Positions 1 through 64,000 of a stretch of 64,000 nucleotides of DNA are shown here, one piece after another. The first letter of the stretch is position 1. Every line of letters begins with the position of its first letter. The notes under the pieces are model-generated. The model was not told the DNA's origin. It ran no database searches and worked only from the letters and a program-made list of their open reading frames with translations. Both the position numbers and the translations under genes were made by a program. Source of the stretch: Anaeramoeba ignava BMAN (Eukaryota; Protista; Anaeramoebae); NCBI GenBank assembly GCA_028826165.1, contig JAPDFW010000019.1, positions 1 to 64,000 on the forward strand. The letters are read 5' to 3'.

Positions 1-2145
1 CTCAACTATTTATAACTTTATTTATAACTGTTTATTTGAGGAAAATTTATAATCCATTTATTTAGCTTTGTTACAAGGTTATTTACAATTTCAACTGTTA
101 TTTTAACTTGTTTATAAAGTTATTTTATATTTGTTTATGGCTTTGTTACAACTTTATTTATAACTTTATTTATAACCTTTATTTATAAAATTTATTTTAT
201 AACTTTATTTTATAACTTTTATTTATGGCTTTATTTATAATTTTATTTACAAATTTATTTGCTTTGTTTATGTATTTTACAAATTTATTTATAACTTTAT
301 TTTATAAACTTTATTTATAACTTTTATTAAGAGTTATTTATAATTTATTTACAAATTTTTATTTATAACTTTGTTTATGGCTTTATTTATAAATTATTTT
401 ATCTGTTATTTTATTTAAATTTGTTTATAAGTTTGTTTATAAGGTTATTTATAACTTTATTTATAAATTTGTATTTTTTTGTTTATGGGTTGTTTACATA
501 ACTTTATTTATAACTTTATTTATAAAATTTATTTATAAAATTTATTTGCTCAAATTTATTTATAATTTTATTATAAATTTATTTATAACTTTATTTATAA
601 CTTTATTTACAAAATTTTATAATTTATTTACAAATTTATTTATAACTGTTTAGATTTATGGTTTTTATTTATTTATTTTTTAAATTTTATTTACAAGGTT
701 ATTTTATGGCTTTGTTTATTCGTTTGTTTCATTTATAACTTTATTTATAGGTTGTTTATAAATTTATTTTAAGCTTATTTTATAACTTATTTATAAGGTT
801 ATTTATAACTTTATTTATGGCTTTGTTGCTGGTTTTATAAATTTTATTTATATTTGTTTATTTGTTTTATTTTGTGTTATAGCTTTATTTAAATTAAATT
901 TATAAAGTTTTGTTGCATGTTCCTTATTTATGGCTTTATTTATAACTTTTATTTTATAAATTTTATGAGTTGTTTATAAAGTTTGTTTTGTAACTTTATT
1001 TATAACTTTTATTTATGTCTTTATTTTTAACTTTTATTTATGGTTGATTTTATAACTGTTTTGTTGTTACAATTTTGTTTATAACTTTTGTTTAGCTTTG
1101 TTAACTTTGTTTATCAGGTTTATTTACCAGTTGTTATATTTAAATTTGTTTATAACTTTTGTTTATGGCTTTGTTTATAACTTTGTTTATAAACTTTATA
1201 AATTTTGTTTATGTTTATTTTGTTTTATTGTTTATAACTTGTTTATGAGAATTTATGACAGTAAACTTTATTTTTGTTTATTTCAACTTTATTTTATCAA
1301 GTTTTTGTTTACTGTTTTGTTTATACTTTGTTTATCTATTGTTTATGGGTTTTATTTATACCAGTTTTTTTTGCTCTTTGTTTATGGTTTTATTTTATAC
1401 TTTATTTATTTTCTTTTTGTTTATAAATTTTGTTTACAATGGGTTATTTTATAACTTTATTTTATAACTTTGTTTTTATTTTTAAGGTTTTTTTATTTTT
1501 TGTTTATTTAGGTTGTTTTATGGCTGTTTATGGTTGTTGTTATAACTTTGTTTATGGCTTTGTTTATGGGTTGTTTGTTAATCTTTTGTTTATCTGTTTT
1601 ATTTATAACTTATATTTTGTTATAGGTTGTCTTTATTTATAAGTTGTGTTTATGGCTTTATTTATGGCTTTATTTATAGTTGTTTATAGCTTTATTTATA
1701 ACTTTATTTTTAATTTTGTTTATTTTAAATTATGCCCATGATTTTATTTATAGGTTATTTATAACTTGTTTATAAGCTTTATTTATAGGTTATTTATAAC
1801 TTGTTTGCTTTATTTAGCTTTTTACAGTTTTATTTATAACCTTTGTTATAAATTTATTTTATGAATCATTTGATTTATAACTTATTTACAACTTTTGTTT
1901 ATATTTATTTATAACTTTATTTGCACAAGCTTTATTTATAACTTTGTTGTTCTTTGTTTATAACTTTCATTTATAAGTTATTTATAACTTTATTTATATT
2001 TATAACTTTTATTTATAAATTTATTTATAATTTATTTTTAAATTTTTTTATTTAACTTTATTTATAAATTTATTTTTATAACTTTATTTATAAATTTATT
2101 TACAACTTTTTACAAGTTTATATTTTAATTTGTTTATAAATTTAA
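1..2145. repeat. Degenerate AT-rich minisatellite (approximately TTTATTTATAAC/AAAT units), probably the body of a repeat-filled intron of a gene starting left of the window
   Basis: Continuous short-unit repeats ending in an A-rich acceptor-like aaaacaaaaag at 2154; the sequence is noisy. Confidence 0.7.
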
Positions 2146-2154
2146 AACAAAAAG

Positions 2155-2248
2155 TTGGTTCAATGATAAAGTAGGTTGATGATTTAGAAAATTAATTGAT
2201 GAAATTGAAAAACAACAAAAGAACAACAAAAATAATTTACAAAATTAA
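2155..2248 (+). CDS. Probable terminal exon of an upstream gene (approximately WFNDKV.DDLEKLIDEIEKQQ.EQQNNLQN*), with indels
   Basis: Follows the AG at 2154, has codon-like composition and ends at TAA 2246-2248; a continuous frame needs indels in homopolymers. Confidence 0.35.
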
Positions 2249-2364
2249 AAATTTGAAATCATTTTTCATTTTTCATTTTTCATTTTTAAAAATAAATAAT
2301 TTTGAAAAAAAAAAACAAAACACATAAATTTTTATAATTTAATTTATAAATAAATAAATAAATA

Positions 2365-5243
2365 ATGATTGGATTTGATTATGAAATTGAAAATTATTTA
2401 AAATTATAAAAATTATCATTATAAAAATAATAAAAAATCAAAATCAAAAATTAAAACAAAATATCCTTTTCCAAAATTGCAAAAAAATCAATTTAATCAA
2501 AATCAAAATCAAAATGAAAAATTTATTTCTTCTTCATTAAATTTAATTCCAATATCAAAAGAACTTCTTAATTCAACTCATCTTCCATTTGGAATATCTA
2601 TTCAACCTTTTGCACAATTTAATCAAAATCAAATTCAAAATCAAAATCAAAATCAAAATCAAAATAAAATTCCAGTTATTGATTTTTCTGAAAATGAACC
2701 AATAATTTGTAGAAGATGTGGAGGATATTTATCACCATTTTCAAAAATTAATGAATTTGAAAATAATTGGGAATGTTCTTTATGCAAAACATTAAATTCA
2801 ATACCTTCTTATTATTTTTCAATTTTAAATCAAAATATTCATCAAATAACTTCAAATCAATTAATTGAAATTATTATTAATTCAAATCAAAATATAAATG
2901 AATTCAAATATTTATTTATTATTGAAAAAACTCAAAAAATGATTGAATCAAATATTTTCAATTTAATTATTTCATCTATTTTAAAAATTATTGAAAATCA
3001 AAATCAAAATCAAAATCAAAATCAATTTAATCAAAATCAATTTAATCAAAATCAAAATCAAAATGATCTGTTTCCAAAAAAACCAAAATGTAAAATTGGA
3101 TTAATTACATTTAATAAATCAATTCAAATTTATAATTTCAATCAAAATTCAAGATTTGAAAGTGAAATTATTACAGATATTGATGATATTTTTATTCCAA
3201 TTCCAGAATCATCAATATTTATTGATATTTATGAAAATGAAGATAATAAAAATAAATTAAAAGAATATTTAAATATAATTATATCTTCTTCTTTAAATGA
3301 AAATGAAAATGATAATAATTTTATTGATGATTATGATAAATCAAATCATTCTTCATTTGGAGTTGCTATTGAATTAGGAAGTTTAATTCTTGTAAATTAT
3401 TTTCATTTTTAAAATTATTTTAAAAATTAAAATAAAAAAATTAAATAAAAAAAAAGCAAAAAAGTGGAGGAAAAATTATCACATTTAATTCAACATTACC
3501 AAATTATGGAAAAGGAAAATTTGATTTAAATTTAAATTCAAATTCAAATCAAAAAGAAAAAGAAAAATTTAATTTTGAAATTGAAAATCAACATTATCAA
3601 AAATTGGAAAATTTTGTTTTGAAAATAAAAATAAAATTGATTCATTTATATTTAGAGAAAATAATATTAATCTTTCAACTTTAAGTATTTATTTTCAAAA
3701 ATAATTCAATTTAATAAATAATTTATTTTATTTATTTTATTTATTTTATTTATTTTATTATTAAAAAACAAAAGTAAAAATGAATGAAATAAGTGGAGGA
3801 AATGTTTATTATTATGATTTTTATAATGGAATCAAAAATTTTCAAAAAAAAAAAAAGAAAAAGAAAGAATTGAAAATGAAATTAAAAAATTAATCAATAA
3901 AGAAGAAGGATTTTTTGTAATTATGAGACTTAGAACAAGTCAAGGTATTTTTATTATTTATTAAAATAATTATCTATTTATTAAAATAAATAAACAAACA
4001 AAGGAATCAAAATATCAAATGTTTTATATGGAATGGATGAAGTTATTATGAATCAAAATTCAGAAATATTTTTACCAACAATAGATTGTGATCAATCAAT
4101 AACATTTCTTTTAGAACATGATTCTCGATTAAAAAATCAAACAAATATTTATATTCAATTTGCAATGATTTATTCAAATAATAAACAAAATAATGAAAAA
4201 AGAAAAAGAAGAATAAGAATATTTAATCTTGAATTGAAAACTTCATCAAATTTAAAAGAAATATTTGAAAAAGCAAATCAAGAAGTTATTATTAGTATTT
4301 TATCAAAAAATACAGCAAAAGAAATCAAAAATTATAAAATTGAAGAAATCAAAAAAAGAATAATTAAAAAATGTGAAAAATAATTGGATTTTATCAACAA
4401 TTTTGTTTTAGATCGAAAAAGAAAAGAAAAGAAAAAGAAAAAACAAATCAAAAATTTCAAACTTCAAAAATTAAAATATTTACCAATTTATTGTTTTGGA
4501 TTATTAAAAATCAACTTTTAGATTCGTATCAATTTTAATTTATTTATTTTATTTATTAATTTGTTAATTAATTTATTAATTTATTTAAAAAACAAAAGAG
4601 AAGAAACAGAAGATAAAATAATTTCAATTATTCTTTATATTAAAACTTCACCAATCCATTTAATTTTAAAATTTCTTTATCAATAATTGAATTTCAAAAT
4701 CAAAATCAAAAATCAAAAATCAAAATGAAAATCAAAAATCAAAATCAAAATCAAAATCAAAATGAAAATCAAAATGAAAATCAATTAATGATATTAAATA
4801 ATTTAAGACTTTCAAGTGGAAGTTTAAAACTTAAAGAAGCATTTTTAATTGATAATGGATTAAATACTATTTTATGGATTGGAAAAAGAAATTTCAAATG
4901 ATTTTTAAAAAGAACATTTAAATATTTCATCAAAAATCAATTAATTGTAAAATCAAAAATCAAATTATTTTTAATTTTTGAATTTTTAAAAATTTTTAAT
5001 TTTATAAAAATAAAAAGGAAAATGAAAATGAAAATGAATGGAATATTTCAAAAACAATCCAAAATTTAATTCAAGAAATTAATAAAGAAAAATTCAAAAA
5101 GAAATTTAAATTTCTCAATAATTCCAAGAAATTCAAAAATGAAAAATTATTTTTAAAATTAATGATTGAAGATAGAACAGGAAAAAGCAAATTCATATAT
5201 TAATTTTTGATTCATTATTAGAAAATAAATATTTTTAAATTAA
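2365..5243 (+). CDS. SEC24: Sec24-like COPII coat subunit (multi-exon, several homopolymer frameshifts)
   Basis: LPFGISIQPFA; zinc finger CRRCGGYLSPF...WECSLCKTLN; trunk KIGLITFN...SGGKIITF; beta-barrel MRLRTSQG and IQFAMIYS...RRIRIFNL; gelsolin-like FLIDNG and terminal MIEDRTG. Introns about 3392-3456, 3685-3774, 3945-4003, 4526-4598, 4947-5016. Start and stop approximate. Confidence 0.8.
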
Positions 5244-5252
5244 ATTAATTTT

Positions 5253-6679
5253 TTAAATGAAATAAGTTTCAAGTTCATCAACAACCCATGAATTATAAGA
5301 ACCAGTTAAATAATTTTTAGCTTCATTTGATCTGGGAGTAATTCCATTAGGAATATTATAATAAACACCAGTATTTGAATAACCAGGTTGTAAATTAGAA
5401 AGTAAATAAATATCATTTCCAAATAATAAACCATAATCTGAATGTGAATAAATTGCATTTTGATTCTTGACCTTTTTAATTGAAAGTTTTTCTGGTTTTC
5501 TATCGTTTTTATCATTTCTTAATGAAAAAATAAATGAATTTGAATCATAAATCCATCTTTTATCTTTTTAAATCCAATTGAAGTAAATCCTCCAAAAATA
5601 TAATTATCTTTGGTTTTGATAATAATTAATGTTTTTCCTTTATCATCACATTTGGAATGCCATTTTTTACAATCAAATCCTTCTTTTTTTGTTGAAAATC
5701 TTAATTTCATTTTGAAAAAGAAATTATCATCATTTATCCATTCTTTTATAAGATTGAAATGTTTTCCTTCTTCAATAATTGTTGATTTAAAATGAAATCT
5801 TGTTTTGAAAATGAATGAATTTTGATTTTCTTTTTCAATAAATTCTTTTAATTCTTTTTCATTTTCTTCTTGAAGTTTTTGGAATTGAATTAATTTTTGT
5901 GAAATTTGATTTGAAATTAAATCTTCTTTCAAAGTATTTTCAAGTTCTTTTTTTGTGAAATCAATAAATCTTATTTTATCAATAAGATTGGAAATTTGAT
6001 TTTTGATTTTTTCTTTTTCTTCTTTTTCAAGTTCTTGATTTTCTTGATTAATATTTGATTTATGTTTTCCCCATTTGATTATTGATTGAAAAATTTCAAT
6101 TTCATTTGTTGGAACAAAATCATTTAGTAAAATTGAATTTAAATGATTTTCTTCAAGTTCAAGAAAAAATGAAGTTTTAATAAATTTTTCAAAATTTTCT
6201 AAAATAAATTTATAAGCAAAATCCAATAATTGATTTAAGTTCATTGATTCAGATAATTTAAGAATATCAACAATAGTTTCAAATTGGAAATTGTTTTTGA
6301 TAAAATTTGAAGAAATTTCAATTAATTCATCAATTAAATATTTTGATGAAAAAATTAAAATTTCAATAGCATTTTCTAAATTAATTTCAATTTTTCCTGA
6401 ATAAAAATAATTTAAAATTAAAAATAGAATTGAACTTGAAACATCTTTCAGAATTAATTTATTTTCTTGATATTCTTTCATTTTAGAATTAAAAAGAGAT
6501 TTAAAATAATAACTTCTTGAAGAAAGAATTGATTTATGAGTTTTAAATGAAGTTTTATTTTGTTCACAAATTATTTCAAAATCAAAATAACTTTCTTCTT
6601 CTTTTTCATTTTTATTTTGATTTTGAAATAAATTTTTTAAATCATTTGAAAGTTTTTCTAAATTTGAATAAGTTTCCAT
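5253..6679 (-). CDS. BTB/POZ-BACK-TLDc protein, copy 1 (one-base deletion in an A-run near 5565)
   Basis: BTB DFEIICE...FKTHKSILSSRSYYFKSLF; BACK EIEIFQSIIKWG; TLDc WHSKCDDKGKTLIIIKTKDNYIFGGFTS. After the frameshift the frame continues to WVVDELETYFI* at 5253. Intronless. Confidence 0.88.
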
Positions 6680-6719
6680 TTTATATAAAAATTTGGAAAA
6701 AGAAAAAAATGAAAAATGA

Positions 6720-7400
6720 AAATTTATTTACAAATTTATTTACAAATTTATTTATAAATTTATTTATAAATTTATTTATTTAAATTTATTTTATTTATTA
6801 AAATTTATTTATAAATTTATTTTAAAAATTTATTTATAAATTTATTTTTAAAATTTATAAATTTATTTTAAAAATTGAAATAAAAATTAATTGAAAAAGT
6901 GGAATAAAATTGAATAAATTTATTTATAAAATTATTTATAAAATTATTTACAAATTTATTTATAAATTTATTTATAAATTTATTTTACAAATTTATTTAT
7001 AAAATTATTTACAAAAAATTTACAAATTTATTTACAAAATTTATTTATAAATTTATTTACAAAATTATTTTAAAAATTAAAATAAAATTAATTGAAAAAG
7101 TGGAATAAAAATTGGAATAAATTTATTTACAAAATTATTTATTTTAAATTTATTTATAAATTTATTTACAAATTTATTTTAAATTTATTTATAAATTTAT
7201 TTTATAAATTTACAAATTTATTTATAAATTTATTTATAAAAATATTTATAAATTTATTTACAAATTCTTACAAATTTATTTACAAATTTATTTACAAATT
7301 TATTTACAAATTTATTTATAAAATTATTTACAAATTTATTTTAAAAATTGAAATAAAAATTAATTGAAAAAGTGGAATAAAAATTGGAATAAAAATTGTG
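6720..7400. repeat. (AAATTTATTTAY)n minisatellite interrupted by three copies of a block containing AAAAAGTGGAATAAAA
   Basis: Blocks near 6895, 7095 and 7368, between divergent genes. Confidence 0.75.
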
Positions 7401-7617
7401 AATTAAATTTTTATTTTAAAAAAAAACTATCATTAAAAATATATATTTTTAAATAGAAATTAAATTAAAATTAAAATTAAAATTAGAAATTGATTAAAAA
7501 TTTTTCCTAATTAAATTTTAATTAAAATAAAAGGGAAAAAAAAATTTAAATTAAAATTTTTTCATTTTTTTTTCTTTTCATTTTTATTTTTATCCCTTTT
7601 TATTTAAAAGATCTATA

Positions 7618-10600
7618 ATGAAAAATAATTTTAATTTTAATTATAATGAAATTGAAAATGAAGAAAGTAATGAAAGCAATAATACAGAACCAATTAATGT
7701 TTGTTTTATTTTATTTTTTGAGTAAATTTCAATTAAAAACTAAAAAATTAAAAAAAAATAGAAAACAATTATAAAAACAGATTTACAAGAAAATTCAATT
7801 AGAACTTTTTCAGAACCAATTTTAAATTCTATAAAAAAATCAATTCTAAAAAAATCAAAAGAAGAAAATAATAACATTATTATTTCAAAAATTATAAATG
7901 AATTATTTAAAAATCAAAATGAAATTGAATTAAAATTTAAAAAGAATGAATTATTTACTTCATTTTTGTAAGTTTTCTTTTTTTAAATTTATTTTAAAAT
8001 TAATTTATTTTTTAATTATTTTTTTTTTAGAAATCAAAATCAAAACGAAAATGAAAATCAAAATGAAAATGAAGAATTTGAAATTAATTCATTTGTTAAA
8101 AACTTTTTTAGTCCAAATTCTATTTTTAAAATTATCAATTTAATTTCTTCAAAAGGATTTAATTTAATTCAAAATTTATTTTTTTCAGAAATGAATGAAA
8201 AAATTTCAATTCAAAAAGAAAAAGAAAAAGAAATAATTTTAAATAGATTTATTCAATTTATTCAAGATCCAATTCAAAAATTAAAAAAAATTCAATTAAA
8301 TCAAAATCAAAATGAAATTGAATTTGAAATTGAAAATGAAATTGAAAATGAATTTGAAAACGAATTTGAAAATGAAAATGAAAATGAAAAATTAATTGTT
8401 TTTGTTTTAATCAAATTTATAATTCCAATTTGTGTAAATGATATGATTTTTTTGGAAATTATAAAAGAAGAAAATGATAAATATCTTGAATTTATAATAC
8501 AAAATATAGATAAATTAGATTATTCAAGAAAAATTCATATTCAAACAATTCAATTACTTTCTTATATTCTTAATTTTATTTATTCAAATTTTCAAGATGA
8601 ATTAATTTTAAATTTGATTAATTTATTCAAAGAAAAATTAAAAAAATTTCCAGAAGAAATAAGAAAAGAAAATATTATTTTGAAAAAAGAAAATATTATT
8701 TTGAAACAAGAAAATAATATTTTAAAACAAGAAACTTATATTTTAAATGTTAATTCTAATTTTTGTAAACTATTTAAATGCTTAAAAAGTTTAAAAGTTT
8801 CAGAAGTTATCGAAAAATTTAATGAAAAATATTTAATAAAAAATCAAGAATATGGAATATTTTATCAACCAAAAAAAATGAAAAAAGAAGGAAAGAATTA
8901 TAAATTTTTAAAAAATGAAGAATATATTAAAGAATATAAAGAAAATTTATTGGAAATTCGAAAAAAACCCAAAAACAAAATTGATTTAATTTTACCACAA
9001 AATCCAAATGATTTAACACCAAGATGGAAATCAGTTTCAATTTATCAAAAAATAAAAGATTTAATAATAGATACTTGCAAAGAATTATCATTTCCAAATT
9101 ATGATGATTATGGATTAAAATTAGAAAATCCAATTAATTTATCCAAACAAATATCAATATCAAAATCTATATCAATATCAACATCATTATCATTATCCAA
9201 ATCAAGTTTAATTTCAAATTCAATTTCAATTCCAAATTTAAATTCAATTTCAAATTCAAAAAATTTTAATGAATATTTAGAAAAAGATCCAAATCAATAT
9301 TCATTTATTCCAATAAACAAAGAAACTAATTTTCAAACTATTAAATCCAAAAAACATTTTGGAGTTTGGATGGATACAAATGATGAACAATATTTATATG
9401 ATTATATTTATCAATATTATGTAATTTAAATTTAAATTTAAAAATAAAAAATTAAAAAATTAAAAATCAAAAATTAAAAAATAGGTTGATGGATATTTAT
9501 TTATTAGTTTACAACCTAAACCAGCACCAATAACAATAATTTATCCAACTTATGATTTAAAAACAAATCAAAAAATATCAGAAAAAGAAGTGAATATTAT
9601 TGTTGATTTTACAATCAAAGTGAAAACTCTTATTCAAGAATTTTGTAGAAATTATGAATTAAAATGCAAAAAAGAAACAGAATATGCATTATATTTAATA
9701 CATTTTAAGAAAAGTATTCATCATATAAAAAGAATATCATTATTTTATCGAGAAGAATTAGAAAAAAAAGAAGAAGAAATAATAATTGAAGATGAAGATG
9801 ATGAATTTAAAAGTGAAGATTTTATTTCTGAAATTGAAGATTTTGTAATTTATGAAGAAGATAATCAAGAAAATGAAAAAAATAAAAATCAAGAAAATGA
9901 AAAAATATATGGAGAAATTACTGAATTAAGTTTATTAGATGAAGAATTAACACTTGCAATTCAAGGAGTTAAATTGGGAACTGTTTTAAAATTACTTCCA
10001 ATTCATAAATCAATTATAGATCCAAATCAATTAAAAAACAAGAATGAAAAAAGAATAGAAATAAATGATAATCCAAATGAAACAAAAATGAAAGAAAAAA
10101 GTAAAAAGAATCCAAAAAAAAATTATTTATTAATTTAATTTATTATTTGTTTTTGAAAAGTTAATGACGAATTAGGATTTTGGGAAGAAATTGGAAATAA
10201 TATTGAAAATATCATTTGGGAAGCAGAAACAAAAGGAAAATATTTATTTGAGAAAATTAGAGGAGCAAGTTTAAATAAATCTATTGAACTTTTAACATCT
10301 AAAAAAGGATTTGCATCAACATTTGTTGATATTTTTTTAGAACTTCTTCCAACAATTACAAATGAAGTTTTATTTATTCAAAAATTATTTGAAAGATATA
10401 ATATTCCAATAGAATTAAAAAAAGAAAATGAAGAAAATATTATTCAAGAAAAAGTTATGGAAGTAATTTGTTATAAGATTGAAATGAATCCTTATCATGT
10501 TTTAAAAGAAGTTAAATCGATGATAAATCATTTTATAAATGAAATTGTTGATAAAAATCAAAATGATAAAATTATAATGAAAGGAAGAAAAATTAAAGAT

Positions 10601-11497
10601 TTATTAGAACATAAAGAAAAAACAAGAAAAAAAACAGTATGGATGACTTATGATAATGATAATGATAATGATAATGATAATGATAAAATAATAAGAAGAA
10701 GAATGAGCAATGAAGAATTTAAATTAGCACCAAAACCTCAAATACCCAAAAATATTGATCCAATGAAAATTCAATTAATGAAAATTAAAGATATTGAAAT
10801 TGCAAGACAAATAACACTTCATACACATAATTTATTCACTAAAATTAAAACACAAGAATTACTTAATCATTCTTGGACAAAGAAAAATAAAAAAGAACTT
10901 AGTCCAAATATTACTTCATTAATTAGAAGATTTAATTATATTTCTGATTGGGTTTCTAGTCAAATTTTAAAAGAAAAGAAAATGAATAAAAGAGTAAAAA
11001 TTATGAAGAAAATGATTCAAATTATTGAAGAGTTATTTTTGATTCGAAATTACAATGATGTAATGTGTTTTGTAGCAGGAATTCAAAATTCATCAATTTC
11101 AAGATTAACAAAAACATGGAAGAAAATACCAAAAAAGATTCGAGAAAGATATGAATATTTCAATTCAATAACAAGTGCATTAGGAGGATTTAAAGAAATG
11201 AGAAATTTAGTTGATTCAGCTGAATTACCAACAATTCCATATCTTGGAGTTTATTTATCAGATTTAACTAATATTGATGAAGTTCCAAATCGAATTGAAA
11301 ATAATTTAATTAATTGGGCTAAAAGAAGAAGAATGTTTGATGTTATTAAGAAAATTAAAAAATTTCAATCAAAAGAATATAATTTTATGTTAATAAGTGA
11401 AATTAAACAATTTTTTGAAAGAGAACCTGTTTTAAATGAAGATCAAATGTGGGAATTATCTTTACAAATTGAAGCTTATCAAGAAGGTCAATTTTAA
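7618..11497 (+). CDS. RasGEF (REM + CDC25 domain) with N-terminal ubiquitin-like/talin-head-like modules; 5 exons
   Basis: Exons 7618-7698, 7762-7967, 8031-9420, 9485-10100, 10161-11497 splice in frame. REM IRGASLNKSIELLT; CDC25 EIARQITL, SPNITSLIRRFNYISDWV, PTIPYLGVYLSDLTNIDE, LINWAKRR. Confidence 0.9.
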
Positions 11498-11878
11498 TTT
11501 TTCTTTTTTATTTTAAATTATTTGAATTATTAAAAAATTAAAAACAACAAATATATTTTATTTTTAATTAAATTATTTTATAATATTTAATTTTATAATT
11601 TAATTTTTCAAAATTATTAAATCGGATAAAAATTTTTTATTAATATTTTTAAATTAAATAATAAAATAATTAATTATTAAATTAGATTATTTTTAATTAA
11701 ATTATTTTAAATTTATTCTATTATTTAATTTAATTATTTATGATTTAATTTTATTATTAATTTTATATTAAAAAAAAATTAAATAAAAAAAATTTTAAAA
11801 AAATTATTTAAATAAGTAAATTTGTTAAAAAAAAAAATAAGAAAAAAAAAATTTTTAATTTAAAATTTTTAATTAAAA

Positions 11879-11952
11879 GGGTGGCTGGCGCAATTGGATA
11901 ACGCGTTAGACTACGGATCTAAAGATTCCAGGTTCAAGTCCTGGGTCACTCG
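11879..11952 (+). tRNA. trnR-ACG: tRNA-Arg (anticodon ACG)
   Basis: Acceptor GGGTGGC/GTCACTC; D arm GCGCAATTGGATAACGC; anticodon arm TTAGA-CTACGGA-TCTAA; T arm CCAGG-TTCAAGT-CCTGG; followed by a poly-T run. Confidence 0.96.
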
Positions 11953-11956
11953 TTAA

Positions 11957-11966
11957 TTTTTTTTTA
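11957..11966 (+). terminator. RNA polymerase III poly-T terminator of tRNA-Arg
   Basis: T-run starting 5 nt after the discriminator base. Confidence 0.7.
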
Positions 11967-11984
11967 TTTAAATTTTTTTTTTTT

Positions 11985-13510
11985 TAATAAATGGAAAGTT
12001 AATAAAATATATAAAATAAAATTATTTTTTAATTTAATTATTTAATATTTTTGATTTTATTTTTGAAATAAATTAATTAAAATATTTTAATAATTATATT
12101 TAATTATTTAGAATAATTTTATATTATTTTGAATAAATGAAATGTTAATAAAATATATAAAATAAAATTAATTCTTAATTTAATTATTTAATATTCTTAA
12201 TTTCATTTTTGAAATAAATTAATTAAAATATTTTAATAATTTTATTTAATTATTTAGAATAATTTTATATTATTTTGAATAAAGAAAAGTTAATAAATTA
12301 TATAAAATAAAATTAATTCTTAATTTAATTATTTAATATTCTTAATTTTATTTTTAAAATAAATTAATTAAAATATTTTAATAAATTTATTTAATTTTTA
12401 GAATAATTTTATATCATTTTGAATAAAAGAAATATTAATAAAATATATAAAATAAAATTAATTCTTAATTTAATTATTTAATATTCTTAATTTCATTTTT
12501 TGAAATAAATTAATTAAAATATTTTAATAATTTTATTTAATTTTTAGAATAATTTTATATTATTTTAAATAAATGAAAAGTTAATAAAATATATAAAATA
12601 AAAATTAATTTTTAATTTAATTATTTAATATTCTTAATTTTATTTTTGAAATAAATTAATTAAAATATTTTAATAAATTTATTTAATCATTTAGAATAAT
12701 TTTATATTATTTTAAATAAAGAAATATTAATAAAATATATAAAATAAAATTAATTCTTAATTTAATTATTTAATATTCTTAATTTTATTTTTGAAATAAA
12801 TTAATTAAAATATTTTAATAAATTTATTTAATTTTTAGAATAATTTTATATTATTTTAAATAAAGAAAAGTTAATAAAATATATAAAATAAAATTATTTT
12901 TAATTTAATTATTTAATATTTTTGATTTTATTTTTGAAATAAATTAGTTAAAATATTTTAATAAATTTATTTAATTTTTAGAATAATTTTATATTATTTT
13001 AAATAAAGAAAAGTTAATAAAATATATAAAATAAAATTAATTTTTAATTTAATTATTTAATATTTTTGATTTTATTTTTGAAATAAATTAATTAAAATAT
13101 TTTAATAATTTTATTTAATTTTTAGAATAATTTTATATTATTTTAAATAAAGAAAAGTTAATAAAATATATAAAATAAAATTAGTTCTTAATTTAATTAT
13201 TTAATATTCTTGATTTTATTTTTGAAATAAATTAATTAAAATATTTTAATAATTTTATTTAATTATTTAGAATAATTTTATATCATTTTGAATAAAGAAA
13301 TATTAATAAAATATAAAATAAAATTAATTCTTAATTTAATTATTTAATATTCTTAATTTTATTTTTGAAATAAATTAATTAAAATATTTTAATAATTTTA
13401 TTTAATTATTTAGAATAATTTTATATTATTTTAAATAAATAGAATGTTAATAAAATATATAAAATAGAATTAGTTCTTAATTTAATTATTTAATATTCTT
13501 GATTTCATTT
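11985..13510. repeat. ~145-bp tandem satellite, about 10.5 copies
   Basis: Anchor ttaataaaatatataaaata recurs near 11999, 12145, 12290, 12435, 12581, 12726, 12871, 13014, 13158, 13302, 13447. Confidence 0.92.
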
Positions 13511-13554
13511 TTTATTTTTTTTTCATTTTTTTCTTTTCCAAATTTTTAAATAAA

Positions 13555-15040
13555 ATGGAAACTTATTTAAATTTAGAAAAACTTTCAAATGATTTAAAAA
13601 ATTTATTTCAAAATCAAAATCAAAATGAAAAAGAAGAAGAAAGTTATTTTGATTTTGAAATAATTTGTGAACAAAATCAAATTTCATTTAAAACTCATAA
13701 ATCAATTCTTTCTTCAAGAAGTGAATATTTTAAATCTCTTTTCAATTCTAAAATGAAAGAATATCAAGAAAATAAATTAATTCTAAAAGATGTTTCAAGT
13801 TCAATTCTATTTCCAATTTTAAATTATTTTTATTCAGGAAAAATTGAAATTAATTTAGAAAATGCAATAGAAATTTTAATTTTTTCATCAAAATATTTAA
13901 TTGATGAATTAATTGAAATTTGTTCAAAATTTATCAAAAACAATTTCCAATTTGAAACTATTGTTGATATTCTTAAATTATCTGAATCAATGAACTTCAA
14001 ATCAATTACTGGATTTTGCTTATAAATTTATTTTAGATAATTTTGAAAAATTTATCAAAACTTCATTTTTTCTTGAACTTGAAGAAAATCATTTAAATTC
14101 AATTTTATCAAATGATTACATTCCAATAAATGAAATTGAAATTTTTCAATCATTAATAAAATGGGGAAAACATAAATCAAATATTAATCAAAAAAATCAA
14201 GAACTTGAAAAAGAAGAAAAAGAAAAAATCAAAAATCAAATTTCCAATATTATTAATAAAATAAGATTTATTGATTTCACAAAAAAAGAACTTAAAGATA
14301 CTTTGAAAGAAGATTTAATTCCAAATCAAATTTCACAAAAATTAATTCAATTCCAAAAACTTCAAAAGAATAAAGAAAAATTAAATCAATTTATTGAAAA
14401 AGAAAATCAAAATTCATTCATTTTCAAATCAAGATTTCATTTCTTAACCGAATCAACAATTATTGAAGAAAAAGAACATTTCAATCTTATAAAAGAATGG
14501 ATAAATGATAATGAATTTTTTTCTAAAATGAAATTAGGATTTTCAACAAAAAAAGAAGGATTTGATTGTAGAAAATGGCATTCCAAATGTGATGATAAAG
14601 GAAAAACATTAATTATTATCAAAACCAAAGATAATTACATTTTTGGAGGATTTACTTCAATTGGATATATAAGTGATAAATCACAATGGTCACACAATTA
14701 TGGAAACAATGGATACATTCCAGATCCAAATTCATTTATTTTTTCATTAAGAAATGATAAAAACGATAGAAAACCAGAGAAATTTCCTACTCAACCCTCT
14801 AAAACAAATTATGCAATTTATTATCATTTACCTTATGGTCCAAATTTTGGAGGAGTAAATGTTTATAAAAGTCATGATATTTGTTTTAATTCTACTTTGA
14901 AATCAGGTGATTCCAATTTTGGGAACACTTATAATCTTCCTAATGGTATTACTTATCAAACAAATGAATCTAAAAATTATTTAGCTGGTTCTTCAATATT
15001 TGATGTTGATGAACTTGAAACTTTTTTCATTTCAAATTAA
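13555..15040 (+). CDS. BTB/POZ-BACK-TLDc protein, copy 2 (one extra A near 14000 splits the ORF)
   Basis: ORFs 13555-14025 and 14303-15040 plus the intervening sequence are colinear with copy 3; the only break is ttcaaatcaa versus ttcaatcaa. Confidence 0.88.
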
Positions 15041-15261
15041 ATTAATTTAAAATTATTTTTCCATTTTTTTTTCGAATTTGATTTATTTTCTTTTACTTTC
15101 AATTAAATAAAATTCTTCAAAATAATAAATTAGAAAAAAAACCAAATTATCACAAAATTCAAATAATTTCAAAAATATGATTAAATAATTATTTAATCCA
15201 AAAACAATGATAATATACAAAAATAAAAATTTGAAATAGAAATTAATAATAATCAAATTTA

Positions 15262-15910
15262 AAATATTAATAAAATATATAAAATAGAATTAATTCTAAA
15301 TTTAATTATTTAATATTTTTAATTTTATTTTTGAAATAAATTAATTAAAATATTTTAATAATTTTATTTAATTTTTTAGAATAATTTTATATTATTTTAA
15401 ATAAAGAAAATTAATAAAATATATAAAATAGAATTAATTTTTAATTTAATTATTTAATATTCTTAATTTTATTTTTGAAATAAATTAATTAAAATATTTT
15501 AATAAATTTTATTTAATTTTTAGAATAATTTTATATTATTTTGAATAAATGGAATATTAATAAAATATATAAAATAGAATTAATTTTTAATTTAAATATT
15601 TAATATTCTTAATTTTATTTTTGAAATAAATTAATTAAAATATTTTAATAATTTTATTTAATTTTTTAGAATAATTTTATATTATTTTAAATAAATGGAA
15701 TATTAATAAAATATATAAAATAAAATTAATTTTTAATTTAATTATTTAATATTCTTAATTTCATTTTTGAAATAAATTAATTAAAATATTTTAATAATTT
15801 TATTTAATTATTTAGAATAATTTTATATTATTTTAAATAAAGAAAAGTTAATAAAATATATAAAATAAAATTAGTTCTTAATTTAATTATTTAATATTCT
15901 TGATTTTATT
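15262..15910. repeat. Second array of the same ~145-bp satellite, about 4.5 copies
   Basis: Same unit as 11985-13510, ending at the same position relative to the next BTB-TLDc start codon. Confidence 0.9.
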
Positions 15911-15955
15911 TTTTATTTTTTTTTCATTTTTTTCTTTTCCAAATTTTTATTTAAA

Positions 15956-17380
15956 ATGAAAACTTATTCAAATTTAGAAAAACTTTCAAATGATTTAAAA
16001 AATTTATTTCAAAATCAAAATCAAAATGAAAAAGAAGAAGAAAGTTATTTTGATTTTGAAATAATTTGTGAACAAAATAAAATTTCATTTAAAACTCATA
16101 AATCAATTCTTTCTTCAAGAAGTTATTATTTTAAATCTCTTTTCAATTCTAAAATGAAAGAATATCAAGAAAATAAATTAATTCTAAAAGATGTTTCAAG
16201 TTCAATTCTATTTCCAATTTTAAATTATTTTTATTCAGGAAAAATTGAAATTAATTTAGAAAATGCAATAGAAATTTTAATTTTTTCATCAAAATATTTA
16301 ATTGATGAATTAATTGAAATTTGTTCAAATTTTATCAAAAACAATTTCCAATTTGAAACTATTGTTGATATTCTTAAATTATCTGAATCAATGGACTTCA
16401 ATCAATTATTGGATTTTGCTTATAAATTTATTTTAGAAAATTTTGAAAAATTTATCAAAACTTCATTTTTTCTTGAACTTGAAGAAAATCATTTAAATTC
16501 AATTTTATTAAATGATTTTATTCCAACAAATGAAATTGAAATTTTTCAATCATTAATAAAATGGGGAAAACATAAATCAAATATTAATCAAGAAAAAGAA
16601 GAAAAAGAAAAAATCAAAAATCAAATTTCCAATATTATTCATAAAATAAGATTTATTGATTTCACAAAAAAAGAACTTGAAAATACTTTGAAAGAAGATT
16701 TAATTCCAAATCAAATTTCACAAAAATTAATTCAATTCCAAAAATTTCAAGAAGAAAATGAAAAAGAATTAAATCAATTTATTGAAAAAGAAAACTTATC
16801 AATTTTCAAATCAAGAATTCATTTTAAATCAACAATTATTGAAGAAAAAGAACATTTCAATCTTATAAAAGAATGGATAAATGATAATGAATTTTTTTCC
16901 AAAATGAAATTAGGATTTTCAACAAAAAAAGAAGGATTTGATTGTAAAAAATGGCATTCCAAATGTGATGATAAAGGAAAAACATTAATTATTATCAAAA
17001 CCAAAGATAATTTTATTTTTGGAGGATTTACTTCAGTTGGATTTAAAAAAGATAAAAGATGGATTTATGATTCAAATTCATTTATTTTTTCATTAAGAAA
17101 TGATAAAAACGATAGAAAACCAGAGAAATTTACAATTAAAAAAGGGAAAGAAGATCATGCAATTTATTCACTTTTATCTAATGGCCCAAATTTTGGAGGA
17201 GTAAATGTTTATAAAAGTTCAGATATTTTCTTTAGCTATGATTTAAAACGTGGTTATTCTAAGTTTGGACGTACTTATAACTTGCCTAATGGAATTGAAC
17301 AAGGCTCAAATCAAGCCAAATTTTATTTAGCTGGTTCTTCAATATTTGATGTTGATGAACTTGAAACTTTTTTCATTTAA
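15956..17380 (+). CDS. BTB/POZ-BACK-TLDc protein, copy 3 (intact, 474 aa)
   Basis: Full ORF with BTB, BACK and TLDc motifs (FIFGGFTS, SFIFSL, GPNFGG, DVDELETFF). Confidence 0.93.
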   Translation: MKTYSNLEKLSNDLKNLFQNQNQNEKEEESYFDFEIICEQNKISFKTHKSILSSRSYYFKSLFNSKMKEYQENKLILKDVSSSILFPILNYFYSGKIEINLENAIEILIFSSKYLIDELIEICSNFIKNNFQFETIVDILKLSESMDFNQLLDFAYKFILENFEKFIKTSFFLELEENHLNSILLNDFIPTNEIEIFQSLIKWGKHKSNINQEKEEKEKIKNQISNIIHKIRFIDFTKKELENTLKEDLIPNQISQKLIQFQKFQEENEKELNQFIEKENLSIFKSRIHFKSTIIEEKEHFNLIKEWINDNEFFSKMKLGFSTKKEGFDCKKWHSKCDDKGKTLIIIKTKDNFIFGGFTSVGFKKDKRWIYDSNSFIFSLRNDKNDRKPEKFTIKKGKEDHAIYSLLSNGPNFGGVNVYKSSDIFFSYDLKRGYSKFGRTYNLPNGIEQGSNQAKFYLAGSSIFDVDELETFFI

Positions 17381-17466
17381 AAAATTTCAAAAATAAAAAT
17401 CAAAAATAATTTTCGAAATTTTTTTCAATTTCATTTTTCTTTTTGAAAAAAAATTACTGAAATAAA

Positions 17467-18576
17467 ATGGTCGATGAAATAGTTCCAGTTGTAATTCAAA
17501 ACGGTTCAAATACAATCAAAGCAGGATTTGCAGGAGATGATACACCAAACGTAGTTTTCCCATCAATAATTGGAAAACCACGAAATTCAATAGAAAAAAC
17601 GGAAAAAGAATGTTATTTTGGAGAAGAAGCAAAATCCAAAAGAGGAATATTAATGATCAAATATATGATTGAAAACGGAATGATTGTGAATTTTGATGAT
17701 ATGGAAAAAATATGGCATCATACTTTTTATAATGAATTAAGAATTAATCCTGAAGAACATCCACTTTTATTAACTGAATCACCATTGAATCCAAGAGCAA
17801 ATCGAGAGAAAATCACTCAAATCATGTTTGAAACATTCAAAACGCCAGCGTTTTATCTTGAGAATACTTCAGTTCTCTCGCTTTATGCTTCAGGAAGAAA
17901 AACAGGAGTTGTTATTGATTGGAATGATAATATGTATGGAGTTCATCCTGTTTATGAAGGATCTGTTTTGAATCATTCTATTCTTCACTATTTTGTTTCT
18001 GCAAATGATATCACTTTTTATTTAATAAAAATGCTCAATGAAAAAGGTTATTCCTTTCAAACATCTGCTGAATTCGAAATTGTTAAAGATATTCAAGAAA
18101 AATGTTGTTATGTTTCTTTGGATTTTGATAAAGAACTTGATTTGGATGAAAAAATGATCCAAAAAAATTATGAATTACCTAACGGTCAAGTTATCTCAAT
18201 TGGAAATGAAAGGTTTCGTGCTCCTGAAGTGATTTTCAAGCCTTCTTTAATTGGAATGGAACAAGCAAGTGTTTCTGAAACACTTTATAATACAATTCTC
18301 AAATGTGATCACGATATCAGAAAAGAACTTTATGCAAACATTGTTTTATCTGGAGAAAATTCTTTTTTTCCTGGAATTTCGCAAAGATTCGCAAAAGAAA
18401 TTTCTGAGTTTGTTCCTTCTGTTATAAATGTGAACGTGATTTCTCCTGAAAATCAAAATTCAGTTTGGATTGGTGGATCAATTTTTGCTTCTCTTTCTGG
18501 TTTTGTCAATTTATGCATTTCTAAAGATGATTATGAAGATTTTGGACCTTCTCTTATTCACAGAAAATGTTTTTGA
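17467..18576 (+). CDS. Divergent actin / actin-related protein, intronless, 369 aa
   Basis: KAGFAGDDTP, DDMEKIWHHTFYNELR, PEEHPLLLTESPLNP, REKITQIMFETF, ISIGNERFRAPE, SVWIGGSI, IHRKCF; nucleotide-binding loops are altered. Confidence 0.93.
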   Translation: MVDEIVPVVIQNGSNTIKAGFAGDDTPNVVFPSIIGKPRNSIEKTEKECYFGEEAKSKRGILMIKYMIENGMIVNFDDMEKIWHHTFYNELRINPEEHPLLLTESPLNPRANREKITQIMFETFKTPAFYLENTSVLSLYASGRKTGVVIDWNDNMYGVHPVYEGSVLNHSILHYFVSANDITFYLIKMLNEKGYSFQTSAEFEIVKDIQEKCCYVSLDFDKELDLDEKMIQKNYELPNGQVISIGNERFRAPEVIFKPSLIGMEQASVSETLYNTILKCDHDIRKELYANIVLSGENSFFPGISQRFAKEISEFVPSVINVNVISPENQNSVWIGGSIFASLSGFVNLCISKDDYEDFGPSLIHRKCF

Positions 18577-18681
18577 AACTTTTCTCAATAAAGCAATTTC
18601 TTTCCAAAACAAAAAAGTGGAATAAAAAATTTTTTCATTTTTTTTTTTCATTTTTTTTTTCATTTTTTTTTTCCTTTTTTC

Positions 18682-21469
18682 ATGGATTTATTATTTAATT
18701 TTGATATTGATCATCATCAAATACCAATTCCAAACAAAATTCAAATACCATTTTTAAAATATATGGAAGAAAATGTAAATAAATTAAAGGAAAAAATTTT
18801 CTCAAAAAACAAAAAATATTTCATAAATTTTTTTTCAATAAATACAATAGACTACAACAAGATTACCCATAGAAATTCGATTATTGATAAATAAATTAAA
18901 AGATTTAAAAAGCCCAAAAGATCGATTTAAATTTTCTTCAAAAGGAATTTTTAGAAGAAAAAGAATTCTTATTGAAAATTATATTTTTTCTGAAATTCCT
19001 TTAAAAAAACCACTTATTAGCACACATCAAAAATTACCAAAATTTAATATTACAGCTTTATCAATAAATCGAAGTATTTTATCAAATGAAATTTAGAATT
19101 CAATTTCAATTTCAATTTCAATTTCAATTTCAATTTCAATTTCAATTTCAATTTCAATTTCATTTCAGATTTCAATTTAAAATTCAATTTAAAATTCAAT
19201 TTAGAATTCAATTTAAAATTCAAATTAGAATTAAATTTAGAATTAAATTTCAATTTCAATTTCAATTTCAATTTCAATTTCAATTTAGAATTCAATTTAG
19301 AATTCAATTTCAATTTAGAATTCAATTTAGAATTCAATTTAAAATTCAATTTAAAATTCAATTTAAAATTCAATTTAGAATTCAATTTAGAATTCAATTT
19401 AGAATTCAATTTCAATTTAGAATTCAATTTAGAATTCAATTTAGAATTAAAATTCAATTTAAAATTAAATTTAGAATTCAATTTCAATTTCAATTTAGAA
19501 TTCAATTTAAAATTTAATTTCAATTTCAATTTCAATTTCAATTTCAATTTCAATTTCAATTTAGAATTCAATTTCAAATTCAATTTAGAATTCAATTTAG
19601 AATTCAATTTCAATTTCAAATTCAATTTCAAATTCAATTTAGAATTCAATTTCAATTTAGAATTCAATTTAGAATTCAATTTCAATTTAGAATTCAATTT
19701 AGAATTCAATTTAGAATTAAAATTCAATTTAGAATTAAATTTAGAATTAATATTCAATTTCAATTTCAATTTAGAATTCAATTTAGAATTCAATTTAGAA
19801 TTTAAATTCAATTTAGAATTTAATTTCAATTTCAATTTCAAATTCAATTTCAATTTAGAATTCAATTTCAATTTAGAATTCAATTTAGAATTAATATTCA
19901 ATTTAGAATTAAATTTAGAATTCAATTTCAATTTAGAATTCAATTTCAATTTAGAATTCAATTTAAAATTAAAATCAAAATTCAATTTCAATTTAGAATT
20001 AATATTCAATTTAGAATTAAATTTAGAATTCAAATTTAAAATTAAAATTAAAATTAAAATTAAAATTAAAATTAAAATTAAAATTAAAATTAAAATTAAA
20101 ATTAAAATTAAAATGAAAATGAAAATGAAAATGAAAATTTTATTTATAAATGAATTATAGAAATTATGATGTATATGAATGATTATAAATCTGGTTCACC
20201 CAAAAAAGATAATTCAAAATTAAATTTAGCAACTCAAATACTTCAAACAGCAAAAACAACACCAGAATTAAGAGATGAAATTTTTTTACAATTAATAAAA
20301 CAAACAACAGGACATCCAATTGAAGAAAATTGTATAAAAGGATGGGAATTAATGGCTTTATGTTGTCAAACTTTCCCACCAACTCGAGATATTGAAGAAA
20401 TTCTTCTTGAATTTTTACTTTCAAATCAAAAAAATCAAAATCAAAAAATTTCTAATTTTTCAAGATTAGCTTTCCATAAAGTTTGTTTAATTTCTCAATC
20501 AAGTTCTTTACCTCCAATTATTCGAGATGAAATCATTCACATTTCTGAAGCTCCTTATCGTTTTCATCTTTTTGGAGCTTCTATTGAAGAATTACTTTTA
20601 CATGAAAATGAAAATTCAAATCAAAATTCAAATCAAAATTCAAATCAAAATTCAAATCAAAATTTAAATCAAAATTCAAATCAAAATTCAAATCAAAATT
20701 CAAATCAAAATTTAAATCAAAATTCAAATCAAAATTTAAATCAAAATTTAAATCAAAATTCAAATCAAAATTCAAATCAAAATTTAAATCAAAATTCAAA
20801 TCAAAATTTAAATCAACCCAAAATTCCTTTTGTTCTTAAATTCTTAACAGAAAAGATTAGAAATTCAAGTAAAAATATTTTCTTTTTAATTAAAATTTTT
20901 TATATTTTTAAACTATTTTTCTTTTAATTTTCTTTCAAAAATAGATATGGAAACTGGAATTTTTAGGTATAAATTTCTTTATAATCAATAATTTTTTTTT
21001 AAAATTCAATCCAAAAAAATCAATTTAAAAATATAGAATTCCACCTGAAAATATTATTTTTGGAGAAGCACAATTTTTAATTGATTCTGAAAATTATGAA
21101 AAATTTGAACAGAAAAATTATAGTGTTCATATTTTTGCCAGTTTACTTAAAAAATGGATTAGAGATTTAGATCCTTTTCTTACAGAACAAATTGAAGAAG
21201 AATTGATAAATTCCAAAAATACATTTGAAGATTATTTTCAAATCATTTCAAATAATTTAACTAAACCAATTTTTGATTCTTTTAGTTTTTTAATGACTTT
21301 TCTTAAATGGTTTTTATCTTTTCAAAAAGAAACTAAAATGGATAAGAAAGCTTTATCACTTATTTTTATTAGTTCTTTTTTTGAACAACTTAATGAACAT
21401 AGAGAAGATATTCTTGAAAGAAGAACTCAAATTTTCTCAATTTTACTTGAAAATTGGAAACAAAATTAA
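18682..21469 (+). CDS. MyTH4-RhoGAP protein (ARHGAP39-like architecture); 5 exons
   Basis: Introns 18775-18850, 19074-20160, 20869-20944, 20967-21036. MyTH4 PELRDEIFLQLIKQT...KGWELMALCCQTFPP; RhoGAP LFGASIEE, KIPFVL, GIFRIP (Arg finger across a splice junction), ASLLKKWIRDL, TKMDKKALSLIF. Confidence 0.85.
19088..20140. repeat. Intronic hexamer/12-mer array (CAATTT, TAGAATTCAATT, AAAATT)
   Basis: Fills intron 19074-20160. Confidence 0.9.
20604..20816 (+). repeat. Coding 12-bp repeat giving an (NQNS/NQNL)n insertion at the start of the RhoGAP domain
   Basis: AATCAAAATTCA units in frame between LFGASIEELLLHE and PKIPFVL. Confidence 0.85.
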
Positions 21470-21602
21470 AAATACAATTTAATAAAAATACAAATTAATA
21501 AAAAAGTGGAATAAAAATTATTTTATTTTTAAATTAAAAATACAATTTAATAAAAATACAATTTAATAAAAAAGTGGAATAAAAATTATTTTATTTTTAA
21601 AT
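21468..21602. repeat. Direct tandem duplication (~69 bp x2) of the RhoGAP 3' flank
   Basis: aaaaatacaatttaataaaaataca...aaaaagtggaataaaaattattttatttttaaatt occurs twice. Confidence 0.8.
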
Positions 21603-21800
21603 TTTGCTTTTTAATTTTTCATTTTTCATTTTAAAAAATTTATTTCTTTTCCTTTTTATTAAAAAACTAAAATTTGTAAAAATACAATTCTTTTAAAAAA
21701 AAAAAGCACTTGTTCATCCATGTTTAAAGTTTATTTTAAAACAAAAATAATTTAAAAACAAACAAATTCATTTTTTTTTTTTAAATTTTGAATTTTTAAT
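21603..21800 (+). pseudogene. Degenerate tandem copy of the promoter, exon 1 and intron 1 of the adjacent LIM gene
   Basis: tatttcttttcctttttattaaaa...gcacttgttcatcca-tgtttaaagtttattttaaaacaaaa...acaaacaaattcattt mirrors 21838-22010 but lacks the ATG and has deletions. Confidence 0.65.
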
Positions 21801-21862
21801 TTTTCATTTTTCATTTTTAGAAAAAAATTCTTGATTTATATTTCTTTTCCTTTTTTATTAAA

Positions 21863-23994
21863 ATGTCAGCGACTATTTGTCAAATTTGTCAAAAACCAAT
21901 TCTTTCACAAAAAATGATGGCTAAAGGAGCACTTGTTCATCCAGAATGTTTAAAGTTTATTTTTAAAACAAAAAAAATAATTTAAAAAAAAAAACAAACA
22001 AATTCATTTATTTTTTTATTTTATTAGATGTTGTGAATGTAACGAATCTCTTTCTCCAGTTTCAGCTCAATTATATGAAAATAAATTTTATTGTAGAACT
22101 CATCTTCCTAAAAAACCAAATTCAGAAAGTACAAATTCAACTCAATAATCTAAACCAATTTAATAACGAATTTAATTCAATATTTAATTCAATTCAATTC
22201 AATATTCAATCCAATATTCAATTCAATTTAATATTCAATTTAATTCAATTAATATTAATATTTTATTCAATTTCAATATTCAATATTCAATATTCAATTC
22301 AATATTTAATTCAATTCAATATTTAATTCAATATTCAATATTCAATTCAATATTCAATTTAATATTCAATTTAATATTTATTTATTTAATATTTAATATT
22401 CAATATTTAATATTCAATATTTAATATTTAATATTTCAAATATTCAATATTTTCAATATTTTACCAATATTCATTTTCAATTTAATTTAAATATTCAATA
22501 TTCAATATTCAATATTTATTTTTTATTTATTTAATATTCAATATTCAATTTAATATTCAATTTAATATTTAATATTTAATTCAATATTTAATTCAATATT
22601 CAATTTAATATTCAATTCAATATTTCAATATTTAATATTTTAATTCAATATTCAATATTCCAATTCAATATTCAATTTAATTCAATTCAATTCAATTCAA
22701 TATTTAATTCAATTCATATTCAATTCAATATTCAATTATTCAATTCAATTCAATATTTAATATTCAATTCAATATTTAATTCAATTCAATATTCAATTCA
22801 ATATTCAATTCAATTCAATTTTAATATTCAAATTTATTCAATATTTAATTCAATATTTAATTCAATATTCAATATTTAATATTCAATTCAATATTCAATT
22901 CAATTCAATATTCAATTTAATATTCAATTTAATATTCAATTCAATATTTAATTCAATATTCAATTCAATATTCAATTCAATATTCAATTCAATATTTAAT
23001 TTAATATTCAATATTTAATATTTAATTTATTATTAAATTTATTTTAAAAATTAATTTAAAAATTATTTTTTTTCCTTCTCGTTTAGAAACTGCAAATAAA
23101 CCTAAAAAAGTCTTCTCTTTTCGTAAATCCCCAATAAATCAAATTAATCAAGAACCCAAAATCGAAAAAAATTCAATTAATGAAGAACAAAAAAAGAAAA
23201 AACAAGAACAATTTAAAAAAAAACAAGAAATGCAAAAACAAAGAGAAATTCAAAAAAAAAAAGAACTTGAAAAACAAAAAACTCAACAAGAAAATCAAAG
23301 AAAAAAAAGTATTCAAGATTTCAAAAAAGAAAATCAAGAACTTGAAGAAAAAAAAAAACAACTTCAAAAAAAACTTGAAAATCTTAAAAAAAATCAAAAT
23401 CAAAATCAAAATCAAAATCAAAATCAAAATCAAAATGAAGATGAAAATTTATTAAAAAAAATCCAAAAGAAAAAACATAAAATTTCCGAATTGAAAAAAG
23501 AAAATCAAAAATTAGCTTCTCAAGAAGAACAAATTAAAAATGAACTTGAAAAATTAGTCAATTTACAAAATTCTCTTAAAGAATCAATTACTCAATCATC
23601 TCAAAATCAAGCTCAAGTTATAAATAATGAAAACGATCCAATAAAACAAGAAAATTCGCAAATTTCTCAAGAAATCAAAGATTTAAATCAAAAAATTGAA
23701 AAATTGAAAAATGAACAAAAAGAAAACGAATCAAAATTTCAAAAGAAAATTAAAAAACTTCAAAATGAAAAAAAATCAAATCAAATCCAAATCCAAATCC
23801 AAAAATCAACTCTTAATGGAATTGATGATCTTCTTGAAGAAGAAAATCAATTTCTTGTTCAACAGAATAATGATTATGAACATGAAATTGCAAGTTTATC
23901 ACAAAAATTGGTTCAATTATCAGGAAAAGTACTTGATCTTGATTCTTTGTATAAGAAATATTATGAGATTAGTGATTCAAGTGATACTGATTAA
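21863..23994 (+). CDS. N-terminal LIM domain + coiled-coil protein; 3 exons
   Basis: Exons 21863-21954, 22028-22128, 23087-23994 give MSATICQICQKP...VHPECLKCCECNESL...FYCRTH (complete LIM Cys/His pattern) followed by a K/E/Q-rich coiled coil. Confidence 0.88.
22165..23030. repeat. Intronic ATTCA/ATATTCA/ATATTTA mixed microsatellite
   Basis: Fills intron 22129-23086. Confidence 0.88.
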
Positions 23995-24130
23995 AGAAAG
24001 AAAGAAAGAAATTAATTCAATTCCAAAATTTTTAAAAAAAAAACAAAAATAAATTCAAAAAATTTTCCCTAAAAGAAAAAAAATTTTTTATTTTAATTTT
24101 CAATTTAATTTAATTTTTAATTTTTAATTT

Positions 24131-25902
24131 TTATTTTATTAAAGCTGTTTGTGAATTGAGTTGTTCTTTTGTTCTTTTTCTTGTTGCATCTTCCATTAAA
24201 TCATATATTCTTGAACAACCATCAACAACAAGTTCAAGTAATTCAGTAAAATTTTCCATTTTTAATCTTGAAATTTTCATTTGAGTTGAAACAACTTTTT
24301 TTGATTTTGCTAAAATTGCTGCAATTAAAATGGATCCACCTGCAGTTTCTTCAATAAAATTTGTATCTTTTATTATTTAAAAATCATTTAAAATTAAATT
24401 TAAATAAAATAAAATAAATTTAAATAAATTTTTTACCTAAAATACAAAAACTATCAAGATAAGTTCCAGTACAAGAACAAACAAAATCTATCATTGGAAT
24501 TCCTGCATCTATTAAAGCTAAAGTAACTGCATTAATACAAGCACTTTCAACACCTATTTTTAATTTAAATTCAATTTTAAATTTTAAATTGTTTTTAAAT
24601 TTTAAATTTTTAAATTCATTTTTAAATTCATTTTTAAATTGTAAATTGTTTTTAAATTTATTTTTAAATTTTAAATTGTTTTTATATTCATTTTTAAATT
24701 TTAAATTGTTTTTAAATTTATTTTTAAATTTATTTGTAAATTGTTTTTAATTTGTAAATTGTTTTTTAAATTGTAAATTTATTTTTAAATTTATTTTTAA
24801 ATTGTAAATTGTTTTTAAATTGTAAATTGTTTTTAAATTGTAAATTGTTTTTAAATTGTAAATTGTTTTTAAATTTATTTTTAAATTGTAAATTGTTTTT
24901 AAATTGTAAATTCATTTTTAAATTGTAAATTTATTTGTAAATTTATTTGTAAATTGTAAATTGTTTTTAAATTCATTTTTAAATTTATTTTTAAATTGTA
25001 AATTGTTTTTAAATTGTAAATTCATTTTTAAATTTATTTGTAAATTGTAAATTCATTTTTAAATTGTAAAATGTTTTTAAATTGTTTTTAAATTCATTTT
25101 TAAATTGTAAATTGTTTTTAAATTGTAAATTCATTTTTAAATTTATTTTTAAATTGTAAATTTATTTTTAAATTGTTTTTAAATTCATTTTTAAATTGTA
25201 AATTGTTTTTAAATTCATTTGTAAATTCATTTTTAAATTTATTTTTAAATTGTAAATTGTTTTTAAATTGTAAATTGTTTTTAAATTTATTTTTAAATTG
25301 TAAATTGTTTTTAAATTCATTTTTAAATTGTTTTTAAATTGTTTTTAAATTTTAAATTGTTTTTAAATTTATTTGTAAATTCGTTTTTAAATTTTAAATT
25401 GTTTTTAAATTTATTTGTAAATTGTTTTTAAATTCATTTTTAAATTGTTTTTAAATTGTAAATTCATTTTTAAATTGTAAATTCTAAATCTGTTATTGAA
25501 TAAATAACCTCCATCAGCTTGTAAAACTTGAATAAAAATTGAAATTTCTGATTCAGGAAAAAGTTCTAATTGAAGAACTGGTTCAAAAGTTTTTCTAATA
25601 ATTGAACAAATTTCAAGAACTCTACGATCTTTTTTTGACATTTTAGTTCTTTTTCTTGTACTAAAAGTAGCACTTAAAAATTCAACGGAAATAAACGCTT
25701 TATCTTCAACTGCTTTTGATCTATTTTCTACTTCTTTTGGTCCACATACTGATGCCATTACTCTTGTAAATCCTTCTACAAAAAGTGCTGATCCATCAAC
25801 TTGTTCTAATTTCCCCATTTCTATCTCTATTTTTCGTAATTCTTTTCTTCTTCTTCCATCTATTCTTAACCCTTCTGGATTCACATATTCTGAAATTTCC
25901 AT
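24131..25902 (-). CDS. RRP41: Exosome complex RNase PH-like subunit Rrp41; 3 exons
   Basis: EGLRIDGRR..ELR, DGSA, GPKE, FPESEISIFIQVLQADGG spliced to VESACINAVTLALIDAGIPM; introns 25508-24554 and about 24437-24368; stop at 24131. Confidence 0.93.
24560..25490. repeat. Intronic TTTTTAAATTG/TAAATTG array in RRP41
   Basis: Fills intron 24554-25508. Confidence 0.88.
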
Positions 25903-25974
25903 TTTTATTTTTTAAAAATGAAAAAAATGAAAAAAATGAAAAAAATGAAAAATGAAAAATGAAAAATATTTTTT

Positions 25975-26496
25975 TGGATTTTAATTTTAAATTTTAATTT
26001 AGATTTTAATTTAGATTTTGATTTTAATTTTGATTTTAGATTTTGATTTTGATTTTGATTTTGATTTTGATTTTGATTTTGATTTTGATTTTGATTTTGA
26101 TTTAGATTTTAATTTTAATTTTGATTTTAATTTTGATTTTAATTTTGATTTTAATTTTGATTTTAAATTTTAATTTTAATTTTAATTTTGATTTTAATTT
26201 TGATTTTGATATTGATTTTAATTTTGATTTTGATTTTGATTTTGATATTGATTTTAATTTTGATTTTGATATTGATTTTGATATTGATTTTGATATTGAT
26301 TTTGATTTAGATTTTGATTTAGATTTTTATTTTAATTTTGAATTTGAATTTGAATTTGAATTTGATTTTGATTTAGATTTTTGATTTAGATTTTTATTTT
26401 GATATTGATTTTGATTTTGATTTTAATTTAGATTTTGATTTTGATTTTGATTTTTGATTTTTGATTTTGATTTTGATTTAGATTTTAATTTAGATT
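25975..26496. repeat. (GATTTT)n hexamer tract abutting the ankyrin-BTB stop codon
   Basis: Continuous TTTTGA/TTTAGA/TTTTAA units. Confidence 0.88.
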
Positions 26497-29400
26497 TTAA
26501 TTTTGTTTCTTTTGATTTTCTTCTTCTTTGATAAGTAAGTCAATAATTGATTTTTCATTTAATTGATAATAATCTTTAAAATCTTCAAATTCTTCAATAT
26601 TTTGTTCAGTTATTTTTGTTTCATCAAATTTATCATGATAAAAAAAATAAATTAATTGTTGAATTGTTTCAAATGATTTTTCTGAATAATCATGAACTTG
26701 ATTAGATGTATCTTGAACACTTAATAAAAACATTCCTTTAAATAATTCACTTCTTATGAATAAAATTAATTTATGAACTTTAATTTCTTTTTCTTCAATA
26801 ATTATTGTAAAATCTTTTGTTTCATTTTGTTGATATAATTTTCCAAAATCTTCTATTATTCCTTTTCTTCCCTTTTTGGATTCAATCCAATTTGAATCAA
26901 ATCCAACTTCTTTAAATAATTCTGTAACTTTCTTTTCTATTTCATTTAATTTTTCATTTTTCTTTTCATTTTCAAATTTTCTTACTTCCTCTATTTCATT
27001 TAATTTCTTATATTCCTTTTTAAATGTTTCTTTTTGATTTTGATAATTAATTAAATTTTCAAATTTTTGAATCAAATAATCAAAATCACAAAATCCAGTA
27101 TAAAGGAAATTTAATGCATATTCAACATCTTCTTTTGGTTTTTTTTTGCAAATATCCATAAATCTTGTTAAAATTGTTTGATTATTATTAAATCTTGTTA
27201 AAAGAATTAATTTATGAACTTTGAATTCAAAATTATCTTTTGTTTGAATTTTAAAATCTGAAAAATTTTCCTCATTTTCTTTTTTTAAAAAATTATTCAA
27301 ATCTTCATTAAATGAATAAATTTTGTAAAATGATTCAATTATTTCTTTTGGAATTAAATTAAATTTCTCATTTAAATCAAAAATATCTGCTCCATTTATC
27401 AATAATAATTTGATATTTTCAAATGAATATTTATTTCTTCTTTTGATATCTTCTCTTTTTGGAGTCATTGATTGAAAAATTCTAAATGAATATTGATCAA
27501 TATTTCTAAATGAATCTTTATCAATATTTTTGCAAATTAAATGTAAAGGAGTTTCATTTTGATTATTTTTTGAATTAATATCTGTTCCTTTTGAAATCAT
27601 TAATTTAATAATTTCAAATGAGTATTGATTAATATTTTTTTTGCAAATTAAATGTAAAGGAGTTTCATTTTGATTATTTTTTGAATTGATATCTGCTCCT
27701 TTTTCAATCATTAATTTGATAATTTCAAATGAATATTCATTAATAGTTTTGCAAATTAAATGTAAAGGAGTTTTATTTTGATTATTTTTTGAATTAATAT
27801 CTGCTCCTTTTTCAATCATTAATTTAATAATTTCAAATGAATATTGATTTGAATTGGTGGTAAATTTTTGGAAAATTAATTGGAAAGGGGTTTCATTTTG
27901 ATTATTTTTTGAATTAATATCTGCTCCTTTTTCAATTATTAATTTAATAATTTCAAATGAATCTTTATTAATATTTTTGCAAATTAAATGTAAAGGAGTT
28001 TCATTTTGATTATTTTTTGAATTGATATCTGCTCCTTTTTCAATTATTAATTTGATAATTTGAAATGAATATTCATTAGTATCTATAAATGAATAATTAT
28101 AAATATTTTGGAAAATTAAATGTAAAGGAGTTTCATTTTGATTATTTTTTGAATTGATATCTGCTCCTTTTTCAATCATTAATTTAATAATTTCAAATGA
28201 ATATTCATTTGAATAAGTGATAAATTGTTGAAAAATTAAATGTAAAGGAGTTTCTTTTTGATTATTTCTTGAATTAATATCTGCTCCTTTTTCAATCATT
28301 AATTTGATAATTTCAAATGAATATTGATTATTTTTTGAATTGATATTTGCTTGTTTTCCAATCTTCAAATCATTTTCATATGAATAATAATTAATATTTT
28401 TGAAAATTAAATGTAAAGGAGTTTTATTTTGATTATTTTTTGAATTAATATCTGCTCCTTTTTCAATCAACAATTTGATAATTTCAAATGAATATTGATT
28501 ATTTTTTGAATTAATATCTGCTTTTTTTTCAATCTTCAAATCATTTTCAGATAAACCTTCATCTTTATCTTCATCTTCATCTTCATCTTCATATGCATAT
28601 TCATACTCATCTTCATTTGATTTTGTATTTCTGAGAAATTGTTTCAAAGCAAAATCTATCGGTTTTTGTTGATTTTGATAAGTGAAATTAATATAAAAAC
28701 CTTTGGAAATCAATAATTTGATAATTTTCAAAGAAAATTCACTTGGATTTTTGCAACTTAAAGCCATAGAAACAGGATAAATTTGTGGGAATCTATAATG
28801 AATTCTTTTTTTAAAATGTTTTTTTTCTTCTCTCATAATGAGAATTTTCATAATTTTAAATGAATATTCAGCTGGATTTTGGAAAGCAAGATCTAAAGGA
28901 GTTTTAGAATTCTTATTTCTTATATTGATATCTGCTCCTTTTTCAATCATTAATTTAAGAATTTCAAATGAATATTTATTTGGATTTCGGAAAGATAAAT
29001 GTAAAGGAGTTTCATTTTGATTATTTTTTGAATTGATATCTGCTCCTTTTTCAATCATTAATTTAATATTTTCAAATGAATATTGATTAATATTTTTGCA
29101 AGATAAATATAAAGGAGTTTCATTTTGATTATTTTTTGAATTAATATCTGCTCCTTTTTCAATCATTAATTTAATAATTTCAAATGAATATTGATTAATA
29201 TTTTTGCAAGATAAATATAAAGGAGTTTCATTTTGATTATTTTTTGAATTGATATCTGCTCCTTTTTCAATCATGAATTTGATAATTTGAAATGAATATT
29301 CATTAATATCTATAAATGAATAATAATAAATATTTTGGAAAGATAAATGTAAAGGAGTTTCATTTTTATTATTTTTTGAATTAATATCTGCTCCTTTTTC

Positions 29401-32400
29401 GATAATTAATTTGATAATTTCAAGTAATAATTGATTAATATCTCCAAATAAATAATAATTAATCTTTTTGCAAGATAAATGTAAAGGAGTTTCATTTTTA
29501 TTATTTTTTGAATTAATATCTGTTCCTTTTGAAATCAATAACTTGATAAATTCAAATGAATATTGATTAATCTTTTTGCAAGATAAATGTAAAGGAGTTT
29601 CATTTTTATTATTTTTTGAATTGATATCTGCTCCTTTTTCAATCATGAATTTAATAATTTCAAATAAATTTTGATTTGGATTTGTGATAAATTTTTGGAA
29701 AATTAAATGTAAAGGAGTTTCATTTTGATTATTTTTTGAATTGATATCTGTTCCTTTTTCAATCAAGAATTTAATAATTTCAAATGAATCTTTATCAATA
29801 TTTTTGCAAATTAAATGTAAAAGAGTTTCATTTTGTTTATTTTTTAAATTGATATCTGCTCCTTTTTCAATCATTAATTTAATAATTTCAAATAAATTTT
29901 GATTTGAATTGGTGGTAAATTTTTGGAAAATTAAATGTAAAAGAGATTCATTTTGATTATTTTTTGAATTGATATCTGTTCCTTTTTCAATCATAAATTT
30001 AATAATTTCAAATGAATCTTTATTAATATTTTTGCAAATTAAATGTAAAGGAGTTTCATTTTGATTATTTTTTGAATTGATATCTGCTCCTTTTTCAATC
30101 AATAATTTGATAATTTCAAATGAATATTGATTAATATTTTTGCAAGATAAATGTAAAGGAGTTTCATTTTTATTATTTTTTGAATTGATATCTGCTCCTT
30201 TTTGAATCATGAATTTAATAATTTCAAATAAATCTTGATTTGGATTCGTGATAAATTTTTGGAAAATTAAATGTAAAGGAGTTTCATTTTGTTTATTTTT
30301 TGAATTGATATCTGCTCCTTTTTCAATCATGAATTTGATAATTTCAAATGAATCTTTATTAATATTTTTGCAAAATAAATGTAAAGGAGTTTCATTTTGA
30401 TTATTTTTTGAATTGATATCTGCTCCTTTTTGGATCATGAATTTGATAATTTGAAATGAATATTGATTAATATATTTACAAGATAAATGGAAAGGAGTTT
30501 CATTTTTATTATTTTTTGAATTGATATCTGCTCCTTTTTCAATCAATAATTTAATAATTTCAAATAAATTTTGATTTGGATTTGTGATAAATTTTTGGAA
30601 AATTAATTGGAAAGGGGTTTCATTTTGTTTATTTTTTGAATTGATATCTGCTCCTTTTTCAATCATGAATTTAATAATTTCAAATGAATCTTTATCAATA
30701 TTTTTGCAAATTAAATGTAAAAGAGTTTCATTTTGTTTATTTTTTAAATTGATATCTGCTCCTTTTTCAATCATTAATTTAATAATTTCAAATAAATTTT
30801 GATTTGAATTGGTGGTAAATTTTTGGAAAATTAAATGTAAAAGAGATTCATTTTGATTATTTTTTGAATTGATATCTGTTCCTTTTTCAATCATGAATTT
30901 AATAATTTCAAATGAATCTTTATTAATATTTTTGCAAATTAAATGCAAAGGAGTTTCATTTTTATTATTTTTTGAATTGATATCTGCTCCTTTTTCAATC
31001 AATAATTTGATAATTTCAAATGAATCTTTATCAATATTTTTGCAAGATAAATGTAAAGGAGTTTCATTTTTATTATTTTTTGAATTGATATCTGCTCCTT
31101 TTTGGATCATGAATTTAATAATTTCAAATAAATCTTGATTTAGATTTGTGATAAATTTTTGGAAAACTAATTGGAAAGGGGTTTCATTTTGATTATTTTT
31201 TGAATTGATATCTGTTCCTTTTTCAATCATAAATTTGATAATTTCAAATGAATCTTTATTAATATTTTTGCAAAATAAATGTAAAGGAGTTTCATTTTGA
31301 TTATTTTTTGAATTGATATCTGCTCCTTTTTCAATCTTGAATTTGATAATTTCAAATGAATCTTTATTAATATTTTTGCAAGATAAATGTAAAGGAGTTT
31401 CATTTTTATTATTTTTTGAATTGATATCTGCTCCTTTTTCAATCATGAATTTAATAATTTCAAATGAATCTTTATTAATATTTTTGCAAATTAAATGTAA
31501 AGGAGTTTCATTTTGATTATTTTTTGAATTGATATCTGCTCCTTTTTCAATCATGAATTTAATAATTTCAAATAAATTTTGATTTGGATTTGTGATAAAT
31601 TTTTGGAAAACTAATTGGAAAGGAGTTTCATTTTGATTATTTTTTGAATTGATATCTGCTCCTTTTTGAATCATGAATTTGATAATTTGAAATGAATATT
31701 TATTAATATTTTTGCAAATTAAATGTAAAGGAGTTTCATTTTGATTATTTTTTGAATTGATATCTGCTCCTTTTTCAATCATGAATTTGATAATTTCAAA
31801 TGAATCTTTATTAATATTTTTGCAAAATAAATGTAAAGGAGTTTCATTTTGATTATTTTTTGAATTGATATTTGCTCCTTTTTCAATCATGAATTTGATA
31901 ATTTCAAATAAATCTTGATTTAGATTTGTGATAAATTTTTGGAAAACTAATTGGAAAGGAGTTTCATTTTTATTATTTTTTGAATTGATATCTGCTCCTT
32001 TTTCAATCAATAATTTGATAATTTGAAATGAATATTGATTAATATTTTTGCAAAATAAATGTAAAGGAGTTTCATTTTTATTATTTTTTGAATTGATATC
32101 TGCTCCTTTTTCAATCATGAATTTAATAATTTCAAATAAATCTTGATTTGGATTTGTGATAAATTTTTGGAAAACTAATTGGAAAGGGGTTTCATTTTGA
32201 TTATTTTTTGAATTGATATCTGCTCCTTTTTGAATCATGAATTTGATAATTTCAAATGAATATTTATTAATATTTTTGCAAATTAAATGTAAAGGAGTTT
32301 CATTTTGATTATTTTTTGAATTGATATCTGCTCCTTTTTCAATCAATAATTTGATAATTCCAAATGAGTATTGATTTGGATAGCCACAGCTTAGAAATAA

Positions 32401-33165
32401 AATAGTTGTATGCTTCGAAGAAAGATTGTTAGTGTAAATTGATCCATGTTCCTTTTGATTATTTGATGAGTTCAGAAAATATCCTTGTTGAATGATAAAT
32501 TTGAGAATCTCAAATGAATTTTTATTTATATTCTGGAAACCCAAATGTAAAGGAGTTTCATTTTGATTATTTTTTGAATTAATATCTGCTCCTTTTTCAA
32601 TCAAGAATTTGATAATTTCAAATGAATTTTTATTTATATTCTGGAAACCCAAATGTAAAGGAGTTTCATTTTGATTATTTTTTGAATTGATATCTGCTCC
32701 TTTTACAATCATGAATTTGATAATTTCAAATGAATATTGATTAATATTTTTGCAAATTAAATGTAAAGGAGTTTCATTTTGATTATTTTTTGAATTGATA
32801 TTTGCTCCTTTTTCAATCAATAATTTGATAATTTCAAATGAATTGTTATCAATATTTTTGCAAATTAAATATAAAGGAGTTTCATTTTGATTATTTCTTG
32901 AATTGATATTTGCTCCTTTTTCAATCAATTTTTTGATAATTTTAATCGAGTTTTCGTTTGTGTTTGTGCAAATTGTGAACAAATCATTTTTGTTCATCTT
33001 ATCATTTCTTGTTTTTTTTTCGTTATATTGATTTTGATTTAGATATTGATTTCGATTTAGATATTGATTTAGATATTGATTCTGATATTGATTTCGATAT
33101 TGATTTGTATATTGATTTGTATATTGATTTAAAGTTTCATTTGAATTTGGTTGTAGATTTTGCAT
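26497..33165 (-). CDS. Giant intronless ankyrin-repeat protein (roughly 45 repeats) with two C-terminal BTB domains, 2222 aa
   Basis: GADINSKNNQNETPLHL...IIKFMIEK repeats of 36 and 40 aa; BTB-like SDFKIQTKDNFEFKVHKLILLTR and KDFTIIIEEKEIKVHKLILFIRSELFKGMF. Confidence 0.93.
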   Translation of the reverse strand: MQNLQPNSNETLNQYTNQYTNQYRNQYQNQYLNQYLNRNQYLNQNQYNEKKTRNDKMNKNDLFTICTNTNENSIKIIKKLIEKGANINSRNNQNETPLYLICKNIDNNSFEIIKLLIEKGANINSKNNQNETPLHLICKNINQYSFEIIKFMIVKGADINSKNNQNETPLHLGFQNINKNSFEIIKFLIEKGADINSKNNQNETPLHLGFQNINKNSFEILKFIIQQGYFLNSSNNQKEHGSIYTNNLSSKHTTILFLSCGYPNQYSFGIIKLLIEKGADINSKNNQNETPLHLICKNINKYSFEIIKFMIQKGADINSKNNQNETPFQLVFQKFITNPNQDLFEIIKFMIEKGADINSKNNKNETPLHLFCKNINQYSFQIIKLLIEKGADINSKNNKNETPFQLVFQKFITNLNQDLFEIIKFMIEKGANINSKNNQNETPLHLFCKNINKDSFEIIKFMIEKGADINSKNNQNETPLHLICKNINKYSFQIIKFMIQKGADINSKNNQNETPFQLVFQKFITNPNQNLFEIIKFMIEKGADINSKNNQNETPLHLICKNINKDSFEIIKFMIEKGADINSKNNKNETPLHLSCKNINKDSFEIIKFKIEKGADINSKNNQNETPLHLFCKNINKDSFEIIKFMIEKGTDINSKNNQNETPFQLVFQKFITNLNQDLFEIIKFMIQKGADINSKNNKNETPLHLSCKNIDKDSFEIIKLLIEKGADINSKNNKNETPLHLICKNINKDSFEIIKFMIEKGTDINSKNNQNESLLHLIFQKFTTNSNQNLFEIIKLMIEKGADINLKNKQNETLLHLICKNIDKDSFEIIKFMIEKGADINSKNKQNETPFQLIFQKFITNPNQNLFEIIKLLIEKGADINSKNNKNETPFHLSCKYINQYSFQIIKFMIQKGADINSKNNQNETPLHLFCKNINKDSFEIIKFMIEKGADINSKNKQNETPLHLIFQKFITNPNQDLFEIIKFMIQKGADINSKNNKNETPLHLSCKNINQYSFEIIKLLIEKGADINSKNNQNETPLHLICKNINKDSFEIIKFMIEKGTDINSKNNQNESLLHLIFQKFTTNSNQNLFEIIKLMIEKGADINLKNKQNETLLHLICKNIDKDSFEIIKFLIEKGTDINSKNNQNETPLHLIFQKFITNPNQNLFEIIKFMIEKGADINSKNNKNETPLHLSCKKINQYSFEFIKLLISKGTDINSKNNKNETPLHLSCKKINYYLFGDINQLLLEIIKLIIEKGADINSKNNKNETPLHLSFQNIYYYSFIDINEYSFQIIKFMIEKGADINSKNNQNETPLYLSCKNINQYSFEIIKLMIEKGADINSKNNQNETPLYLSCKNINQYSFENIKLMIEKGADINSKNNQNETPLHLSFRNPNKYSFEILKLMIEKGADINIRNKNSKTPLDLAFQNPAEYSFKIMKILIMREEKKHFKKRIHYRFPQIYPVSMALSCKNPSEFSLKIIKLLISKGFYINFTYQNQQKPIDFALKQFLRNTKSNEDEYEYAYEDEDEDEDKDEGLSENDLKIEKKADINSKNNQYSFEIIKLLIEKGADINSKNNQNKTPLHLIFKNINYYSYENDLKIGKQANINSKNNQYSFEIIKLMIEKGADINSRNNQKETPLHLIFQQFITYSNEYSFEIIKLMIEKGADINSKNNQNETPLHLIFQNIYNYSFIDTNEYSFQIIKLIIEKGADINSKNNQNETPLHLICKNINKDSFEIIKLIIEKGADINSKNNQNETPFQLIFQKFTTNSNQYSFEIIKLMIEKGADINSKNNQNKTPLHLICKTINEYSFEIIKLMIEKGADINSKNNQNETPLHLICKKNINQYSFEIIKLMISKGTDINSKNNQNETPLHLICKNIDKDSFRNIDQYSFRIFQSMTPKREDIKRRNKYSFENIKLLLINGADIFDLNEKFNLIPKEIIESFYKIYSFNEDLNNFLKKENEENFSDFKIQTKDNFEFKVHKLILLTRFNNNQTILTRFMDICKKKPKEDVEYALNFLYTGFCDFDYLIQKFENLINYQNQKETFKKEYKKLNEIEEVRKFENEKKNEKLNEIEKKVTELFKEVGFDSNWIESKKGRKGIIEDFGKLYQQNETKDFTIIIEEKEIKVHKLILFIRSELFKGMFLLSVQDTSNQVHDYSEKSFETIQQLIYFFYHDKFDETKITEQNIEEFEDFKDYYQLNEKSIIDLLIKEEENQKKQN

Positions 33166-33344
33166 TTTTTGTGTTTGTTTGTTTTGTTTTTTATTAAAAT
33201 AAAAAATTAAAAAATGAAAAATGAAAAATGTTTTTTGTTTGTTTTTTGTTTAAAAATTTAATTGAAAAAAGTGGATAGTTTTGTTTTTTATTTTTATTTT
33301 TCCTTTTTTTATTTAATTTTTTCTCCTTTTTTTCTTCTCCTTTT

Positions 33345-34035
33345 TTAATTTTAATTTTGATTTTGATTTTGATTTTGATTTTAATTTATATTTATATTTA
33401 GATTTAGATTTTGATTTTGATATTGATTTAGATTTTGATTTTGATTTTAGATTTTGATTTTGATTTTGATTTTGATTTTGATTTTGATTTTGATTTTGAT
33501 TTTGATTTTGATTTTAATTTAGATTTTGATTTTGATTTTGATTTTGATTTTGATATTGATTTTGATTTTGAATTTGATTTTGATTTTAATTTAGATTTTA
33601 ATTTTGATTTAGATTTTGATTTTGATTTTAATTTTAATTTTAATTTTAGATTTTGATTTTGATTTTGATTTTGATTTTGATTTTGATTTTGATTTTGATT
33701 TTGATTTTGATTTTAATTTTGATTTTGATTTTGATTTTGATTTTGATTTTGATTTTAATTTTGATTTTGATTTTGATTTTGATTTTTGATTTTAATTTTG
33801 ATTTTGATTTTAATTTTAATTTTAATTTTGATTTTGATTTTGATTTAGATTTTAGATTTTGATTTTAATTTTGAATTTTGATTTAGATTTTAATTTTGAT
33901 TTTGAATTTGATATTGATTTTGATTTTGATTTTGATTTTGATTTTGATTTTGATTTTGATTTTAATTTTGATTTTGATTTTGATTTTGATTTTGATTTTA
34001 ATTTTGATTTCGATTTTGATTTTGTTTTTGATTTT
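33345..34035. repeat. (GATTTT)n hexamer tract upstream of the ankyrin-BTB gene
   Basis: Same motif and same strand as 25975-26496. Confidence 0.88.
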
Positions 34036-34154
34036 TGTTCTCAATTTAAGAAAAACACGAATTTTGCAAGTTTAAAAAAAAAAAGCAAAAAAAAAATTTT
34101 TTTCATTTTTATTTTTTCATTTTTATTTTTTCATTTTTTTTTTAAAAAGTAACA

Positions 34155-35972
34155 ATGGGAGCAGGAGCATCAGGAGCAAAAGGAATAGATAATTTTCGCA
34201 AAGCACTTCAAGAATCAAAAATACCGAACACAAGTTCAATTACGTATCATGGATTATTTTACGAGTATTATTTCTCAACAGGGGAAATTGAAACCGAAAA
34301 AATTTTATCAACAAAAACGATGTGCAGTATAACAGAAAATCCAGTCGATCCAAAAAAGACAGAATACCACGTGGCACTTGCATTAAAGTCGAAGTTTGAT
34401 GGGGAAGGAATTGTCAAGTATGGACGACCGCCGTTGAATTTGGTGTTTGTTCTTGACATCTCTGGATCTATGAGCGGAGGGTTCTATTCGCAGGATAAGG
34501 AATCTGAGCAGCGATTATCGAAATTGGATATTGCGAAAATGTCACTTAAAAATTTACTTAAACATATGAATGATAACGATAATTTTGGATTGGTTGTTTT
34601 TGACACCGAAGCAGAGGTCATCCAGGAACTTCTCCCTTGGAAAGATATCGATAAGGATAAGTTGAATGAGAAAATAAGCGCACTTCGCCCAAGAGGAGGC
34701 ACGAATATGTCAGAAGGAATTACTGAAGCACATTATTTGATTGAACAGTATTATTCCAAATTTAAAAATGAAGAAAAATTAAGTAGAGAGAATAGGATTA
34801 TGTTTTTGACTGATGCACATCCTACTACTGGTGATACTAGTCCAACTGGTCTTATGGGACTTACTGAGAAATACTCAAAAGAACAAATCTATGTCTCTTT
34901 TTTTGGAGTTGGTCTTGATTTTAATACTGATTTGGTTGAGCAAATTACTAATATTGTTGGTGCTAATTATTTTGCTATTTTGAGTTCTTCTGATTTTAGA
35001 AGGAAATTGGATATTGAATTTGATTATATTGTGACACCGATAGCTTTTGATGTTGATGTTCGAGTTGAAGGAGCTAATATTGTGAATGTTTATGGAGCAC
35101 CTGGTTATGATGGAACAAAGAAGGAGCATGATGGGAATATTGCTAAAATTTTAACTGTTATGCCAAGGTATTTTTGGAATGAAAACAAACTAAATTAATT
35201 AATAATTAATTAATATTTATATTTTATATTTAATATTTAATATTTAATATTTGATATTTAATATTTAATATTTTATATTTTATATTTAATACTTTATATT
35301 TTATATTTAATACTTTATATTTAATTAATATTTTATATTTAATATTTAATATTTAATATTTAATATTTTAATATTTAATATTTAATATATTTATATTTAA
35401 TATTTTATATTTAATATTTAATATTTTATATTTTAATATTTAATATTTTATATTTAATTAATATTTTATATTTAATATTTAATATTTAATATTATATTTT
35501 ATATTTATATTTAATATTTAATATTTTATATTTAATATTATATATTTTAATATTCAAATAAAATAGTCATATTAATGAAAGTCAAGAAATTAAAGGAGGA
35601 ACATTTTTATTAGAACTTGATGATTCAGTTAATGATGGATTACCATTCAAAGTTATCATGACATACAAAGATAAATTTGGAAAAGAATACACAGAAGAAC
35701 ATTCAGGAGTTTTCCCTTCATTACAAGAAAATCAAACTCAATTCTTTGAAAATTTAGGTGTTAGAAAAACTGTTTTACTTGTTCGTTATGTTGATTTCAT
35801 CAAATATTTAATTAAATGTCAAGAATCAAATCAAAATCAAACTTTTTCTTTTAATGATGAACAAAAAAAGGAAATTCAAAATTTCATTGATTTTATGGAA
35901 AAAGAAAAAGAAGAATTAAAAGATGATCAACTTGATAATGAAATTCAATGTTTGAAAGATTTTCTCAAGTAA
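34155..35972 (+). CDS. von Willebrand factor A (vWA) domain protein, possibly N-myristoylated; 2 exons
   Basis: LNLVFVLDISGSMS (MIDAS DxSxS), GGTNM, RIMFLTDA, GVGLDFN; intron 35168-35566 joins MPS-HINES...KGGTFLLEL in frame with ORF 35658-35972; begins MGAGAS. Confidence 0.9.
35200..35555. repeat. Intronic (ATATTTA)n array
   Basis: Fills the vWA intron. Confidence 0.85.
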
Positions 35973-36049
35973 AATCTTAATTGAAATTTTTTTTTTCCGA
36001 TTTTTTTTTAATTGAATTTTTTTTAAAAAAAATAATGAACTTTTCGAAC

Positions 36050-36092
36050 TTTTCATTTTTTTCATTTTTTTCATTTTTTTCATTTTTTTCCA
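36050..36092 (+). promoter_or_regulatory. Tandem TCATTTT initiator-like elements (representative example, TBC gene)
   Basis: Four TTTCATTTT copies 20-60 bp before the ATG; the same arrangement precedes most genes in the window. Confidence 0.6.
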
Positions 36093-36112
36093 ATTTTAAT
36101 TTTAATTTTAAA

Positions 36113-39100
36113 ATGACTGATGAAAAACCAAAAGAAAAACCAAAAGAAAAAATAAATGAAAATTTAATAGAAACAGATGAAAAAGAAAAAGAAAAAGAAA
36201 AAGAAAACCAAGAAGAAAAAGACAAAGAAAAATTATTTGATTATGATAGATATGGATTTTTACTTGATAAAAAGTATATTTTTTCCTTTTAAAAATTAAT
36301 TAATTTTTTTTTTCTAATTTAATCAATTTTTTTTTTACTTTTGAATTAAATAAAGATTGGGTCAAAAAAGAACCACTTCAGAACTTAAAAATGTTCAACG
36401 GGAAGTTGAAAGAGGAACTAAGTGGAGAGAAATGATGGATCAATGGGAGAAATATGCAACTAAAAAAAGTGGTGTTGTAAGTTGATTTTTTTTTGCTTTT
36501 TTTTATAAATAATTTTATAAATAATTTTATAAATAATTTTATAAATAATTTTATAAATAATTTTATAAATAATTTTATAAATAATTTTATAAATAATTTT
36601 ATATATAATTTTATAAATAATTTTATAAATAATTTTATAAATAATTTTATAAATAATTTTATAAATAATTTTATAAATAATTTTATAAATAATTTTATAA
36701 ATAATTTTATAAATAATTTTATAAATAATTTTATAAATAATTTTATAAATAATTTTAATAAATAATTTTATAAATAATTTTATAAATAAATAAAATTTTA
36801 TAAATAATTTTATAAATAATTTAATAATTAATTTTATAAATAATTTTAATAAATAATTTTATAAAATAATTTTATAAATAATTTTATAAATAATTTTATA
36901 AATAATTTTATAAATAATTTTTTAATTTTATAAATAATTTTATAAATAATTTTATAATAAATAATTTTATAAATAATTTTATAAATAATTTATAAATAAT
37001 TTTTTATAAATAATTTTATAAATAATTTTATATTTAATTTTTATATTAAATAATTTTATAAATAATTTTATAATTAATTTTATAAATAATTTTATAAATA
37101 ATTTTATAAATAATTTAATAAATAATTTAATAAATAATTTTATAAATAATTTTATAAATAATTTATAAATAATTTTATAAATAAATTAATAAATAATTTT
37201 ATAAATAATTTTATATTTAATTTTATATTTAATTTTATATTTAATTTTATATTTAATTTTATAAATAAAAATTGAAGCTAAAAAGAAGAATAAGAAAAGG
37301 TATACCAGATAGTTTTAGAGGAGAAGCTTGGATGAAAATATCACAAAGTGAAATATTAAGAGATCGAATGAGAAAAAAAGAAGGAGCTGATTTTTATCTT
37401 AAATTATTAGAAGAAGAAAATGAAGAAGCAAACGCAATTATTGAAAGAGATCTTAATAGAACATTTCCTAAACATGAAAATTATAGAGTTGGATCAGAGT
37501 ATATTTTCTATTTAATCATCAATTTTAATCTAAATTTAAATTTATATTTATTTTCTAAATTTTTAAGACAAAAGAGATTATCTCGTATTCTTCGTGCTTG
37601 GTCAGTTTATAATAAAACTGTTGGATATTGTCAAGGTTGATTTCAAATTTAAATTTAAATTTAAATTTTAATTTTAATTTTAATTTTAATTTTAATTTTA
37701 ATTTTAATTTTAAATTTAATTTTAATTTTAATTTTAATTTTAATTTTAATTTTAATTTTAAAATTTTTATAATTTAATTTTTTTTTAATTTTAATTTTAA
37801 TTTTAAATTTAATATTAAATTTAATTTTTAATTTTAATTTTAATTTTAATTTTAATTTTAATTTTAATTTTAATTTTAATTTTATAAATGAATTTTAATT
37901 TTATAAATGAATTTTAATTTTATAAATGAATTTTAATTTAAATTTTAATATTAATTTTAATTTTAATTTTAATTTTAATTTTAAATTTAATTTTAATTTT
38001 AATTTTAATTTTAATTTTAATTTTAATTTTATAAATGAATTTTAATTTTATAAATGAATTTTAATTTAAATTTAAAAATAGGAATGGCTTTTGTTGCAGC
38101 TTTATTACTTTTTTATCTTGAAGAAGAAGTATAATTAATCAATTTTAAAAAAAAAAACTCAAAACAATTTTTTCTGATTGAAATATAAAATTTTATATTT
38201 AAATAAAGGATGCTTTTTGGACATTTGTTGTTTTAATGGAACAATATCATATGAGCAGATTATATTCAATTGGATTTCCATTATTTCAACAACAATTATA
38301 TCAATGGGATAAACTTTTTGAAAAATTGGATAAGAAAGTTTTTCTTCATTTCCAAGAACAAAGTGTTATGTCTCAAATGTATGGAAGTCGTTGGTTCTTA
38401 ACAATTTTTGCAAATACTTTTTCTTTTCCAATTGTTTTGAGAATTTTTGATATTTTTCTTCATGAAGGAATTGAATTTGTATTTCATGTTGCTTTTGCTA
38501 TTATTAAACTTTTTAGAAGTAATTTCTAATTTACATTCAAAATAAATATTTAAATCCAAAATAAATATTTAAATTCAAAAATATTTAAATTCAAAAATAT
38601 TTAAATCTAAAATAAATATTTAAATTCAAAATAAATATTTAAATCTAAAATAAATATTTAAATTCAAGATAAATATTTAAATTCAAAATAAATATTTAAA
38701 TTAAAAATAAATATTTAAATCAAAATAAAATATTTAAATCAAAAATAAATATTTAAATCGAAATAAAATATTTAAATCAAAAATAAATATTTAAATTCAA
38801 AATATTTAAAATTCAAAATAAATATTTAAATCTAAAAATAAATATTTAAATTCAAAAATAAATATTTAAATTCAAAATAAATATTTAAATTCAAAATAAA
38901 TATTTAAATTCAAAAAATATTTTAAATCAAAAATAAAAATTTAAATATTTAAATTAAAAAAAAAAATTTAAATTAAAAATAAAATTTAAAATAAAATATT
39001 TAAATTCAAAATAAATATTTAAATTAAACTAAAAAATTAAATATTTAAATTCAAAATATTTAAATTCAAAATAAATATTTAAATTCAAAATAAATATTTA

Positions 39101-40368
39101 AATTCAAAAATAAATATTTAAACTAAAAAAAATAAATATTTAAATCCAAAATAAATATTTAAAATAAATTTAAAATCAAAAATATTTAAATCAAAAATAA
39201 ATATTTTAAATATTAAAAATCCCAATTTAAAAATAAATATTTAAATCTAAAAATAAATATTTAAATTCAAAATAAATATTTAAATCTTAAAAATAAATAT
39301 TTAAATCCAAAATAAATATTTAAATTCAAAATAAATATTTAAATTTAAAAATAAATATTTAAAATAAAATATTTAAATATTAAAAATATTAAAAAAAATA
39401 AATTTAAAATTTAAAAATTTAAAATTTAAATCAATTTAAATATTTTAAAAAAAAAAAATATTTTTAATTAAAAAAAATTAAATTCAAAAAAAATATTTTC
39501 AAAAATAAATAAAAATAAAAATTTTTAAATAAAAAAAAAAATATTTAAATTTAAAAAAATAAATATAAAAATTAAAATAAATATTTAAATTCATTTAAAA
39601 TAAATAAATATTTAAATTCAAAAATAAAATATTTAAATTCAAAAAAAAATATTAAAAAATATTTAAATTAAAAATAAAATATTTTTAAAAATAAAAATTA
39701 TTTAAAAATAAATTTAAAAAATTAAAATTTAAAATAAATTTAAATATTTAAAAAAAAAAAAAATTTAAATTAAAATAAAATATTTAAATCCAAAATAAAT
39801 ATTTAAATTCAAAAATAAATATTTAAATCCAAAATAAATATTTAAATTCAAAATAAAATATTTAAATTCAAAAATATTTAAATCTAAAATAAATATTTAA
39901 ATCAAAATAAAAATATTTTAAATATTTAAAAAAAAAATTTTAAATTAAAAATAAATATTTAAATCCAAAATAAATATTTAAATCCAAAATAAAATATTTA
40001 AATCTAAAAATAAATATTTAAATTAAAAATAAATATTTAAATTCAAAATAAATATTTAAATCAAAAATAAATATTTAAATTCAAAATAAATATTTAAATT
40101 CAAAATAAATATTTAAATTCAAAATAAATATTTAAATTAAAAATAAATATTTAAATTAAAAATAAATATTTAAATAAAATTCCTTTTAGAACAAATGTTG
40201 GAAATGCAATTTGAACAATTAGTTCAATTTGTTCAAAATATTAACCTTCAACCAATTGATGAAGATGAATTAATTTCTACTGCAACTTCAATTTCAATTA
40301 AATATAAAGATTTAGCAAGATGGGCAGATGAATATCATTTACAACAAGAAGAACAAAAAGAAAAATAA
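36113..40368 (+). CDS. TBC-domain Rab GTPase-activating protein; 7 exons
   Basis: DRYGF, RIRKGIPDSFRGEAW, IERDLNRTFP (Arg finger), VGYCQGMAFVAALLL (Gln finger), EEEDAFW, WFLTIF, LRIFDIFLHEG. Introns 36274-36355, 36477-37277, 37499-37567, 37636-38081, 38129-38208, 38519-40189. Confidence 0.92.
36502..37262. repeat. Intronic 12-bp array (ATAATTTTATAA)n
   Basis: Near-perfect 12-mers in TBC intron 2. Confidence 0.92.
37640..38075. repeat. Intronic (AATTTT)n array
   Basis: Fills TBC intron 4. Confidence 0.88.
38530..40175. repeat. Intronic ~18-bp array (AAAATAAATATTTAAATTC)n
   Basis: Fills TBC intron 6; the middle part is degraded. Confidence 0.88.
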
Positions 40369-40616
40369 AAATGGAAAAAAAAAATTTTTAATTCAAATTG
40401 AAAAATTTCCAAATTATTTTTACTTTTCTTTTTTTTGAATTGAAATTGATCTTCTTCTTCTTTTTGAAATTAAATAAAAAACCAATTATTTTCTCTTTTT
40501 ATTTTTCCTTTTTTATTTTTAATTAAAAGTTGTCAAAAAAAAAGCAAAAAAAAAAGAGAGAAAAAAATTTTCTTTTTTTTTTAAATTTTTTTTTTCATTT
40601 TTTTGCTTTTCTTCTT

Positions 40617-43105
40617 ATGACAAAAAAGTTACCAATTATTTACAAACCTTCTTATTTAACAGAAGAAAAACTTCAAAACATTGCTAAAAACAAATATAAC
40701 GGAAAAGATAATTCAATTCTTTATCGATTTGTTTTTGGTCATTTTTATAATTTTTTGGTGAATCATGTTATTCCTTCTTGGGTTGCGTAAGTTTTCTCTT
40801 TTCAAAATTTATTTACAAATTTATTTACAAATTCATTTATAAATTTATTTACAAATTTATTTACAAATTCATTTACAAATTTATTTACAAATTTATTTAC
40901 AAATTTATTTATAAATTTATTTACAAATTTATTTATAAAATTATTTACAAATTTATTTATAAATTTAAATACAAATTTATTTACAAATTTAAATTCAAAT
41001 TCAAATTCAAATCCAAAAATCAAATTCAAATTAAAATTTATTTATAAATTTATTTATAAATTCAAAATCCAAAATTCAAAATCCAAAAATCAAATCAAAA
41101 TTTATTTATAAAATTAAATCTAAAATCAAAATCAAAAATCAAATTCAAAATTAAAAATTATAAAATTCTTTTTATTTAGACCGAATTTGGTTTGTGGATT
41201 CTTTTAAAAGTTCAAAAATTAAATACTTAAAACAAAAAAAAACGATTTTTTAGATTACTTTTATTGGATTCCTATTTCAAGTAATTAGTTACATTGTTGT
41301 TTGGATTTATTCACCTTCTATGAACAAAGAAATGCCAAGTTGGGTTTATTTTTTCACAGCATTTTGTCTTTTTGTGTATTTTACATTGGATAATTGTGAT
41401 GGAAAACAAGCAAGAAAAACCAATTCATCAACTCCATTAGGTCAACTCTTTGACCATGGTAATTTCTTTATCAAATCCTTAATTGAATAACACTTGCTCA
41501 TAATTCCTTTTTGTATTTTTTATTAGGTTGTGATTGTATAACAACATCTGTAAATTTTCTTTTGATTTTTTGTTGGAATTCTTTTCCTAATTTAATATAA
41601 TTTACAGCTTATTTTACAAAATCTTTGCGCAACTATTCAAGCTGGAGCTTCGGTTCGTTTTGCAATGTTTCTTTTAATGGGAGTTCCTATTTTTTATTTT
41701 GCTACTTGGGAAGAGTAATTGTTATTTTTATTAATTCTATATAATGAATTATTTTTTTTTCACCTTTTTAAAAATTAATTGGAAAAATTTTGTTCTTTTT
41801 TCTTTTAGATATATGACAGATTATTTTTATCTTCCAGAATTAAATGGACCTGATGAAGGTTTATTTTTGATTACTGTTATGTTTATTCATGGTGGATTTG
41901 GTATTGATTATTTATTTCTTTTTATTTTTCTTTCAAAAAATCTAAACAACAAAAATTTATTCCACTTTTTCTTTTTCTTTTTCTTTTTCTTTTTCTTTTT
42001 CTTTATTTAGATCCTAATTTTTGGAAAAAATCAACTTTTGGAATTGAAAATTTTAATTATCTTTTTGTTTTTACTTTGTTTTTATTTGTTGTTACTGCTG
42101 CTGGAAAGTTTGAATTTTAAAGATTAATTTAAAAAGCAAAAAAATTGATTAGAAATTAATCAAAAATTTTTTTTTCTGTTTTTAATTAGCTTTAAAAATG
42201 CTATGAAAGGTGATCATTTTAAAGAAAGTTCTAAGTTATACATTTTCAAGTCTCTTTCACCATGTTTCTTAACATCATTATTTGGATCTTTATGGATTTA
42301 TTTTAGATTTGAATTATTTTTAAAGCATCCTCGACTTGTTATGACATCAATTGGTTTTATTTTTGCAAACATTAATGTATTTATTTCAAAATCGGATAAT
42401 AATTTATTTCAATATTTTATTTAATAATTTAATATTTTATTTCAAAATCGGATAATAATTTGTTTTTAATATTTTATTTTAAAATTTATTTTATTTATTT
42501 TAATATTTTATTTCAAAATCGGATAATAATTTATTATAATAATTTATTTAATATTTTATTTTATTATTTTATTTTAATTATTTTAATATTTTATTTAATA
42601 TTTTAATAATTTATTTTAATATTTTATTTTAAAATCGGATAAATATTTATTTTAATATTTTAATAATTTATTTTAAAATTTTAATATTTTAATAATTTAT
42701 TTCAAAATCGGATAAATATTTATTTTAATATTTTAATAATTTATTTTAAAATTTTAATATTTTAATAATTTATTTCAAAATCGGATAAATATTTATTTTA
42801 ATTATTTTAATATTTTAATATTTTAATAATTTAAAAATTGTAATAATTTTAGTTACGAGTTTTAGTTGCACATGTTTCAAAAGATTTTGGTAATTGGTAT
42901 ATCAAAAAAAGATTTTTAATGCTTTTCGCAATTCCTATTGCTTATTATCTTTTTGGTTGGATTGTTATTTCTGAAGAAACATTTTTACGTTTTTATGCCT
43001 TCTTTTAATGTTCTTTCTTTCTTACATTTTGGTTCTTCAATTGCTTATGAAATTAGTGATCATTTAGGAATCAAAATTTTCAAAATTAAACCAAAAGAAA
43101 ATTAA
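40617..43105 (+). CDS. Choline/ethanolamine phosphotransferase (CDP-alcohol phosphotransferase); 9 exons
   Basis: Spliced PSWVA-PNL-ITFIG; signature [39 protein letters not shown], C-terminal EISDHLGIKIFKIK. Introns 40787-41179, 41190-41253, 41459-41526, 41550-41607, 41716-41808, 41901-42010, 42108-42189, 42377-42852; one indel near 43005. Confidence 0.92.
40805..41165. repeat. Intronic (AAATTTATTTAC)n array grading into (AAAATC)n
   Basis: Fills intron 1 of the phosphotransferase gene. Confidence 0.85.
42380..42850. repeat. Intronic ~60-110 bp repeats anchored on TTTCAAAATCGGATAA
   Basis: Six copies of AAAATCGGATA near 42388, 42444, 42515, 42631, 42704, 42777. Confidence 0.8.
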
Positions 43106-43194
43106 TTTCAAAAAAAAAACAATTTTTATTTTCATTTTTTTTCATTTTTCCATTTTTCATTTTTTTCTTTTCTTTTTTTCTTCTTTTTAAAAAA

Positions 43195-46100
43195 ATGGGA
43201 AATAAAAATCAAAATCAAAATCAAAATCAAAATCAAAATCAAAATCAAAATCAAAATGAAAAAAAACTTCCACAAAAAAGTCAAAGTGTTGAACCAAATG
43301 AAAGAATACATTTTCCAACTTCGAATCAAAAACTACAATCAAAAAGTAAAAGTGTTCAAACAAAAAAAAAATCAATAATTAATGAAAATGATCATTATAA
43401 ATGGCATCTTGAAATGCAAAAAAAATATGAACAAGAACAAGAACAAGAATTAGAAATTCAACAAGAATCGGTTGCTATTTCAATTCAAGAAATGATTCGA
43501 ATGAAAGTTTCACGTCGAAATTTCCTTAATTCTTTTTCATATCTTCTTAATTTTCAATCAAAAATTAAAGCTTTAAATCAAAGAAATTCTTTTAAATTTA
43601 ATTCTCAAAATGTTTTGGTTATTCAGTCTTATTTTAGAATGAAAAATGAGTTTAAGAATTTTCAAAATGAAAAAAGAATAATGAATACAATTGAAAATAA
43701 AATAAAAATGAAAAGAGAAACGGATGAATTTAAAACAAGTAAAATTTTAATTTTAATTTTAAATTTTAATTCTAATTCTAATTCTCATTTTTTAAAAAAG
43801 CTTTAAAGAATATAAAAGTTATTCAAACTCAAATTAAAATGAAAAATGCAGAAAATCATTTCAAAAAAAGTAAATTTAATCAAAAATTTAAAAATAAAAA
43901 GTTTGCTAGTTCAAATTTATTAAAAAAACAAACAAAAAAAAAACAAGAACAAAATTCTGCTTTAGTTTTCCAATCTTTTACAAGAAATCATTTTATAAAT
44001 CAAATTTATAATTTCAAAAAATTAAAACACAGAACTTCTGTTGCAAAAGAATTACTTGAAACAGAAGAAACTTACGTTAGATTTTTAAAATTATTAGTTG
44101 TAGATATTATTCAACCTTTAGAGAATTTAAAAATACTTTCTCAAACAGAAATTCGAGGTATTTTTAGTTGTGCAAAAGAAATTCTTTTTGCAAATACAAT
44201 GTTTCTTGAAAAATTTCGCAAAATTATTTCAAATTGGAATGCGGATTCATTAATTAGTTCATGTTTTGATACAAATGTAAATTTAGGTTATTTTAGGAAA
44301 TGATTAGATTTATTTTTGAATCAACTTAAATTGTTTTCTTTTATTAGGTTAATATTTTTAAAATGTATTCATTATTTATCAATAATTTTGAACAATCAAG
44401 AGCATTAGTTCTTCAATCAATGAAAAAAAATTCAAAATTTTCTGCTTTTTTGAATAATAAACTTGATGATCCAAAATTTGAGAATCAAAATCTTGAATCC
44501 ATGTTGATTATGCCTGTTCAAAGATTACCAAGATATGTAAATTTAAATCAATTTTAAATCAATTTTAAATCAAATTTAAATCAATTTTAAATCAATTTTA
44601 AATCAATTTTAAATCAATTTTAAATCAATTTTATATCAATTTAAATAAATTTTATATCAAATTTAAATCAATTTTAAATCAAATTTAAATCAAAATTAAA
44701 TCAATTTTAAATCAAATTTAAATCAAATTTATATCAAATTTAAATCAATTTATATCAAATTTAAATCAATTTTATATTAATTTTATATTAATTTTAAATC
44801 AATTTTAAATCAATTTTAAATCAAAATTAAATCAAATTTAAATCAATTTTAAATCAAATTTAAATAAAAATTAAATCAAATTTAAATCAAATTTAAATCA
44901 ATTTTAAATCAATTTTAAATCAAATTTAAATCAATTTTAAATCAAATTTAAATCAATTTTAAATCAATTTTAAATCAAATTTAAATCAAATTTAAATCAA
45001 TTTTAAATCAAATTTAAATCAATTTTAAATCAATTTTAAATCAAATTTATATCAAATTTAAATCAATTTTAAATCAATTTTAAATCAATTTTATATCAAA
45101 TTTAAATCAATTTTAAATCAATTTTAAATCAATTTTAAATCAATTTTATATCAATTTTAAATCAATTTTAAATCAATTTTAAATCAATTTTAAATCAATT
45201 TTAAATCAATTTTAAATCAAATTTATATCAATTTTAAATCAATTTTAAATCAAATTTAAATCAATTTTATATCAATTTTAAATCAATTTTATATCAAATT
45301 TAAATCAAATTTAAATCAATTTTAAATCAATTTTAAATCAATTTTATATCAAATTTATATCAAATTTAAATCAAATTTAAATCAAATTTATATCAATTTT
45401 AAATCAATTTTAAATCAAATTTAAATCAATTTTAAATCAAATTTAAATAAAAATTAAATCAAATTTAAATCAAATTTAAATCAATTTTAAATCAAATTTA
45501 AATCAAATTTAAATCAAATTTATATCAATTTTAAATCAAATTTAAATCAAATTTATATCAATTTTAAATCAATTTTATATCAAATTTATATCAATTTTAT
45601 ATCAATTTTAAATCAAATTTTAAATCAAATTTAAATCAAATTTAAATCAAATTTAAATCAAATTTAAATCAATTTTATATCAATTTTAAATCAAATTTAA
45701 ATCAAATTTATATCAATTTTAAATCAATTTTAAATCAATTTTATATCAATTTTAAATCAATTTTAAATCAAATTTATATCAAATTTAAATCAAATTTAAA
45801 TCAAAATTAAATCAAATTTATATCAATTTTAAATCAAATTTAAATCAAATTTAAATCAAATTTAAATCAATTTTAAATCAAAATTAAATCAATTTTATAT
45901 CAAATTTAAATCAAATTTAAATCAATTTTAAATCAAATTTAAATCAATTTTAAATCAATTTTAAATCAAATTTAAATCAATTTTAAATCAATTTTAAATC
46001 AAATTTATATCAATTTTATATCAATTTTAAATCAATTTTAAATCAATTTTATATCAAATTTAAATCAATTTTAAATCAAATTTAAATCAATTTTATATCA

Positions 46101-47243
46101 AATTTAAATCAATTTTAAATCAAATTTAAATCAATTTTAAATCAATTTTAAATCAATTTTAAATCAAATTTAAATCAATTTTATATCAATTTTATATCAA
46201 TTTTAAATCAATTTTAAATCAATTTTAAATCAAATTTAAATCAAATTTAAATCAATTTTAAATCAAAATTATATCAAATTTAAATCAAATTTAAATCAAA
46301 TTTAAATCAATTTTATATCAATTTAAATAAATTTTATATCAATTTTAAATCAAATTTAAATCAAATTTTATATCAATTTTAAATCAATTTTAAATCAATT
46401 TTATATCAATTTTAAATCAAATTTAAATCAATTTTAAATCAATTTTATATCAAATTTAAATCAATTTTAAATCAATTTTATATCAATTTTATATCAAATT
46501 TATATCAAATTTAAACCAATTTTATATCAAATTTAAATCAAATTTATATCAAAATTAAATAAATTTTAAATCAAATTTATATCAATTTTATATCAATTTT
46601 AAATAAAAATTAAATCAAATTAAAAATTAAATAGATTCTCTTATTGGAACAACTGATTAAATACACACCAATAGAACATCCCGATTATATTTTACTTCAA
46701 AATTCTTTAAGATTGGTCAAAAGTACAACAGATGATGTACACGAAAAGAAAAAAAAACAAGAAAAATCATCAGAATTAAAAGAAATCGATAACACTTTAA
46801 CAATAAAATCAAAACAAGATTTCAAATTCCAATTATTAAAACCAGCAAGAATATTTGTTGCAAAATTTCCAGTGATATTTTTACAAAAAGGAGCAAAACA
46901 ATATGTTCTTTTCATATTCAATGATATTCTTTTAGTTGTCAAACCAACAAAAAATCTCAAGAAGAAAAATGTTCAATATAAAGTTTGTGGAATCGTTTAT
47001 TTATTGGATATTCTCAATGTTTCCAAAATGAATGAAGATTATGGAAATAGAACTGATCTTATGTTTTCTTTAAAAGATACTCATTTCGTTTTTCGTTTCG
47101 AAGATCAAAATCAATTACAAGAATTTATTAAATGTTTAGAAGATACTAAAAAAATTGAAAGTGAATCTCTTTCTGCAAAAACAAAAGAAGGAGATCGTGA
47201 AAAAACTATCTTAAAAAAAAATGGAATTCATACTTATTTTTGA
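43195..47243 (+). CDS. RhoGEF with IQ-like motifs, DH and PH domains; 4 exons
   Basis: IQEMIRM, IQSYFRM; DH ELLETEETYVRFL, IRGIFS, MYSLFINNF, LESMLIMPVQRLPRY-ILLLEQLIKYTPIEHPDY; PH YVLFIFNDILLV. Introns 43739-43800, 44277-44347, 44537-46634. Confidence 0.92.
44537..46625. repeat. Intronic 11-bp array (AATCAATTTTA / AATCAAATTTA / TATCAATTTTA)n, ~2.1 kb
   Basis: Starts at the 5' splice site and runs to the acceptor. Confidence 0.93.
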
Positions 47244-47510
47244 TTGAAATTTTTTTTTTTTTTTTTTAGGAATTTTTTTTTCTAAATTTGGGAAAGTAAA
47301 ATTTTAAAAGGGAAAAAAAAATTTTGGATTATTTTTGAATTTAATTAAAGATTAAAATTTAATTTTTATTTTTTATTTTCAAAATGAATCATTTCCAGTT
47401 GGCAAAAAAATTTTAATTTAATTTTTATTTTTTAATTTTATTTTTTTTTTCATTTTTTTTCATTTGCATTCTTTTCCAATTTTAAAAAATTAAAAATTAA
47501 AAAATTAAAA

Positions 47511-50500
47511 ATGAAAAAGTAAAAATAAAAATTAAAATTAAAATTATAAATAAAAATTAAAATTAAAATTATAAAAAAAGAATTAGTTTGATTTGTATTT
47601 TAATAATCTTAGTTACTTTTAAAGAAATTAATTCTCAATACGTGGTTGATAAAATAAATGGAATTGACACAGGAGATTGCACTTCACAACCATGCAAAAC
47701 AATAGGACGGGCAGTTTCCTTAGCAGTAGATGGGTCTGATATAACAATATATGCCACAGGAATATATTCAGATGACGGAGATTGCGGACTAGTTGTGAAC
47801 CAAACAACTTTAATGATACAAGGAAATGATGGACAAAATTTTCCAGTTGTGGATTGCAAATCCAAAGCGACTTGGCTAAGCACAACCGCGTACAACACAA
47901 AACTCGAAGTTATGAAGATGGTGGTTCAAAACGCGGTTCTTGATATTGATGCTGTGACAAGTGAAGCAGCAGGCGCTTTTATCACGACAAACAACTCGAA
48001 CGTCCATTTATCTCAATGCAGTTTTCTTAATGGAGATGTTGTTGGTGCTAACGGAAGCGAAAATTCGTCTTTTACCAGCGGAATATACATCGAAAATTCG
48101 CTTGAAATTTCCTTAGTTGAGGTCGATTTCATAAATAACGGAAAAAGCAAAAATATTCACAATTCTGCCGGTGCCGGAATTTTGAGATATTCGGGACAAT
48201 CCATTTCCGGCGCAATTTTTGCCATTCGATATTGCAATGTGGAAAATAATTCTGGTGATACTGGCGGTTTTTATGTTGATGCTCTTTATTCAATCCCGAA
48301 TTTCAATCTCGAAATAATAAAAACCCAATTTGTAAACAATTCGGGCGTTTTATATGGAGGAATGTTTTTCAGTCAAAATAATGGAGATGTCAATGTGTCG
48401 CATGTTCTTGAAGGAAATCTTTTTGAAAACAACAGTGGTGTGAATGTCGGTGGTTTTGCGTTTGCAGAGTCGGATGTTTCCACAAACATGACTGCGGGAC
48501 TGACAGATAACAAATTTGTCAGCAATTCGGGACGAAATCAAGCGGGAGGACTGTCATATTTTTCAGGGAAAATTGACGGTTGCAACATGACATTGACACG
48601 GAATAACTTCACTGCCAACCAAGGACGAACAGGTGGCGTTGGCATGCGGGTGTATCTGCCTGACAAAGAAAAAGCGAACCAACTTGGGATGAATTTGAAT
48701 TTTTGGATCGAGAACAACGGCGAAAACGGCGGAGGTTTGCTCATCAAAGCGCCGTTCCAAGTTGTTTCGCTTTCTAATATGTTTCAAGAAAACACAGCCG
48801 TTCAAGGTGGAGCAATTTGCCTTCAAGACTCGGTTTCTTTCGAAGACTTTAGCAGCCAGTTCTGGCTTAATAACGCCGAATTGGGCGCTTCTATTCTTGA
48901 CGTTTCTGGCGGTTACACCTCGCTGCAACTGTCGTATTTGTTTGTTTCTGACAATTATTATCCTAACGTTTTCTTCATCAATAGTAGCACTGTCACTTTT
49001 GGCAGTCTCAGCGCAACATGTCCAAACGGAAGCAACTTTCTGCCTGACTTTAGCAGCTCGCGATTGACTTACCAATGCGAGCCTTGTGCTGCAGGAACAT
49101 TTTCGACAGTCAGAGGAACAATGCTGAATAATGTCACATGTTTCGAGTGTCCGCAACGTGCCGCATGTTTTGGAGGATCTGACGTTTACATCGAGTTTGG
49201 ATTTTGGGCCCAATCACTGCAAAACGGCGACATTGACATATATGAATGTCCGGTAGATTATTGTTTGCCGGGAAATCTAAACACTTTACAATTACCAAAA
49301 CAAGGGGAATGCACAAATAATCGGACAGGGCTTATCTGCACAGAGTGCGCAGCGGGATTTACAGAGACGCTTCTGCCGAACAGTAATTGCGCGGCGGTTT
49401 CTGAGTGCAAGAACCAGGTGTGGCAGTATGTGCTCCTTTTGCTTCCGAAGGTGTTTCTTCTCGTTTGGGCGTTTATGTACGTGCCTCACGCATCAACACC
49501 GCATTTCCACATCGTCGTGCATTTCGTGCAAGTGCTTTCATTAGTGCTTCCTGCTCCAGGTCCTCGTGCTGACGATTTTTTCTGGAGCGTTGTTTGGTCA
49601 GTTATCCAACTTTTCGATCTTCAAACAGCTCTTCCCATTTTCCGCAACTTCGGTGCCTGTCCAGCAGCCTCAATGACAGGTCTCAAAAAGATATTCATGC
49701 AGTTCGTCGGTCCTCTTGTTTTTTTTGGCACGCTTCTGCCTCTTTATATTTTCGCCTTCATCAGAAAATGTGCCCAAACAGCGGAAAGTGATGAGATTTC
49801 CGGTGAGGAGAGTTCAGATTCCCAAGTTCCCCAGAGATCTCGAAGGAAGAAAGTCCCAGACGAGATTGAGCTTTCGAGCGAGGACAACATCTCCGACAAA
49901 GATAGTGATCTCCAAGAGCATAACGGTTCGCCAAGCAAGATCGGGACTGTCAAAAAAATCAAAACTCCCGATTTCGATGGTGATCTTGTCTCAATTCAAT
50001 GGCACTCAGCACAAGCAGATCTTCTCCCAGACTCCCAACAAAGCGCCCCTGATAATGCTCCCCAAAATGCAATTGGCGAAGACCCTCTTAATCCCCTTTC
50101 GAACGATCAAGACCCCTCAGAAATTTCAGAGACTTTTTTGGATCGCGATGACATCCGCAACTTGGGTCTTGATCAGCTTGATATCTCCGACAGCTCCGAA
50201 CTCTACGATGCAGCAGAAAAACGAGGGAAGACTTCTGCAGTAATATTGCCTGCAAATCTCACTTTGATTAAACGCTTGAATCTTGCGTTTTGGACTGTTT
50301 TTCTTCTTGCCTATTTTGTGCTTGTCAAAACGTCATTCGATTTAGTCAGTTGCATTTCCATAAATGTCGACAACAACTACGAGCTTCGGCTCTACAGAGA
50401 TGCTTCTGTGAAATGCTACTCAGCATGGCAAATTGTGTTTTTTGTGATTTTGGGCATTCTTCTTTTCGTTCCGTTTATCCTTTTGATCTCACTTACGCGA

Positions 50501-50959
50501 TCAAGCCGACCCAAAGTTAACGGTACAACAGTCCTGTCTCTGCTCTATGAACCTTTTCTCCCTTCACATTACTACTACGCTCCCTTGTCTCTCTTTGTAC
50601 GTTTCTGTCTCGTTGCCGTTGCTGTGCTGATCACAAACTCGGCAGTTCGAACCTTTGTTATTTCCCTATTTTGCGTACTTTTTCTTTCCTTTAATCTTCT
50701 AACTCGTCCCTTTGTCTCTTCTTACGCTAACTGGCTGAACACAGCCACTCTTTCTGTCCTTTGTCTTGCTGCTGGGCTTGGCATGATCCATGCTTCTTGG
50801 CAATTCAGTGGTTTGATGCCGTATCTTGGCCCAATCAAAAATTATGGTTATGGTCTTGATTATTCAATTTTGTCATTATGTTCAGCTCTTTTTCTTTATT
50901 TTCTTTTTAGGTATGTTCGCCTCTTTGCCAGACATCGCCATTGTTTCGGTTGTAAGTAA
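47511..50959 (+). CDS. Cell-surface multipass membrane protein: signal peptide, pectin-lyase-like/Pmp-type beta-helix, Cys-rich linker, multiple TM helices
   Basis: 8-nt first exon ATGAAAAA plus intron 47519-47580 gives MKKISLICILIILV; FxxN...GG(A) repeats; CEPCAAGTFS, CPVDYC, NRTGLICTECAAGF; hydrophobic C-terminal segments flanking an acidic Ser-rich loop. Confidence 0.85.
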
Positions 50960-51015
50960 AGTAAAGTGTCTGGTTTTTTTTTTTTCTTTCAAAACAGAAT
51001 TAACAAAAATTAAAA

Positions 51016-51490
51016 TAAAAAATAAATAAAATTATTAAAAATAAAAAATTTAAAAAATTTAAAAAATTTTCCTCAATTCCACTTTTTATTCTTTTTAAAT
51101 CTAATTTAATTTAATTTAATTTATTTTATTTCTTTTCTTGTTCTTTTTCAATTTAATTTAATTCAAAAAAATAAATAAAATTATTAAAAAAATAAAAAAT
51201 AAAAAATTTTCCTCAATTCCACTTTTTTTATTATTTTTTTAATTTAATTTAATTTAATTTAATTTAATTTAATTTATTTTAATTCATTTCTTTTATTTTC
51301 TTGTTCTTTTTCTTGTTCTTTTTCAATTTAATTTAATTTAAAAAAATAAATAAAATTATTAAAAATAAAAAATTTAAAAAATTAAAAAAATTTTCCTCAA
51401 TTCCACTTTTTTTATTCTTTTTTTAATTTAATTCAATTTAATTTAATTTATTTTAATTTATTTCATTTCTTTTCTTGTTCTTTTTCTTGC
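51016..51490. repeat. Three tandem copies (~140-185 bp) of the DCN1 3' end and flank
   Basis: ttttcctcaattccacttttt near 51068, 51207 and 51392, each followed by ttcttgttctttttc. Confidence 0.82.
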
Positions 51491-54284
51491 ATATAATCAA
51501 CAAAATCATCAATTAAAACAGGCCAAGCTGAATAAGGATCATAATTAGAAAAATCTTTGTTAATTGTTTGAATAAAATCCAAAAATAAATTCCAAGTATC
51601 TTGATTAATTTCTTGTTGATTCTAAAAAAACAAGAAAAAAATATAAAATATTTAAAACAAATTTTTAAAATATAAATTTCCAAAAAAAAATTTTTACAGA
51701 AACAAATTCCATCCAATCTTGAAGATGTGGATATTTATCTTTAAGAATTATTCCCCATAAAACAGATGCTTCTTGTGATGCTTTTTTTTTTTAAAAAATA
51801 TTTGAATTAAGTTTTTTTAAAATGAATTATTTTTTCTTTTTCTTTTTTTTTCTTTTTCTTTGTTTTTTTTTACGAATTGTTCTTCGATCTGGTGTTTCTT
51901 TTGAAAATAAAAAAACAAATTTATAAAAATTTTCAAATTCTTCTTTTTTTTCTAATCTTTTTTGAAATTCAACAACTTTTTGTTTCATTCTTTCTAAAGT
52001 ATCACAACTATTTATAGAAAAAATAAATGAAAATAAAAATCAAATTTCATTTTTAAATTCATATTTAAATTAATATTTAAATTCCATTTTTAAATTCATT
52101 TTTAAATTCCATTTTTAAATTAATATTTAAATTAATATTTAAATTCATTTTTAAATTCCATTTTTAAATTCATATTTAAATTCATTTTTAATTTCATATT
52201 TAAATTCATTTTTAAATTCATATTTAAATTCATTTTTAAATTCCATTTTTAAATTCCATTTTTAAATTCATTTTTAAATTCATTTTTAAATTCATTTTTA
52301 AATTAATTTTTAAATTCATTTTTAAATTTCATTTTTAAATTCCATTTTTAAATTCCATTTTTAAATTAATTTTTAAATTTCATTTTTAAATTCATTTTTA
52401 AATTCCATTTTTAAATTCCATTTTTAAATTCATTTTTAAATTCATTTTTAAATTAATATTTAAATTAATTTTTAAATTCATTTTTAAATTCATTTTTAAA
52501 TTCCATTTTTAAATTCCTTTTTAAATTCATTTTTAAATTAATTTTTAAATTCCATTTTTAAATTCATTTTTAAATTCATTTTTAAATTCATTTTTAAATT
52601 AATATTTAAATTAATTTTTAAATTCATTTTTAAATTCCATATTTAAATTCATTTTTAAATTCATTTTTAAATTCATATTTAAATTAATATTTAAATTCCA
52701 TTTTTAAATTCATTTTTAAATTAATATTTAAATTCATATTTAAATTAATATTTAAATTCATTTTTAAATTCCATTTTTAAATTCATTTTTAAATTCCATT
52801 TTTAAATTCCATTTTTAATTTCATATTTAAATTCATTTTTAAATTCATATTTAAATTCATTTTTAAATTCCATTTTTAAATTAATTTTTAAATTCATTTT
52901 TAAATTCATTTTTAAATTCCATTTTTAAATTCCATTTTTAAATTAATTTTTAAATTCATTTTTAAATTCCATATTTAAATTCATATTTAAATTCATTTTT
53001 AAATTCATTTTTAAATTCCATTTTTAAATTCATTTTTAAATTCATTTTTAAATTCCATTTTTAATTTCATATTTAAATTCATTTTTAAATTAATATTTAA
53101 ATTCATTTTTAAATTCATTTTTAAATTCCATTTTTAAATTCATTTTTAAATTCCATTTTTAAATTCATTTTTAAATTCCATTTTTAAATTCCATTTTTAA
53201 ATTCATTTTTAAATTCATTTTTAAATTCATTTTTAAATTCATTTTTAAATTCCATTTTTAAATTCATTCTTAAATTCATTCTTTTTTTTACCGTTCTTTC
53301 CACCAATTATTAACAAATTCGTCTTTTGTAAATAATCCAGCTTCTTTTGCTTGTAAAAAATAACAAATTATTAATGTATCAACATGTAATAATTCAATTC
53401 CAAGATCTGAAAAATATTGTCCAACTCCTTCAATCTCTATTTTGCCACTTTTCTTATCTTTAAAATTAAAATCAATTTGAAAATTAAAATTAAAATTAAA
53501 ATTAAAATTAAAATCAAAATCAATTTGAAAATTAAAATTAAAATTAAAATTAAAAATTAAATTTAAAATTAAATTCAAAATCAATTTGAAAATTAAAATC
53601 AAAATTAAAATTAAAATTAAAATTAATATTAAAATTAAAATTAAAATTAAAATTAAAATCAAAATTAAAATTAAAATTAAAATTAAAATCAAAATCGGAA
53701 AAAATTTACTATAATAAGACTCAAAAAGACTAACTAAACGTTCTAGTTTTGGAGGACCAACATCTTTTTTAATAGGTTTTTTTTCAGGTTTAGGAACTTC
53801 TATTTCTTTCTTTTCTTCTTTTTCTTCTTTTTTTTGTTGAAAAATTGATGAAGAAAGATTTTCATTTTTTTCAGGAATTTCATCAAGACTTAACTCAACT
53901 ATTTCAGCAACTCCAACTTCCTTATTTGTCTTTTGAGTTTGTGAAAATGCTTCAAAACATGTTTGTAAATTCCAATCATAACTTTGTATAAATCCTAAAC
54001 TGATTTCTTCACTATATTTTTCAAAAAAATTTTTTCATTTCGTTTTTTTTTTCAATTCATTTTTTTAATTCATTTTTCTTTTAAAAAAATTATATTGTTT
54101 TTTGTTGTTTTTTCTTTTTTATTTTTATTTTTGATTTTAAACCTTGTTATTGAAAAATCACTAAAAATTCTTAATTGATCTTCTTGAAATTCGGTTAATG
54201 ACTTTAATTTCCAAATTTTGAATTTTTTCAAAATAAATTTTTTAAATAAATTTTCATTGAGTTTTGCTTTTATTTTTTTACCAT
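51463..54284 (-). CDS. DCN1: DCN1-like cullin neddylation E3 (UBA-like + PONY domain); 7 exons
   Basis: ATG-only first exon; UBA-like [12 protein letters not shown]; [57 protein letters not shown]. Introns 54281-54202, 54142-54012, 53709-53458, 53291-52008, about 51872-51781, 51697-51622. Confidence 0.92.
52045..53280. repeat. Intronic 12-13 bp array (TTTTTAAATTCA / TTTTTAAATTCCA)n
   Basis: Fills DCN1 intron 52008-53291. Confidence 0.92.
53462..53695. repeat. Intronic (AAAATT)n array
   Basis: Fills DCN1 intron 53458-53709. Confidence 0.85.
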
Positions 54285-54374
54285 TTTAATTTGTAAATAA
54301 TTTTTTTTTGAAAGAATAACAATAAAAAATGAAAAAAAAAATGAAAAAAAAAATCGGAAAAAAATTAAAATTTT

Positions 54375-57300
54375 TTTAATAGATTTAAATTTAGTTAAAT
54401 TAGGGAAAATTATTTAAATATGTTTATTAAATAGATCTATTTATTAATTTATATTAATTATTATTTAATTATTTTTATATAATTTAAATCAAAAATAAAT
54501 TAATTTAAAATATTTTTTGTTTTCTTTATTCCATTTTTTAATTAGATTTTAATTTAGATAAATTAGGTAAAATTATTTAAATATATTTATTAAATAGATC
54601 TATTTATTAATTTATTATATTTATTATTTAATTATTTTTATATAATTTAAATCAAAAATAAATTAATTTAAAAATATTTTTGTTTTCTTTATTCCATTTT
54701 TCATCAAGTTTAATTTAAATAAATTAGGTAAAATTATTTAAATATATTTTATGTTATTTATTAATTATTTTTAATTTATTATTTTTATATAATTTAAATC
54801 AAAATTAAATTAATTTTAAAATATTTTTTATTTATTCCATTTTTTAATTAGATTTAAATTTAAATAAATTAGGTAAAATTATTTAAATATATTTATTAAA
54901 TAGATCTAATTATTAATTTATTATATTTATTATTTAATTATTTTTATATAATTTAAATCAAAAATAAATTAATTTAAAATATTTTTGTTTTCTTTATTCC
55001 ATTTTTAATTAGATTTAAATTTAAATAAATTAGGTAAAATTATTTTAAATATATTTATTAAATAGATCTATTTATTAATTTATATTAATTATTATTTAAT
55101 TATTTTTATATAATTTAAATCAAAAATTAAATTAATTTAAAAATATTTTTGTTTTCTTTATTCCATTTTTAATTAGATTTAAATTTAGTTAAATTAGGTA
55201 AAATTATTTAAATATATTTATTAAATAGATCCATTTATTAATTTATATTAATTATTATTTAATTATTTTTATATAATTTAAATCAAAATTAAATTAATTT
55301 AAAATATTTTTGTTTTCTTTTATTCCATTTTTCATCAAGTTTAATTTTAAATAAATTAGGGAAAATTATTTAAATATATTTATTAAATAGATATATTTAT
55401 AAATTTATATTTATTATAATTTAATTATTTTTATATAATTTAAATCAAAAATAAATTAATTTTAAAATATTTTTGTTTTCTTTATTCAATTTTTAATTAG
55501 ATTTTTAATTTAAATAAATTAGGGAAAATTATTTAAATATATTTTATAAATAGATCTAATTATTAATTTATTATATTTATTATTTAATTATTTTTATATA
55601 ATTTAAATCAAAAATAAATTAATTTAAAATATATTGTTTTATTTATTCCATTTTTCATCAAGTTTAATTTAAATAAATTAGGTAAAATTATTTAAATATA
55701 TTTTATGAATAGATCTATTTATTAATTTATATTTATTATAATTTAATTATTTTTATATAATTTTAATCAAAAATAAATTAATTTTAAAATATTTTTGTTT
55801 TCTTTATTCCATTTTTAATTATATTTAATTTAAATAAATTAGGTAAAATTATTTAAATATATTTTATAAGTAGATCTATTTATTAATTTATATTAATTAT
55901 TATTTAATTATTTTTATATAATTTAAATCAAAAATAAATTAATTTTAAATATTTTTATTTTCTTTATTCCATTTTTAATTAGATTTTAATTTAAAATAAA
56001 TTAGGTAAAATTATTTAAATATATTTTATAAGTAGATCTATTTATTAATTTTATATTTATTAATTAATTATTTTTATATAATTTAAATCAAAATTAAATT
56101 AATTTTAAATATTTTTGTTTTATTATCCCCTTTTTATTTATTTTTTTTCATCAAGTTGAATTTAAATAAATTAGGGAAAATTATTTAAATATATTTATTA
56201 AATAGATCTATTTATTAATTTATATTATTTATAATTTAATTATTTTTATATAATTTTAATCAAAAATAAATTAATTTAAAATATTTTTGTTTTCTTTTAT
56301 TCAATTTTTAATTATATTTAATTTAAATAAATTAGGGAAAATTATTTAAATATATTTTATAAGTAGATCTATTTATTAATTTATATTAATTATTATTTAA
56401 TTATTTTTATATAATTTTAATCAAAAATAAATTAATTTAAAATATTTTGTTTTATTATCCCCTTTTCTATTTATTTTTTTCATCAAGTTTAATTTAAATA
56501 AATTAGGAAAATTATTTAAATATATTTATTAAATAGATCTATTTATTAATTTATATTATTTATAATTTAATTATTTTTATATAATTTTAATCAAAAATAA
56601 ATTAATTTTAAAATATTTTTTGTTTTCTTTATTCCATTTTTAATTAGATTTAAATTTAGTTAAATTAGGTAAAATTATTTAAATATATTTATTAAATAGA
56701 TCTATTTATTAATTTATATTAATTATTATTTAATTATTTTTATATAATTTTAATCAAAAATAAATTAATTTAAAATATTTTTGTTTTCTTTATTCCATTT
56801 TTTCATCAAGTTTAATTTAAATAAATTAGGTAAAATTATTTAAATATATTTATTAAATAGATCTATTTATTAATCTATATTAATTATAATTTAATTATTT
56901 TTATATAATTTAAATCAAAAATAAATTAATTTAAAATATTTTTGTTTTTATTTATTCCATTTTTAATCAATTTTAATTTAAATAAATTAGGTAAAATTAT
57001 TTAAATATATTTTATGAATAGATCTATTTATTAATCTATATTAATTATAATTTAATTATTTTTATATAATTTAAATCAAAAATAAATTAATTTAAAATAT
57101 TTTTGTTTTCTTTATTCCATTTTTTTAATTATATTTAATTTAAATAAATTAGGGAAAATTATTTAAAATATATTTTATAAATAGATCTATTTATTAATCT
57201 ATATTTATTATAATTTAAATTATTTTTATATAATTTTAATCAAAAATAAATTAATTTAAAATATTTTTGTTTTCTTTATTCCATTTTTAATTAGATTTAA

Positions 57301-57856
57301 ATTTAAAATAAATTAGGTAAAATTATTTAAATATATTTTATAAATAGATCTATTTATTAATTTATATTTATTATAATTTAATTATTTTTATATAATTTAA
57401 AAGTCAAAAATAAATTAATTTAAAAATATTTTGTTTTTATTATCCCCTTTTTATTTATTTTTCATCAAGTTTAATTTAAATAAATTAGGTAAAATTATTT
57501 AAATATATTTTATAAATAGATCTAATTATTAATTTATTATATTTATTATTTAATTATTTTTATATAATTTAAATCAAAAATAAATTAATTTCAAAATATT
57601 TTTTGTTTTCTTTATTCCATTTTTTCATCAAGTTTAATTTAAATAAATTAGGTAAAATTATTTAAATATATTTTATAAATAGATCTATTTATTAATTTAT
57701 ATTTATTATTAATTAATTATTTTTATATAATTTTAATCAAAAATAAATTAATTAAAAAAATATTTTTATTTTCCATTTTTTATTCCATTTTTTAATCAAG
57801 TTTAATTTAAATAAATTAGGTAAAATTATTTAAATATATTTTATAAATAGATCTAT
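54375..57856. repeat. ~162-bp tandem satellite, about 21-22 copies, between divergent promoters
   Basis: Anchors AAATTAGG(T/G)AAAATTATTTAAAT and TAGATCTA recur every ~160-170 bp. Confidence 0.93.
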
Positions 57857-58206
57857 TGAAAGAATTAATAAAAATTTAAATAAAATAAAAACAAAATGAA
57901 AGTAAAAAAAAAACTCAAAACTGAAAAGTAAAAAAAAAATTTTCTTTTTTAATTTTTTTAAATTTTTTAATTTAAGAATAAGAATAAGAATAAAATAAAA
58001 TAAAAAGCTATTCTGCCCCTGACAAATAAACAACAATAAAACAGAAAAACAAAACAAAAAAATTAATAAAAAAAAATTTAATAAAAAAAAAAAATAAAAA
58101 AACTTCTTAATTTGTATTTATTTTTCTTTTTTTACTTTTTCTTCTTTTTTTCTTTTCTTATTTTTCCTTTGTTCTTTTCAATATAAAAAAAAATTTTTTT
58201 CTTTTA

Positions 58207-59967
58207 ATGAAATCCCAAAAAAACTTAAACTCTTTTAGTACTTCTTCAAGTGATTCTTTAAGTGATTCAGAAAGTGATTCTGAAAATTTAAAAATGAGAT
58301 CAAAGAAAGAAAAAAATCAAAACCAAAATCAAGATGAAGATGAAAATCAAAATGGAAATGATGAAGATGAAGATGAGGAAATAAAATTTATTTTCCAAAA
58401 TCAACAAAACCATCAAAAATTCACAAATAAAAACAAAAAAATATTTAATAAGCAACAACAAAATAAATTTCAAGATCCTTCATTTCAGAATATCAAAATT
58501 TACACTCAAGAAAATTCATTGGGAACAACATTTCAACCAAAAAAATCAATTAGTCAAAAAGACTTTCCAATTAACACTTATCAAAATAAAAATGAATATC
58601 AAAATGAATATGAAAATCAAAATGAATATGAAAGTGAAAATGAAAGTGAAAATGAAAGTGAAAATGAAAGTGAAAATGAAAATGAAAATGAAAATGAAAA
58701 TGAAAATGAAAATCAAAATGAAAATCAAAATCAAAATCAAAATGAAAATGAAAATCAAAATGAAAATGAAAATGAAAATCAATATCAATATGAAAATGAA
58801 AATGAAAAAAATGAAAATGAAAATGAAAATGAAAATGAAAATGAAAATGAAAATGAAAATGAAAATGAAAATGAAAATGAAAATCAAAATGAAAATGAAA
58901 ATCAAATCAAAATGAAAATGAAATTCAAAATGAAAATGAAATTGAATATGAAATTCAAATTGAAAATGAATATCAAAATGAAAATCAAAATCAAAATGAA
59001 TATCAAAATGAAAATGAAAATCAAAATCAAAATCAAAATCAAAATCAAAATCAAAATCAAAATCAAAATCAAAATCAAAATGAAAATCAAAATCAAAATG
59101 AAATTCGATTCGATACTTCAAATAGTGATATTGATGATGAATTAAAAATTGAGGATAATATAAATGAAGAAAATGATTTATTTGAAATTTGTGATATAGA
59201 TTATAATAACCAAAACCAAAACCAAATTCAAAATCAAAATCAAATTCAAAATAAAAATCAATATCCAAATCCAAATCCAAATCCAAATCAATATCAATAT
59301 CAATATCAATATCAATATCAATATCAATATCAAAATCAATATCAAAATCAAAATCAATATCAAAATCAAAATCCAATTCAAAATCAAAATCAAAATCAAT
59401 ATTCAAATCAATATCAAAATCTAAATCAAAATTTTCAAGAGTTAACAGATCTTCAACAATACCAACAATATCAACAATATCGACAATATCAACAATATCA
59501 ACAAGAATTACTTCAACAGATGGAAAATCCAGATACAGAGAGATTTCCTCAAAATTTTTCAGAAAATCCTTCAGAAAATCCTTTAGAAGATAATTTATCT
59601 ACTTTTATTTTATCAAGTGCTGATGAGTTTAAAGAATTTGCAAAATATTTATTTGTTCCAGATTCACGAACATCAAATACACAAGCAACAACAAGTAAAA
59701 TATTAAATATAAAATATTAAATATAAAATATAAAAATTGATAAAATTATTTTTCAATTTTTTAGTTGAACCAGAAAAAGTGAAATCACTTGGTGGTTTTG
59801 TTATAAATTTAATGTCAAGATATCATGAAGCTTTACAAATGAGAAACTATCAACATCAACAAAAATTAGATAATATTTCAAATTCTTTTAAGCAACATAA
59901 CAACTTATTTAAATTACAAATTGCTCATTTAAATAATGAAATAGAGAAATTAAACAAAAAAAAATAA
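58207..59967 (+). CDS. Low-complexity N/E/Q-rich protein with a short coiled-coil C-terminus; 2 exons, frameshift near 58905
   Basis: ENEN/QNQN tracts; the frame resumes as EIRFDTSNSDIDDE...MENPDTERF; intron 59695-59764 joins to EPEKVKSLGG. Confidence 0.6.
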
Positions 59968-60347
59968 TTTGAGTTTTCTTTTTTAATTAGTATTGAATTT
60001 CTCAATTCTATTTCCCTTTTTTTTTTTCCATTTCCTTTTTGATTGACTCAAAAAATATTTTTTGGATTTGATTGAAAAATGTAGATTGAAAAATTCCTCT
60101 TTTAATTTTTTAATATTTTAATTTGTTTTTTTTTTTTTTAAATTTTTAAATTGTTTTTTTATTTTGAAAGGGAAAAGAAAAAGAATTTTGTTTGGATTTT
60201 TTTTAGAAACAATTTTTATTCTACTTTTATAAATTTTTCTTTTATTAAAAAATAACTAAAATAAAATAAAATCGTTGAATTTTTTTTTCATTTTTTTCAT
60301 TTTTTTTTCAATTTTTTTCAATTTTTTTTTTTAATTATTAATACAAA

Positions 60348-62742
60348 ATGAATTCAAATATTTTTCAAAAAATTGGGAATAAAGTCAGGAATCCACAACC
60401 ATTAATTTCCGTAAGTGAAATCTGAAAAGAAATTAATTTTGTTATAAATAATTTGTGAATAAATTATAAATTAAATTATAAATTAAATAATAAATAAAAT
60501 TATAAATAAAATTATAAATTAAATTATAAATTAAATTATAAATTAAATTATAAATAAAATTATAAATTAAATTATAAATAAAATTATAAATAAAATTATA
60601 AATAAAATTATAAATAAAATTATAAATAAAATTATAAATAAAATTATAAATAAAATTATAAATAAAATTATAAATAAAATTATAAATAAAAATATAAATA
60701 AAATTATAAATAAAATTATAAATAAAATTATAAATAAAATTATAAATTAAATTATAAATTAAAATATAAATTAAAATTAAAATAAAATTATAAATTAAAT
60801 TATAAATAAAAATATAAATAAAAGATAAATAAAAATATAAATAAAATTATAAATAAAAATTATAAATTAAATTATAAATAAAATTATAAATAAAATTATA
60901 AATAAAATTATAAATAAAATTATAAATTAAAAATAAATAAAATAAATTAAATTATAAATAAAATTATAAATAAAATTATAAATAAAAATTATAAATAAAA
61001 TTATAAATAATATTATAAATAAAATTATAAATAAAATTATAAATAAAATTATAAATAAAAATTATAAATTAAAATTATAAATAAAATTAAATAAAATAAA
61101 TAAAAATTATAAATAAAATATAAATAAAATTATAAATAAAAATTATAAATAAAATTATAAATAAAAATATAAATTAAAATTATAAATAAAATATAAATTA
61201 AAATTATAAATTAAATTATAAATAATTAAATTATAAATAAATTAAAATTATAAATAAAATTATAAATAAATTATAAATAAATTATGTAAATTATAAATAA
61301 AATTATAAATAAAAATTATAAATTAATAAAATTATAAATTAAATTATAAATTAAAATTATAAATAAAAATTATAAATAAAATTATAAATAAAAATTATAA
61401 ATAAAATTATAAATAAAATTATAAATAAAATTATAAATTAAATTATAAATTTAAAATTATAAATTAAATTATAAATTAAATTATAAAATAAAATTATAAA
61501 TTAAATAAAATTTAATTATAAATAAAATTATAAATAAAATTATAAATAAAATTATAAATAAAATTATAAAATAAAATTATAAATAAAAATATAAAATAAA
61601 AATAAAAAAAAATTATAAATAAAATTATAAATAAATTATAAATTAATTATAAAAAACAAAAATAAAATTATAAATAAAATTATAAATTAAATTATAAATT
61701 AAATTATAAATAAAATTATAAATAAAATTATAAATTAAATTATAAAATAAAATATAAATAAAATTATAAATTAAATTATAAATTAAAATATAAATAAAAT
61801 TATAAATAAAATTATAAATAAAATTATAAATTAAATTATAAATTAAATTATAAATTAAATTATAAATAAAATTATAAATAAAATATAAATTTCTAAATAA
61901 ATAAAATTATAAATTAAAATATAAATAAAAAAAGGAAATAATTCAACAAGATTCAGAAAAACAAAAAGAATTATTAACAGATCTACGAGAGCAACTGACT
62001 GATCTTCTAAGCAACAAGAAAGATCTATTAAATTTACAAGAACAATTTGATAAATACAAAATGGAGTGTCAAGAACAAATGAAAGGATTAGAAGCACAAA
62101 ACAAAGAATACAAAGAAGAAATAAACAAGCTTCTTGAAGAAAAACGAGAAGCCAAAGAAGATCTTGAAACGATGAAAGGACAATTTGACAGTTTTCTAAT
62201 AGAAATAAATAAATATCAAGAAGTAATCAAGCGACTAGAAAATCAATTTCAAAATGCAAAACAAGAAAAAGACGAGTTAGAAGAGGCGAATAAGAACTTA
62301 AGGTCCGAATTAAATCGGGGACGTTACGAGCAACAGAAGGCGGATAACTATAGAACAGAACTTGAAAGTCACATTGGCGAATTGCAAAGCAACAACGCAG
62401 CTCTTCAGCAGGAAATCATGAGTTCGAAGAGGCAAAAAGACGATGCAGACAAGCATGGATCCCTCGTTCATGCTCAGCTCGCAAGAATCCTTGCAAAGCC
62501 TCAACAGCCAGTACTGTCAAATTCCGATAATGTTTGGGATGTTGTTGATAATGATATAAATGATCTTCATCATCTTGTTTTTCAATTGAGAAATCAAGTC
62601 AAAGACCTCGATTCAGATGCTCAGATTTATAAACAAAATACTCAGAAACTCGAACAGGATAATGCTGGTCTTAGAGCTAAAATTATTAATCATAATCGTA
62701 ATATTTCTACTTATGATTATGCTGTAAAGTTGCTTTTAAGAG
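60348..62742 (+). CDS. Coiled-coil protein, first two exons (gene continues beyond the window)
   Basis: Exon 60348-60410 MNSNIFQKIGNKVRNPQPLIS, intron 60411-61934, exon 61935-62742 in frame with ORF 62061; donor GTAATT at 62743. Confidence 0.78.
60460..61925. repeat. Intronic 11-bp array (AAATTATAAAT-type)n
   Basis: Fills intron 60411-61934. Confidence 0.9.
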
Positions 62743-62747
62743 GTAAT

Positions 62748-64000
62748 TAAAATGAAATTTAAAATGAAATTTAAAATCAAATTTAAAACAAAATTTAAAA
62801 TCAAATTTATAACAAAATTTAAAATGAAATTTAAATCAAATTTTAAAATGAAATTTAAATCAAATTTTAAAATGAAATTTATAACAAAATTTAAAATGAA
62901 ATTTAAAATTAAATTTATAACAAAATTTAAAACGAAATTTAAAATAAAATTTAAAATAAAATTTAAAATGAAATTTATAATGAAATTTATAACAAAATTT
63001 ATAACAAAATTTAAAATGAAATTTATAACAAAATTTATAATGAAATTTAAATCAAAATTTAAAATGAAATTTATAATGAAATTTAAAATCAAAATTTAAA
63101 ATGAAATTTAAAATGAAATTTAAAATGAAATTTAAAATGAAATTTAAAATGAAATTTAAAATGAAATTTATAATGAAATTTATAATGAAATTTATAACAA
63201 AATTTATAACAAAATTTAAAACAAAATTTAAAATGAAAATTTAAAATGAAATTTAAAATCAAATTTATAATCAAATTTAAAATAAAATTTAAAATGAAAT
63301 TTAAAACAAAATTTATAATGAAATTTATAACAAAATTTAAAATGAAATTTAAAACAAAATTTAAAATAAAATTTAAAATGAAATTTATAATGAAATTTAT
63401 AATAAAATTTAAAATGAAATTTAAAATAAAATTTATAATGAAATTTAAAACAAAATTTAAAACAAAATTTAAAATGAAATTTATAACAAAATTTAAATCA
63501 AAATTTAAAATGAAATTTATAATGAAATTTAAATCAAAATTTAAAATAATTTATAATGAAATTTAAAATGAAATTTAAAATGGGAAATTTAAAATAAAAT
63601 TTAAAATGAAATTTAAAATTTATAATGAAATTTAAAATGAAATTTAAAATGAAATTTAAAAATGAAATTTAAAATGAAATTTAAAAAAAAAAATTTAAAA
63701 TGAAAAAAAAATTTAAAATAAAATTTAAAACAAAATTTAAAAAATGAAAAATTTATAATGAAAAATTTTTGAAATAAAAAAATTTATAAAATAAAAATTT
63801 ATAAATAAAATTTAAAATCAAAATTTATAATAAAATTTAAAATGAAATTTAAATCAAAATTTAAAATAAAATTTAAAATAAAATTTTAAAATAAAATTTA
63901 AAATGAAATTTTAAAACAAAATTTATAATGAAATTTTTATATAAAATGAAATTTAAAAACAAAATTTAAAAATGAAATTTTAAAAATGAAATTTATAAAC
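62748..64000. repeat. Intronic 12-bp array (AAATTTAAAATG-type)n running off the window
   Basis: Starts immediately after the donor at 62743. Confidence 0.9.

Follow-up and report, generated by a model that had tools for sequence, protein, structure and literature searches.

What kind of gene family keeps one end of its product nearly constant while the other end differs from copy to copy? The question is raised by three genes in a 64,000-nucleotide stretch (the window) of the genome of Anaeramoeba ignava BMAN, an anaerobic amoeba, that is, a single-celled metamonad that keeps bacteria in a symbiosome. Each gene encodes a BTB, a BACK and a TLDc domain (Table 1), and copies 2 and 3 arose by tandem duplication. 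A preliminary description of the window, made by reading the sequence, took the three for intronless paralogues whose TLDc loops had been shuffled by gene conversion. Comparison with 28 intact genomic paralogues revealed no intron-sized insertion in any of the three, but only copy 3 is uninterrupted as assembled; copies 1 and 2 are frameshifted and thus not intact reading frames. The public model of copy 2, P0002, jumps 38 aa over the break. Copy 1 is one A short in the first of three A-runs and, relative to its twin L002 on contig C76, carries two further compensating indels; the string KKVKNQN, earlier quoted as part of its variable loop, is therefore a frameshifted read of KKGQES, while the strings quoted for copies 2 and 3 are present. 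The A-run indels of copy 1 are either homopolymer errors or real decay, and its final five codons were masked in later scripted analyses.

Table 1. Features of the three BTB-BACK-TLDc copies and their surroundings, numbered from the first nucleotide of the window.
Feature	Position	Strand	Remarks
Copy 1, BTB-BACK-TLDc	5253..6679	-	frame broken as assembled; near-identical to intact L002 (G000:C76)
Three single-base A-run indels, copy 1	5458..5569	-	relative to L002; at ~5565-5569, 5473-5477 and 5458-5461
146-bp AT-rich tandem repeat, 10.6 copies	11981..13512		upstream of copy 2
Copy 2, BTB-BACK-TLDc	13555..15040	+	one extra A at ~13999-14001
146-bp tandem repeat, 4.5 copies	15263..15913		upstream of copy 3; unit similar to that of 11981..13512
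Copy 3, intact intronless 474-aa BTB-BACK-TLDc gene	15956..17380	+	one open frame
BTB domain PF00651, copy 3	16031..16345	+	profile match; M-K-E motif at codons 67-69
BACK domain PF07707, copy 3	16364..16591	+	profile match
TLDc domain PF07534, copy 3	16826..17365	+	80.4 bits against a cut-off of 24.5; AF2 pLDDT 94
Copy-3 segment nearly identical to copy 2, codons 292-330	16829..16945	+	116/117 nt; 104/117 to the copy-1 twin
Conversion tract, copy 3 against copy-1 twin L002	16949..17122	+	172/174 nt, including short loop 1
Hypervariable loop 1, codons 364-371	17045..17068	+	6-24 aa long across the family
Hypervariable positions and loops, TLDc C-half, codons 395-450	17138..17305	+	between invariant motifs
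Loop-4 insertion type	17177..17227	+	found in copies 2 and 3 as well as in L008/L015, paralogues on C130, but not in copy 1

The three window copies belong to a far larger family. A genome-wide search returned at least 95 close matches and about 550 TLDc candidates, so that "three paralogues" holds for the window while the BTB-BACK-TLDc family in A. ignava comprises several hundred genes; Protein A matches to the profile were spurious. The family goes unmentioned in the main text of the genome publication (PMC11550330), and literature searches on BTB-TLDc families returned no paper, on function or otherwise. The expansion is lineage-specific and includes broken copies; TLDc matches outside Anaeramoeba are only 33-41% identical, and two canonical-looking TLDc genes of the same genome, L031 and L032, stand apart from the family.

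The N-terminal part resembles a Cullin-3-type adaptor module. A hydrophobic-x-Glu motif plays a role in BTB-BACK Cullin-3 adaptors, and an M-K-E motif invariant in 31 copies sits where that motif belongs, with BTB followed by BACK. BTB-BACK matches KLHL22, KBTBD4, KLHL11 and SPOP (E = 5e-18 to 5e-13), which agrees with the adaptor role predicted in the preliminary description. Unlike in the KLHL, KBTBD and SPOP adaptors, the C-terminus is TLDc and not Kelch, the copies number in the hundreds, and Cul3 docking is predicted from homology. About eight cullin loci are present in the genome. The C-terminal part has the same fold as the TLDc domains of OXR1, NCOA7, mEAK-7, TBC1D24 and yeast Oxr1/Rtc5: Foldseek matched it to NCOA7, OXR2, mEAK-7 and Oxr1 (E = 4e-10 to 3e-5, probability 1.0), and neither the fold-defining glycines nor the glutamate motif at the C-terminus varies.

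Variation is concentrated at the far end of this fold. Among the three window copies, amino-acid identity is 0.91-0.96 in BTB and BACK and 0.89-0.96 in the N-half of TLDc, with 0.81-0.85 in the linker, but only 0.60-0.68 in the TLDc C-half, as had been described from the sequence. Identity falls by domain (0.90 > 0.79 > 0.73 > 0.72 > 0.57). Across 114 paralogues, 23 sites exceed 2.5 bits in the TLDc C-half vs 2 in the N-half, and the fold is kept, which bears out the view of TLDc as a variable scaffold. Each of four loops has a distinct sequence in 103-107 of these paralogues, and most variation is due to point substitutions and to changes in loop length, both at fixed sites. Thus, given the predicted roles of the two ends, the cullin-binding end is conserved and the substrate end hypervariable. 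The hypervariable sites are rich in Tyr and Asn (15% each), followed by Gly (8%) and Ser (7%). Aromatic residues and His make up 0.22 of residues at variable sites in the C-half, 0.01 in the N-half and 0.16 at six BTB-BACK-linker sites, while K/E/Q account for 0.15 in the C-half vs 0.58 in the N-half. Because the variable sites are Asn/Tyr-rich, a diversity-generating retroelement was considered; such elements likewise place variable residues in a fixed scaffold. This mechanism was rejected, since the changes within codons are not confined to adenines and also affect third positions, and the diversity in A. ignava is spread over many germline copies, unlike in those systems.

Such a pattern might arise by birth-and-death drift of an easily duplicated gene, with unconstrained TLDc loops and ordinary conversion but no recognition repertoire. 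The numerous frameshifted copies would fit, as would a silent divergence that is also about 2.9-fold higher in the 3′ part. However, the C-half sites are single positions embedded within invariant motifs and not loops alone, the TLDc framework evolves with an omega of 0.06-0.27, and the majority of the copies scored are unbroken. Composition points the same way: GC at variable sites is 29% at codon positions 1-2 vs a neutral level of 4-8% (third positions of the same sites 7.8%, fourfold sites 4.3%, intergenic DNA approximately 6%), and AT-to-GC changes occur there at 2.6 times the rate seen at fourfold sites. Site-wise dN/dS estimates, proposed earlier as a check, were made on 31 close copies picked for similarity to copy 3, as were the other DNA-level tests, and gave a divided answer. 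Omega ranged from 0.7 to 3.5 over all codon models; at independently defined variable sites it was 1.6-1.7 under MG94, the best model by AIC (2dL 18-31), but 0.73-0.81 under F3x4 and F61, values below 1 that drift would predict, and M8 vs M8a was not significant under F61. Moreover, the BTB-BACK control region was also positive by M2a/M8, and these tests are therefore inflated. Positive or diversifying selection on the variable sites is likely, though model-dependent and with a control that is also positive, and we consider drift an unlikely account of the family.

The patchwork noted in the preliminary description is real. At codons 362-389, copy 3 is of the copy-1 type at 84/84 nt, including a 30-nt shorter loop, and 3′ of this tract it carries copy 2's 21-nt insertion and 3-nt deletion; the indels of the copies show a four-gamete pattern. 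The tract at codons 363-390 is significant globally (p < 0.002), and a 3′ silent excess persists after regional correction in the pairs L004/L021 (p = 1e-5) and L007/L017 (p = 0.003). Histories along the gene are incompatible, though the PHI and AU tests are weak: PHI is significant for the whole gene only (p = 0.008) and not inside partitions, and for the 3′ part an AU test left monophyly of the three window copies unrejected (p = 0.07). Cross-partition AU tests favour each partition's own tree and were left out as proof. A runs test on single nucleotides gave p = 0.00015 but was set aside, its significance being inflated by codon changes that alter several bases at once; at the codon level, point substitutions alone gave no significant mosaic among the three window copies (p = 0.15-0.2). 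The evidence for a mosaic lies in the indels they share and in the long tracts of identity. A local chimera of paralogues, produced in assembly or polishing, is highly improbable. Homopolymer indels do reveal imperfect assembly at the window copies, but the same pattern occurs in unlinked pairs on C46 and C133, copy 3 continues beyond the tract, on its 3′ side, with sequence of its own (59/93 nt identical to copy 2), and such an artefact would leave the family-wide hypervariability untouched. Gene conversion as the general source of diversity, as first proposed, stands only in part: tracts, shared indels and silent excess document it, but blocks are shuffled only in some pairs, and conversion mostly looks like BTB-BACK homogenisation among neighbours.

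TLDc is a conserved V-ATPase-binding domain, and the variable stretches can be compared with its contacts. In mEAK-7, P316/Q317, Y341, T354, Y367 and K384 contact the V-ATPase (PMC9263379). By a weak phmmer alignment (E = 0.005), which rather than coordinates is the basis of our surface mapping, these residues align to or adjoin the family's variable stretches; positions aligned to E- and A-subunit contacts are not conserved but fall within or next to stretches that reach about 3-3.5 bits, among the most variable in the family. The hypervariable positions thus probably lie on the predicted partner-binding face. OXR1, NCOA7, mEAK-7, TBC1D24, Oxr1 and Rtc5, in contrast, are few and conserved V-ATPase binders. 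Conversely, Gly327 is invariant in 114 copies and F328 is present in 112/114; Gly327 corresponds to mEAK-7 G276, a V-ATPase B-subunit contact, and by motif to NCOA7 G815, which is required for V-ATPase binding (PMC8608904). The family could then consist of diversified regulators of host machinery, docking on the V-ATPase or other endomembrane complexes via the conserved Gly-Phe loop and acting at symbiosome or phagosome, or as decoys, with a variable rim that tunes or shields the contact. Anaeramoeba has expanded phagosome-maturation genes (PMC11550330), in keeping with such a role. We think it improbable nonetheless: were the target conserved, hundreds of differing binding faces would go unexplained, and separate canonical-looking TLDc genes exist. 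Co-expansion with V-ATPase subunits was rejected, as the genome has no more than about three loci for each of the A/B and E subunits.

The closest known kind is the diversifying MATH-BTB and F-box adaptor families, whose cullin-binding end is constant and whose substrate end changes fast. The Anaeramoeba family is likewise large, with a constant adaptor end and a fast-changing other end. These adaptors of nematodes and plants are large, unstable families evolving by birth-and-death, and their role in pathogen defence is a hypothesis based on indirect evidence (PMC1866355, citing Thomas, 2006, PMID 16825662). The Anaeramoeba family differs in that its substrate end is TLDc instead of MATH or FBA/FTH, its host is a single-celled metamonad, and conversion is evident. 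Diversifying adaptor families being already known, the novelty is the TLDc scaffold. In the ESM Atlas, BTB-BACK-TLDc clusters occur in arthropods and BTB-TLDc clusters in Mucoromycota, diatoms and rotifers, with the BTB-TLD-BACK set common to 16/30 matches; these many clusters, and the TLD expansions of ciliates, have the same or a similar architecture and are likened to our family on that ground. Dosage expansion of an oxidative-stress protector would suit an anaerobic host, and the TLD expansions of the symbiont-bearing ciliates Paramecium bursaria and Tetrahymena utriculariae have been interpreted so (PMC11834939). For A. ignava this is very doubtful: copies expanded for dosage should be alike rather than carry hypervariable faces, and a dosage effect would require no BTB-BACK module.

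On balance, we favour the reading that the family is probably a germline-encoded, lineage-specific repertoire of several hundred cytosolic BTB-BACK-TLDc binders, each with a near-constant adaptor end. By homology, BTB-BACK would dimerise and dock on a Cullin-3-type ligase. The TLDc fold is retained while some 20-25 positions and loops differ between copies and probably occupy the partner-binding face; the copies would therefore probably bind different proteins, each handing its own over for ubiquitination. The diversity stems from tandem and segmental duplication with fast amino-acid and loop-length change, as observed here, probably driven at the variable sites by diversifying selection, with conversion homogenising neighbouring BTB-BACK regions and sometimes swapping TLDc blocks, as in copy 3. 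By analogy, the most likely targets would be foreign or fast-evolving cytosolic proteins, such as bacterial effectors or viral proteins. More tentatively, the family may be an immune-like intracellular ubiquitin-ligase repertoire, in which selection and block exchange turned a V-ATPase-binding face into an antibody-like surface recognising symbiont, prey or viral proteins; we regard this specific version as possible but doubtful.

Taken together, these data suggest that TLDc can act as a hypervariable recognition scaffold, forming a natural binder library on a small stable fold. The TLD expansions of other symbiotic protists are thereby open to another reading. If the immune-like interpretation is true, similar expansions of TLDc genes known from ciliates, fungi and arthropods would represent recognition families and not oxidative-stress dosage. 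The family is a candidate system of cell-autonomous immunity, or of symbiont control, in a symbiosome-bearing protist.

The pattern seen in the three BTB-BACK-TLDc paralogues of the window (G000:C21:1-64000; copies 1-3; codon numbers follow the frame of copy 3) is real. None of the three contains introns of the 3-nt micro-exon kind. Copy 1 has two additional compensating A-run indels relative to its twin L002 on contig C76, so the loop assigned to it in the preliminary description was partly out of frame. All four indels in copies 1 and 2 together are located in A-runs, which suggests that their frameshifts are assembly errors; the intron in P0002, the public protein model of copy 2, which bridges the surplus A with a 38-aa skip, is probably an invention spanning the frameshift. 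Copy 1 and L002 match at 92.6% over 3.6 kb, flanks included, with 95-98% amino-acid identity in all regions; its flanks are duplicated on C76 too, which makes this stretch a second haplotype or a segmental duplicate. A 146-bp AT-rich repeat lies upstream of copy 2 and another, with a similar unit, upstream of copy 3, marking the pair as a tandem duplication. Elsewhere, more compensating or single frameshifts lie at codons 391-397 of the paralogue L011 (G000:C33) and near paralogues L008, L015, and L022, which points to frequent homopolymer errors or decay across the family.

Gene copies, neighboring features, and unusual family members (contig coordinates for the last two rows; window coordinates otherwise)
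Feature	Position	Strand	Remarks
Copy 1	5253-6679	-	one A missing near 5567
Copy 2	13555-15040	+	one surplus A near 14000
Copy 3	15956-17380	+	single 474-aa ORF; BTB 26-130, BACK 137-212, TLD 291-470 (aa)
Sec24-like gene pieces	2477-4383	+	tail-to-tail with copy 1
RasGEF gene	8191-11497	+	multi-exon; between copies 1 and 2
Actin-family gene	17467-18576	+	divergent, intronless; 86 bp past copy 3
Ankyrin-BTB ORF	26497-33165	-	2222 aa; many ankyrin repeats, C-terminal BTB; possibly a further candidate Cul3-type adaptor
1123-aa ORF	47588-50959	+	just a weak DUF7630 match; GC unusually high (44% at 48-50 kb); possible lateral transfer or surface protein
Four tandem TLDc domains	G000:C104:866780-868927	-	870-aa open frame
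Family member in longer frame	G000:C13:627868-629340	+	1172-aa open frame; possible fusion

Among 31 close genomic copies, mean amino-acid identity falls from 0.90 in BTB to 0.79 in BACK, 0.73 in the linker, 0.72 in the TLDc N-half and 0.57 in the C-half, bearing out the description of a near-identical scaffold with divergent TLDc blocks. Divergence is not evenly spread: among 114 paralogues, positions above 2.5 bits number 23 in the TLDc C-half vs. 2 in the N-half. Many of the hypervariable C-half positions are single residues within invariant motifs, such as codon 412 (3.7 bits, in G-P-x-F-G), codon 425 (3.8 bits, in D-F-x-L), and codon 439 (3.6 bits, after F-G). Across the same 114 copies, each of the four variable TLDc loops has 103-107 distinct sequences, and loop 1 is 6-24 aa long. 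Variable residues are enriched for Tyr, Asn, Gly, and Ser in the C-half and are chiefly Lys, Glu, and Gln in the N-half.

Copy 3 is the patchwork previously described. It equals copy 2 at 116/117 nt in codons 292-330 and L002 at 172/174 nt in codons 332-389, where both have a 30-nt shorter loop, and reverts to the copy-2 type at codons 408-424 and 456-469, with a 21-nt insertion and a 3-nt deletion in common. Just 6 of 192 proteins carry the loop-4 insertion type shared by copies 2 and 3; L008 and L015 (C130) have it and lie outside the BTB-BACK clade of the window copies (100% support). Loop-4 type occurs in all four combinations with short loop 1, and likewise with BTB-BACK clade, therefore at least two exchanges are required. 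Tract 363-390 had a global p<0.002 in a GENECONV-like scan. In the 3′ part, the silent divergence of L004/L021 (C46) rises from 1.2 to 34% and that of L007/L017 (C133) from 1.5 to 20%, both significant after correction for a family-wide 2.9-fold regional factor; copy 1/L002 and L008/L015 show no such rise. Other recombination results were weaker: window pairs on their own were marginal (p=0.04-0.3), the AU test of a constrained tree gave p=0.07, and PHI was significant for the whole gene only. The proposed shuffling of TLDc by gene conversion is supported for some pairs, but conversion looks to be chiefly homogenizing BTB-BACK between neighbors, with occasional block swaps and no programmed shuffling.

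Selection was assessed with our own fits of MG94, mutation-selection, F61, and F3x4 codon models. M2a beats M1a in every region, BTB-BACK among them (2dL 60-69), so such tests are inflated, with recombination and AT bias the probable source. MG94 (20% vs. 8.5%) and mutation-selection (28% vs. 9%) place a greater fraction of sites above 1 in the TLDc C-half; F61 and F3x4 do not. At variable sites, defined from 88 independent proteins, the anticipated dN/dS above 1 was obtained under MG94 (omega 1.6-1.7; best AIC) and mutation-selection (3.4-3.5; fits less well) but not under F3x4 and F61 (0.73-0.81); framework omega was 0.06-0.27. GC content is less model-bound: variable codons have 29% GC at positions 1-2 vs. 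4-8% at neutral sites, and their rate of GC gain is 2.6 times that of fourfold sites (a noisy estimate from 11 columns only). Between the C-halves of the young pair L008/L015, 17 codons carry replacement differences and 1 a silent difference. Diversifying selection on C-half variable sites is likely. An origin through a diversity-generating retroelement (DGR) was rejected, the variable codons not being DGR-like.

An alignment-based AF2 model of the copy 3 TLDc (pLDDT 94) has structural matches to NCOA7, OXR2, Skywalker, mEAK-7, and Oxr1. In mEAK-7, P316, Q317, T354, Y341, Y367, and K384 contact V-ATPase subunits A and E (PMC9263379). We judged clustering of variable sites indirectly, by phmmer alignment to mEAK-7 (E=0.005), in which these contacts fall in, or at most two residues from, stretches of ~3-3.5 bits. 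Since they belong to a single interface, the variable stretches probably lie together on one side of the domain, in agreement with the expected single surface; since they align to variable stretches, the canonical V-ATPase-binding face seems to have been turned into a variable surface. The B-subunit contact G276/H277 aligns to G327-F328 (G327 invariant and F328 present in 112 of the 114 copies), and some V-ATPase docking may be retained. V-ATPase subunit genes showed no expansion in the genome.

Searching the 42.8-Mb assembly (147 contigs) with copy 3 gave at least 95 matches, mostly at 68-87% identity (90 of 1154 candidates scored). The TLD (PF07534) profile gave 556 candidates, the cut-off being exceeded by 150 of 150 scored, and the BACK profile 539. 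"Several hundred" genes is an estimate of family size, because some TLDc genes have other architectures. Every close protein match is from Anaeramoeba ignava (M0811 tags), while TLDc matches beyond Anaeramoeba have 33-41% identity in a search limited to proteins near query length. The BTB-BACK-TLDc architecture also occurs in many uncharacterized arthropod clusters, and BTB-TLDc in fungi, diatoms, and rotifers. Automatic names mislead: many "pep-cterm sorting domain-containing protein" entries are BTB-BACK-TLDc proteins. Neither TLD nor ubiquitin appears in the main text of the genome paper; TLD expansions in ciliates have been interpreted as oxidative-stress tolerance (PMC11834939).

The BTB-BACK end matches KLHL22, KBTBD4, KLHL11, and SPOP, and its BTB M-K-E motif is invariant in the 31 copies, consistent at the sequence level with the Cullin-3-adaptor module proposed earlier; cullin genes of unassigned type are present in the genome. 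In MATH-BTB and F-box families the cullin-docking end is constant and the substrate end hypervariable, a pattern that the A. ignava family shares with its putative cullin-docking BTB-BACK end and its candidate substrate-binding TLDc end. For MATH-BTB and F-box families, a role in pathogen defense has been hypothesized from indirect evidence (PMC1866355). We somewhat favor reading the A. ignava family as an inherited adaptor repertoire, a germline library of binders with a constant ligase-docking end and a variable TLDc target-binding face. Its novel part is the use of TLDc as the scaffold, in a symbiont-bearing protist.
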